From: Octopus sinensis
Lineage: Eukaryota
NCBI RefSeq assembly: GCF_006345805.1
Contig: NC_042998.1
Location: 157,232,001 to 157,296,000, forward strand
Length of the DNA: 64,000 bases
Reading direction: 5' to 3'
Below the pieces are notes generated by a model, which was not told the DNA's origin, did no database searches, and saw only the letters and a list, made by a program, of their open reading frames with translations. The first letter of the stretch is position 1. The number at the start of each line of letters is the position of its first letter. The position numbers and the translations under genes are program-made. Below are positions 1-64,000 of this stretch, piece by piece.

Positions 1-1471
1 CTGGAGGAGCAAGTCGATATCGTCCAGCGTCGTGGGACACTGGACGGATGGCCCTGTTAAGTTGCTAGGAGTCTGGTTTGGGCCAGACTCCCAAACGGAG
101 AGGAACTGGAGTGAGGTGACGAGCAAGGTGGAGGCCATAGTACGGACCTGGTCCAAGAGGTCTCTGTCCTTGAAAGGAAGGGCGGAGGTGGTACAGATGT
201 TCATTGCATCTGTAATCACTTACCGCCTGACCGTTGTCCCTTGCCCCGGTTCATGGCTTAACAAGTTGGAGCGAATCCTTTTCCGCTTTTTGTGGAAGGG
301 AGGAAAGCCACTTGTGAGGCGCTCCGTTTGCTGCCAGGAACCGTTAAAGGGTGGGTTAGGAATGCCTTGGCTGATGATGCGCAGACATGCGTTGAGGCTG
401 AAGCATCTCTGGCACCACCTGGAGGGTAATAAGGTGTGGAGTCCGCTGGCAGGGAAATTTTTCCCGAGACTGGCCTCCTTAACGGATTTTAAACCCGGTT
501 GCATCAAAAGATGGAAACTGACTTTATGGCAAAGGGAGTGCCGACAGGCACTCACGCTGATCCACAAGGCGGGCAAGGCCGGCTGCGGAAATACCACCTC
601 GGTATTTTATAGAAAGCTGGTAGAGGCAAAGAACGACGACCTCCTAGGAGGGGCTCTGGGGTTTGACGAAGACCAGCTTACCAACCTGTTTAAAAAGACT
701 TTCAGGACGGGGTACTTGGATAATTTCCAAAGATCCCTGGCCTGGCAGTGCTATAGGAATGCTCTACCTGTTCGCGAGAAGTTATCGCGGCACGGAATTC
801 CAGTGCCACCGACGTGTCCAAGGTGCGAGTTGGACGATGAAACCGTCCAGCACGCTTTTGTACACTGTCGGAAGTTGTCAGACTTGATAAGTTACGCAGA
901 ACACGTGTTATCGCATCTGGGACGAGTACAGCTGTCGACTGAGTCTATGATTAAGATGATACCGCCAACTGGACTCTCGAAGGAAGGTGAGGCATGTTTT
1001 CACTGCACGGTTGCAGTAGTAAAAGAATGCATGTGGAGAACAAGAATGGAAGGAGTCGCGATAGGATCCTTTGTCTCGGGCCCCGGCTTGCTCACTTACT
1101 TCAGATATCATCTGAAGAGCAAAATGGGGCTGGAAAAGAGGAACTTACCACGGGGTGTGTATGAGAAAAGATGGAAGGAAGTGGAAAAAAAGGTGGGTGT
1201 CAGAAACCCAGCTTAACTATGGAGGGAGGAGAGGAAACAAAAGCTGCGGGGCCTTAAAAATTGCCGGGGTTTGAAACTTCGGTAAAATCGAAAGGTTATC
1301 AACTGTGATAAGATTCTATTGGTCACGTAAAGGACAATTTATAGACGAATTTTTTTTTAATTCAAATGTTATGGAAAATTTTTAAATCGAACCTCTTAAT
1401 TATTTGTTTTGCATGTATGTTATGTATTTGTAATTCTATGTAAACGATTGTATAATCGTAATAAAGAAATT
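1..1471 (+). mobile_element. Tx1/L1-clade non-LTR retrotransposon, array copy 1 (3' part; 5' part outside window)
   Basis: ORF2 C-terminus nearly identical to copies 2 and 3; 3' UTR ends in AATAAAGAAAT (1460-1470), followed by spacer ACTATCGAAAAGACT (1472-1486). Confidence 0.93.
32..1216 (+). CDS. ORF2 C-terminal part (RT thumb region and zf-RVT zinc finger), 5'-partial
   Basis: Open frame with LSLKGRAEVVQMFI, GGLGMP and CPRCELDDETVQHAFVHC, the zf-RVT type of L1/Tx1 ORF2; stop TAA at 1214-1216. Confidence 0.9.
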   Translation: MGHWTDGPVKLLGVWFGPDSQTERNWSEVTSKVEAIVRTWSKRSLSLKGRAEVVQMFIASVITYRLTVVPCPGSWLNKLERILFRFLWKGGKPLVRRSVCCQEPLKGGLGMPWLMMRRHALRLKHLWHHLEGNKVWSPLAGKFFPRLASLTDFKPGCIKRWKLTLWQRECRQALTLIHKAGKAGCGNTTSVFYRKLVEAKNDDLLGGALGFDEDQLTNLFKKTFRTGYLDNFQRSLAWQCYRNALPVREKLSRHGIPVPPTCPRCELDDETVQHAFVHCRKLSDLISYAEHVLSHLGRVQLSTESMIKMIPPTGLSKEGEACFHCTVAVVKECMWRTRMEGVAIGSFVSGPGLLTYFRYHLKSKMGLEKRNLPRGVYEKRWKEVEKKVGVRNPA

Positions 1472-1692
1472 ACTATCGAAAAGACTCGATTCTATTCTCT
1501 AGCTACTTTTCATCTGCGTTCTGAGGAATTAGCTGCCTTTAGTTGAGAGAGTTCGTATTTTTGCTTATTGTTGTTTGTGTTAATTGTTATTTGAACAGTG
1601 CCCGTTGTATAACGGTAATTTTCGCCCTACGGGGCAGAAAATTCTGTATTGTTATTACCTGTATTGTTATTACCTTCGAGGTAATTTTTGAA

Positions 1693-3129
1693 ATGGATTT
1701 CGACTTGACGTCGAAGGATGATTTTCCCGTGATGGGAACAAGTGAATTAAAGGAAACAGAAGTACCAAAACAGTCTTTTTCGGCCGCGGTGGGCGGTGCC
1801 ATGATGGACGTTGAGTTCAAGATCGAACAACTGTTCGAATTTAGGAACCTGGTGAAGGTGGAAGGAGGCGAAATCAGGCTTGTACCGCCGCAGGCAAAGG
1901 TACAAGAAATAAAGGAGAAAACAGTCATATATAAAGTGTATAGCTACAAAGAAAAGAAAATCATGGACGTAAGAAATGAAATGGTCGAAAAGTGCCTGTC
2001 CCCGGTGTGGGACAAAATTCGCCATGTCGTTCGAGGTGCGCGTAGTGCTACTGTTGAGGCACATTTTGACTCAGCTGAGGTAGCTAGAGAGGTATCATCG
2101 TTGACCCTGAAAAACGATGACATCATGCTGCTACCCTCGTACATGGGAAAACGAACAGCGAAACTGCTGGTTGAGGACATACCGAGAGGGTATGAGATAA
2201 TGTGGGTAGCAGCGGCGGTCCTGCACAATATTGAGCGGGAAATCTCGATTCTGCAGATGAGAAAGAAAGAGGAGGTACGCTGGAAGGGACAGACGCTGGA
2301 ACTCCTCGTGCAGGCGGAAAACAAAATATTGGAGAACCTGCCCGATAGGATATTCAACGAAGACGGAACATCAATGAGAGTATCAGTGGAGGGACGTAGA
2401 CCCAGATGTTTTAAGTGTGGAGAGAAGGGTCACGTCCGCTCGAACTGCATAAAAAAGAAGAAAACAAATGAAGCTCCTCCTCAAAGTGTTCCCAACACTG
2501 AAGGGGAGAAGACAGAAAAGGATAATAACAAGACGAAGACAAGTATTGAAACAGAAACGGATTGTACCGAACAAATGGACTACACTCAAGTCACACATAA
2601 AAGAAAAAAAGACAACACCCCGGACTCCCCTCCCCAAACAAAGAAAAAATCAGCAAGCACAGCAGACATACACACCAAGCAAATCCCCCAGCCCTACCCC
2701 CATGGCACTGTTTTCATTGGGAAACAGTTTGCCAAGCCCCTCCCCATAAAACAAGATGTGAAAAAGTCTTTAAAAAAAAATGATAAGATCATTGCTTTTG
2801 ATGAAAAAAACGAAAGAGTATATAAATACTATAAATTTTCAAAATTTAAGTTATATAGTAAGGCTACAGACATAAAAGCAACCACTCGCTTCGCGAAAAT
2901 AAAGGAAGACGAGTGGAAGGAAGAAGTTCTTCAAGAGCATCTAAAGAACAGACTGATTAGAGATGTGACTAAAGAAGTAATGGAGGGCAAACTTGTGATA
3001 ACCCCGGCAACCACACCCACCCAGAGCCCGGTGGCAACGCCGGTCAAGAGCCCTGCAGCTACGACTACAAGGGAGGAAGAAGGGGAAGCGGGCAGATTTA
3101 AACTGTCATGCTCCCTTTCCCAACCGTGA
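1693..3129 (+). CDS. ORF1 gag-like nucleic-acid-binding protein with CCHC zinc knuckle
   Basis: ATG at 1693 matches the copy-3 start MDFDL; RPRCFKCGEKGHVRSNC knuckle followed by a Lys/Thr-rich low-complexity region. Confidence 0.9.
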   Translation: MDFDLTSKDDFPVMGTSELKETEVPKQSFSAAVGGAMMDVEFKIEQLFEFRNLVKVEGGEIRLVPPQAKVQEIKEKTVIYKVYSYKEKKIMDVRNEMVEKCLSPVWDKIRHVVRGARSATVEAHFDSAEVAREVSSLTLKNDDIMLLPSYMGKRTAKLLVEDIPRGYEIMWVAAAVLHNIEREISILQMRKKEEVRWKGQTLELLVQAENKILENLPDRIFNEDGTSMRVSVEGRRPRCFKCGEKGHVRSNCIKKKKTNEAPPQSVPNTEGEKTEKDNNKTKTSIETETDCTEQMDYTQVTHKRKKDNTPDSPPQTKKKSASTADIHTKQIPQPYPHGTVFIGKQFAKPLPIKQDVKKSLKKNDKIIAFDEKNERVYKYYKFSKFKLYSKATDIKATTRFAKIKEDEWKEEVLQEHLKNRLIRDVTKEVMEGKLVITPATTPTQSPVATPVKSPAATTTREEEGEAGRFKLSCSLSQP

Positions 3130-3157
3130 GTTCATTTATTTTTCTCTCTCACCTACA

Positions 3158-6100
3158 ATGGCTAAGCTGGGTTGTATAAATGTACGTGGAATGGGGTCGA
3201 AACGGAAACAAATTTGTTTCCTGAACGACCTCACGACACATGGTGTAGACATAGCTATTGCAACCGAGTCCAAGATGAGCGAGGCCCAAGCGTTCTCGCC
3301 TCTTCTAAATGGGTTCGAGAAATTTATTTCTCCTAGCCGAAGAGGAGGCAGAGGCGTGGCAGTCCTTATCATGAAGAGCTTGGACTTGCAGGTAAGTACT
3401 GTCTTTCTGGACCCAGAAGGCAGGCTGGTTGTTCTGGATGTGACTCACGTAAGTAAACAGTCCTTCAGGTTGGTAGCTGTCTACGCCCCGAACGAGGGTA
3501 AACAGACGGGTTTTTTTCGGAACCTGGAGCCCTTTTTAGCGACGTCGAAAACGGTAATCCTAGTAGGGGACTTTAACATTGTCCTTGAAGCGCGGATCGA
3601 CAGTGTTGGCTCAACCAATAGGAAGGGGAACCCTAGCCTCAGGGGTCTACTAGAGAGCTTTGATCTAGTGGACCGTTACCGACTGGATGAGCCGAGCGTT
3701 CCACAGTGGACGTGGAGTAACAACGACGGCTCACACAGATCGTATCTAGATAGGATATTTATTAAGAAAAGAGATAAGGAGACGTTTAGTTGTCCACAAT
3801 TTCATATTGTGCCTTACACGGATCACAAATTTGTGACGTGTAGGATGCAATTAGACAAGTGTCATAGACAGGGACCCGGGTACTGGAAGCTGAACAAGGC
3901 TATTTTGAATTGTGAAGACTTCCGTACCCGGATTAAGGTGTTAGTACAGAGGGCATTGTGTGGCACCATAATTAACAATAGATGGTGGCACTCCCTCAAA
4001 AGAGCCATTCGTTCAGAGTCCGTTAGATTTAGCAATCAGCTAAGGATAGATAGGGCTAGATTAGAGGGCGATTTAGTTAAGAATCTAAACGAGGCAATGG
4101 AAGCTGGCTCTGCATCCGAAGTGAGGACGGCAAGGACGGTTTTGTATCGTCACCTTAACTCCAAACACGAAGGTTGCAGAGTCAGAGCTAAGCTACGCGC
4201 TGGGAAACGAGAAGGTATTAACGTGGCCGGATGGGCCCGTCGAGTGGAGAGTCAGAGAGGCAACAAAGCCTCAATCAAATCTTTAACTGACGAACAGGGA
4301 CAAAAGATCTATGGACAGGAGGAGATGCAAAAGTTTCTTCACCAGCATTTCCCCCGCGTGTTCGGGGGTGGTGGTTTGCTGGACCGGGGGAGGGCCTTAA
4401 AGGACTTCCTGGCCGGCGGACCGCGGCTCGCGGGGCGTGAGGTGGAGTGCTGTGAAGGAGCGATCACTCCCGCGTAGATAGAGGGGATACTGGCCGGATG
4501 CGCCGGGGAGAAGTCGCCGGGGTTGGATGGTCTGCCCTACGAGTTTTACCAAAGTATGCCGGACTTGTTCGGGGGAATATTGGCAGGCGTCTACACGAAC
4601 TGGCAGCAGAATGGGAGAATTCCCAGTTCTGTAAGCCGGGGAGTGGTGACGCTAATCCAGAAAGACCCGAGCAAGGGGGATAACATTAGTAACTACAGGC
4701 CCATAACTCTACTTAATGTAGAGTTAAAGATTTTGGCCAAGGTGTTGGCAAAAAGGTTGACGGTTGTCGTGGAGAAACTTGTAGGGAGAGCACAGACGTG
4801 CAATTCCAGGCAGGTCGATCCAGGACAACCTTCACCTTATACGCTACACCTTAGATAGGGTGGGTAAATTAACCGGCAAGGGCGGGGTAATGGTCCATTT
4901 AGACCAAAGTAAAGCCTTCGATAGGGTAGACCATGAGTACCTGGCGACGGTCCTCGAAGCGGCTGGGCTGGGCCCTGAATTTCGCGGGTGGATCTCCGCT
5001 ATGTATAGCGGCATCAAGTCCACCGTCCAGATAAACGGTTACCTAACGGAACCGTTTTCGATCGAGTGTTCAGTTCGTCAGGGGTGCCCCTTGTCACCAC
5101 TTTTGTACATGTTGGCTCTTGAGCCATTGCTGCGAAAGTTGGAGAGGCTGGGAAGTAACTCGGATGAAATCGGAGGTGGGAGGACGGTTACTGCTTATGC
5201 GGATGACGTCACCCTCATCGTGTCCAAAGAGGCCCAACTACCTTGTGTAGAAGAGGCTATCAGAGGATACGAGGCGGTGGCAGGAGCAAAGGTTAACAAG
5301 GACAAGTCGGTTGGCTTGCGCCTCGGCACCTGGAGGAGCAAGTCGATATCGTCCGGTGTCGTGGGACACTGGACGGATGGCCCTGTTAAGTTGCTGGGAG
5401 TTTGGTTTGGGCCAGACTCCCAAACGGAGAAGAACTGGAGTGAGGTGACGAGCAAGGTGGAGGCCATAGTACGGACCTGGTCCGGAAGGTTTCTGTCCTT
5501 GAAAGGAAGGGCGGAGGTGGTACAGATGTTCATTGCATCTGTAATCACTTACCGCCTGACCGTTGTCCCTTGCCCCGATTCATGGCTTAACAAGTTGGAG
5601 CGAATCCTTTTCCGCTTTTTGTGGAAGGGAGGAAAGCCACTTGTGAGGCGCTCCGTTTGCTGCCAGGAACCGTTAAAGGGTGGGTTAGGAATGCCTTGGT
5701 TGATGATGCGCAGACATGCGTTGAGGCTAAGGCATCTCTGGCACCACCTGGAGGGTGATAAGGTGTGGAGTCCGCTGGCAGGGGGATTTTTCCCGACACC
5801 GGCCTCCTTAGTGAATTTTAAACCCGGTTACATCAAAAGATGGAAACTGACTTCATGGCAAAAGGAGTGCCGACAGGCACTCACGCTGATCCACAAGGCG
5901 GGCAAGGCCGGCTGCGGAAATACCACCTCGGTATTTTATAGAAAGCTGGTAGAGGCAAAAAACGACGACGTCCTAGGAGGGGCTCTGGGGTTTGACGAAG
6001 ACCAGCTTATCAGCCTGTTTAAAAAAACTTTCAGGACGGGGTATTTGGATAATTTCCAAAGATCCCTGGCCTGGCAGTGCTATAGGAATGCTCTACCTGT

Positions 6101-6545
6101 TCGCGAGAAGTTATCGCGGCACGGAATTCCAGTGCCACCGACGTGTCCAAGGTGCGAGTTGGACGATGAAACCGTCCAGCACGCTTTTGTTCACTGTCGG
6201 AAGTTGTCCGACTTGATAAGTTACGCAGAACACGTGTTATCGCATCTGGGACGAGTACAGCTGTCGGCTGAGTCTATGATTAAGATGATACCGCCAACTG
6301 GACTCTCGAAGGAAGGTGAGGCATGTTTTCACTGCACGGTTGCAGTAGTAAAAGAATGCATGTGGAGAACAAGAATGGAAGGAGCCGCGATAGGATCCTT
6401 TGTCTCGGGCCCCGGCTTGCTCACTTACTTCAGATACCATCTGAAGAGCAAAATGGGGCTGGAAAAGAGGATCTTACCACGGGGTGTGTATGAGAGAAGA
6501 TGGAAGGAAGTGGAAAAAAAGGTGGGTGTCAGAAACCCAGCTTGA
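3158..6545 (+). pseudogene. ORF2 (APE endonuclease, reverse transcriptase, zf-RVT) with premature stop and frameshift
   Basis: APE motifs NVRG, VYAPN, GDFN, LDRIF, TDH; RT motifs LDQSKAFDRV, RQGCPLSP, YADD. GAG>TAG at 4475-4477 and a 2-bp deletion near 4798 relative to copy 3 (CAGACGTGCA vs CAGACATGTGCA). Confidence 0.93.
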
Positions 6546-7028
6546 CTATGGAGGAAGGAGAGGAAACAAAAGCTGCGGGGCCTTATAAATTGCCGGGGTT
6601 TAAAAACTTCGGTGAGATCATAAGTTATGTACTGTTGTTTGTTCTACTGGTCATGTAAAGGACATTTATTTTTATTTTTATAGTGAATAATCCAAATGTA
6701 AATGAAAATTTTTAATCGAATCTCTTAACTGTTTGTTTTGCATGTATGTCCTGTATTTGTCCTTCTACGTGTGATTATATAATCATAATAAAGAAATACC
6801 ACTATTGAAAAGACTGCTTTCCTTTTTCATCTGCGTTGTGAGAAATTTGCTGCCTTTGTTGAGAGAGTTCGTATTTTTGCTTATTGTTGGTTGTGTTAAT
6901 TGTTATTTGAACAGTGCCCGTTGTGTAACGGTAATTTTCGCCCTACGGGGCAGAAAATTCTGTATTTAAAATTTTGTATTTAAAATTGTTATTACCTTCG
7001 AGGTAATTTTTGAAACATTTTTTGTGAA

Positions 7029-8462
7029 ATGGATTTCGACTTAGCGTCGAAGAATGATTTTCCCGCGATGGGAACAAGTGAATTAAAGGACACGGAAGTA
7101 ACGAAACAGTCTTTTTCGGCCGCGGTAGGCGGAACCATGATGGACGTTGAATTCAAGATCGAACAACTGTTCGAGTTTAGGAACTTGGTGAAAATGGAAG
7201 GAAACGAGATCAGACTTGTGCCGCCGCAAGCGAAGGTACAAGAAATAAAGGAAAAAACAGTGATATACAAAGTGTATAGCTACAAAGAAAAGAAAATTAT
7301 GGACGTCAGGAATGAAATTGTCGAAAAGTGCTTGACCCCGGTGTGGGACAAAATTCGCCATGTCGTTCGAGGTGCTCGAAGCGCTACTGTTGAAGCGCAT
7401 TTCGACACAGCTGAGGTAGCAAGAGAGGTGTCGTCATTGACCCTGAAAAATGATGACATCATGCTGCTACCCTCGTATATGGGAAAACGAACAGCGAAAC
7501 TGCTGGTAGAGGACATACCCAGAGGGTACGATATTATGTGGGTAGCAGCGGCGGTCCTGCACAATGTTGAGCGGGAGATTTCGATTCTGCAGATGAGAAG
7601 GAAAGAGGAGGTACGCTGGAAGGGACAGACGCTGGAACTCCTCGTTCAAGCGGAGAACAAGATATTGGAGAACCTGCCCGATAGAATATTTAACGAAGAT
7701 GGAACGTCCATGAGAGTGTCGGTGGAGGCACGCAGACCCAGATGCTTTAAATGTGGCGAGAAGGGGCACGTCCGCTCGAACTGCTTAAAAAAAAAGAAAA
7801 CAAATGAAGCCCCTCCTCAAAGTGCTTCTAACACTGAAGGGGAGAAGGGAGAAAAAGAAAACAAGACGACGACAAGAAAAGAAACAGAAACGGATTGTAC
7901 CGAACCAATGGATTTTACACAGGTGTCACACAAAAGAAAAAAAGTCAACACCCTGGACTCCCCTCCCCAAACAAGGAAAAAATCAGCAAGCACCACAGAC
8001 ACACACATAAAGCAAATTCCCCAGCCCTATCCCCATGGCACTGTTTTCATTGGGAAACAGTTTGCCAAGCCCCTCCCCATAAAACAAGATGTGAAAAAGT
8101 CTTTAAAAAAAAATGATAAGATCATTGCTTTTGATGAAAAAAACGAAAGGGTATATAAATACTATAAATTTTCAAAATTCCAACTTTTTAGCAAGGCCAC
8201 AGACATAAAAGCTACCACTCGCTTCGCAAAAGTGGGGGAAGACGGGTGGAAGGAGGAAGTACTGCAGGAACACCTAAAGAACAGACTAATTAGAGATGTG
8301 ACAAAAGAAGTACTGGAGGGTAAACTTGTGATAACCCCGGCAACCACACCCACCCAGAGCCCGGTGGCAACGCCGGTCAAGAGCCCTGCAGCTACGACTA
8401 CAAGGGAGGAAGAAGGGGAAGCGGGCAGATTTAAACTGTCATGCTCCCTTTCTCAAACGTAA
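7029..8462 (+). CDS. ORF1 gag-like protein with CCHC zinc knuckle (477 aa)
   Basis: Homologous to copy-2 ORF1; RPRCFKCGEKGHVRSNC. Confidence 0.92.
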   Translation: MDFDLASKNDFPAMGTSELKDTEVTKQSFSAAVGGTMMDVEFKIEQLFEFRNLVKMEGNEIRLVPPQAKVQEIKEKTVIYKVYSYKEKKIMDVRNEIVEKCLTPVWDKIRHVVRGARSATVEAHFDTAEVAREVSSLTLKNDDIMLLPSYMGKRTAKLLVEDIPRGYDIMWVAAAVLHNVEREISILQMRRKEEVRWKGQTLELLVQAENKILENLPDRIFNEDGTSMRVSVEARRPRCFKCGEKGHVRSNCLKKKKTNEAPPQSASNTEGEKGEKENKTTTRKETETDCTEPMDFTQVSHKRKKVNTLDSPPQTRKKSASTTDTHIKQIPQPYPHGTVFIGKQFAKPLPIKQDVKKSLKKNDKIIAFDEKNERVYKYYKFSKFQLFSKATDIKATTRFAKVGEDGWKEEVLQEHLKNRLIRDVTKEVLEGKLVITPATTPTQSPVATPVKSPAATTTREEEGEAGRFKLSCSLSQT

Positions 8463-8488
8463 GTTCCTTTATTTTTCTCTCACCGACA

Positions 8489-11400
8489 ATGGCTAAGCTG
8501 GGTTGTGTGAATGTACGTGGAATGGGGTCGAAATGGAAGCAAATTTGCTTCCTGAACGACCTCACGACACATGGAGTAGACATAGCTATTGCAACCGAGT
8601 CCAAGATGAACGGGGCCCAAGCGTTATCGCCTCTTCTAAATGGGTTCGAGAAATTTATTTCTCCTAGCCGAGGAAGAGGCAGAGGCGTGGCAGTCCTTAT
8701 CATGAAGAGCTTGGACTTGCAGGTAAGTACTGTCTTTCTGGACCCAGAAGGCAGGCTGGTTGTTCTGGATGTGACCCACGTAAGTAAACAGTCCTTCAGG
8801 TTGGTAGCTGTCTACGCTCCGAACGAGAGTAGACAGACGGGTTTTTTTCGGAACCTGGAGCCCTTTTTAGCGACGTCGAAAACGGTAATCCTAGTAGGGG
8901 ACTTTAACACTGTCCTTGAAGCGCGGGTCGACAGTGTTGGCTCAACCAATAGGAAGGGGAACCCTAGCCTCAAGGGTCTACTAGAGAGCTTTGATCTAGT
9001 AGACCGTTACCGACTGGATGAGCCGAGCGTTCCACAGTGGACGTGGAGTAACAACGACGGCTCACGCAGATCGTATTTAGATAGGATATTTATTAAGAAA
9101 AGAGATAAGGACACGTTTAGTTGTCCACAGTTCCACATTGTGCCTTACACGGATCACAAATTTGTGACGTGTGGGATGCAATTGGACAAGTGTCATAGAC
9201 AGGGACCCGGGTACTGGAAGCTGAACAAGGCTATTTTGAATTGTGAAGACTTCCGTACCCGGATTAAGGTGTTAGTACAGAGGGCATTGTGTGGCACCAT
9301 CATTAACAATAGATGGTGGCACTCCCTCAAAAGAGCCATTCGTTCAGAGTCCATCAGATTTAGCAATCAGCTAAGGTTAGATAGGTCTAGGATAGAGGAC
9401 GATCTAGTTAAGAATCTAAACGAGGCAATGGAAGCTGGCTCTGCATCCGGAGTGTTGGCGGCAAGGACGGTATTGTACCGTCACCTTAACTCCAAACACG
9501 AAGGTTGCAGAGTCAGAGCTAAGCTACGCGCTGGGAAACGAGAAGGTATTAACGTTGCCGGATGGGCCCGTCGAGTGGAGAGTCAGAGAGGCAACAAAGC
9601 CTCAATCAAATCTTTAACTGACGAACAGGGACAAAAGATCTATGGACAGGAGGAGATGCAAAAGTTTCTTCACCAGCATTTCGCCCACGTGTTCGGGGGT
9701 GGTGTGGCGCCGGAGCGGGGGAGGACCTTAAAGGACTTCCTGGCCGGCGGACCGCGGCTCTCGGGGCGTGAGGTGGAGTGCTGTGAAGAAGCGATCACTC
9801 CCGCGGAGATAGAGGGGATACTGGCCGGATGCGCCGGGGAGAAGTCGCCGGGGTTGGATGGTCTGCCCTACGAGTTTTACCAAAGTATGCCGGACTTGTT
9901 CGGGGGAATATTGGCAGGCGTCTACACGAACTGGCAGCAGAATGGGAGAATTCCCAGCTCTGTAAGCCGGGGAGTGGTGACGCTAATCCAGAAAGACCCG
10001 AGCAAGGGGGATAACATTAGTAACTACAGGCCCATAACTCTACTTAATGTAGAGTTAAAGATTTTGGCCAAGGTGTTGGCAAAAAGGTTGACGGTTGTCG
10101 TGGAGAAACTTGTAGGGAGAGCACAGACATGTGCAATTCCAGGCAGGTCGATCCAGGACAATCTTCACCTTATACGCTACACCTTAGACAGGGTGGGTAA
10201 ACTAACCGGCAAGGGCGGGGTAATGGTCCATTTAGACCAAAGTAAAGCGTTCGATAGGGTAGACCATGAGTACCTGGCGACGGTCCTCGAAGCGGCTGGG
10301 CTGGGCCCTGAATTTCGCGGGTGGATCTCCGCTATGTATAGCGGCATCAAGTCCACCGTCCAGATAAACGGTTACCTAACGGAACCGTTTTCGATTGAAT
10401 GTTCAGTTCGTCAAGGGTGCCCCTTGTCACCACTTTTGTACGTGTTGGCTCTTGAGCCATTGATGCGAAAGTTGGAGAGGCTGGGAAGCAACTCGGATGA
10501 GATCGGAGGTGGGAGGACGGTTACTGCTTATGCGGATGACGTCACCCTCATCGTGTCCAATGAGGCCCAGCTACCTTGTGTGGAAGAGGCTATCAGAGGG
10601 TACGAGGCGGTGGCAGGAGCAAAGGTTAACAAGGACAAGTCGGTTGGCTTGCGCCTCGGCACCTGGAGGAGCAAGTCGATATCGTCCAGCGTCGTGGGAC
10701 ACTGGACGGATGGCCCTGTTAAGTTGCTAGGAGTCTGGTTTGGGCCAGACTCCCAAACGGAGAGGAACTGGAGTGAGGTGACGAGCAAGGTGGAGGCCAT
10801 AGTACGGACCTGGTCCGGAAGGTTTCTGTCCTTGAAAGGAAGGGCGGAGGTGGTACAGATGTTCATTGCATCTGTAATCACTTACCGCCTGACCGTTGTC
10901 CCTTGCCCCGGTTCATGGCTTAACAAGTTGGAGCGAATCCTTTTCCGCTTTTTGTGGAAGGGAGGAAAGCCACTTGTGAGGCGCTCCGTTTGCTGCCAGG
11001 AACCGTTAAAGGGTGGGTTAGGAATGCCTTGGTTGATGATGCGCAGACATGCGTTGAGGCTGAAGCATCTCTGGCACCACCTGGAGGGTGATAAGGTGTG
11101 GAGTCCGCTGGCAGGGAAATTTTTCCCGAGACTGGCCTCCTTAGCGGATTTTAAACCCGGTCGCATCAAAAGATGGAAACTGACTTTATGGCAAAGGGAG
11201 TGCCGACAGGCACTCACGCTGATCCACAAGGCGGGCAAGGCCGGCTGCGGAAATACCACCTCGGTATTTTATAGAAGGCTGGTAGAGGCAAAGAACGACG
11301 ACGTCCTAGGAGGGGCTCTGGGGTTTGACGAAGACCAGCTTACCAACCTGTTTAAAAAGACTTTCAGGACGGGGTACTTGGATAATTTCCAAAGATCCCT

Positions 11401-11935
11401 GGCCTGGCAGTGCTATAGGAATGCTCTACCTGTTCGCGAGAAGTTATCGCGGCACGGAATTCCAGTGCCACCGACGTGTCCAAGGTGCGAGTTGGACGAT
11501 GAAACCGTCCAGCACGCTTTTGTACACTGTCGGAAGTTGTCAGACTTGATATGTTACGCAGAACACGTGTTATCGCATCTGGGACGAGTACAGCTGTCTG
11601 CTGAGTCTATGATTAAGATGATACCGCCAACTGGACTCTCGAAGGAAGGTGAGGCATGTTTTCACTGCACGGTTGCAGTAGTAAAAGAATGCATGTGGAG
11701 AACAAGAATGGAAGGAGTCGCGATAGGATCCTTTGTCTCGGGCCCCGGCTTGCTCACTTACTTCAGATATCATCTGAAGAGCAAAATGGGGCTGGAAAAG
11801 AGGAACTTACCACGGGGTGTGTATGAGAAAAGATGGAAGGAAGTGGAAAAAAGGTGGGTGTCAGAAACCCAGCTTAACTATGGAGGGAGGAGAGGAAACA
11901 AAAGCTGCGGGGCCTTAAAAATTGCCGGGGTTTGA
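8489..11935 (+). CDS. ORF2 polyprotein: APE endonuclease, reverse transcriptase, zf-RVT
   Basis: Uninterrupted frame; ATG 8489 (MAKLGC) is equivalent to copy-2 ATG 3158; catalytic motifs present. One A is missing in the run at ~11847-11852 relative to copies 1 and 2, which changes only the extreme C-terminus. Confidence 0.93.
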   Translation: MAKLGCVNVRGMGSKWKQICFLNDLTTHGVDIAIATESKMNGAQALSPLLNGFEKFISPSRGRGRGVAVLIMKSLDLQVSTVFLDPEGRLVVLDVTHVSKQSFRLVAVYAPNESRQTGFFRNLEPFLATSKTVILVGDFNTVLEARVDSVGSTNRKGNPSLKGLLESFDLVDRYRLDEPSVPQWTWSNNDGSRRSYLDRIFIKKRDKDTFSCPQFHIVPYTDHKFVTCGMQLDKCHRQGPGYWKLNKAILNCEDFRTRIKVLVQRALCGTIINNRWWHSLKRAIRSESIRFSNQLRLDRSRIEDDLVKNLNEAMEAGSASGVLAARTVLYRHLNSKHEGCRVRAKLRAGKREGINVAGWARRVESQRGNKASIKSLTDEQGQKIYGQEEMQKFLHQHFAHVFGGGVAPERGRTLKDFLAGGPRLSGREVECCEEAITPAEIEGILAGCAGEKSPGLDGLPYEFYQSMPDLFGGILAGVYTNWQQNGRIPSSVSRGVVTLIQKDPSKGDNISNYRPITLLNVELKILAKVLAKRLTVVVEKLVGRAQTCAIPGRSIQDNLHLIRYTLDRVGKLTGKGGVMVHLDQSKAFDRVDHEYLATVLEAAGLGPEFRGWISAMYSGIKSTVQINGYLTEPFSIECSVRQGCPLSPLLYVLALEPLMRKLERLGSNSDEIGGGRTVTAYADDVTLIVSNEAQLPCVEEAIRGYEAVAGAKVNKDKSVGLRLGTWRSKSISSSVVGHWTDGPVKLLGVWFGPDSQTERNWSEVTSKVEAIVRTWSGRFLSLKGRAEVVQMFIASVITYRLTVVPCPGSWLNKLERILFRFLWKGGKPLVRRSVCCQEPLKGGLGMPWLMMRRHALRLKHLWHHLEGDKVWSPLAGKFFPRLASLADFKPGRIKRWKLTLWQRECRQALTLIHKAGKAGCGNTTSVFYRRLVEAKNDDVLGGALGFDEDQLTNLFKKTFRTGYLDNFQRSLAWQCYRNALPVREKLSRHGIPVPPTCPRCELDDETVQHAFVHCRKLSDLICYAEHVLSHLGRVQLSAESMIKMIPPTGLSKEGEACFHCTVAVVKECMWRTRMEGVAIGSFVSGPGLLTYFRYHLKSKMGLEKRNLPRGVYEKRWKEVEKRWVSETQLNYGGRRGNKSCGALKIAGV

Positions 11936-12748
11936 AACTTCGGTAAGATCGAAAGGTTATGAACTGTGATAAGATTCTATTGGTCACGTAAAGGACAATT
12001 TATAGACGAATTTTTTAATCCAAATGTTATGGAAAATTTTTAAATCGAACCTCTTAATTATTTGTTTTGCATGTATGTTATGTATTTGTAATTCTATGTA
12101 AACGATTGTATAATCGTAATAAAGAAATTACTATTGAAAAGACTGCCTCCACGCGCTGCTACTACACTTTCGTCCTTGCCAGCAAAAGGCTTCTTCGTTC
12201 GTCCCCTTGTGTGGTTGATTTCCTGTATAGTATTCTTGTTATTTTCTCGTTTTGTAACTAATTGTACTTTTTGTACATGTATTTTTATTTTTGCAGTTTT
12301 ATCGTTTGTCTATGCCAGAAAAAAGGCTTTTTCGTTCGTCCTCTTGTGTTTGTTTTTGTACATGTATTTTAATTTTGCAGTCTTATTGTTACGTCTTGTT
12401 TGTGTTCGTACTCATTTTGCCCCGCTGCTTGAAATTTTATTTTAATTCTCTCGCAGGAAGGCCTATTGGATTAGTGTTCTGTTATGCTTCGAAACATGCC
12501 TGACTCCTCTAGCGACAGCTGATGACGGGGGTTTTGTCCTTGTGTAGCTCGTCCTGTATTTGTTTTTCGTTTTCTTGTTCTTCGTTTTCCGTTTTCTTGT
12601 TTTTTGTTTTTTGTTTTTTTCCGTTTCTACGTCTTATTGTGATGTCCTGTACTCCCGTATAATTATTTGTATATGCATGTATATATACATGTAGATGTAG
12701 GTACGTACATATATGTTTGTATGTATGCATATATTTTTATTTATCTCC

Positions 12749-12783
<35 letters not shown>

Positions 12784-13636
12784 TAGGGTGTTCGGGCTAA
12801 TTTGACAGTTTTCGTAAAAGGAAAACAAAATACAAATCTCATCCAAAATAAAATTATAAATAAAAGTGTATCAACTAGATTATGGCTGGGCAGTAAGAGT
12901 TTACTTCCATCACGGCCTCAAGACGACTCCAGCACCTGGCGCATGCGTTCCTGGGAAAACCTTTAAACACCAACTTTATCTAGGCCATCAGCTCGGCATT
13001 GATGTTGAAGGCAAGGCGGTTGGTGTCAATCTCAACCACAACCGTACATAGTAATCTATAGGATCACAATCGGGTGAATTTGGTGGCCAGAAACTGGGGC
13101 TGGTGAAGTCATAGAAATTCTCCGCTAACCACATCTGGCTCTTTCTAGAGGTAAGGCAAGGATCCAAATCCTGCTGCCACAGGTATGGTCTTCCAACAGC
13201 AACCCTCTCCAGTCAGAGATTAACCAGTCTCCAGCATCTTCACATAGTCGTCTGAATTGAGCCTAATTTCCTGTTCATCAGTTGTTGGTTGAACTCCGAC
13301 GTGCGAACCCATTCAGAACGCTTACTTTGTCCCATCGTGATGACCATGGTTCGTAGACTCCGTCGCAGTTGTCCATGTTACGCCTTTACAGTGTTCACAG
13401 AGCAATGAGCAATAGTCATATCGGCATTTTGATACTCGGCGCGAATCATTATGATACAGGTAACTATTTTTCAATATTCAGATGACTTCTAGTCTTTCCT
13501 GTCAGTTAACTTTTTCTCAGTTATAACTTTAATGCTTATGCTCTCCAACGCCGTTGACTGTTCATCAATACACTAAGCTTTTCTTGAAAAAAAAGTGGGT
13601 GTATAAAATATCGTCAAATCCAGCTTCAGTACTATG
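12784..13636 (-). mobile_element. Decayed Tc1/mariner-superfamily DD37D-type element (internally deleted)
   Basis: Left TIR (T)AGGGTGTTCGGGCTAATTTGACAG next to a (TA)n tract; minus-strand translation WQQDLDPCLTSRKSQMWLAENFYDFTSPSFWPPNSPDCDPIDYYV has 37 residues between the two Asp. Confidence 0.75.
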
Positions 13637-14334
13637 TAGTGTGTGGCAATTCAATTAGTATCTGGAAATGGTACTAATGTCTTTATTGTTGTAAGAAGTT
13701 AGGAGTCCAACAAAACTACAAAAAAGCGTTACTCTTTCACGTTATGAGTAATACACACATATACACAAAGGTTTCTACATTTTGATAAAATTTATTCTAA
13801 TACAAAACACTTATTTAAAAAGAAACTACACTAATAATTCTAATATTTGTTATGAATCCATCAAATTTTGATTCGAGCAACTGTTACTTCGATCAATTCT
13901 CTTTTTGTGTCTATTATTTTCCATAAATTGAATTTCAAACAAATATGTTAGACTAACTGCTTGTATGCTGCATTTAGCAAATTTATAATTTTGAAATAGC
14001 GATAATGTCCTCTTCGTCAGCCTCTTTCTTCAGGACTGCTGTCAACATTCATTAAACTTCTGTCACGATAGCTTGCCTGCTTAATTTATTGATTTTTTTT
14101 CTTGCTGTTGAACGGCTTTTCCTGCAAAATATTTCGATCACTAAAAATTTTCAAGTTAATAGAAAAAGTAGAAAACTATAAAATTTATTCATAAATTTGT
14201 TGAATTTTCAGGACCAGGATTTGTTTTAACGTCTGTAGAAAACTTGTTAAAATTCATAAATATGTTAACAATTCCAGGTGTCACGTTAAAAAAGATGTTG
14301 CAAACATGACTCACTCACATATAAACGTGCCCGG

Positions 14335-14398
<64 letters not shown>

Positions 14399-15177
14399 GT
14401 ATATTTGTAAGTGTGTTTTCTTTGCTAGGTAGCAAGGTTGTGATGGAAATCACCTTGTTTAACCACTATCCTTTAAATCTTGCGGAGGTTTGAGGGTTTT
14501 TATCATTCCAGATATCGTGTTCATTTGTAGCGCATGTAGTAAGATGTATTCCCCCAAAGAAACCAAGTTCATACATATTTGCTCCAGGCGGGTCGATAAG
14601 TATCTTGTTAATCCAATAATAATAATAAAAAAACTGAAAGTGTATCTGGGAGCCAGGATCTGCAAATTTCTTATCAATAGGTCATATACGTTCTCTTTCC
14701 CCTGTATGTATGTATATATGTATGAGAGATGTTCGTAAGAGTCTTGATGTGAATTTTGACTGAGTATGTTCCTGTACAGCTCAATTTAACATGTGACGAG
14801 TGTGGACATGTCGCGCGCGCGCACACACAGACACGCACAAAGGGAAGTTGTTACACATGCCAGTGGCATCTTAACTAAACAACAAATAAATACAAGTACA
14901 TTAAATACCACAGAACATAAATCCTTGATTTATTAAAATCATCTTTGTCTCTAGATGTTTTGTCATAAATATCAAATGGTACTTGTGACCATTTCTATAT
15001 CAGAAATAGAGATAATTTCAAGAATTTCTCCAAAGCTGACATGCCATTAAAGAAAAGGACCGGTTTATTGTTTGAAAACATTCGAAGACATGCGTAGCCT
15101 GTCCTTTTCCTTAATGGCATAGTAGTTTTGGAGAAATTCTTGAATTTTGAGAATTAGACAGGCAGACATACCGGCAG

Positions 15178-15255
<78 letters not shown>

Positions 15256-16176
15256 AATACCATTTCAACTGCTGACACTCCTGTAACTGTGCAGTTTAAT
15301 TGTCGTTATTATACAGCTAGGATCGTAAAAATTACTGAAAGACATCGGCAAGAACACCTCCTGTCGCTGTTTTCTTTACTTTCTAAATGCAGAAGTACGC
15401 TGGACTCGCACTTAAATTTAGAGGGACGATCTTCTTCTATAGCCAGAGAGTGGATGCCATTTGCAGCCGATAACAGTTGTAGAAATGTTCTTTCTATTAT
15501 GTCTGTGCTTTGCCATTTTTCTTTTCTTTTTGCTGTTTTAAAATGTATTATTCCAAGTTTGTTACTTCCTATTATTTTTCTTTCGGTTGGATATTATTCT
15601 GATATTCCTTTTTTCTATGATTTTTCTCCGCACACACTTGCATGCATTTTAGAAAAAATAAAATAAAAACCTCACTGAGAAACATAGTACAAATTATCTT
15701 ACACGATACGTTAACAAGAGTCTGTGGAAGCAGCCTTTCCACACATGCATTCAAGTATACAATAACATATATACCTCATATATCACATGTCTTCAAATAT
15801 CACTAGACATTTTCAACTCTGTTTTAACATCAAGCTTGAATTTCTGACACCACTTCCATCGGATGATGCTCCAAGCTTACAGATATGACTGTACTGTTTT
15901 ACTTTCAATGGGATCTTGGTCATATCACATTTCAGCAGAAAAATATCGCAGCGTATGCTATTCAACTTGCTACATTGTTTATCTCTATCGGACTGCTAAC
16001 ACAGGCCGCTCTTTTTTGCACGGCACCTACTTATTAAACATTCATAACCACTTTCCCGTTGATATTCACTTGGATACTTACATACTTGTTTACATAACTT
16101 GGCAATTATACCAACTCAAAAGTATATATACACACATTCACATAAGAGTTATTTCATTTACGCTTGCTATAGTATA

Positions 16177-17446
16177 CGAGGGGTGTTCAATAAGTAATGC
16201 CCCTGACCCACTTCCCATAGCAGTAGAGCAACGACACTTGGCACAGTTATTAGTCGTTTCCTACATAGGAACTACCCAGAGTTATGCATTTCTCCCATCG
16301 TTTGAAACAGCTCTGGAGACCGTTTTTGTAGAAGACCCCAGCTTGGTCCTCCAACCACGACGTGACTTCAGAAATGAAGGCTGCATCATCTGGGAAACGC
16401 TTTCCTTTCAAAATCAACTTCATGGCTGGGAAGAGGTGAAAATCAGAGGGTGCAAGGGGAGGAGTTCATAGCTGCACGCCTGTGCTTCTGATCTGGCGAC
16501 ACGCGAGTTGTGGACCGGAGCGTTGTCCTGCAGGAGGAGGATGCCTTTGCTGATCTTGCCCCGCCTCTTGATTTTGATAGCTTCTCTTAATTTCCTCAAA
16601 AGTGAAGCATAATAGGCTCCTGTAATTGTGGTACCCTTTGCCAGGAAATCTGTCATCACTACTCCGTCCTGGTCCCAGAAGACTGTGAGCATAACCTTGT
16701 CAGCGGAGGGCTGCACCCTTGCCTTCTTTGGAGGAGGTGAGTCACGGTGCTTTCACTGCATTGACTGGGCTTTGGTCTGTGGATCATTGTGATGGACCCA
16801 GGTTTTATCCTGCGTGATCAGTCTTTTGAAAAGTTTTGACTCATCTTCTTGGCACATCTCCAAATTCATCCTCGAGCACTCAACGTGTTCTTGCTTCTGG
16901 AAAGGTGTGAGCAACCTGGAAATCCATCTGGCAGACACCTTTTGCATATGCAAATGGTCATGAATGATAGTTTCCACAGACCCGTTACTAATCTTGACCT
17001 TATGGGCTATTTGGCGAATAGTTATGTGTTGACCTTCCAAAATGGCAGCCTCAACTTGACGGACAGACGTCTCATCAACGGCAGAAGGGGGCGACCAGAT
17101 CTGGTAGCTGTTTCCACAGAGTTCCGACTATGTTTGAATTGACAATTCCAGCGTTTTACAAGGTCATATGATGGGGCATCATCGCCATAAGTTACTTTCA
17201 TTTCATTAAATGTCTCCCGTGGTGTGCGTCCTTTCAAATACAAAAACCAGATCACTGCTCGACACTCAACAGGCTCCATTTCACACTTGACTCAGTTCAA
17301 ACACCTGTAAATCAGAAACCACAATTAGTTCAGAGCTGTAATTCACCACTTAATCTATAGAGATATTAATAATTGCACATGCAAAATTTCAGCTAGATCA
17401 AACAACTGCAAGTGGGTCAGGAGCATTACTTATTGAACGCCCCTCG
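16177..17446 (-). mobile_element. Mariner DNA transposon (DD34D type, irritans-like), full length, defective transposase
   Basis: 37-bp TIRs CGAGGGG(T/C)GTTCAATAAGTAATGC(C/T)CCTGACCCACTT with 2 mismatches; TA on both sides. Confidence 0.93.
16300..17279 (-). pseudogene. Mariner transposase, frameshifted, with HPPYSPD deleted
   Basis: Split ORFs: MEPVECRAVI (HTH region), KVSARW, ITQDKTWV, KVMLTVFWD, LLQDNAPVH, then YELLP joined out of frame to LAPSDFHLF. The 3' boundary is approximate. Confidence 0.88.
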
Positions 17447-18368
17447 TAAATGAAATAACTCGTGAAGATCATTTATATGGCACACATTTTTGTGTACAAC
17501 AATATCCGGAATTTTCAGACCTATCTGATAACAAATGTGTGGCAGTCTGCTAACATTTGCTCATGTTAGTAATTTTGTATTTTCTTCCGTTTTTTGTTAT
17601 TTTTTCTTTTATATTGATTGGAAACGAATGCTGTATTCCCAGCAGTCTAGGGGCAGAGCTGATATTTTGACGCCATTTAGCTAACATTCCGATATTCATG
17701 TATCAAACCCAGTCGAAATACCGACTCTGTTCAGTACGTTAACGAATTACATAACTCAACTTGACAAACACCTTGTTTCTGTCCAATACTTGTCCTAGCA
17801 AAGTGTTCAGATATATCTTCAATGTACCTAATATAATGTACACAAAGGCAACGGCATTTCGCGACAAGTGAAAAGTTCGTTAAAAAGTATTTTGTGATTA
17901 GTTCACTTCTAACAGTCGAAAAGAAAAAAACATTAGCTGAGATAATTATCAAACCAAGACGCTCAGTTGAAGCTGCAAACTAGAGTGGTTAGTAAGCAAC
18001 AAGACAACTAGGTAATCGAGCCTTCATATAGATAATCTTGTTATGTCATCTGAGAAAGATATTCCTATTGACAAACACTCATTTTCTGAACACCTAAATC
18101 GTTTCATTTGTGCCGGCTATGTTATGTTACCCATTGTGACAAATCATTGGATATTGGGCCTGAAGCCGTCGGCGCCAGTCGAAATATTAACGGAAATAAA
18201 ACGTTATTGAAAACTACATTTCTGATAACATCTCATACATATCTTCTGTAAAATATATTTTTATATTTTTGAAATCCAGTTATTAATCAATACATAAATA
18301 CATACGTATATGAAGAGAATCGCACGCGTGCGCACACGCACAAACGTACGCACGCACGCACACACTCA

Positions 18369-18404
<36 letters not shown>

Positions 18405-18968
18405 ACACACACACACACACACAAATACAATCATGCATACATATATACATATACAAATACATGCATACACACATACACATATCTACATACAACATATACA
18501 TATATACATACGTATACATACATACACGCATATATGTTGAATAATCTTACACCCACTCCACCATAAAAAATATTACTATTTCAGTCAGATGTTTCTTCGA
18601 TTTTTCTATAATTTAGAACTTTCCATTTCAGTCGATACAATAATTTCTATTATGGTTTGCAATTATTTTCTTTTATTAAGAATTATAGTTCTTAGTTAAT
18701 GGTTCGTGAAAAAAGGAGCTAAAAAACAATTATATTGTAAAACAGTAATAGAAAGTTATCCTTTCTCGATAAAAGTATAACGTTATGTGGAACAAAAAGG
18801 CTTGATTTGAGGAAAAAGAAAAAGTTTAACATTTCGGATAATATTTTTCATACATCAATTTCCAGCCATGAGCTTCAATAAGTTGCTCAAATTCTACAGC
18901 TCTGTTGTGTTGTTATACAACTACTTTAAGTAGAGATTTAATCATGAATGCTGAAACTCACACGTGCC

Positions 18969-18970
18969 TG

Positions 18971-19059
<89 letters not shown>

Positions 19060-19087
19060 ATCTATCTATCTATCTATCTATCTATCT

Positions 19088-19154
<67 letters not shown>

Positions 19155-19155
19155 G
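18969..19155. repeat. (TCTA)n microsatellite
   Basis: Long, nearly perfect tetranucleotide run. Confidence 0.95.
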
Positions 19156-19871
19156 CCTGCCTGCCTTTCTGTCTGTCTGTATGTTTATATATACACACAT
19201 ACAATACATACATATATACGTACACACACATACATACATGCACACGCACATACATACATACATACATTATTTTATAAAGCTCATCCAAGGGTATCGGCTA
19301 TCAGATACTATCTTCCAACGAAAATAGATCGCGTCACTGAAAAATCGTAAATATAAGGAGAATGAAGAGAGCATTTTGATTTATACTTAGATCTGAAGAG
19401 TCGATATTTTCCAGTATTACTGGAATAATATTGATTCAATGTATTATTTAACATATTATATAATAATACTTCAGCAGTAAACTTCTGGTAAAGCGTCGAT
19501 GAAGTTTTATGAAATAAAACGCGTTGCTCACGCCATTATCCTTGCTATGTTTACACACACGCACGCACACACACATACATCCTTGCTATGTTTACACACA
19601 CGCACACACACACACATACATACAAACACACACATACACACAAACGCACTCACTCATTCACACACACACGCGTGCGCGCACACACACACAGACATGCAGA
19701 CACAAGCGCTTATATTATATAAGCATAAGTTCGTGGTTAAGATGTTCGCTTCTCAAGCACGTTTTGTGTTCAGCGCCTTAGGGAAGTATTTTCTACTACA
19801 GTTTCGGGGCGACCAATCTCTTTTGAGTAAATTTAGTGACAGAGACCCTGCAGGAGACTGTCGCACATATA

Positions 19872-20715
19872 CAATGTGTTCGGGCTAAATGTGATGATAT
19901 TTTGTCTCCTTTTTTTCGGGAACAGCTTGATGTATTGGTCAACGGCATTGCAGAGCAAAAACATTAAAGTTGTAGCTGACATGGAAGACTGAAAGTCATC
20001 TGAATATTTGAAAAGAGTTAACTGTATCATTATGATTCGCGTCGAGTATCAAAATGCCGAGATCAATGCTGCTGCTTAATACCCAGTAAACATTGTAAAG
20101 ACATGGACAGTTTTGAAGGAGACTATGCAGCTGTAGTCATCACGAAGGGACACTGCGCCCGCTCGCCGGAGTTTATTCCACATATTTGAATAGGATCTTA
20201 GACTCAATTCAGACTTCTATACGAAGCTGCTGAAGACTGTGGAGAGGGCTTCTGTTGGAAGACCTTATATGTGGCAGCAGGATTCGGATCCTTGCCATGC
20301 CTCTGGAAAGTGTCAGAAAGGTTTGTCAGATGATTTCTACAACTTTGCCAGCCCCAATTTCTGGCCTTCTAATTCCTCGAATTATAAACCCATGAATTAC
20401 TATGTGTGCGGCGCGGTTGAGAAAGACACCAATCACTCTGCCTTCAACATCAATGCTTAGTAGGCGGCCAAGTTTAACAAGGTGTTCGAAGATCTCGTGG
20501 ATTCAGTTAGGAACACACGCGCCAGGTTACGAAGCTGTCTTGAGGCTGTGGTGGAAGCTGAGAACGACTATTTTGAGTAAACTTATTTTCCAGCTACAAT
20601 CACGATGGTATGTTTTGATTTTATATATATAAAAAAAAAAACTTTTACGTTTGGATAGGGTAGTGTGTTTTGTTTTCTTTATATGCAAACTGTCAAATTT
20701 AACCCGAACATCTTG
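19872..20715 (+). mobile_element. Decayed DD37D-type Tc1/mariner element, same family as 12784-13636
   Basis: TIRs CAATGTGTTCGGGCTAAAT... and ...AATTTAACCCGAACATCTTG, flanked by TA; translation WQQDSDPCH...FWPSNSSNYKPMNYYV. Confidence 0.78.
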
Positions 20716-21662
20716 TATATACGTGTATGTATGCACTTATGTGTGTTTGTGCATTTGTGTGCTTATGTATGTTATAAGTTTGTATAAAATTGTATCTGCA
20801 TATTTTTGTATTTGACAACTGGTGTGTATTTGTAAAAGTCCATACAACTTAGCACTTTGTTAAATAGAAAGGATAGAATAACTACTAGGGGTGAAAATAC
20901 GTGCTGCAGTCGATTTCATCGAGTAAATCTCTCAAGGTGGTTTTCCTGGCGAGACCAAAGTCTAATGGCAGAAACGGATAAAAGAGTAAAAGAATGCATG
21001 TGTTTGTGTGCTTATTTCTGTATGTGCGTGAGTGCTTGTGTGGGTTTGTGTATATAGGAATGTTAGAGACAAACATGCTATAAGATGATTCTTCATTCAC
21101 CTGACTGTTTTCAACTTAATCGAAATTCTATTTCATTGTTTACTTGACACAAAGTTACCACAATGCCAAGTCGTAGAAGTTAACCTAACCTGATCCCTTT
21201 TCGACTTCTCTCTTTTAATTTAATTCCAATTGTTGGTTTTCTCATTCGTACATTTTGCAAAGATTTAATCATTTATCGATTTTTTCCGATAACTGTTCCA
21301 TGTGATTGTTTTTGATTTCTTCATTTTATTTTTTCTACTGCCAAGAGCCAACACAGTTTCTCTGACAATCATTAAAAATACTCGACATATCACGGAAGTC
21401 TGCTAAGTTATCAAGTTCCAACTGAAAAGTAAGTAAAACACCATTTCTTTTAACACAAATGCTTTTTTGTGCCATCTTGATTCTTTCTTTTTGATATAAA
21501 ATGTTTAATATATCACAAATAAAAATACGGATGCGCACAGTTACCCACCTACCTACCAACAAACATGCATGCATACATACATACACATATTCATATATAT
21601 ATACATGACACGTAAACTCACACAGGCATACATACATCTATAATGCAACGACCTTAATATTT

Positions 21663-21698
<36 letters not shown>

Positions 21699-21700
<2 letters not shown>

Positions 21701-21860
21701 CGCAGGAGTGGCTGTGTGGTAAGTAGCTTGTCTATCAACCACATGGTTCCGGGTTCAGTCCCACTGCGTGGCACCTTGGGCAAGTGTCTTCTACTATAGC
21801 CTCGGGCTGACCAAAGCCTTGTGAGTGGATTTGGTAGACGGAAACTGAAAGAAGCCCGTC

Positions 21861-21895
<35 letters not shown>

Positions 21896-22114
21896 TGTGT
21901 GTGTTTGTGTGTCTGTGTTTGTCCCCTAGCATTGCTTGACAACCGATGCTGGTGTGTTTATGTCCCCGTTACTTAGCGGTTCGGCAAAAAGAGACCGATA
22001 GAATAAGTACTGGGCTTACGAAGAATAAGTCCCGGGGTCGAGTTCCTCGATTAAAGGCGGTGCTCCAGCATGGCCGCAGTCAAATGACTGAAACAAGTAA
22101 AAGAGTAAAAGAGT
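21699..22114 (+). mobile_element. tRNA-derived SINE, family 1 (octopus-type) with internal TA/TG microsatellite
   Basis: Head with A box TGGCTGTGTGGT and B-box-like GGTTCAGTCCC; tail ...CAAATGACTGAAACAAGTAAAAGAGT; several near-identical copies in the window. Confidence 0.88.
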
Positions 22115-22133
22115 ATATAAATATACATATATA

Positions 22134-22530
22134 TGATTATAGTAAATAAATTTTACTGATGTTTGTCAATTGAATCTCTTCTCCCTTTTCTTCCTTGCCT
22201 TATAAAAATTCTGGATAAACTTTTGTTTACCTACACTTGTACATATTATTCAATTGTATTATTGCCTTGCAACAGATAGTAAGTATTTGAATATAAATAG
22301 GAGTTAGAGGTTAGACAATCATCTAAGGGATAATATATATCCAGTATACTACTGGAGGGATACCTATTTATATTCAAAGACTTACTATCTGTTGCAAGGC
22401 AATAGTACCATTGAATAATATGTACAAGTGTAGGTAAACAAAAGTTTATCCAGAATTTTTATAAGGCAAGGAAGAAAAGGGAGAAGAGATTCAATTGACA
22501 AACATCAGTAAAATTTATTTACTATAATCA
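22134..22530. repeat. Long inverted repeat, 168-bp arms (22134-22301 and 22363-22530), 61-bp spacer
   Basis: Arms are reverse complements with about 3 mismatches. Confidence 0.93.
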
Positions 22531-22680
22531 CAGGAATAAATAAACAAATACATATGTCCACTCTTACAGCTGTTTCTACTTGGTGGGCTTATCTTTGACT
22601 TTCAAGCAAGTTTTTCTTTCGCAAGATATTTTGCAGTCGTTATATATACACGACTCCTATCATTTTTCGTCATTGATAAC

Positions 22681-25600
22681 TGTTGTATGCTCCATCTCCA
22701 ATGTCGTGGTACCGCCACGATATTGTGATGGATGGTTTAGATACACTGTACCTGTGTAATAATAGTAACCAAGATAACGATGCACCCGTAATAACAACGT
22801 AACGATCCAACAATCTCTTCATGTACCAACAATCGAACTAAGCAACCTACACCTACCAACTTCACTGCTGACTCAACTCGAACTAACATATACAAACTTC
22901 ACTCCGACGCTCGGTCCAGTCTATTTCTCGCAAGGGGACGTCGTGAATCTCATCACCACATCTTCCTTTTCGGGATTTCGACTTCCGTAAGAAGTGAAAT
23001 TTATTTTCTTCTTTCTTTTTCCAGCAACTCTCCCCCTCTCACTCTCTCTTTAAAATTTAATATCTTTTGCGTTTTGGCATTATTTCTCAATGTACAGTCT
23101 GTTTCTTTTTTCTACTGCTGCTTCTAGGAGGCTCAATCTCTTTCGGTGATGGCACCTCAAACATGCCACAGCAGACTTCTTTTCGTTTTACAGTATGTCT
23201 CACTTTTAATTGGTTTAGGTGTCTCTTATATCCCAAACTTTATCCTTTAATTATATACATCATGTTACCTAATCATTCAGTTACAAAACCATCCTCCCAG
23301 CCTTCTTTGCTATTCTTTAGAATTTTAAAATGAGCTTTATCTCCTACTTCGAAATGTTTTGTTGCCTTTTCTGTATTTCCAAGAAATATATTTTTACCTG
23401 GCAATAATCGATTTTATTTTTCGTGCGAACGTTAACTCTTCCGGAGACTTTCGTGAACTAGTATTCGGACTGGGCGTTACTCTATACACCCTCAAGAATT
23501 TCGTTAGCGCTTCGTCATTACCTACGTTATTCCTCGCTATTTTTTAACGCTAGCTTGAAAGTATCAACGAATTTTTCTATCAGTCCGTTTGACCTCGGGT
23601 GGTAGGGCAGATAAAAATATGCTTTATCGCATGAATTTTGTAGAAATTTTTGAATTCATTATCCGTTCCCTTATCTGATACCAACGTGTCTGGAACACCG
23701 TATCGGGCAAATAATTCAGACAGGAACTTTATTGTTGTCTTTGCGGTTGTCTTTGTACCGCTATCAACAACGATTAGATAGTATGCGTCGTTCACCGGTC
23801 CAGCATAGTCGATATGTACGCTGGACCACAGACTATTCGTTTCGAGCCACGATTGGCAGTGCTTTGGCTATTACCGCACAACCTCTAGATGATTTTACAT
23901 AATTTTTAATGTCACGGCCCATAGTCAGCCAATATACATAGGTCCTCATTAAGGCTTTCATTCTCGACATTACAGGTGTCCCCTGTGGAATTTCTTCAAT
24001 ATTTGTTTCTGTAGTGCAGTTGGCATTACCACTCTTTGCATGTATATTAAAAAGTCATCGCACAGTGAAAAATTATTCGAATTTGTATTTTTATTTTGCT
24101 TATTTTTCAACATTTCTTTCATTCTTTTAATGTAATTATTCTCTGCGGATTTCATTTTCATATCATGCGCTGTCACTGGTAGTTTGTGAATAACATTACT
24201 ACACAACGTTTTTAGTTAATTTTTTTCTTCAATTCAGCTGCCGAGTTCTTTTCACTGGTGGGTCAGCCATTTAATTTTTTTTACAGTACCAGCTTATTGG
24301 GATATCCCGTAAGTCAAATAATTCCAACCAGTCGGTACCAAACAGATTGGTTGCGTTCTTTATGACGAAAACTTTCGCCTTGCTAATTTTTCCTCGAAAC
24401 CTGACATCATTCCACATTTCGCCTACAAGGTGTAGTTTGTTACTCGTCACGCCACGTGCAGTTTTCGCTGTTTTTCTTAACATAGGTTTCCCTATTTTCT
24501 TCCACGTAACTAGTTGTAATTTAATTTGTAATTTAAGTAATCTCCGTTTAGCTTTACATGTACAAATTTTCTTATTTGGGAGTCGATTTTACTTTCTGTT
24601 AAGAGCACTTTAGGATTTTTTATATTCGATCTTCGTAATTTAGTTCTGCAATGTGAAGTTTTGTGTCCAAACTTTTGACAACTGTAAAATTGTTTGTTTT
24701 TAAAAAGACAATCTTTTCTGAAATGTAGGCTTCCACATTTGTAACATGGATTAGTACCTAGCAATCTTCTTTGCTTATACTTTCTCTGTCGACATATCTG
24801 TATTTTTGCGAAATCCTTTTCCTGAATTTTTCTTAGGTCATGTTTTAGGTTCACCATTCTTTGATACTCGTCTGCAACAGTCAAGGTTTTGAAAGTATTC
24901 TTGCCCGTATTTCTGTATCTTAATTTGCTGTAAGGTCTTGTACAAAAATGGCGCATTGAAACATCTCAGGAGTAAGTCCTTTAAGGTTAAAAAGTTTCAC
25001 ACATTCTGTTGACTGTTCCTGCATACGTAATAAAATCATCATCCGCATTTTTTTTTAGTTAAATTGCAACAATTTGATTGTTTCCTGAAAATAAATTTCC
25101 CTAGACTGTTTGGGCAATATGAAATTACAGTATGGTTCATGCTCGGATGGAGCCATTTTATGTAATAATAACCTTATTTTTTCTTCGTCCGACCATGTTT
25201 TGAAAAATCTTCTCATACCTTCTGTAGTACGCTGTAAAAGTTATACCCTCCTCTGGATTATAACTGAATTCTGTTATGGAGTACGATACAACGTCTGCCG
25301 AAGATAAACTTACCGCATTTCTGGACTTCTTTGCGTATAGCTCCAATAATTGTTGTAGTTTTTGATGTGCTAGTTGCTTCTGCATCACCTGTTGCTGTTC
25401 TTATTGCTTTAGCAACTGTATTATAGGAGCTAATAAGTATTCCATCATTTAACAAGCTGTATCACGAACAAGTTAAATAACCTACGTGAGCTTCGAAACC
25501 CTCGTCAGATGTAACCTCTGTCTCCAGTATCGTGGTGCCGCCACGATATTGTGACGGATGGTTTAGGTACACTGTACAAGTGTAGTAATAGTAAACAAGA

Positions 25601-25722
25601 TAACGATGCAGCCGTAATAACAACGTAACAATACAACAATCTCTTCACGAACCAACAATTCCAAACACACTAACCAACCGACATCTTCCGACTTCGCTGA
25701 AGACTCAACTTGAGCTAACACA
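22681..25722 (-). mobile_element. Decayed Ty3/Gypsy LTR retrotransposon, RT/RNase H region deleted
   Basis: 3' LTR 22681-22960 (TG...CA on minus) preceded by purine tract CCGAAAAGGAAGA; partial 5' LTR 25510-25722 followed by PBS-like TCTGACGAGG; gag knuckle CYKCGSLHFRKDC; integrase VHIDYAGP...LIVVDS...FARYGVPDTLVSD. Confidence 0.9.
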
Positions 25723-27359
25723 CTATTTCTTTATTACCCACTAGGGGTGACACAGAGAAATACATCACAACACATTGGGGACATAGAACAATTTAAAATT
25801 ATGAGAAATGAATTTTAAAATAAAAATGATAAAAATGAAAGCGGTGCTGAACGGCCCCATCCGCCAGCACCACTTACCTGTCCTTTATCACCCATTTCCA
25901 ATCACAAGTCCTTCCTTTCCTATCACACTCTTCGTTTTCCTTTCATACTTCTCTATCACTTCATCCTGCATTGGCACTGTCATACATTTTATACACTCTT
26001 CCTCACACCTCCTCACCAATGTGTCCATAAATTCATCTTTCAAAACCGCGTAACTACCATCTTCATGTTCGCGCCATAAGTCTTTATGTAGTATTTTTTT
26101 TGAGTTCTGGGTGTCCTTCTTCCTCGCAACACATAAAAAATAGGTCCTGGGACTTTGTTCGTTCTGTGTGTCTGCATTTGCTTTTGTTTTTCCTGTTGGC
26201 GGGGAGTGGGTGGAATCGCTGTTTGCAGGGGAAGGATGAGACTCAGAGGGTACGGGTGGTGTTGGGGTGGGTTGGGTTTCGTACTGTTTGCTTTTTTCTT
26301 TTTTTTCTCCCTTCTTCCCACTCTTGCTGGTTTTCCTCCTCTTCAGGTGCTTCCCTTTCTGTTTGGTTCTCCTTTTCTTCAGTGTCTTCCTTTTTTTTGG
26401 GGTTCCGTTTCCTTTTCCTTTGGTGGGGGTGGGCAGTTGGCTCTTATGTGGCCTCTCTGGCCACACTTATAACATCGTGGGGCTCTGCCCTCCACCCACA
26501 CTCTCATAATAATGTTCCCTGTTCTTATAGTATCTGTCAGCCTTTCTATTGTTTCCGCCTCCGTCTGTATATTCATGTCCAAGGTAGCACCTCTCACGCC
26601 TTCGTATTTCATAGTGGCGTGGAGGATGTCCACCTTTTCCTCGTTTCCCTTAATCACCGCTGCCGTTATGTATTCACCCTCTAGGTGTGGGGGTATTCCC
26701 TCCACCCTAAATCTTGTGGTCCTTCTATTTAAATACGAGGGCAGTAAGTATATCTTCTCCGTTTTTACCACCTTGGCTGCCATTTTTCTGGCGACGTTCT
26801 CACTTCTATATTGAACCGTTACAGTTCCATACTCCATTCTTCTTGTCAGGTAAACAATTTCCTCTCCAGTCTGTTTCAATGCCTCTTCAATAGCTTCCAT
26901 ATTTACTATCTCAATCCTTCTTCCTCCATTCACGTACACTCTATATTTGATGGTTCTACGGTTGAACCACTCGCCACGCTTTGCTGGAGGTGACAGCTCG
27001 ACTTCGCCGTTCTCCTCCTCTTTCATAAAATCCTGGAAGCCTGGTAATTTTGCCAGGTCTACCTCTTTTTCTTTCGGCCTCATCACTCCTGCATACGTCT
27101 TTTCCAGCCTTCTATCCATTTCTTCCACTGCTCTTTCCAACTCCTCCTCAGATGACGATAATTCCGACAAACTTTCAAATAAATTCTACCCGGCCATCTC
27201 ACCCGGCCATAATCACCTCAGACAGACAACGGCCGCCAGAACAGACGCCGTGTGACGCGAAACCGTATCAACAATTATTCAAACAATAAATATTTAAATA
27301 ACAAATATGGCAACTTACAATAGAAATACTCCAGTTCCTCAAAACACGTACGACCTGAA
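25723..27359 (-). mobile_element. Tx1-related ORF1-only non-autonomous retroelement, copy A (~1.64 kb)
   Basis: 5' UTR, gag-like ORF1, short 3' UTR ending GGGTAATAAAGAAATAG, no ORF2; flanked by direct repeat CAACTTGAGCTAACACA at 25706-25722 and 27360-27376. Confidence 0.88.
25888..27197 (-). pseudogene. ORF1 gag-like protein (CCHC knuckle) with an early stop and a frameshift after the knuckle
   Basis: YLLPSYLNRRT and MRVWVEGRAPRCYKCGQRGHIRANC align with array-1 ORF1 (MLLPSYMGKRT, MRVSVEGRRPRCFKCGEKGHVRSNC); in-frame ATG at 27197 has TAG at codon 4; C-terminus continues in the frame ending at 25888. Confidence 0.85.
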
Positions 27360-27376
27360 CAACTTGAGCTAACACA

Positions 27377-28999
27377 CTATTTCTTTATTACCCACCAGGG
27401 GCTACGAAGAGGGGACATTACAAAACATTGGGAACATAGAACATTATAATTAAATTTATGAGCAATGAATTATTAAATGACAAAATGGTAATATGAAAGC
27501 GATGCTAACGGCCCCATCCGCCAGCATCACTTACCTGTCCTTTATCACCCACTAGCAGTATCGCCCGGCGTTGCTCAGGTTTGTAAGGGAAATAACTATA
27601 AAGCATTTTTAGAGAGTTATAGCCAAAAAATAGCAAAAAAATGGAAAAAAATTATGGTAAATTTTTTTGAGAGTAAAAAAAGGTGGAGTTGCGTCCCCTA
27701 GACAGTTTGCGGTTTGTGTTTCTGATTCTCGACCCCATGTCGAATTTATCGATTTTTTTCAGAACTGGGGGAACTTTTCAAAATCTTCGCTGCGTTAGTT
27801 TTGAATTATGACATTGGGCTATGTGTGTGTCAAGTTTCATCAGAATCGGTTGAAAGCCGTGGTCAGGGTGAGGGTACAAGCAAACAGACACACAGAAACA
27901 CGCACAGACAAACTGCCGTTTATATAGAGAGAGATTTCCAATTACAATTCCTAGCTTTTCTATCACACTCTTTGTTTTCCTTTCATACTTCTCTATCATT
28001 TCATCCTGCATTGGCACTGTCATCCATTTTATACGCTCTTCCTCACACCTCCTCACCAATGTGTTCATAAATTCATCTTTCAAAACCGCGTAACTACCAT
28101 CTTCATGTTAGCGCCATAAGTCTTTATGTAGTATTTTTTTTGAGTTCTGGGTGTCCTTCTTCCTCGCAACACATAAAAAATAGGTCCTGGGACTTTGTTC
28201 GTTCTGTGTGTCTGCATTTGGTTTTGTTTTTCTTGTAGGCGGGGAGTGGGTGGAATCGCTGTTTGCAGGGGAAGGATGGGACTCAGAGGGTACGGGTGGT
28301 GTTGGGGTGGGTTGGGGTTTCGTACTGTTTTCTTTTTCTTTTTTTTCTCCCTTCTTCCCACTCTTGCTGGATCTCCTCCTCTTCAGTTGCTTCCCTAACT
28401 GTTTGGTTCTCCCTCTACTTGGTGTCTTCCTTCTTTTGGGGCTCCGTAACGATTTCCTTTTCCTTTGGTGGGGGAGGGCAGTAGGCTCTTATGTGACCCC
28501 TCAGGCCACACTTATAGCACCTGGGCGCCCTGCCCTCCACCCACACTCTCATAATAATGTTCCCCGTTCCTATATTCTCTGTCAGCCCCTCCATTGTTTC
28601 CGCTTCTGTCTGTACATTCATCTCCAAGGTAGCACCTCTCACGCCTTCGTATTTCATAGTGGCGTGGAGGATGTCCACCCTTTCCTCGTTTCCCTTAATC
28701 ACCGCTGCCGTTATGTATTCACCCTCTAGGTGTGGGGGTATTCCCTCCACCCTAAATCTTGTGGTCCTTCTATTTAAATACGAGGGCAGTAAGTATATCG
28801 TCTCCGTTTTTACCACCTTGGCTGCCATTTTTCTGGCGACGTTCTCACTTCTATATTGAACCGTTACAGTTCCATACTCCATTCTTCTTGTCAGGTAAAC
28901 AATTTCCTCTCCAGTCTGTTTCAATGCCTCTTCAATAGCTTCCATATTTACTATCTCAATCCTTCTTCCTCCATTCACGTACACTCTATATTTGATGGT
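27377..28999 (-). mobile_element. Tx1-related ORF1-only element, copy B (5'-truncated, interrupted by a Helitron)
   Basis: Colinear with copy A from the 3' end up to TTTGATGGT (28999); 3' UTR and knuckle region diverged from copy A. Confidence 0.88.
27552..27934 (-). mobile_element. Non-autonomous Helitron (383 bp)
   Basis: Absent from copy A (TCACCCA|TTTCC). On minus it starts with TC, ends with CTAG preceded by a GC-rich hairpin (CCTGAGCAACGCCGGG), and sits between A and T without TSD. Confidence 0.88.
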
Positions 29000-29779
29000 A
29001 AGACCATAGAGATGGTAAGACCATAGTGGATCTTCTTTTAACATAATGCATGTCCACTTACAGGTCATCACTCTTATATATATGTACAATAATTTTTTCT
29101 GAAACTTTTTTCTGAATCTAACAGTTATTTCTAGCCGTTCGATTGATATCGTTGGAATTTCCTGGTATTAACTATGAAATTTCCTGGTATTAACCATGAA
29201 ATTGAAAACGAAACGCTACTGATACTTCAAAATCTATGCAAACCATAGCACACAGGCTGAATATCAAAAGACCGATACTTCTTATGTATCTCATTAGTCG
29301 AAATGCATTTAAAATTTTTACATTTATATTTATAGCCTACGAATTCTGGCTTGTATGCCTTAAGATAGGGTCAGATCACCAGAGTTTACCGATAGAAGTG
29401 TCACTATGGAAATAGATCCCGCAAAGTTGTACAATTTACATTGAGTGTCTATGTGGAATCTACTTATGTCGCTGAGGTGATGTCACTGAGAATATGATAT
29501 ATGCATGATACACTAATTAAAAGTTTGAATTTGTTAATGAGATTTTCGTAAATTTAACTGGAAAAGAGCGGTGGATAACATAATCAATAAACCGCCGGAG
29601 AAACATTCTAAGTTTGATTTCTAGAATGGTCAATAAAATAATGTTCAGTCGATTTAATCAACCGTCAGCCAACCCAAAAATGTTTGGCGATGTGCATGTA
29701 TTAGAAGTCAATTTATTGAAGTTGAAATTACAAAAGCGGTCTATTCCGTATCGATTTCTTACATTGGCTCAGTCACTTA

Positions 29780-29925
29780 TTTAATGGGGAGGGGATATAA
29801 TCGATAGAATCGATCTCCGAATACATTTTATTTCATCAATCAGAAAAAGCAACGTCAGTTACAGCGAGGTTTGAACTCAAAATACAAAGAGACAAAATGA
29901 AACACAGTTAAACATACTACCATTC
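29780..29925 (-). mobile_element. Degraded SINE fragment related to 61034-61244
   Basis: Degenerate match to the body of the 61034-61244 element (ATCGATCTCCGA...TTTGAACTCA). Confidence 0.45.
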
Positions 29926-30055
29926 ATTCAACTGTTTCCTTTTATCATTGATATAACATGGTGACAGTTGATAAATTCTTACTTACCTCATAAATTTTAT
30001 TATCATGTCGATTTATTTTATAACTCTGGGAAAGTTGAAAGATTAAGTCGAATAT

Positions 30056-30140
<85 letters not shown>

Positions 30141-30147
<7 letters not shown>

Positions 30148-32744
30148 GCCATTCATCAAATAATAAAACACCAGATTATTGGCTGCAAAAAACCCAGATC
30201 CTATTTTATAAACCCAGATGTTAGAAAATAGGTATGTAATTGGTAATTCAATGATAAAATAAGTTATATGACAAAATTAATACAGAATTTAATACTTACT
30301 TAATATCATATGGCAGCTAATTGTCAGTTTCGTACACATCCACATCATTTTCATTCACTCCTTTAATAACGAGACTCAATTCACTACATCTTTAATAAGT
30401 TTAGTGTTCGGTTCCCAATAAATGCATGACGCTCCCCTGTAATTATTTGTTTAGTCGGTGATCATTTCGGCCTTCAACCTATTAGTGAACTTTATCTTTG
30501 TGCAATTTACTTGGGAAAATATGCACTCCACGCACGTTGATGAATGAAGTAACACTGTCAAATTAGTCATGAATTGTGCCAGCCTCTCAAATTTAGTATC
30601 GTCAAGCCCGTCTTTAAGATTGCGTATGGAATACCAGAATTCAGGGATGCTTTTTGAGGAAACAGGAATATCTTTATATTGCCGAAATAATCTCCACTCG
30701 TCGTCTAGTTCATCAAGTGTGTTTTCTGGTGCAATTTCAGGACAGAATGATGCCAAGGGAATTACCGACTGCGGAGAGCGTCAGTGAGATTGCGTGCTAC
30801 TTTTGGATCAAGTATTTCTAAGAGGGCAAATACTCCAGCTTCATCGAGAGGAAAGCACATTTTTATTTGGGAGCATAATTCTATTAAACATTTTTTGTAG
30901 TCAGTTTTGAATCTAGCTGAGTCACCAGCGATGGGGTTTTGTTCTAAATATTTGCGCATCCACACTCATATCTGTGATTTGTTGTGTTATTAAGATCAAT
31001 ATGATAATTTAGATACAGCTAAAACAGGCTCTTTTATAATGCAACTAAGGATATTTTTATATTCACTGGATACAAGTATATGAAACAGATGCAGTCAAAA
31101 GTGTTCCGATTGAAATTTGACATTAAGAGCAATTACTTTTTTAAATATATAATGTAAGAAGAGCAGCATGTGTTTCGTCCCTTTGTTAATCATTGTTTCA
31201 TAGATCCTTTTTGCTCCGTCTACTTTTTCCACTTTAGTCTCTGACTGAAAATAAAGTACAAGGGCATCCCACTGTTCTATTATAACGTTAATTACATTTT
31301 CACACGACAACCCTCTAGTTTGCAAAAGCTTTGGAACCTTGTTTTCTTTTGTGTCACTTTGTAGGATATTGAAATCATTTTGATGTATGCTACTTCAAGA
31401 AAAGTAAAAAGTTAAGTTCTTTAAAAATGACTCGAGATACGAAGATAACACCTTCACTGCATAACTTGAACAAACGAATGGCAAACACAGCCTATTGTAA
31501 ATAGTCGGATATCTTTTCTTAATGACTTTTGAAACCCGCTCTTGTTACCCATCATTGTTGAGCAATTATCGCTGACAAATCCAAGTATGTTGCTCATAAA
31601 TACATCTTTTGTAAGCGTAGATTTGACAGCATCGTACAAACCCTGAGACGAACCATTTTCCACTACAATTGCATCCAGAAAAGCATCCTTGACATTAAGC
31701 AATCGTTCATCAAAAAAAGCGAACAACAATTGCAAAGATTTGTGTCACTGAGATGTCCGTACTTTCATCTATCAATAATGAAAACTTATGTTTCTTGAGA
31801 ATTTCCAAGATTTCATTTTGTTCATAATGTGCAATTCCGTCTTGCATAATGTATGTTAATTTTTTTTTTTTTCTTTTGTAGATTTTTAGCTGTTTCACTA
31901 TCGGGAAAGGCATTCTTACAAATTTCAGTTAAGTGATTTATACGGATGAAAGGTATGTGATGTTCAGCAACATAACGTGTTAGTAGCAAATCTGCCTTAG
32001 CTACTTTTTCATTAAATGTGTCATCTGTTTTTTTAACAATAAATGAATCTAATTTAATAGCAAATTTCGCACACTCAAAAGCTTTCTTGTGTTTGGCAGT
32101 GTTTTTATGAGCTAACAGCATTGATTTGTTAACACTTTTTAATACAACGTTGCAACAAACGCAGTAGCAGGTGTCAGGATTTTTATGATCTTGCCGTAAT
32201 CAGACTTTAAACGCAGCATCCTCCAGCCACGACTTCTTGAAATTTTGGGTGTACCAATTCCTTCGCAAAGGGTTACAAAACAAAAACACACACTCAAAAT
32301 GTTGTTAAACAAATTTCAAATCGCGAGTAACAATCTAAGCATACACCATCAACACAGTCAAGCTGTCAACTGGTGGTGTCAGAGTTTCAGACAAGTATAC
32401 AAGCGGCCACCAACGCGTTGTAACTTGTAGCTGCCCGGTATGACACAAGTATAAACAAATAATGAACGCATACGATCACCTACAATATTTGTATCGATAA
32501 ATTTATTACGTGAGATGATTATGGATGATGTATAGAAAGTTTACAAAGTATTAGAACGGGCGCAGCTTTGGTACATATTGCATACAAAGAGTATGACACC
32601 GAATTCTCTTTAAAAGATAAGTTTGCAGCCTAAAGTAACTTAAAAACCCAGATTTAATGTAAATTTGGAAATTAAAACCCATAAACCCATCATTGCTTAC
32701 CCCCCCCCCCAGATCTGGGCAGAAAAACCCATCAGTGGCATTCA

Positions 32745-32746
<2 letters not shown>
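30141..32746 (-). mobile_element. Decayed hAT-superfamily DNA transposon between two (TA)n tracts
   Basis: Fragmented transposase: N-terminal C2H2-like finger (CYCVCC...HKNTAKH), FSLLIDESTDIS, SDNCSTMMG...CVCHS, QTR(W)LS, LHSSTCVECIFSQ; degenerate terminal inverted ends. Confidence 0.85.
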
Positions 32747-32833
<87 letters not shown>

Positions 32834-32954
32834 ATGTGTGTGTATGTGTGTCTGTGTGTGTATCACAATCTATATTTTTCTCTTTCTCTCTGTCTCCCCT
32901 CCCTTCCTCCTCTCCCTACCTATATACTCTACCTATATAACTTTATCTTTGATT

Positions 32955-33360
32955 TTTTATCTGTTTCAGTCATCAGAATGCGATCATGCTGGGGCACTCC
33001 CTTGAATTTTTAGTCGAATTAATCGACCCCAGAATTTATCTTTTAAGTCTGGTACTTATTCTATCGGTCTCTTTTGCCGAACCGTTAAGTTATGGTGACA
33101 TGAACACACCAACACTGATTTTAAAGTGATGAAAGGGAGGAGAGACGCAGACACCTGCACATAGATATATATATATATATATATATACATATACATATGA
33201 CGGGATTCTTTTAGTTTCCGTCTACCAAATCCACTCACAAGGCTTTGGTTGGCCCGAGGCTATAGTAGAAGACATTTACCCAAGGTACTACGCAGTGGGA
33301 CTGAACTCGGAACCGCGTAGTTGAGAAGCAAGCTTCGTATCACACAGCCACTCCTGCGCC
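32955..33360 (-). mobile_element. SINE family 1 copy
   Basis: Reverse-complement match to 21699-22114. Confidence 0.85.
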
Positions 33361-33789
33361 ATAAATGTGAATGATTTTATTAAATTTGAATTCAATAGAG
33401 GTATTATATTTCTTGCCGACGTTTGTAAAATTAAATAGTTTATTACTTATTGTTAATTGCTTATTATTAATTTCATTGTTTTAAGTACTCATTAATTTTT
33501 ACAGCTAAATAAACATGGAGGCTATATATTTCTAACTAACACGTAATAACGTAATGATACGTTATTACAAGTTATTGCCATACTCGCTGCATGACAGCTA
33601 TAGCATACATGCAATAATAAATATAATTTGATTTCTCCTGTAACCAGGGTAAATATATCACATAAACTCTCCATGGAATTTATTGACGTTGAAATAAGAT
33701 TCGTGCACATGATCACGAATAAATTATTATATTGATAATTCTACGTTAATCAGCAGGGGGTTTATATGACGATGCAAATAAACTGAATG

Positions 33790-34350
33790 ATTCTTCAAAC
33801 CATTTGACTTTAGTTGGTTCTGCCTCTATAGCAACGGGAATATTCTTCATTTACACATGCTAGATTCTGCAACTGCTTGAGATAACAGTGTAGCCCCTGA
33901 TCACTTTGTAAGTGACCTGAAAAATCTATGCTAAAATGTTTACAAGATGATAGTCTTATGGACATGAGGTGCAGCCTTTCTTGGACATTCAACCTTTACT
34001 CTACCTCACACTTTGAAGGCTATGCTTTTGCCACCAAGATATGGAGATTGCTACAAAAGAGAAAGTGAAAACCTTGGAGCCTCACGATGAAAATGGCGAT
34101 TAGGTTACATTCCTGTGGAAGACATCGCACATATGATCAGCAAATGTCATCAAGGTACCATATCACAATGCAACATAACATTGTCGCTCAAACAATATAC
34201 GATGCCATGAAAAAGAAAAGAAGTGACCTGGGGATAAATACAGAGAAGCCCTTACTGTTACTGAATACCTGCAGTCATCAACTTGAGGAATACAAGAGGA
34301 ACGTTCCCATTAAAATGTCTAAAAAGTGCATATATAATAAAGTGTGTGAT
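33790..34350 (+). pseudogene. Old R4/Dong-like (RLE) non-LTR fragment
   Basis: Degenerate TLEGYAFA..., RYHITMQHNIVAQTIY (YxxRHxxVA-like) and NVPIKMSKKCIYNK (pre-PD motif region). Confidence 0.45.
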
Positions 34351-35734
34351 AAAGAATGTTATTTGAATTACATGTGTAAATCATGGGACGAGCTTCTATG
34401 TAATTTCTCTGTGCCCAGTTTCACTGATAAAGCGGGAATTGATTAAAAACTATAGCGGGAAACATTTGCCCAGGATTCGGTGAGATATACTGAACGTTAT
34501 ACCATAATTCCAATGCGAGTCTCTAAACCCTTTGGCCATGTCTGGATCATGTAGATATATAAACGTAACATAAAATCCTATATGTGAGTATATGTACAAA
34601 TATCTATCTAGGTTTATGTGTGCCTCATGTCCGCGTAGAATTTATTTGTCAATTTTCTAAAAGGGCAGGAACTCAGAGTACTGTATTATAACTGTGTAGA
34701 GCACTTTTTATCATTTACCCATACATGTAGTCATAACACCACGCACACACATACATCCGCACATATTGCACACATACATATATGTATACGCACATGCAAA
34801 CGCACGCACAAACAGACGCACACATATATGTCTGCATGTAAGTATGCATGTGTTTATCTACATATACATATGTATATATGTGTACATATGCATATATACG
34901 CACAAACAAATACACATAAAAATATATATTCGAATACACATATATTTTGTGATACATGACTTCGTATGTCATGTACATGCAGTCTTTATTCCTAATATTA
35001 ATTTCGGTTGTGTATATATTGTTATGATTGAAATTACTTGTTTGCACTCGTATGAGTGTATATATGTATGTGTATCTGTGTATGTCTCTGAATGTGTTGT
35101 TGTGTGCGTGTCTGTGTATGTGTGTTTGCGCCGTCGTGTTTGTGTGTGTGTGTTCACTACTTTGGTATTTGGTCTACTATCGTTTTCGTTTCCCCATTAT
35201 TCCTTTCTTTACTTATTAATCTTTTAGACTAGTATTCAGTCAGTTTGTCTTTCCCAAGAATAACTCTTAGTCTTTTGTCTGCCACTGCAAAATTACATTA
35301 CTGGTAGTGAGCCAACGCATCAACTAAATGGTCTCTGAATCACTATTCACAAAGTGATGCCAGAAGTCTTGTCTTCTGTCTGTCTTGTGTACCTACATTA
35401 CTCAATAAAGCTTCAGCATTGATCAACAAACATTAAGAGTTTACAAGAAAATAAAAGGAACCCATTTGTTGCTATTACGACAATCGATATTTCAATCAGG
35501 TATGGAAATCAATTCATTTAGGCACATCGAATAGCATTGAAAACGTCTCTTCTAGTTGTTATTGATCGAGGAGCCAAAGAGAATTTTGTTGAATTTCACT
35601 GCCAGTAAAATAGAATGGAATTACAAATAATAACTCTGTAATCAATACAGCTGAACGTTAATAAAACATGTTGCTTTAACAGGAGTTTCTATGATTTCAG
35701 TAGAAGTGTCTCACTTAAAGCCTATTATTTACTT

Positions 35735-35795
<61 letters not shown>

Positions 35796-35962
35796 CACAC
35801 ACACATGCACGCAAACATGTATCTGTAACTGACGCATATATGTATGTATGTGTATATACACACACGCATATATGTACATAAACAGATATACATGTATATA
35901 TATATATATACACACACACATACATATATGTATACGCACATGCAAACGCACACACAAACAGA

Positions 35963-36002
<40 letters not shown>

Positions 36003-36451
36003 CATGTATATATATGTACATATATGTATTCATATATCTATATGTATTAATGTATATTCTTCTATCGATACATACATATGTATATGTATGTGTGTATGTA
36101 TATATATATATATATATGCATGTATAAATGTATGTGAGTATGTGTGTATTTGTATGTATATAAGTATGTGTGCATGGATATGTGGATGTGATGAAATTCA
36201 GTGTTTCTATCGAAGATAAAACTAAATATATTCATATGTGAGAATGGAAGTAAACTTTTGCGCTAATAAAATTTGAAGGAAATGTGCAGATGCTTACACA
36301 ACATGAAATTGCAGTCTGCAGTCAAGACTGAAGTTACTGTGGATGAGACCCACCTACGTTGAAAATGCAATTACTCAGTTGTTTGATAGTGTTGTATCAT
36401 CATTTTAGTATATAATATATATATTACTAAACTCAGCCCTCTTTCTGTCTG

Positions 36452-36490
<39 letters not shown>

Positions 36491-36619
36491 TATATATATA
36501 TAATATATATATATATACCACGAACTCATCACAAAAATATATAAAGTAGTTCCCAGAATCAATCAACTTAGATGCTAAAAAAACATGAATGATTACACTA
36601 TAAATGATAGGACAAAACC

Positions 36620-37575
36620 TTTTACACCTATTATATCTCGTATCACAACAAAAGGCCATGAGGATAACTTTTTAAGTAACATCCAGGTTAGAATAATTTG
36701 CCCCAATAAATTAGATTAAGGAAAACTTAGCAAAGTAATTTTAGATAAGTATGTACATACCCTTAGAAAATAGATTAAACCTGAATTATGGTCTAATAGC
36801 TATAGGCTAGTTCTCTAACGTACAAAATAAGGATAAACATAAACTTTTACAAATAGATATTAAAAATCACTACTCCATAAACCCTACTGTCTTAAATAAT
36901 GCTCTCAGTTTTGCTAAGAACCGCACTAACATCAGCATGAAAGAAATCAACGTAATGCTCACGGCCCGCAAATCTATTATTAAATTTGATAAAAAATTAT
37001 GGGCCTACTTATTTTGTTATAACAATGGGACCCCCGGATTCAGCAGAAGTGACCGACTTTGTGGGATTCTATCTATGAGACAACCTAAATAAGGAATTCC
37101 CGGAATTTGGTGGGGACTCTAGAGGGATGATGCACTTTTTATTATTAGAAATGACTCAAACAGACGCTTAGAGCTACTTAAAAAAGGTTGTACAAATTTT
37201 TCAATAGATTCGGCCTTTCTATCACTATAGAGAATGAAAATTATTTAATCAACTACCTAGACGTTAACTGTAATCGAGCTACGGGATTGCATGAACCTTT
37301 CATGAAACCAAACTCTAACTTAAAATACATACATTCGCAAAGTAATCATCCAGAATTGATAAAAAAGGCTCTCATAAAAACATTAATAATAAATCTCTTA
37401 CCTTTCTTCTAACGAAGATTTATTTAATTAACGCAAAGAACAATACATCAAGGTACGGAAGATACAAGGCACGGAAGATACAAAAGTAAAATTAAATATA
37501 TTCCATACAACAATAAAATGACTAGTGATAATATACCTAAATTAAGTAATAAAATACAGAAACTTATAGTCCCCA
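36620..37575 (+). pseudogene. Penelope-like element RT fragment (YRDD type)
   Basis: LLQIDIK, TMGPPDSAEVTDFVG, RDDAL, INYLDV, KPNSNLKYIHSQSNHP. Confidence 0.8.
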
Positions 37576-37627
37576 ACACTAGCAAGAAAAGTAAATATAT
37601 ATATCTATATATCTATATCTATATCTA

Positions 37628-37744
<117 letters not shown>

Positions 37745-38806
37745 GGGCCTACCCAAAATGAAATGAAAGGAAGATTAGCCACACACCCACACACTATCAG
37801 AAATGAAGTAAATGTATTTCGGGGCTTAAAGATAAAGATATCTTTGATTTAGAATGCAAATTCCTTACTTCCGCACCATCGTACAATTTAATGCCACTTG
37901 TGCATTAATGAAACAATGTTTCATATTAATGGCCAGACACCCATTACTTAACTCAAGGGAAGACCGAAACAATGCTTGTCTGCCCAAAGGTAAGCATGTT
38001 TTCTCTAGTTACAAAAAATATTAGTGATTCCATATAATCTTCTCCACTAATGACACACATCGCTGTTTACCTTAGTAATAGTAGAATTAGATTCTAGATG
38101 TTGGCATAAATTACCTTACTATTACAGTTTGTTTAATAGGTTAACTTATCTAAACTCCCCTTTAGGCGATTCAGCATTAATATTCTTACACTAAAACCAC
38201 CCCGTGTTTAAAAACCACATCTCATGCACATAACAATTGCATTGTATTACTTCATTATTTTACTTCTCAATATAATCTTTCCACCCTCTTATAACTATAT
38301 AATGACCATTCTCTTAGCTCTGGACATAAATTTAGACTATAGTGTGCGCATGTATCCATTCCCCTGCCAAACCCCTCCCTTAATAGTACATTTGATCCTT
38401 CAATAAATAAATTTATCTTTATTTTGTAACATATTCATTTATTCATATATAATGTTTGATTGTTTCACTTTACTTTATTCTGGACCACAACATTTGTCTA
38501 CTTTTATTTAATACAGACACCCAGTCTATTTACTCATTTCACTACCTCTCCCACACAACAAAATAATTATTTCACTTTGTAATACCAATTTCACACCTTC
38601 TTTTAATTATGTATTTGCACTTTGTTTTGCAGTTTACACTTAACTATGTTCTCTTATGTGTATTATTCCATACACGGGGGACCAATTGTGCATGCATGCA
38701 TATGTGTATACCCACATAGGGAACTAATATATATATCTAGATTGAGTGTGTATATATGCATATTTTTACTTGTGTGTATGTGCGTGTATGTGAGCGTACA
38801 TATGTG

Positions 38807-38853
<47 letters not shown>

Positions 38854-38858
38854 TTCTG

Positions 38859-39075
38859 TACTTGTTTCAGTCATTTGACTGCGGCCATGCTGGAGCACCG
38901 CCTTTTAGAGTGGTGAAAGAGTACAGCAGGGATCACCACCTCCTGCCGGAGCCTCGTGGAGCTTTTTTTTAGGTGTTTTCGCTCAATAAACACACACAAC
39001 GCCCGGTCTGGGAATCGAAACCGCGATCCTCCGACCGCAAGTCCGCTGCCCTAACCACTAGGCCATTGCGCCTCC
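38859..39075 (-). mobile_element. SINE family 2 copy (38908-39075) fused to a family 1 tail (38859-38903)
   Basis: On minus, tRNA-like head GGAGGCGCAATGGCCTAGTGGTTAGGGCAGCGGAC...GGTTTCGATTCCC. Confidence 0.85.
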
Positions 39076-39076
39076 T

Positions 39077-39133
<57 letters not shown>

Positions 39134-39639
39134 GTAAAAGAAAAGGACGGATTTCGAGTATCCCCGACGTGGGGATTGTTGTATATATAAAAAGTAAATA
39201 TATTAAAGAAGGAAAATGCATACACTTTACATAGTTTTAATGTATTTTTAATATATCTTATATTGTGTTTGTGGACCGGTTTCGCTTTCGCTAATCATGA
39301 CATTAAAATTTATTTAAATATGTATTTTCTTAAAAACAAAATTTGTCCACGTGTGTGGAGTTTATGAATGAATGATTCAATAAGTAGAAAAATCTAAGGA
39401 GACGTAATTAGTGATCATTATTATTGTGGATAGGGGAGATAATTGTTCATCTTTCGGTTGGGGTTGGATATATATACACAAAAATTAAAACACTAGAGTA
39501 GTGGGGAGAAATATGTACAGTGATGGCTATGTAAGCGTGAATTAAAATATGTATAGAGATCAAAGTTGGTTATGCGTGCATATTTAGACATGTTCTGTAT
39601 TTTGTTATGATTAAATTTTCTTTATTTAAACTTCTCACC

Positions 39640-41215
39640 TGGAAGTAAGCCTTTCTCAATCTAGTAATAGGGACAACTCACTAATAGAAAATAGTAGACG
39701 AAATCAACGTAAGGTTAAGAGTAATTTTTTTCTATCCAGCAACTAGAAACGTCCAAGAGACTTACTCTGCCCCTTAACGAAGAAACTCAACCTACGGATT
39801 CTCAACCTATTTACTCAGACAGCACAAGCAATACCTCAGCATCCCAAACATAATTCTGCGCCCCAACAATATATTCTAACGAAGAAACCTGAACCACGTA
39901 CTTCCAACCAATTTACCCAGACAGCAACACCAACCTCCCAGCAATCCCAATATAATAAATAAACTTCTACCAACTAAATTACAGTAAATATTTTTTAGAC
40001 TGAGTGGAGAGAAACATTTTTTAGACCGAATGGAACAAAACTTACAAGAGAAGCCCAAAGTAATAAATTTATCAAAGAAAGCTCTCTCTGCAACAAAAAT
40101 CAGTATACTACCTAAATGACTGAAATTTACCCCAGTCTCACGAAGATCTAACCATAATGAAATTAAAGACAATATTTCAGAATTCAACAGAAAACTACGA
40201 CTCACAGAAGCACTAACTGACTACAACAACGAAGATGAGTCATTGGTTAAAAACAGAAATAATTACCTACCACCTAGATGGCTTCTGCGACTATATCCCA
40301 AAATTCCCATTTACTTTCTATAAACGAAAAATTAATTCAAACTTCAACAATGGAAGAATGGAAGAATCTAACTGAACTACAAGACAACAAAGACCTGAAT
40401 ATTAATGACACCTACTAACGTCCAAAATGCGGAATTGCGATGGAACGAAAGCAGCCCCTGTTTTTGCGAACCTGATAATGGGTTATTTTGAATTCACCAT
40501 TTATGAAGTGCCACTGCAAAAATATGGTTATCCATTTCCCCATTATATAAGAGAAAACTGGAAAAGATACATGGACGACTGTTTTATCATTTGGAAGGAG
40601 ACAATTGATAAACGTTTGGAATTCAAATCAACACTAAATGACATAAACCGTAACATTCAATTTACAAAGAAATATAGCAAAGAACAACTCCCATTTTTGG
40701 ATATAATCATAAAAAAAGTCAACAACCAAATTATAACTGACATCTATCATAAACCAACGGACTCGAAGCAATATCTTCTTTTTGGCTCATGCCACCCGAA
40801 ACACATCAAAATAAATATCCCCTTTAATTTGGCAAAAAGGATTAGTGTCTGATTGGACTACTCGGGACCTTCGTCTTCAAGACCTCAGAATAACACTAAC
40901 TGAAAGACAATATCCACCCTCACTTATAGACGATGGAATTAAGCGTGCCAAGAAATTAGATATAAAACACTAAGTACAGCAAAACATACTACCACACATC
41001 ATCTCAAAACACTACTGTATATATCAACCCACGACCCTAGAAACAATAAGGCATACAACAATATTGTGCAAAACCTTCCTTTCCTAACTAGGGACCCAAA
41101 AATGAACAATATCCTGAAAGCATATAAATTCATCAAAGGCAAAAGGTAACACAAATCGCTAAAGAGACTTCTAACAAATGCGAAGCTTTACACTGCAACC
41201 ACGAAACCCACGGAA
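39640..41215 (+). pseudogene. Penelope-like element ORF fragment (RYxDD type)
   Basis: GTKAAPVFANLIMG, WKRYMDDCFIIW, LPFLDI, TDIYHKPTDSKQYL, SCHPKH. Confidence 0.85.
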
Positions 41216-41339
41216 AGATGAACAATTTTCTCCCCTATCCTACATGTCTATGTATGTATGATCATATTTTAGTAGGAGTTTGCATCTGTATAAATATTTT
41301 GCAAGTCAATTTGTACTCATTAATTTATTAATTATGGAT

Positions 41340-41399
<60 letters not shown>

Positions 41400-41404
41400 G
41401 CATG

Positions 41405-41483
<79 letters not shown>

Positions 41484-41499
41484 GTAATCCAGTTTTCCT

Positions 41500-42960
41500 T
41501 TCAGTAAATAACGGGGGAGGGTCTGTACAGAGATGACGCCTTATTTTTTTCTGGACAGAAGTAGCAAAGTACAGTTGGAAAGGCATAGGAAAAATTTCTT
41601 TAGACTTTTCAAAGATTTAGGACTAAACATTGGTATAGTTTATGATTGTAGAGTGAATTTTCTTGACGTCAACTTCTGTCCTCATACTGGATTATTTGAA
41701 CCATTTCATAAGCCAAATATTAAGTACATTATCATATTAAGTACATTAATGTAAAATCCAACCTTCCAGCCTCGATTATACGGAGACTGGTTAAGAATAT
41801 TTCTATAAGAATCTCTAGATTATCCGCTAATAATAAAATTTTCGAATCACATGCAACTTATTATAATACTGCTCAAGCTAGGGCTGGGTACCGTGAAAAA
41901 GTTCAATATATACAAGAAGCTGGCATACACAACATTGGTAATTCTTCCAACTGTGATGCACATTGTATAACACAACAGAATTGATCATATAAATGAACTA
42001 CCAATGAAAACTCATAGACACACGTGACATAATAATCCAGCTGCTTGTTCCAATTCTTATTCGATCAAATAAGCCTAAACAGATATAGGAATCGGGATGT
42101 CCTCTGGTTCAAACCGATTTTCGGTTTACATGTTTCAACCAAGATCGCTGGAAAATATTTTGCTGCTTTGGACAAGTATTTTCCTAAATCTAATCGGTGT
42201 CACGCTATTTTTAATCGACACACCGTGAACTCTGCAAATTTAGAGAAGCTAAACATAATGAGGCTCTAAGCACGGGCAACCACTGCTTTTTTCGCACATT
42301 AAAATTCTACCACAAATCCAAATGCCTAAATAACTATACAGTATATTTCCATAATACCCTTTAGCTATCGCATAAACAATACCCTTTAGGTATCGCATAA
42401 ACAATAGCAAAATGCGACAAAGGTTCAATAACCCACCTACTGGATCTAGCGAACTAGATCTAGTTGCATCTAAATAGCAACTAAGGAGATGTAAACTGCA
42501 ATGATAAACACCAATTACGATCAATTTGTAGTAATAGAAATACTTATGATACATTTAACACGACAACAACGCTGGTAAATGGAGTCAGAACTGCCTTATA
42601 TACAAATAAATATAAATGCCCATGCAGAGAAAAATCAAAATGTCCTTTGATGAATCTCTGCATGAGTACAGATCTTGTATATAAATCTACCGTGCACACA
42701 AGGGGAGGGCCGTATGTTTACATTGGGCAGACGGCTGATTCATTTAAGAATCGTTATCGTAACCCCGTTGCCAGTTTTAAGACAATCAATAAGAGACATT
42801 TAGCATCTTTGGCAGATTTTGTATGGCGACTGAAGGAGAATAAAATGAAGTACAACAAAAATTGGCACATAGTAAGGTGCGCGAAACCATACAAATTAAT
42901 TTCAAGGAGATGCTGTCTCTGCTCCGAGGAATCCCTTTCTATTCTGTGGATTAACGAGAT
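41500..42960 (+). pseudogene. Penelope-like element RT and C-terminal GIY-YIG endonuclease fragment
   Basis: [30 protein letters not shown]...YIGQTADSFKNRY, CCLCSEE. Confidence 0.85.
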
Positions 42961-42985
42961 GATTATAGAATTTCTGAATGACGTA

Positions 42986-43172
42986 GGCGTAGGAGTGGCT
43001 GTGTGGTAAGTAGCTTGCTTACGAACCACATTGTTCCTGGTTCAGTCCCACTGCGTGGCACCTTGGGCAAGTGTCTTCTACTATAGCCTCGGGCCAACAA
43101 AAGCCTTGTGAGTGGATTTGGTAGACGGAAACCGAAAGAAGCCCGTGGTATGTATGTATGTATGTATATATA

Positions 43173-43238
<66 letters not shown>

Positions 43239-43445
43239 GTGTGTGTGTGTGTGTGTATGTTTGTGTGTCTGAATTTGTCTCCCCAACATCGCTTGACAAC
43301 CAATGCTGGTGTGTTTACGTCCCGTAACTTAGCGGTTCGGCAAAAGACAGAATAAGTCCTGGGGTCGATTTGCTCGACTAAAGGCGGTACTCCAGCATGG
43401 CCTCAGTCAAATGACTGAAACAAGTAAAAGAGTAAAGAGTAAAGA
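42986..43445 (+). mobile_element. SINE family 1 copy
   Basis: Match to 21699-22114. Confidence 0.88.
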
Positions 43446-43513
43446 GAGACTCTCGAGATGCCTACACGCCTATAAATGTAATTTCGCACAATGCATATAT
43501 ATATATATATATA

Positions 43514-43816
43514 TCATATGATCACGTGACCGACCACACCATCAGATGTTGCTACACATCGCTGGTCACAATGCGTTTGCATTGTTTTAGCCTTCGAACG
43601 ACGCCACCCCGCTGGCTAAGCGAGCAGGCCAACAGAAGAAAGAGTGAGAGTAAGAGTGGTGAAAGAGTACAGCAGGGATCACCACCCTCTGCCGGAGCTT
43701 CGTGGAGCCTTTAGGTGTTTTCGCCCAATAAACACACACAACGCCCGGTCTAGGAATCGAAAACACGATCCTCCGACCGCGAGTCCGCTGCCCTAACCAC
43801 TAGGCCATTGCGCCTC

Positions 43817-43817
<1 letters not shown>
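43514..43817 (-). mobile_element. SINE family 2 copy (tRNA-derived), near full length
   Basis: Same head as 38908-39075 and 50322-50511. Confidence 0.85.
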
Positions 43818-43856
<39 letters not shown>

Positions 43857-43872
43857 ATTATTTCTTTTATAT

Positions 43873-43927
<55 letters not shown>

Positions 43928-44263
43928 TCAATTAATCGATAAATTTGGCGCGAGTGCGATGATTTGAAAATTTTAGGTCAGATATTGCCTTGGCAGGGTC
44001 GGAAATGTCTCGTGAAAATATCTGTTCCGACTTGGCTATTTCTTACTGAAGAATCTGAGGGCCTATGGAAGATTGGCTTGATTTAATTTAATCAGGTTAG
44101 TTTACCATTAAACAGCAGATGAAACGGTGCATCGTATAAGAAATTACAGGGTAAATGTTTTTTAAATTTTCTCCTGGTTACGGAATTGATTTTTATTTGC
44201 GGTTGAAGCTTTGGCTGTTATTTCTAGTGGGTGAATGGCCTATTATGGCCGTTCCTTGATTGT

Positions 44264-44331
<68 letters not shown>

Positions 44332-45384
44332 AATAATTGAGAATCAGTTGAATTAGGTACTTAAGTTGATGCATCAAGATGAGGGTGATAGAGAGAGAAA
44401 GGTATTAGAGTGTAAAAAGATAGAAGGAATGAGGGGTGGTGATAGAGAGAGGTATAAAAAGTAAAGGAGTGTCAGCTATGTAGTGATAGAGTCTAAGTGA
44501 TGGGGCAGAGAGTGGGGTAGTAGTATGGAATGAAGAATCTAGGAATATAGATTAGTTGGTTGGAAAGGTCAGTACTTAGTAGTAGAAGAAAATATATATG
44601 TGAAGATATATTAGACATGTATATATATATTTATACAGATGTTTATACATATCAATATCTACATGCACAACTCGTACTCATGTGTATATGTACACATGCA
44701 CACCCATATATAAGTATATATGTATGTATTATCGCCCCTGTATACGCAGGTATACATACCTTGCATACATACATTCCCACATACACACATACATACACAC
44801 ACGTATACACACACATACATATACACGCACATATGCATGCACACATATACACACGAATATAATTAGATGGTTGTGATATTCGAGTATGAGTGAGGAATTA
44901 GATAGGGATTAAGAGTTAAAATGTAGATATATAAGGTTATTGGGTTACCTAAAGGGTATTGTGGAAATATACTGTATAGTTATTTAGGCATTTGGATTTG
45001 TGGTAGAATTTTAATGTGCGAAAAAAGCGGTGGTTGCCCGTGCTTAGAGCCTCATTATGTTTATGTAACAGTGCTGGAGAGCACATGCAACAACTGCTTT
45101 TAACTATTTATTTTTTCGTGTTATTGTGTTATTTGTAAACGCTGAAAAACACACACACACACATATATATATGTATATATATATATATATGTATATATGT
45201 ATATATATATGTATATATATATATATATATATACACATATATATATATTATTTACTATTATTATATATGTGTAAATATATGATAAAAATGGTAAGACAAC
45301 AAATTAAATGAAAAAGACCTCGATATTATGTAAATAGAGGAATTTATCTGTAATTGTAATATGTGACAATTAATCGGTAGCCAT

Positions 45385-45445
45385 GATAAATCTCCGAGTT
45401 TCGGATGTCGGGGTGGAGATCCACGCCGCCATCTCTTCAGTTATC
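45385..45445 (-). ncRNA. Type I hammerhead ribozyme motif (degenerate), Penelope pLTR-like
   Basis: GATAA-CTGAAGA-14-bp stem II (12 pairs)-C-GAAAC-TCGGAG-AT-TTATC; U16.1 is mutated here but present in the inverted partial copy at 45842-45878. Confidence 0.6.
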
Positions 45446-45925
45446 CGGCCATCGGAAAAATGCTATGAAAATGACCGTTAAACAAAGGGAAATTACTGTG
45501 TGATTGACCGTTATTAAGACAAAAGATCTATTTGAATGACCGCTAAGTGAGGTAAGGGAGTAAAAGTAAGGGGGTAAAAATGTTCAAAGTATTCGCGTAA
45601 GCGCGCATGTCCATACTTACACCATAAGAGTAAAACATGTCTATATACGCACATACCCGTATTCACGCACACAGACTTCTTTATACGCGCATATCCGCAC
45701 ACGATATATACGCACAGGGAAAATGCAGAGTGAGAAGGTAGAATACAGAAAAATTATGCGTAAAAAATATGAGCAATAAACCTATAAAACAATATCTCTA
45801 TAAATATGTAAAAAATATATGTATAAAAAATATACAAATTTCCACCCCGACATCCGAACCTCGGAGTTTTATCATGGCTACCGAATAATTGTTAGATATT
45901 ACAATTACAGATATGTAAATATATG

Positions 45926-45970
<45 letters not shown>

Positions 45971-45971
45971 T

Positions 45972-46008
<37 letters not shown>

Positions 46009-46076
46009 TATGTATACACTATATATATGTACTATATATATACTATACATATATACATATATAAGAATAGTAAATA

Positions 46077-46125
<49 letters not shown>

Positions 46126-46132
46126 CACTATA

Positions 46133-46895
46133 CAGTTTGCGATTGGTAAATTGTCGCCAAATTATATATTTAATTTCGCACATGTGCATTGTTTCAAATT
46201 TATGTTGTCGACTACACAGTATAGTAGTGTCTGTGAGAAAAATAGCACCATGATTCAATTCAGTCTGCCAGAAATTTGGAAATGACATGGTGTACTGCTT
46301 GGCATTTGCACCGGAAGCTCCAATACGAACATTTCAGAGTGTTTGGGTGTCAATCTGAAGAAGTACAATCTGAAGACATGTACCGAGAGTGCACACACGG
46401 TCTCACATTTAACATGGAGGACTACATCAAGTGTCAGGAGGAGTAGTGCTGCCCTGGGTCAAGGGGGTGGCTACTTGAAGACCCTATGCCTTACAACAGG
46501 GCTCTGCACTATGCCACACAAGGAGGAGGCCCCAGTCATGGCTGTCAGAAGTTTCTGCGGCCACATCATTCTTAACATCTGGCTACCTAACTCCTCAGAC
46601 TGCAACCCCATTAATAATTATGCGTGGGTCGCATTTGAGCGAGAGACCAACAAAACTTGTAACACCAAAGATGAACTGAATCAAAGATTATGGCAGACTG
46701 CCCAGAAGAGTCGCAAGAGATTCCGAAGTCGTCTGGAGGTCGTGATTGAAGCCAATGGCGATTTTCTTGAAGATATTTACTGTTTAATATTTCTGGATAT
46801 TTTTATGTAATTTTGGTGAATATATCTGTTAAAATGAGATGTCTGTTATTTTCATTTTTGCGTAAATTTAGACAATAATTTATTCACCGCACCCA

Positions 46896-46896
<1 letters not shown>
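46133..46896 (+). mobile_element. Decayed DD37D-like Tc1/mariner element
   Basis: Degenerate TIRs flanked by TA; IWLPNSSDCNPINNYAWVAFERETNK...RFRSRLEVVIEANG. Confidence 0.7.
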
Positions 46897-46971
<75 letters not shown>

Positions 46972-47475
46972 TGGTATTGTGTGCGCGGGAGAGAGAGAAG
47001 GGGAGAAACGGGTGACATAGAAAGAGATAGAGGGAGAGGAAGAGAGAGAGAAGTAAAAATACAGAAAAAGAAAGGGACTAAGAAATAGTGCTTCTCGAAC
47101 CTCTTTTAGTACTTGTTGAAGACAAGGAATAGCAGCAAAGAACATTTAAATATCATGTAAACTTGTCCTAAGATAAATATATACATATTTTCTTTATAGG
47201 TACATTCGAGATCAATCGTCATCGTTTATTTATTTCATTTAAATATATACATAGGACTGACTAATTTGTAACTAGGTGTACAGTACTCTCAGTGAATACA
47301 TATATCGATTAGACGAATTTGAGATACACACACACACGCACGCACGCACACACACATTCATGTATACATACGTATGTATGTACATACATATAAATAAACA
47401 AACGAACATACTTATATACATACATATATAATACATATATACATGCAAACATACATACATACATACATACATACA

Positions 47476-47506
<31 letters not shown>

Positions 47507-48696
47507 GAATTTAAGCAATATATTATCGCAATAATGTAAAAATATAATATATCGTAACATATCGTTATTTGAGACATAAAAATAAATTTGAAAAAGAGAC
47601 TGCTATAACACTGAGTACAGTAACGCTTAATGCTTGTCTTGTAAAGGGAGGAACCAATGTACCAGAACAATTCTATCATGCCTTCTGTGCATCCGTAATA
47701 CTAAGCTGAAGATTATACACGTTAATAATTTATACCATGTCCTAATTATTTTGCTTGACCTGTTACATTTCATCAAGTTGAACTGTTAGATTTAAAAAAG
47801 AGAGAGAAAAAAATGACTTTATTGTGCAGGAATGCACAGTAGCAGAAGTAACTGAAGAACAGCTGATGCCATTCTTCGACGAATTCATCTGTTTTAACTA
47901 TAACTAGAAGCCTGTAGTTTTATAGCTGCAGAACTGTGAAATATCTCCATTCTGCGACACGATGCAACATCCGACTAAATGCTATAATACAGTGAAGTCC
48001 CCCAGAAAGTAGAAGCACCGTTTATATGGATCATTGTATATCTGGATCGCAACCAGTGGTACGGATAACTAACTAGTTGCTATATGTCCGTTCGACGAAC
48101 ACTGGTTGTCCTATAGCTTGCGTGAAATGTGGTTGCAGAAACTGATGGGAAGCCAGCTACATGTATGCATACAAATATACATACATACTACATACATACA
48201 TACATACATACATACATACATACATACATACATACATACATACGTACATGCATAGGAAATCAATGTAACTGATGTTACTTCTGAAAATCCATGTAAACTC
48301 ATACAAATATAAGTATTAACAGAGAAAATGCACAACAATTGTTCCATCACCGTCTTACCAGAAGATCATTGTTGGAATATTATAGAGTATATGGAATAAT
48401 ACATCGTATCAGCGTGTTATTTCAGCAATATTGCTAAGTGGAAATTATTCAGGTATATCAACAAATCATTTGCTAAACTGAATGTTATTCCACTGAATAT
48501 ATACCTGACATTGATGGTGTTACAAACATTCAATCAAAACAAAAAAGCAAACACCAGTAAACTGTAAACCATAAAAAATTACCTATTCAAGAAATTTGGT
48601 GATGAAGACAACAAAAGACTAAAAGGAAAATAAAGAAAATGCTTGTTAAATAAATAAATAACAAAAAAATATATATAGGTAATAATACTTTTCCTC

Positions 48697-48860
48697 GACG
48701 CAGGCACGACTGTGTGGTAAGAAGTTTACTTTCGCACCGATTGAGTCTGGGTTGATTCCAACTGCTTGGCACCTTGGACAAGTGCCTTCTACTATAGCTT
48801 CGGGTCGACGAAAACTTTGCGAGTGGGTTTGGTGAACGGAAGATTTAAAGAATCCCGTCA
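48697..48860 (+). mobile_element. Old SINE family 1 fragment
   Basis: Diverged match to the family 1 head and body. Confidence 0.7.
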
Positions 48861-49230
48861 TACACCCCACCCTATTTATATATATATATTGTAGAAACAT
48901 CTAGAAGTATTGCGGAGAGATTAAGCGAAAACTTGAAGCAATATGATGACATAAACAGTCCTCCGTATTCTGCTAACATGGAAGCATACTGGGCCGACTT
49001 GACATTCGTATTTTATCCAAGCACCCGAAGGACCCATCACTCAAATAGATACAGGAGTACGTCCTCATAAATAAAACGTTCCCCATACTCAATAGGAAAT
49101 ACGCATAGAAGTAAGTAACACTCCAATACCCACAGAATATACATACAAAAGTACATTTGCTTGTAGGCTGTTATGTAGACAAATAGCATATGTATGTATG
49201 TATGTAAGTATATATGTATATATGTATGTA

Positions 49231-49302
<72 letters not shown>

Positions 49303-49497
49303 ATATATATACTAAGCAATAAGGGTTTAGCAACGAGTTGCCTTACCACATACCGAATTTAGAAATAGCAGTCAAAGGGTTATAGCTATTTCTTCTACTA
49401 AAAAGGGAGATCTCAGTAAAAACAGCATTTGGAAGGCAGACACAAACAGGTAAGAGAGAATGAATTGACTGCAATCTATCATACATTTTTTTAGTTA

Positions 49498-49604
49498 TCC
49501 ACGGACGTACGTTTCGAAATCAAGTTTTTAGGAAAGCATAAGAATTAAATATTAAATATTAAATAATTCTATCTTACCGAAACTTCTTTTCTCTTCAGCG
49601 TAGA
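49498..49604 (-). ncRNA. Type I hammerhead ribozyme motif with intact core and extended stem II
   Basis: TCTACG-CTGAAGA-GAAAAGAAGTTT...AAACTTGATTTC-GAAAC-GTAC-GTC-CGTGGA: 6-bp stem I, G10.1-C11.1, palindromic stem III, GUC site. Confidence 0.78.
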
Positions 49605-49810
49605 ATACTATAATCATAAATGATTATATATTGAATTTTGAGATACCAGAAGGCACCAACTCAACTCAGTATCAGAGCGAGCTAGAATCCGCAACTGGTA
49701 TCACCGAATTCAATTTGTGAATGAAACGATTGTGTCAACAGCCCCTTCCCACCCGCGTGTAGCCAAAACAAGATGCTGTGGTCATCTACTGAGATAAAAT
49801 ATGGTTATCC

Positions 49811-49909
49811 GTAATAATGAAGGGTGAAATTAATTAATTTGGAAAAATTATCAATTACACCAAGTAGTCTTCGGCATTTTCCAAATTAATTAATTTCACC
49901 CTTCATTAT

Positions 49910-49912
<3 letters not shown>
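49811..49912. repeat. Perfect 36-bp inverted repeat with 30-bp spacer
   Basis: GTAATAATGAAGGGTGAAATTAATTAATTTGGAAAA at 49811-49846 and its reverse complement at 49877-49912. Confidence 0.93.
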
Positions 49913-49966
<54 letters not shown>

Positions 49967-49968
<2 letters not shown>

Positions 49969-50303
49969 CGCAGGAGTGGCTGTGTGGTAAGTAGCTTGCT
50001 TACAAACCACATGAATCCGGGTTCGGTCCCACTGCCTGGTTGACCAAAGCTTTCTGAGTGGATTTGGCAAACGGAAACGTCGTATATATATATATATATA
50101 TATGTATATGCATGTGTGTGTATATGTTTGTGCGTTTATGTTTGTCCTTCCACCATCGCTTGACAATGGTGTGTTTACGTCCTCGTAACTTAATGGTTCG
50201 GCAAAAGACACCGAAAGAAGTCATGGGGTTGATTTACTCGACTAAAGGCGGTGCTCCAGCATGGCTGCAGTCATATGACTGAAACAAATAAAATAATAAA
50301 AGA
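49967..50303 (+). mobile_element. SINE family 1 copy with internal deletions
   Basis: Match to 21699-22114. Confidence 0.85.
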
Positions 50304-50321
50304 ATATATATGTATATATAT

Positions 50322-50511
50322 GGAGGCGCAATGGCCTAGTGGTTAGGGCAGCGGACTCGCGATGGTACGATCGCAGTTTCGATTACCAAACTGCGCGTTG
50401 TGAGAGTTTATTGAACACCTAAAAGCTCCACGAGGAGCCGGCATTGGATGGTAGCGAACCCTGCTGCACTCTTTCACCAAAAATTTCTCTCACTCTTTCT
50501 TCCTGTTTCTG
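50322..50511 (+). mobile_element. SINE family 2 copy
   Basis: Head GGAGGCGCAATGGCCTAGTGGTTAGGGCAGCGGACTCGC. Confidence 0.85.
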
Positions 50512-50520
50512 TTATACGTG

Positions 50521-50571
<51 letters not shown>

Positions 50572-51849
50572 GTAAGTGGATTTGTAAGTAAACAGATAGA
50601 TACATAGGTAAGAAGATAGATAGGTACATAGGTAATACAGTCAGACAAGCACACACACGCACACACTTCACTCACACGTATACACACAAAGACACATATG
50701 GAGACACACATTTATACATAACAGGCGCACGCACATAGTCACACAAACCCATACTCATAGTCACACCCAAACACGCACACACAAGGAAGCAGAGGTACAC
50801 ACACACACACAAACACACATATACATACAAACACTCAAACATGCGTACACAGACACATGAATATGCAGAATACATACGTGCACACACGAATACATACATA
50901 TATGCATACACACACGCATACATACATGCATACATATGTGCATATACAAGCATACATTCATGCTCACGCAGACAGACGTGCACAAACAGACAAAAAATAA
51001 CTCAATTCCAATAACGGACAGATCAACCTCCATTGACAAGGCTGCAAAAACAACGACAATTTTGAAAGAAAATATATGAATGAGTGGAAATCGAACCGGT
51101 GAGTGTGTTAGATAATAAGACATTATGACTCTCCCCAGCCACAGCATAATTTGCTGCAAGACATGAATTCACATAAATAATCTTGCAAACCAGATACAAA
51201 AACGGAGTAGAATACGCACTGGCCTAGCTAGCAAAATACTAAAAGGCACTGTGTTCTGCTATCAAAAAATCAAGATACCTACCCGGCAGTTCCACTTCAT
51301 TAAAGCATACATCCCCTCCTAGCTACACACGAAATCTGTTAATTCGGCTGTAAGCGGCTAGGACTCACAGAACACCAAGCAAAAAAACAAAAACACACGA
51401 TGTTACTAAACATCTAAAAGAAAATATACACAGAAATCAACGGCAATACCAGTAACGAAAGAGGGTCCTACTGCATGAACTGAAAAACATCACTACACCA
51501 CAAGAAAGCGGTAAATTCATGACACTCAGCCAACAAGAATACCTCCTGCAACTTTAACTTAAGTGGATGAAACAACAACAGCAGCAGCAGCGATCTCAGC
51601 ATGGTAAGAATCAACACAGATACCCAAACAACATCGACGGGATCGTCATGTTGGAATGTAAACTACTAGAGAACTTCGACGTCAGGACACCGAAAAATAA
51701 TACCTACACTCTTCTATAACCCCAACGACAAGTCGTATCACATGACGAGGATTTACCCTATAGACATACCCTTCAACAAAAGGGTATGTATCCCACCATA
51801 GACTGACAGTGAGACAGAGGCAAAGATTTCTTTAACTAGAAATAGACTC

Positions 51850-52590
51850 CGTCACATCTTAGACCAATATAACAAACCACTAAAAAATATAATGAGGGGG
51901 AAACCCGGTTCAACAGTCGCCAAAGGCCTACAAAAGCCGAAGCAGCGAATTAGGAACAGGGAATTAGTGTGCCTCCTTACAGACAAGTCTCGCAGACTGT
52001 CGATAGACAACCCACAAAACTATGTCCAGGTCATGCAACAACACATCAGTAGTATGAGAGAAGTTGCACCACAGGAACACGAAAGAATGGAAACACTTTT
52101 CAATGCACACATGAGAATGTGGTGCAACATACTCCAACCCAGGAAACGGACTGCACCAAATTTCCAAGCATTTAACAACAAACAATATTTTTGCGCTGTA
52201 CTGGTTACAAAAGTATCACAACTACGTAAACCCTGTTATGGGACCCCCAATCCGACTAGTTTGTAGAGCGAATATTTCTAACAATTATAGGCTATCCTAC
52301 TTCCTCCCGCAGGTGCTACGACCACTCATTAAAATGTATCCGGATGTCAGTGTGAGCATGGAGAACCTCCTCAGTAGTTACAACAATTCCAACGACCTCG
52401 AAGGTTGTGCAGTGGGTTGTATGGATAGGGTTTCACTCTACTCATCTATAGACATAGATTTTGCTGTAGAAAAATCCATTGAGATTATGTGTCAGAGTGA
52501 AGTAGAGTTCTGCGAAGTCAACACGAGGGAACTAGGCCTCCTCCTTACACTAAGCTATGACCGTAACTACCGAGACAACCATGGCTATGT
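51850..52590 (+). pseudogene. Penelope-like RT fragment (different lineage)
   Basis: LTDKSRRL, PIRLVCRAN...LSYFLPQVLRPL, GCMDRVSLYSSID (motif A, DVxSLYP-like). Confidence 0.65.
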
Positions 52591-54070
52591 ATATTCTTCC
52601 CCTCCTCTCACCCCCTCTCTCTCTCTCTATATATATATACATATTTACTCACGCATAGACACATATAACACATACACACGTGTATAGGTGTGTATGTATG
52701 TGCAAAAGAGAGGGAAGCGTGAGTGAGTGAATGAGGGAGCGAGCGAGAGAGAGAGGGGGGAGGGAGAGAGAGAGAAAGAAAGAAAGAAAGAGAGAGTATT
52801 GTACTGTCCACTTCGGTAAATTTGTGAGAAGTGAATGCTAACGCTTCTACCAAGTTTTTTTTTCATCAACGGACAGAAGGGACTTGTTTTGTAAAATTTA
52901 TTAGGAAATTGTTCTTTCTAAAGCAGATCCTCCCTACTTTCCTTAGACTTGATTTTTTTCTTCATGAATTGATTTATCTTCTCTTTTATTCCAACTAAAG
53001 GAATATCGCATTGCATAGTTTGTCTCTGCTTGCGGAAATCTGTCTGACAGTGAAAGAAAAGTTATCTTTACACAAACCTTTGTATATGATTTGAAAAAGA
53101 GGCAATAGATGATGCAAGGTTATAATCACGAAGCTATTGTTCTTCCGGTATCCAAGCGGTGACCATCCCATCTTTAGTTATAATATTATGTGTTTATGCT
53201 TAATTTTTGTGTTGTTGCTTGTTTTAATTGAGTTGTTGCTTGTTTTAATTTAATGGTAATTTTTAAAAGTTGTTTCATATAAAAACAAACAAAACTGAAC
53301 ATTTTCCGAATTTTTATTATTTCCGAAATTTTGTATAAAGTTGTAAATAAAAAACAAAACAAAACAAAACAAACAAACAACAACATCGTTTACAATTCTT
53401 TGACGCCTGGATGTAGCCTTCATTAGTGGAATTATGACAGGGAAAAGTTTTCGTCCTGGTTAAAGAAAACGAAAAAACAAATTCAGCTTCCCGATAAGAG
53501 ACAATATTAAAATATCATTAGCTTTTTTTCTCCTATTCGAGCTTAATATGACAGAAATTTATGAAGATATTCAATGAAAATGATTGCAATTTGTCAGTTG
53601 ATTATTCATATTTATTTATGTTTTCGATAATAATAAATGTTTAGATCGATGTCTCTTGCATCTCTTTATGTTTATGTTTACTGTACAGATATATAATACC
53701 ACTGATACATTTTTATTACATAAACACAATATCACTTACAATGATATGCAGATTTCTTCTAGTTTGCTACGTTGCCATCATTTTTATGACATAATTTTGT
53801 TAAGCATCACCCAAATGAGACGTAATATTGAGTAGCAACCTAACAGACAATCTCGCAATCAATTGAAAGAATATCTTTGATCCTATTTATTACAAATATG
53901 AATATTTATTGTTGATTTCTCATATTGCTACAAAGATATAACCAGTGAATAATAATAGTCCATTGATTAGACTCTAGTGTTTTACGGGTGTTTTTTAATA
54001 AATAAATAAATAAATAAATAGACATAATATAATGTCTAAAAGTTGATGGATACCACCTCTCGATCCCCTT

Positions 54071-54858
54071 GGAAAATGAGAGTAAGAGAAAACATATTCT
54101 TAAGAATATGATCCTGGAAAAGTACAGGACAAGTTTTTATGCTTGCAAAAGTTTAGGACAAGTTATTACATCTGGTAACGTACAGAACGAGAATTTTTCT
54201 TCTTAAAACATTGCAGCTAAGGATAAAATTTCAAATAAAATAATTAGATTTAGAAAATATTAGCATTTATTAAAACTAAAAATTTATTAATTCTTTTTTG
54301 TTATTACTTGTTAATTCTATTAAAAATATAAAAATAACTCAAAATATTTTTTTTCACTATTAAAAAAATCATTTTGTCAATTATTAATTGATAATTAGAT
54401 ATTTGAAAATAGGTTATAAAAATAATAGTAGTACATAGTAAATTAGCAAAATAAATAGAATAATACAAAAATTAGTTACATATTACAGTAAAATTTACCT
54501 ATAACAAGTTCACAGTAAAATTTGCTTGAGTTATTGCCTAAGTTATTGCCAATTCTTGACCCAATGCCTATTTTTTACATAATGAATTTGCCTACTTTAG
54601 CTATATTGGCACTTCAGGCTCTGATTTTTAAAGTATTCTAGTGTGTCAATATTTTGACAAAATGATCGTATCTATTTTAATTATAATGTTACTTTGTAAA
54701 TTAAAATCAAATCATTTTTAATATTCAAATTTTATCGTTAAATGCAATATTTTAAGTAAAACTTTTCTTGTTCTGTACTTTACCAGGTGTAATAACTTGT
54801 CATGAACTTTTCCAGGATTATAATCTTAAAAATATTATTTCACTTTCTCGCATTTTCC
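54071..54858. mobile_element. Old MITE/foldback-like element with long degenerate inverted arms
   Basis: ~54071-54250 is a diverged reverse complement of ~54700-54858 (e.g. ACAAGTTATTACATCTGGTAA vs TTACCAGGTGTAATAACTTGT). Confidence 0.65.
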
Positions 54859-55966
54859 ATGCCATCCATTTTTCCAGGCTATGCTATTATGCTAATTAAT
54901 AATGTGTCAATTTAAGATTTGACCTTATTGAAAATTGAATAATAAATTTAATAAATTTCTAATTAATATTTTAATTTTTATCATTTTTATGATATAATTG
55001 CATTAATTAATACAGATGGCGTAATTAAACTAATTGCAAATTATCGGTGTTGTTGATAATGTTTTCTTTACCTCAATGATGCCAGTGACATATATTAAAA
55101 GTCCCGTTATAGAACTATATTTATAAAAACGTATAGAACTATGTTATCACTCTTAACTTTGAGAAGCAAACACTCATAACTTTTTTCTTTTAAAACTTCA
55201 TTGTATGTGATTGATACCATGAAATTCCTCGAATTGAGCCCTATTATCTAAGCTTGATTAAAATATAGTTTGTTTTTAAAATAAAAAAGTTAATTATACT
55301 TATATTTTTTCGTGATATTTTATATCACAACTATTTTGATACACATTTTCATGAGACCAAAACTGTGAAATTCCTCATGCTTTCTTCTATCATTGAAGCT
55401 AAGATAAATATATTTTGCTTTTAAATGAATCATTATTTAGATCTGAACTTGATTGGATGCGTTACTTACCCTCCTATAACGTTACTACAAATTTTGATGT
55501 GAACATTTTTCTACTGGACCAAATCTCAATTTTCTATACCAAAATGTAGCTAGTCCTCTTCTAAAATGTTAACAGTTTTCAATTTGGTTTAGAACCGAAT
55601 TAACGACAAAGTCTGAAAGATGCTGCGTGCGAGTAAATTGCGGCCTTCGGAATATTATTCAACTACTACCATAGTTGAATAATATATATATATATATATA
55701 TATATAAAATCAAAAATAAGGGCGAAAAATTGGATATTAATTTAATAATACCATCAATTTAACACCAAGTGGCTTAGCGCATAAAAACCAGGGATACAAT
55801 AAAAATTTATTCACAAATATAAGAGAGTGACCACTATATGGTCGACTCTTGCGCTAAAAATAGATCCGCTATGGTATTAGCCACTAAAAAATTGTTTCCA
55901 AGGAGAATCAGTACAACATTTAACGTAAACGAGCAGGGCAAGTGAAAAATAACAAAAATATAGATT

Positions 55967-56043
55967 AACTCTGGACAATTGTTTCGCTCTTAATGTATTA
56001 TGCAATTTTACTTACACAACATCCATAGGTCATCAGCAGAATT
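55967..56043 (-). ncRNA. Type I hammerhead ribozyme motif, core boxes intact, stem II base mismatched
   Basis: AATTCTG-CTGATGA-stem II-GAAAC-AATT-GTC-CAGAGTT: 7-bp stem I, palindromic stem III; C-C at 10.1/11.1. Confidence 0.7.
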
Positions 56044-57145
56044 TGTCTTAAATACAATTGATTAAATCGCAGGCTGAATTTTAACATAACGTCAAACACA
56101 CGTGTGGTTTATATATATATATACATATATGTGTGTGTGTGTGTATGCGTGTGTGTGTACGTGTGTGTCTGTGTCTGTGTGTGTACAATTATTATTAACA
56201 GTGAGTTCGAAGTTTCGGCCAATTAAGCCATGTCAGATTGCAATGCATTGAAGTTAATCTTGGTTTCTATATGCGCTCTATCGAGTCAAAGTCATCCTTA
56301 GGTAAGTGGGTTTGGGTGGTATAGTAATTAGATTTTTGGATGGGCTGTTGTGGTGAATTTTTAATGATTAAATTGAGGATTACGTTATTATTTAGAATTT
56401 ATTCATGTATCTAGAACTTTATAAGCACGTGTGGATATTTAGATGTATCTCTTATGGTACGTTCAAACTGGATGTGTCAATAGTTTCAGTTATTTTTGAT
56501 TTTATTGGATCTAATTGTTTGCTTTGACAATATAAAGGTCAAAGCTTCAAATTTTAATCCAGTATTTACATTTTCAGAGCAAAGAATTAAACCCAATAAA
56601 ACAAAAAGTAGCTAAAATAACTGGTATATTCTACATCTACCTATAAAAAGGGAAACTCCTAAATATTCACACGTACTTACAAAGTTCTACATGAATGAAA
56701 GAATTCTAAACAATAACGTAAGCCCATATCTAATCACTAAAAATTTACCCCAAACATCTCTCCATAATAATCTACCGTAAAACCTAATTACCACGCCACT
56801 CAAAGACTAATGATTTTAAAATCAACAGAGACTATATAAAGCCAAGATTAACTTGATACATCAAAGTCCGACGATGGACTGACTGGTCGAAGCTTCATAG
56901 TTACAGTCAATAAATTTGTACTCTACAAAAGTATAGAGTAGCCATGAGATTAGCATCAAATTATAACTGAACAGAAAAATACGCACACACAGAGGCATAC
57001 ACACATACACACAATTCCAGGCTGGGATCTTTTATCATTGAGGATTACTCTTCTAGGTATGTTTTGTCTGGACCTGTTTAGTTTTATATTCTCAGTTAAC
57101 CTTCATAGCTGAAGGCCTTTCCCCTATCCGTAATCTGGGGACCCA

Positions 57146-57550
57146 GTGGATGGAAGTTTTCTCTCCACAATAACCACAACAGACCTGGACTTTGCAGATG
57201 ATATAACACTCATCTCTGATGAAATAGATCAACCACAACAGCTGCTCAGAAGACTAGGAATATCAGCTGCCAAAATTGGACTGTACACAGATGCCAAGAA
57301 AACCGAATACATGTCTTTCAACCAATCAAGTGATGCTGAGCTGTTTGCTTTGACCGGTTCCAAACTGAATGTTGTTGAAAACTTCAAGTTAGGTGAGCAG
57401 TTAGCAAACAGGCATCAAGATCAGGAAGACAGAAGCATGTACAGCCTGTCACAAATTAAAGACGATCTGAAACTCCAAATTGCCCAAGTTAATCAATATC
57501 AAGCTGTTCATTGCAACAGTCGAATCAGTGCTATTATATGGTAGTGAAAC
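57146..57550 (+). pseudogene. RTE-clade LINE RT fragment
   Basis: TDLDFADDITL, KIGLYTDAKKTEYM, VVENFKLG, VLLYGSET. Confidence 0.8.
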
Positions 57551-58237
57551 AAAAGTAGGATGATACTCTTGATGTTATTGAAGAGACATGCATACACGAT
57601 ATTTTTCAGCTGCACTTTGAGCATATCTTTAATCGCTGCAAGCGCCTTCTATCCAGCACATGGCTCCAGCGTTCATATCTCGGCATACATTTGCTGTTCT
57701 CAATACATGTACTTCTTCTCTTCCTAAAGAAGTTATTACACAAGCTCGATTGCTATTATACAAGTATACAAATGGCCTAAATGTGAAATGGAAGCAACAC
57801 ATGACAAACGAATGCCTTTATGGAAACTGACAACTTTATGGAGACTGAAAACTGACAACTGCACGGGTCTACCTGTTGTCTGTAAACCATGTGACATACA
57901 CGTTCCAGCAGAACTTGCAGTTTGAGCATGCCATGATTTCACAGTTAATTACTTAATTTCAGATGTTCCCTTGCAATGATAATGATAATTCTAGTTTGGA
58001 TATTTTCGCTGTATCACAAACGGTTCCTCTATATCATAAGCAGTACTTGGCTCAAGGGCAAAAGTAGGATGATACTCTTGGTGTTATTGAAGAGACATGC
58101 ATACACGATATTTTTCAGCTGCACTTTGAGCATATCTTTAATCGCTGCAAGCGCCTTCTATCCTGCACATGGCTCCAGCGTTCATATCTCGGCATACATA
58201 TGCTGTTCTCAATACATGTACTTCTTCTCTTCCTAAA
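57550..58237. repeat. 179-bp direct duplication (57550-57728 and 58059-58237)
   Basis: Two copies differing at 3 positions. Confidence 0.92.
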
Positions 58238-58700
58238 TTTTATCCTTCCCCGCCACTAGTCGGCTTTGTGCTACGTTCTGGAGTCACATCTATTTCATTT
58301 TCATTCGATTGACGCATAGTGCAGAACTTTCAATGCGTAACTTTATAGGTGATAACAACAGAGCTTTATCGCTCGCACATCCTGCGTTCGCCTTTTGTAT
58401 TGTGCTTTAACTCCTCGCATCTCCCGAGACGTCAGTACAGCAGTCCATTCAGCTTGTTGCAATCAAAGGCCTTTTGTAAGGAATAAAGGCCAGTGTAAAG
58501 AGAAAGATTCTATTCTTTCACTGGTTCTAGGAGCTGTGTTAGAGTCAATATGTGGTCCATCGTGCGATAATTTCTGTAAAATTACCTGTTTCATCGGCTG
58601 TTAGTCATCGAGAGTTTCTATAGTTTGATTACTATGACCTTCGTGAACAGCTTGTAGAGGTGGTAGAGGTAGCACGAGAGAGATGCAGAATTATTAAGTG
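58059..58700 (-). pseudogene. Old RTE-like LINE RT relic
   Basis: Minus-strand FYRNYRTMDHILTLTQLLE and IKDMLK...LFNN. Confidence 0.55.
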
Positions 58701-60608
58701 TAGGTTTGCATTAAGTTCATCAATGTATATCATTGCATGAAAAGCCATCCCATTGAGTTTGTAAATATTCCTTTCAGAATGACCTGGAGTCCCGGTGGGA
58801 AGAATCTAAATGCAAATAAGAAGCGTGGCAATAAAGAAGCTTGATTGAATGAGCTTACGAATGAATAGTGTACAAGACTAAAATATATAACATCACAAAT
58901 GCAACTTATTTGGCAGTTGTTGCAAAACAACCGAACAGTAATTCATATGAGTGAGACATGATAGTCGACTATTGGTAGAGGAAGCTTACATACTACAAAT
59001 AGACTCGAATCAAACTGTTTAGTAAAAAAAAATACATGGACGATGAAGTCGATGTAATAAAAAAATTACACAGTCATATACTATTTATAATGTATACCTA
59101 AGTTGTTTTAATACTTTGAAACGAATAATATGAGAAGTATTTCTGAATTAGTGAGAATATTGGAGGTGTTAGTGCTGTGAGTAAAGGGAGAGTGACAAAT
59201 GAATGACAGCAGACTTCAGAAAATTTGGAAGTCAGATCTATTTCATTCAATTATAATGTTTTTATAGTACTGACTCTAGTAGCAACATTTAGAATACTAG
59301 ACTGGACACTTTAGTAGGTCCACAGTTTAAACATAGAATCTAGGAATGCATTTACCTTATATGGTAGCTTTCATATCAACAGTGACGAGAACATGACTTG
59401 TTGGACAGAAATGTCTCTCAATGAATCGAAAAAAAAATGGAACATAATATGTATTCTCAGTAGTGAAAATAATAACATCCTGAGAGTAGTTGAAGAACTC
59501 TTGCATAGGTACTCTGTGTATACAGCAGTTTCATGCGACTCAGAATTAGGTGGATTGACTTAATTGACGAGAAACTTGGAGGAGAAATACTTACTATAGT
59601 AGAAAGAGAAGAGGATCTGCAAAACCATGTTGTGATAGAAAATGTCGATTGTACCATATCAAAGTGGAAATTATCAAACATACTTTTATCGGCTGCCTCA
59701 GAATGTGCGAAAGTACTGTGTAGCATTTTTGCCAAAACTGCTTACAATGCTATTCGTAGCAAATGTCCTGAAATCATTCCCCTGAAAAACCACAACCATA
59801 ATGTATTATGGATCACTGAACAACAGTAAGGCATTGCTGCAGAAGTTAGATACCAAGTAGAGGCGGATGCACAATCTAAAACTTCGGAGAAATGAAATAT
59901 CTATGCTGAATTTTACAGTTATTTTATTATCGCTCTAAATTTTCACTACCACATCTGTGAGCTACCAAAGATGGTATAAGTATTCTAAGATGGTGTAACT
60001 ATTCTTCCAAATTCCCTTGCTGTTTACAGGTGAATCATGATTTATTTCGATTCTATATTTACTTATGTCAGCTATATGAAATGATTAAAGATTTACTGGC
60101 ATAAAGTCTACCCAAACTGAAATCATATTACGTCAAACAGCCTCGCGACATAAATTTTTCTTTGCTTGAAAATAGTGGTCACAGACGGCGATTGTTATTC
60201 CTTGTCACAGACAGCAATTGTGATTCCAACTCCATCGATATTCATTGATTTTCTGAAGACACCTCGAATCAGACAAAAGCTGCTTGAGAAGAGAGCGATA
60301 ATGATATAAATACATCTCCGACATTATCGACACAACCACCATCACCATGATAATCACAGAGCTCTCAAATATCTCGATATGAAATTGATCTTAAAGCGCT
60401 GACTGTAAAGCTACACAGTTTAAAAACTATTTCAAACCAAAGTGCGAAATAATCCTTTCGCATTTCCCTAAACTATCATTACAACTACATTTTGACGAGT
60501 GGTGAAAAAAGAAAAAAAAACAAATAAAAACAGCCACTCCCATAGTAAAATTTTTGGTCGATGGAGCTAGAAATTATATAAGAAAATAAAGATGGAGCAG
60601 GAGATTAT

Positions 60609-61007
60609 ACTCTTTACTCTTTTCTCTTTTACTTGTTTCAGTCATTTGACTGCGGCCATGCTGGAGCACCGCCTGGGACTTATTCTTTGTAAGCCCAGTA
60701 CTTATTCTATCGGTCTCTTTTGCCGAACCGCTAAGTGACGGGGGCATAAACACACCAGCATCGCTTGTCAAGCAATGCTAGAGGGACAAACACAGACACA
60801 CAAACATATACACACATACATATATATATATATATACATATATACGACAGGCGTCTTTCAGTTTCCGTCTACCAAATCCACTCACAAGGCTTTGGTCGGC
60901 CCGAGGCTATAGCAGAAGACACTTGCCCAAGATGCCACGCAGTGGGACTGAACCCGGAACCATGTGGTTGGTTAGCAAGCTACTTACCACACAGCCACTC
61001 CTGCGCC
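60609..61007 (-). mobile_element. SINE family 1 copy
   Basis: Reverse-complement match to 21699-22114. Confidence 0.88.
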
Positions 61008-61033
61008 TATATTATATATGAAAATATATATTG

Positions 61034-61244
61034 ATTTCAAAGTTTAGCACAAGGCCAGCAATTTCGGTGGAGGGGGCAAGTAGATGATATCGATCCCAGT
61101 GTTCAACTGGTGCTTATTTTATCGATACCGAAAAGATGAAAGGCAGAGTCGGACTCGTCGGAATACGAACTCAGACCATAAGGATGGATGAAATGCTGCA
61201 ACACAATTTTCCCGGCGTGCTAACAATTTTGCCAGTTCGCCGCC
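61034..61244 (-). mobile_element. SINE family 3 copy (tRNA-derived head)
   Basis: Minus head GGCGGCGAACTGGCAAAATTGTTAGCAC...GAGTTCGTATTCC with A/B-box-like motifs. Confidence 0.7.
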
Positions 61245-62159
61245 TTTGTGAAAATAAATAGTAACACATTCTGGATAGTAACTACGTCCTTGTATGTAAC
61301 TGCTAGCACCCTAAAAAAACACGAAGGAGATAACTGCAATGCATAGGGTACTGAAACACTAATCTGATGAAACAACCCAAGGAAATAACAAAACTAGAAC
61401 ACATTTACAAGTATTGCCAAATTGCAGTGCAACCATAAAGTGTAAAGACAGGATCACATCACACCAACGATTGAAATATTACGAAATTCTACGTTTTGTG
61501 TAAAAAACAAACTTCGTAATTTAAAAAAAAAGAAACATAACCAGAAGATGAAGGAAAACGATAAAAGGCCTTAAACCATTTTCATCTAAGATCTGTTATG
61601 GGTAAAATTATTTCAACCAGAATGCATCATAGGCAAAGTACAACCAAGAAAGAATACTTCATCAACTATAATAAAATTTACACAATGAATTTGAAACTTT
61701 CATGAAAAGTGTGGAGAAGATTATGTTTATAGTAAGACATCAGGCAAAGCCCAATAAATGGAACGGATTACAAGATGTTGGTGGTATTCTAGAAGTCACT
61801 AATATACATAAAAGAGCTATGTGAGGCATATAAATCTAGCTTGTTAGAGCACGTGCAAATCTGGTCCAAAATTGCTATCAGGATGATTGGCCCTGATGTT
61901 TTAAATCGATTAAAAAAAAAAATATATATATTAAGAAGGATGGCTACCCGTGCTACTGTTTATTTTAGCACTAAATCTGGTTTTTAACATTCCACTAGTT
62001 TTGTCTTAGGTTAATTTTTAGGACAACGTAAAGATTTATTTTGGAAATGCAATGAGAAAAAGTAAGTAGTAACAGTTGGTAGTACCAACTGTTACTTTTC
62101 AGTAGAACTACTACTTGTATCTCGCATAGAGATTTTAGAACTAGCTACGTTGCTGTTTA

Positions 62160-62213
<54 letters not shown>

Positions 62214-62889
62214 GTGTGTGTGTGTGTGTGTGTGTGTATCAGAATGTTTCATGTTAATCTTTAAGATCATAGGCTCATTGTAAACAGTGATTGTAGTCAC
62301 GTTTTGGTCGAATGAAGCTTATACGTTTAGCCGTGATGATTTTGTCTATTCACTGATATTTATATTTGTTTTTCAAAATAGACGATGATCTTCCTCAAAA
62401 GTTTCGCCAATTTATTTTAGAATTAAATTTAAAGTTGTTCACAGCTTGGGTAATCTTTCATTTCCGGTTGTTTTTAATTCTACAATTGTATTTAAGCGTA
62501 CATATTGAGCGGTGTTTATCTTTTTCGTAAACTGTTTTGAAACGTTACTTCACATTTCTTTGTGTGTATTGTTACAGCGCCGTGTGTACATAAATATGTT
62601 GATATATATGTCTCGTCTATATAGATATGTTTGAATATTGTTTAAATGTTTAATGTAGAAATATTGCATGCAATCTTACCGCACTCTGTAACTCAACTTT
62701 TCCAATATTTCGTATGTTGCCTTTATATGAGCAGTAATTACACATGTCCGAGTATCGGACTAACCATAATGGTCTCGAAGATGTATGTATATATGTATGT
62801 ATATGATTTTACGTATAGCTTGCGTTGCGAATAATTCCCTTCAACAACTGTTGATAATAGAGAGGAAAACATTTTCGGTATCTACTTAC

Positions 62890-63088
62890 AATGATCTTCC
62901 TCCAGCGGTGTGGAGCAGTATTGACTGCAGCAGGGAATTTTCCATGTTTCTTTGGTCCAAAACATAGCCGTTGTATTTGCCTTTCTGCCACTCGGGTAGG
63001 CCTATTATCAGACCTGGGGTGTTTTTCACCAGTTCCTTGATTATTTTCAGATATTTGAAGAAATCCTTGTCTTTTCTCTCTTATACAT
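62890..63088 (-). other. Candidate host-gene exon (199 bp), product unknown
   Basis: T-rich tract plus CAG acceptor (AG at 63090-63089), consensus donor GTAAGT (62889-62884), non-repetitive balanced composition, open frames. Confidence 0.4.
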
Positions 63089-63442
63089 CTGGCACAAATA
63101 TAACAAACGAACAAATAAATAAACAAGAAAAAAACCAAGTAAATAAACAAGGAACAAACAAACTAACCAACTTATGCATGTAATATAATTTAAGTTTTAG
63201 AGACTTCGAATTTTCCGCGAGTATATGACTTATCGTCACTTGCCTCGAGTCCTCTATGCAAAGTCAAAGGATGCAGGAGAACTGTTCGGATGCAAGAGCT
63301 CTGTTCAGCAAATCTATGATATTGAGCAGAATATTTGCTGTAGCCCATCTTTTACACCATGACAAAATATTTACATGATAACACTTCCAATCAGTTAAGA
63401 TCAGAAGCCACGAGAGCCACTGCCTGGTACTGCATCAGGGCA

Positions 63443-63448
63443 TTTATT

Positions 63449-63486
<38 letters not shown>

Positions 63487-63517
63487 TATCATTATTATTT
63501 TTATTATTATTATTATT
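63443..63517. repeat. (CAT)n/(ATT)n microsatellite at the 3' end of the Dong-like element
   Basis: Direct inspection. Confidence 0.9.
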
Positions 63518-64000
63518 CAGTAGTTTTATTTTTATAGCGTGCTTTCACTTCACTACCGAGCGCAGCTCTGTGTGCCTTGGGTATGTGCTGTGATTTGTTG
63601 TGATGCTCTGATGGTTATTGTATGGAAAGTGTTCTGCGTAGGATGTGTGCAGTGCCTAGTAGTGCAATTTTCTGTATGTTATATGTGTTTGTAAGTCCTG
63701 GTGTTTTTGTTATGTATTTGTCTGAATATTTTTTTATCATGCCTAATGCACCTACTATGATAGGAATTGTTTCTGTTTTCAGGTTCCACATTCTAGTTAT
63801 CTCTATTTCCAGGTCTTTGTATTTTGAGAGTTTCTCCATTTCTTTTAGAGACACGTTGTCATCTGCCGGTATTGATACATCAATTAGAAAGCATTTTTTT
63901 TCTTCATGATCTCTGACAACTATATCTGGTCTGTTGGCCTTAATTTCTCTATCTGTGTGTATCGGCATATCCCAGAGTATGGTTGCTTTCTCGTTTTCTG
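63518..64000 (-). mobile_element. R4/Dong-clade non-LTR retrotransposon 3' end (restriction-like endonuclease domain)
   Basis: ORF ending at 63615: ANRPDIVV...FLIDVSIP...EKLSKYKDL...IVGALG...IQKIALLGT (PD-(D/E)xK RLE); short 3' UTR followed by (AAT)n. Confidence 0.9.

Follow-up and report, generated by a model that had tools for sequence, protein, structure and literature searches.

Two copies, here called A and B, of a small mobile element without a copying enzyme of its own lie head to tail inside a long terminal repeat (LTR) of a decayed Gypsy element in Octopus sinensis. They are separated by a short spacer that derives from the LTR itself, and the arrangement is probably the product of two insertions that came from different source lineages and used one and the same nick, after which the adjoining copies likely underwent gene conversion. 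What is observed is the layout, the derivation of the spacer from the LTR, the dispersed copies with other flanks and the synonymous bias in the divergence between A and B; the order of events is reconstructed from these observations. The window is the whole stretch of 64,000 nucleotides that was analysed (contig NC_042998.1, positions 157,232,001 to 157,296,000). Read in the orientation of the elements (minus strand), the locus runs from foreign DNA through B (28999-27378), the spacer, A (27359-25724) and the spacer again into the rest of the LTR, with the following features.

22684..22960, minus strand: uninterrupted 3' LTR of the decayed Gypsy element, 277 bp, TG...CA; the empty-site control, with 83% identity to 25510-25720.
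22874..22891, minus strand: stretch of the intact LTR that corresponds to the spacer, 14/17 with three transitions, the 18th base also a transition.
22961-22970: purine tract beside the intact 3' LTR.
22961..25509, minus strand: Gypsy internal region with short broken frames, DUF7083 at 25058-25400, Integrase_H2C2 at 23836-24054 and a weak rve match at 23583-23867.
25510..25723, minus strand: interrupted 5' LTR, its first ~70 bp absent from the window.
25706..25723, minus strand: the copy of the 17-18 nt target-site duplication that lies downstream and runs on into the LTR; a public contig (X1, record 2) spans 25712-25778 with 0 differences.
25724..27359, minus strand: copy A, an ORF1-only non-LTR element of 1636 bp, apparently full length, with a 5' UTR of ~160 nt, ORF1 at ~27197-25888 and a 3' UTR of ~165 nt.
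27360..27377, minus strand: spacer between B and A, identical to 25706-25723; the 5' junction of A was also found in X5, record 31.
27378..28999, minus strand: copy B, 5'-truncated, with two in-frame stops and a later insertion.
27552..27934, minus strand: 383-bp insertion in B with Helitron-like ends TC...CTAG, placed between the letters A and T.
28994..29026, plus strand: 5' junction of B, a direct duplication of 16 nt, the first 6 of which fall within the element.

The host element has two LTRs, a purine tract and an integrase after the gag region, which are the features of Gypsy/Ty3 membership; its assignment to Gypsy was made from the domain order and DUF7083, taken as characteristic of the group. 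It is decayed, and the domain search detected no RT domain in the internal region 22961..25509. Since the host lies on the minus strand with its intact 3' LTR at 22684-22960, the right-hand LTR is the 5' LTR, interrupted ~70 bp from its start, and no copy of the LTR remainder (~70 bp, the equivalent of 22891-22960) was found elsewhere in the 64-kb window. A long inverted repeat (22097-22567; 205-nt arms, 90%, 61-nt centre), which is probably a MITE, lies just left of the Gypsy 3' LTR.

A preliminary description of this DNA had reported that a 17-mer at 25706-25722 recurs at 27360-27376 and matches the sister LTR at 22874-22890; the first match is without any difference and the second is 14/17, its 3 mismatches all being transitions, exactly as described. 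When every 17-nt window of the 64 kb was compared with the 17-mer on either strand, those within four mismatches started at 25706 (0), 27360 (0) and 22874 (3), while ~6e-6 exact matches are expected by chance in the 64-kb window and the chance of at least 14/17 at a fixed register is ~1e-6. The LTRs align over 22684-22888 and 25510-25720 (83% identity); upstream of the spacer, 162/190 columns are identical (85%) and 28/190 differ, which compares with 14/17 (82%) in the spacer, and after its position 17 six consecutive mismatches to the sister LTR follow. Because the spacer matches at the background LTR-LTR identity and homology ends right after it, the spacer is LTR-derived. Its 18th base is one further transition relative to the sister LTR, and the spacer may be 17 or perhaps 18 nt long (25706-25723, 27360-27377), since the commonest end of other copies with displayed junctions is 25724.

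ORF1 of copy A is broken by an early stop and two frameshifts, and the 3' UTR ends with AATAAAGAAATA and carries no poly(A). The insertion at 27552..27934 in B is a candidate non-autonomous Helitron-like element, labelled by the Helitron end rule. The 3' ends of A and B adjoin the same base, as had been claimed. At its other end, B stops at 28999 and adjoins unrelated DNA through a junction that looks like microhomology-mediated joining; no third spacer was found at this 5' end, where an outer target-site duplication with continuing target is absent, so that the outer 5' spacer of the textbook pattern is lost rather than contradicted.

The 17-mer follows both 3' ends, and it might in principle be the element's own 3' tail that resembles the LTR by chance, a reading to which next to no probability is attached given the chance value of ~1e-6. 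Public-run contigs were compared from 4 of the 24 listed runs over 25300-27553 and from 2 of these 4 over 25640-25870, and loose ends were read from the best 24 of 925 and the best 12 of 45 rows; contig depth serves as a rough guide and not as copy number, and contigs drop rare forms. Among the matches listed, 6 contigs in X1 and 3 in X2 stop at 25724 and pass into mixed sequence (agreement 0.48 and 0.57), loose ends at 27378/27379 occur in 4 contigs of X3 and 3 of X5, and the agreement over loose ends in X1, X2, X3 and X5 is 0.48-0.63. Contigs X1#3, X2#10 and X2#11 carry 76-98 nt of the family 3' UTR and exit at 25724 into an unaligned flank, X1#3 and X2#11 probably being one locus, and a further contig group (4 and 5 among the matches listed) matches on to 25718 and then leaves. 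The junction of A itself with the LTR is covered without a difference by X1#2, at depth 54. As other copies end at the same element base (25724) next to unrelated flanks and lack the 17-mer, the element-tail origin was rejected and, within the limits of these contigs, the spacer is target DNA, which is what the preliminary description had proposed and had named as the point to be checked against the family consensus. For repeat annotation, such spacers belong outside the family consensus.

The last ~34 nt of the element (25724-25757, 27378-27411) are common to a very abundant repeat with a summed depth of ~200,000 in X1, which is probably a SINE whose tail comes from this LINE clan and of which no copy was found in the 64-kb window. 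Since these 34 nt are shared, many loose-end contigs may not be ORF1-only copies.

A single insertion that is duplicated between its own target-site duplications gives the same layout, and the case for two insertions therefore rests on the divergence between A and B. The two copies differ at 53 positions in 1061 nt, and the differences are clustered, with 0 of 20,000 permutations reaching either 29 differences in 200 nt or a near-identical run of 319 nt, which rules out a simple segmental duplication with uniform decay. The earlier statement that A and B differ markedly holds for the 3' UTR (21/167) and around the knuckle (23/220) but fails at 26640-26954, where 1/315 nt differs. For the full set of 176 ungapped codons, pS is 0.10 and pN is 0.03 (13 vs 11, p=0.002), and over the 72 codons at 26424-26639, a block picked after the data were seen, pS is 0.25 and pN is 0.06 (13 vs 10, p=0.001). 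The predominance of synonymous differences points to different replicating lineages and thus favours two insertions, as neutral decay after duplication would not give such a bias.

The near-identical block points the other way on the independence of the copies. At a decay rate of 3%, a single difference in 315 nt has P ~8e-4, and within the block the two copies have in common, at 26840 and 26910, letters that occur in 0/38 and 0/17 of the covering contigs, the one at 26840 replacing a glycine conserved in ORF1 homologues. At 12 positions where the family depth mostly differs from A (taken from the best 40 of 782 rows), B shares the letter of A at 6, the family letter at 5 and a third letter at 1. 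Because of the near-identity and the two private alleles, the two copies go back in part to a common local source, through either local conversion or part-duplication, and cross-talk in assembly polishing is also possible for this block. A rival history starts from a single insertion that was doubled when its two target-site duplications took part in unequal exchange or slippage, after which dispersed family members overwrote parts of one copy; it would give both the layout and the block with its private alleles. This history is considered rather unlikely, for it calls for two or more long tracts of ectopic conversion, one of which comes within ~22 nt of the 3' end, in addition to a local one, and the synonymous excess speaks against it. 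Conversion between neighbours is, as a general rule, commoner than conversion from distant copies. Two separate events of target-primed reverse transcription (TPRT) at the same nick, as first proposed, thus stand as the best reading by the synonymous excess but fall short of proof at this locus, where unequal exchange gives the same layout, a block is homogenised and the outer 5' spacer is lost.

A related array of full-length LINEs lies ~14 kb from A/B and has the same layout with another spacer.

1..12146, plus strand: head-to-tail array of at least three full-length EN-RT LINEs (5.33 kb units), each ending AATAAAGAAAT.
1472-1486, 6801-6815 and 12130-12144: shared 15-nt core after each LINE unit, also present at the 3' flank of the array.

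Units 2 and 3 of the array have different 5' starts, 3' junctions that are 2 nt apart and spacers of different length, and their ORF1 differs with a pS of 0.25 and a pN of 0.04; they appear to be a stronger sign of separate events than A/B. Their divergence is mosaic, 6-13% in ORF1 and the UTRs and 0.4-6% in ORF2, and unit 3 has an open EN-RT frame of 1166 aa. Duplication is at work in the array too, since units 1 and 3 are ~99% identical and have their 3' junction in common; this is a point in favour of unequal exchange at A/B as well. As there is no empty site for the array, a target origin of its spacer is something that we infer.

Several further observations were made on the array. Unit 2 has a 19-nt 5' extension (1487-1505) that is not in unit 3 and has the length of a target-site duplication. 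The LINE 3' ends (6760-6797 and 12090-12128) would form a terminal hairpin with a paired change between units 2 and 3, and the 3' ends of A and B also share a predicted terminal stem; the z-scores of these 3'-end folds are weak (-0.6 to -1.6), and the folds carry no weight in the argument. The flank at 12129-12660 contains internal repeats and, near 12490-12530, hammerhead-like core words in an unusual order; it may be a Penelope-type terminal repeat used as a target, and it has no Rfam match, while 12455-12565 folds no better than shuffles. Outside the octopus, the ORF2 homologues in the protein clusters of P0020 (Patella caerulea, 11 members) and P0025 (Metynnis hypsauchen) carry near-consecutive locus tags, which suggests that related LINEs form long tandem arrays in this limpet and this fish as well.

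In the preferred sequence of two insertions, an endonuclease/RT supplied in trans by a LINE would nick the target, reverse transcription would start at the exact 3' end of an RNA without poly(A), and a second nick 17-18 nt away would lead to duplication of the target. The site regenerated in this way could then be used again by a second copy; by analogy with R1, B most likely entered the 5' duplication of A. Target DNA would have been lost when the 5' end of B was resolved, or that end was deleted afterwards, and gene conversion between the neighbours after insertion would have produced the homogenised block. The nick, priming, second nick, duplication, re-use and ORF2 in trans are steps that we infer from established TPRT. 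Re-use of the same base could be due to a weak motif preference together with the regenerated site, as has been published, to guidance by the resident end or to an RT jump within one event.

The last of these would place A and B in a single event, in which the RT copied the RNA of A and then the target overhang of 17-18 nt before switching to a second RNA (B), whose 5' end was then joined to distant DNA by microhomology, so that the resident or nascent element and not a target motif sets the site. Identical junctions would then arise without sequence specificity, and the microhomology junction of B and the missing LTR remainder would be accounted for; the three tandem arrangements with three unrelated spacers and the similar numbers of disabling changes in A and B also agree with it. 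Such a jump is nevertheless judged unlikely, as it has no direct evidence, the junctions of LINE units 2 and 3 are 2 nt apart and fit separate nicks, and published tandems are explained by sequential insertion.

Even less probability, only a few chances in a hundred, is given to the idea that the spacer is a 5' tag on the RNA of A, acquired at an earlier landing in another LTR of this family and steering A to this site. The 5' extension of LINE unit 2 would agree with such a tag, as would one contig (X1, X3) in which the same 3' end lies inside an LTR relative ~185 bp from the A/B site, as compared by eye. The spacer, however, equals the local target at 18/18 while sister LTRs differ by 15% (chance of no mismatch ~0.06), no extra letters stand between the spacer and the 5' start of A, and a search of the rest of the window with the unit 2 extension gave no match at fewer than 5 mismatches. 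The 3' end in that contig may belong to the abundant short repeat.

Two insertions at one nick raise the matter of site preference. In X1, depth is ~50-90 on the LTR side of the junction vs 200-850 on the family 3' UTR. The LTR-side depth is thus near single-locus level, and among the matches listed the loose ends are heterogeneous, so that a fixed target at this LTR base was rejected; within the limits of the contigs, this base is not a common target. Among the matches listed, the flanks at this LTR position stay below the share (one target in >20% of flanks) by which Kojima defines a target-specific Tx1 family, and no sequence preference explaining the re-use of one base was found. One contig (X1 and X2) joins a 3' end via 20 unrelated letters to a copy starting at 25840. 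It is conceivable, with a probability of about a quarter, that in a poly(A)-less L1/Tx1-like clan, comprising ORF1-only and full-length elements that all end in AATAAAGAAAT, new copies enter precisely at the junction of a resident one and need no fixed target sequence; the element end or a one-event RT jump would set the nick, and any landing site could seed a chain. If true, such target-independent re-use would be a new rule for site choice by the LINE endonuclease/RT and would lead directly from single insertions to arrays of LINEs.

The family of A and B appears to belong to the ORF1-present non-autonomous LINEs (HAL1-like), since it encodes ORF1p and no ORF2. ORF1 continues directly into the 3' UTR without an ORF2 between, a tblastn search with the ORF2 of the neighbouring LINE gave no match in A or B at E<=1, and zf-CCHC is the only Pfam domain in A/B. 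ORF1 shares 34% identity over 225 aa (E 3e-39) with the ORF1 of the EN-RT LINE in the window, whose ORF2 has human L1 ORF2p as its best PDB match (E 3e-69, vs 1e-25 for R2), and it is thus homologous to the ORF1 of an autonomous L1-group LINE; the C-terminal ORF1 comparison is weak (E 0.02), and the match to the neighbouring LINE at the 3' end covers the last 12-13 nt only. The predicted ORF1 model (pLDDT 87.5, 25 sequences) matches tandem-RRM proteins and would comprise two RRM-like domains and, after them, a CCHC knuckle. Strict membership in HAL1, by descent from mammalian L1, was rejected, as no L1 ORF1 Pfam family was present among the 25 aligned ORF1 homologues and the fold search with the model returned generic tandem-RRM proteins; the family functions like HAL1 but is not HAL1. 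It appears to be mobilised as a unit, with 3' ends at other flanks and selection on ORF1 (pN/pS between A and B ~0.28), the contigs being short and the ORF1-only state being seen in A and B. Contigs leaving at 27543, which are also short, share the whole 3' UTR with different upstream sequence.

The label 'Tx1-like' is our presumption from the EN-RT-zf-RVT layout and the knuckle ORF1. The 61 homologues are mostly unnamed, with no named Tx1 reference among them, and among the named ORF2 homologues that of the limpet Patella comes closest (28%). An HMMER scan with ORF1 gave 335 unnamed matches, and a word-based protein search with ORF1 left 0 of 792 candidates at E<=1e-10. The 3'-end pattern of the element had no match in either metagenome or viral contigs (0 loci in each). 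Rfam on 11800-30000 returned 31 weak matches, all under the gathering score and none within 22000-30000, so the target there is not a small-RNA gene.

Octopus repeat annotation describes 13 recently active L1-Tx1 families (PMC13282606); 'ORF1' is absent from its main text, and its supplements may hold the A/B family. No description of the family was found in titles or abstract starts, the search covering these outside Repbase and most subscription papers. Tandem insertion separated by a target-site duplication is already published for R1, jockey and SINEU-3. R1 of Drosophila forms head-to-tail copies separated by a 14-bp target-site duplication, which the study explains by insertion into the duplication of a resident copy, with precise 3' junctions (Stage and Eickbush, 2009; PMC2718515). 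The spacer of A/B equals target DNA as in R1; R1, however, is autonomous and uses one 28S site, whereas the A/B family is ORF1-only and its flanks are varied. Dimers that arise by double insertion are reported across classes of transposable elements; the non-LTR ones, including jockey, carry a local target duplicated at the junction and distinct 5' truncations and are reported to expand later by unequal exchange (McGurk and Barbash, bioRxiv 10.1101/158386). Unlike the jockey dimers, A and B belong to another clade and host and come from diverged lineages, with a conversion tract.

The crocodilian Tx1-Mar, SINEU-3, Tx1-8_Crp and Tx1-4_AMi include non-autonomous tandems that sandwich a target-site duplication, arise by sequential insertion and are nested in transposons, and two crocodilian Tx1 families prefer LTR retrotransposons (Kojima, 2015; PMC4494074). 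SINEU-3 has no ORF, and 313/347 of its copies flank one target family (PMC4494074), whereas the A/B family has ORF1 and showed no such target preference. HAL1, HeT-A and Ag-Sponge are described as ORF1-present non-autonomous LINEs (PMC5786205, PMC5753468), and like them the A/B family encodes ORF1p only and would depend on a LINE in trans. It differs from them in its independent origin within an invertebrate L1/Tx1-like lineage, in an ORF1 that combines two predicted RRM-like domains with a CCHC knuckle, and in having no poly(A) tail. To these systems, A/B contributes an ORF1-only derivative of a LINE from an invertebrate and a clean case of what is probably double insertion, in which the sister LTR serves as an internal empty-site control.
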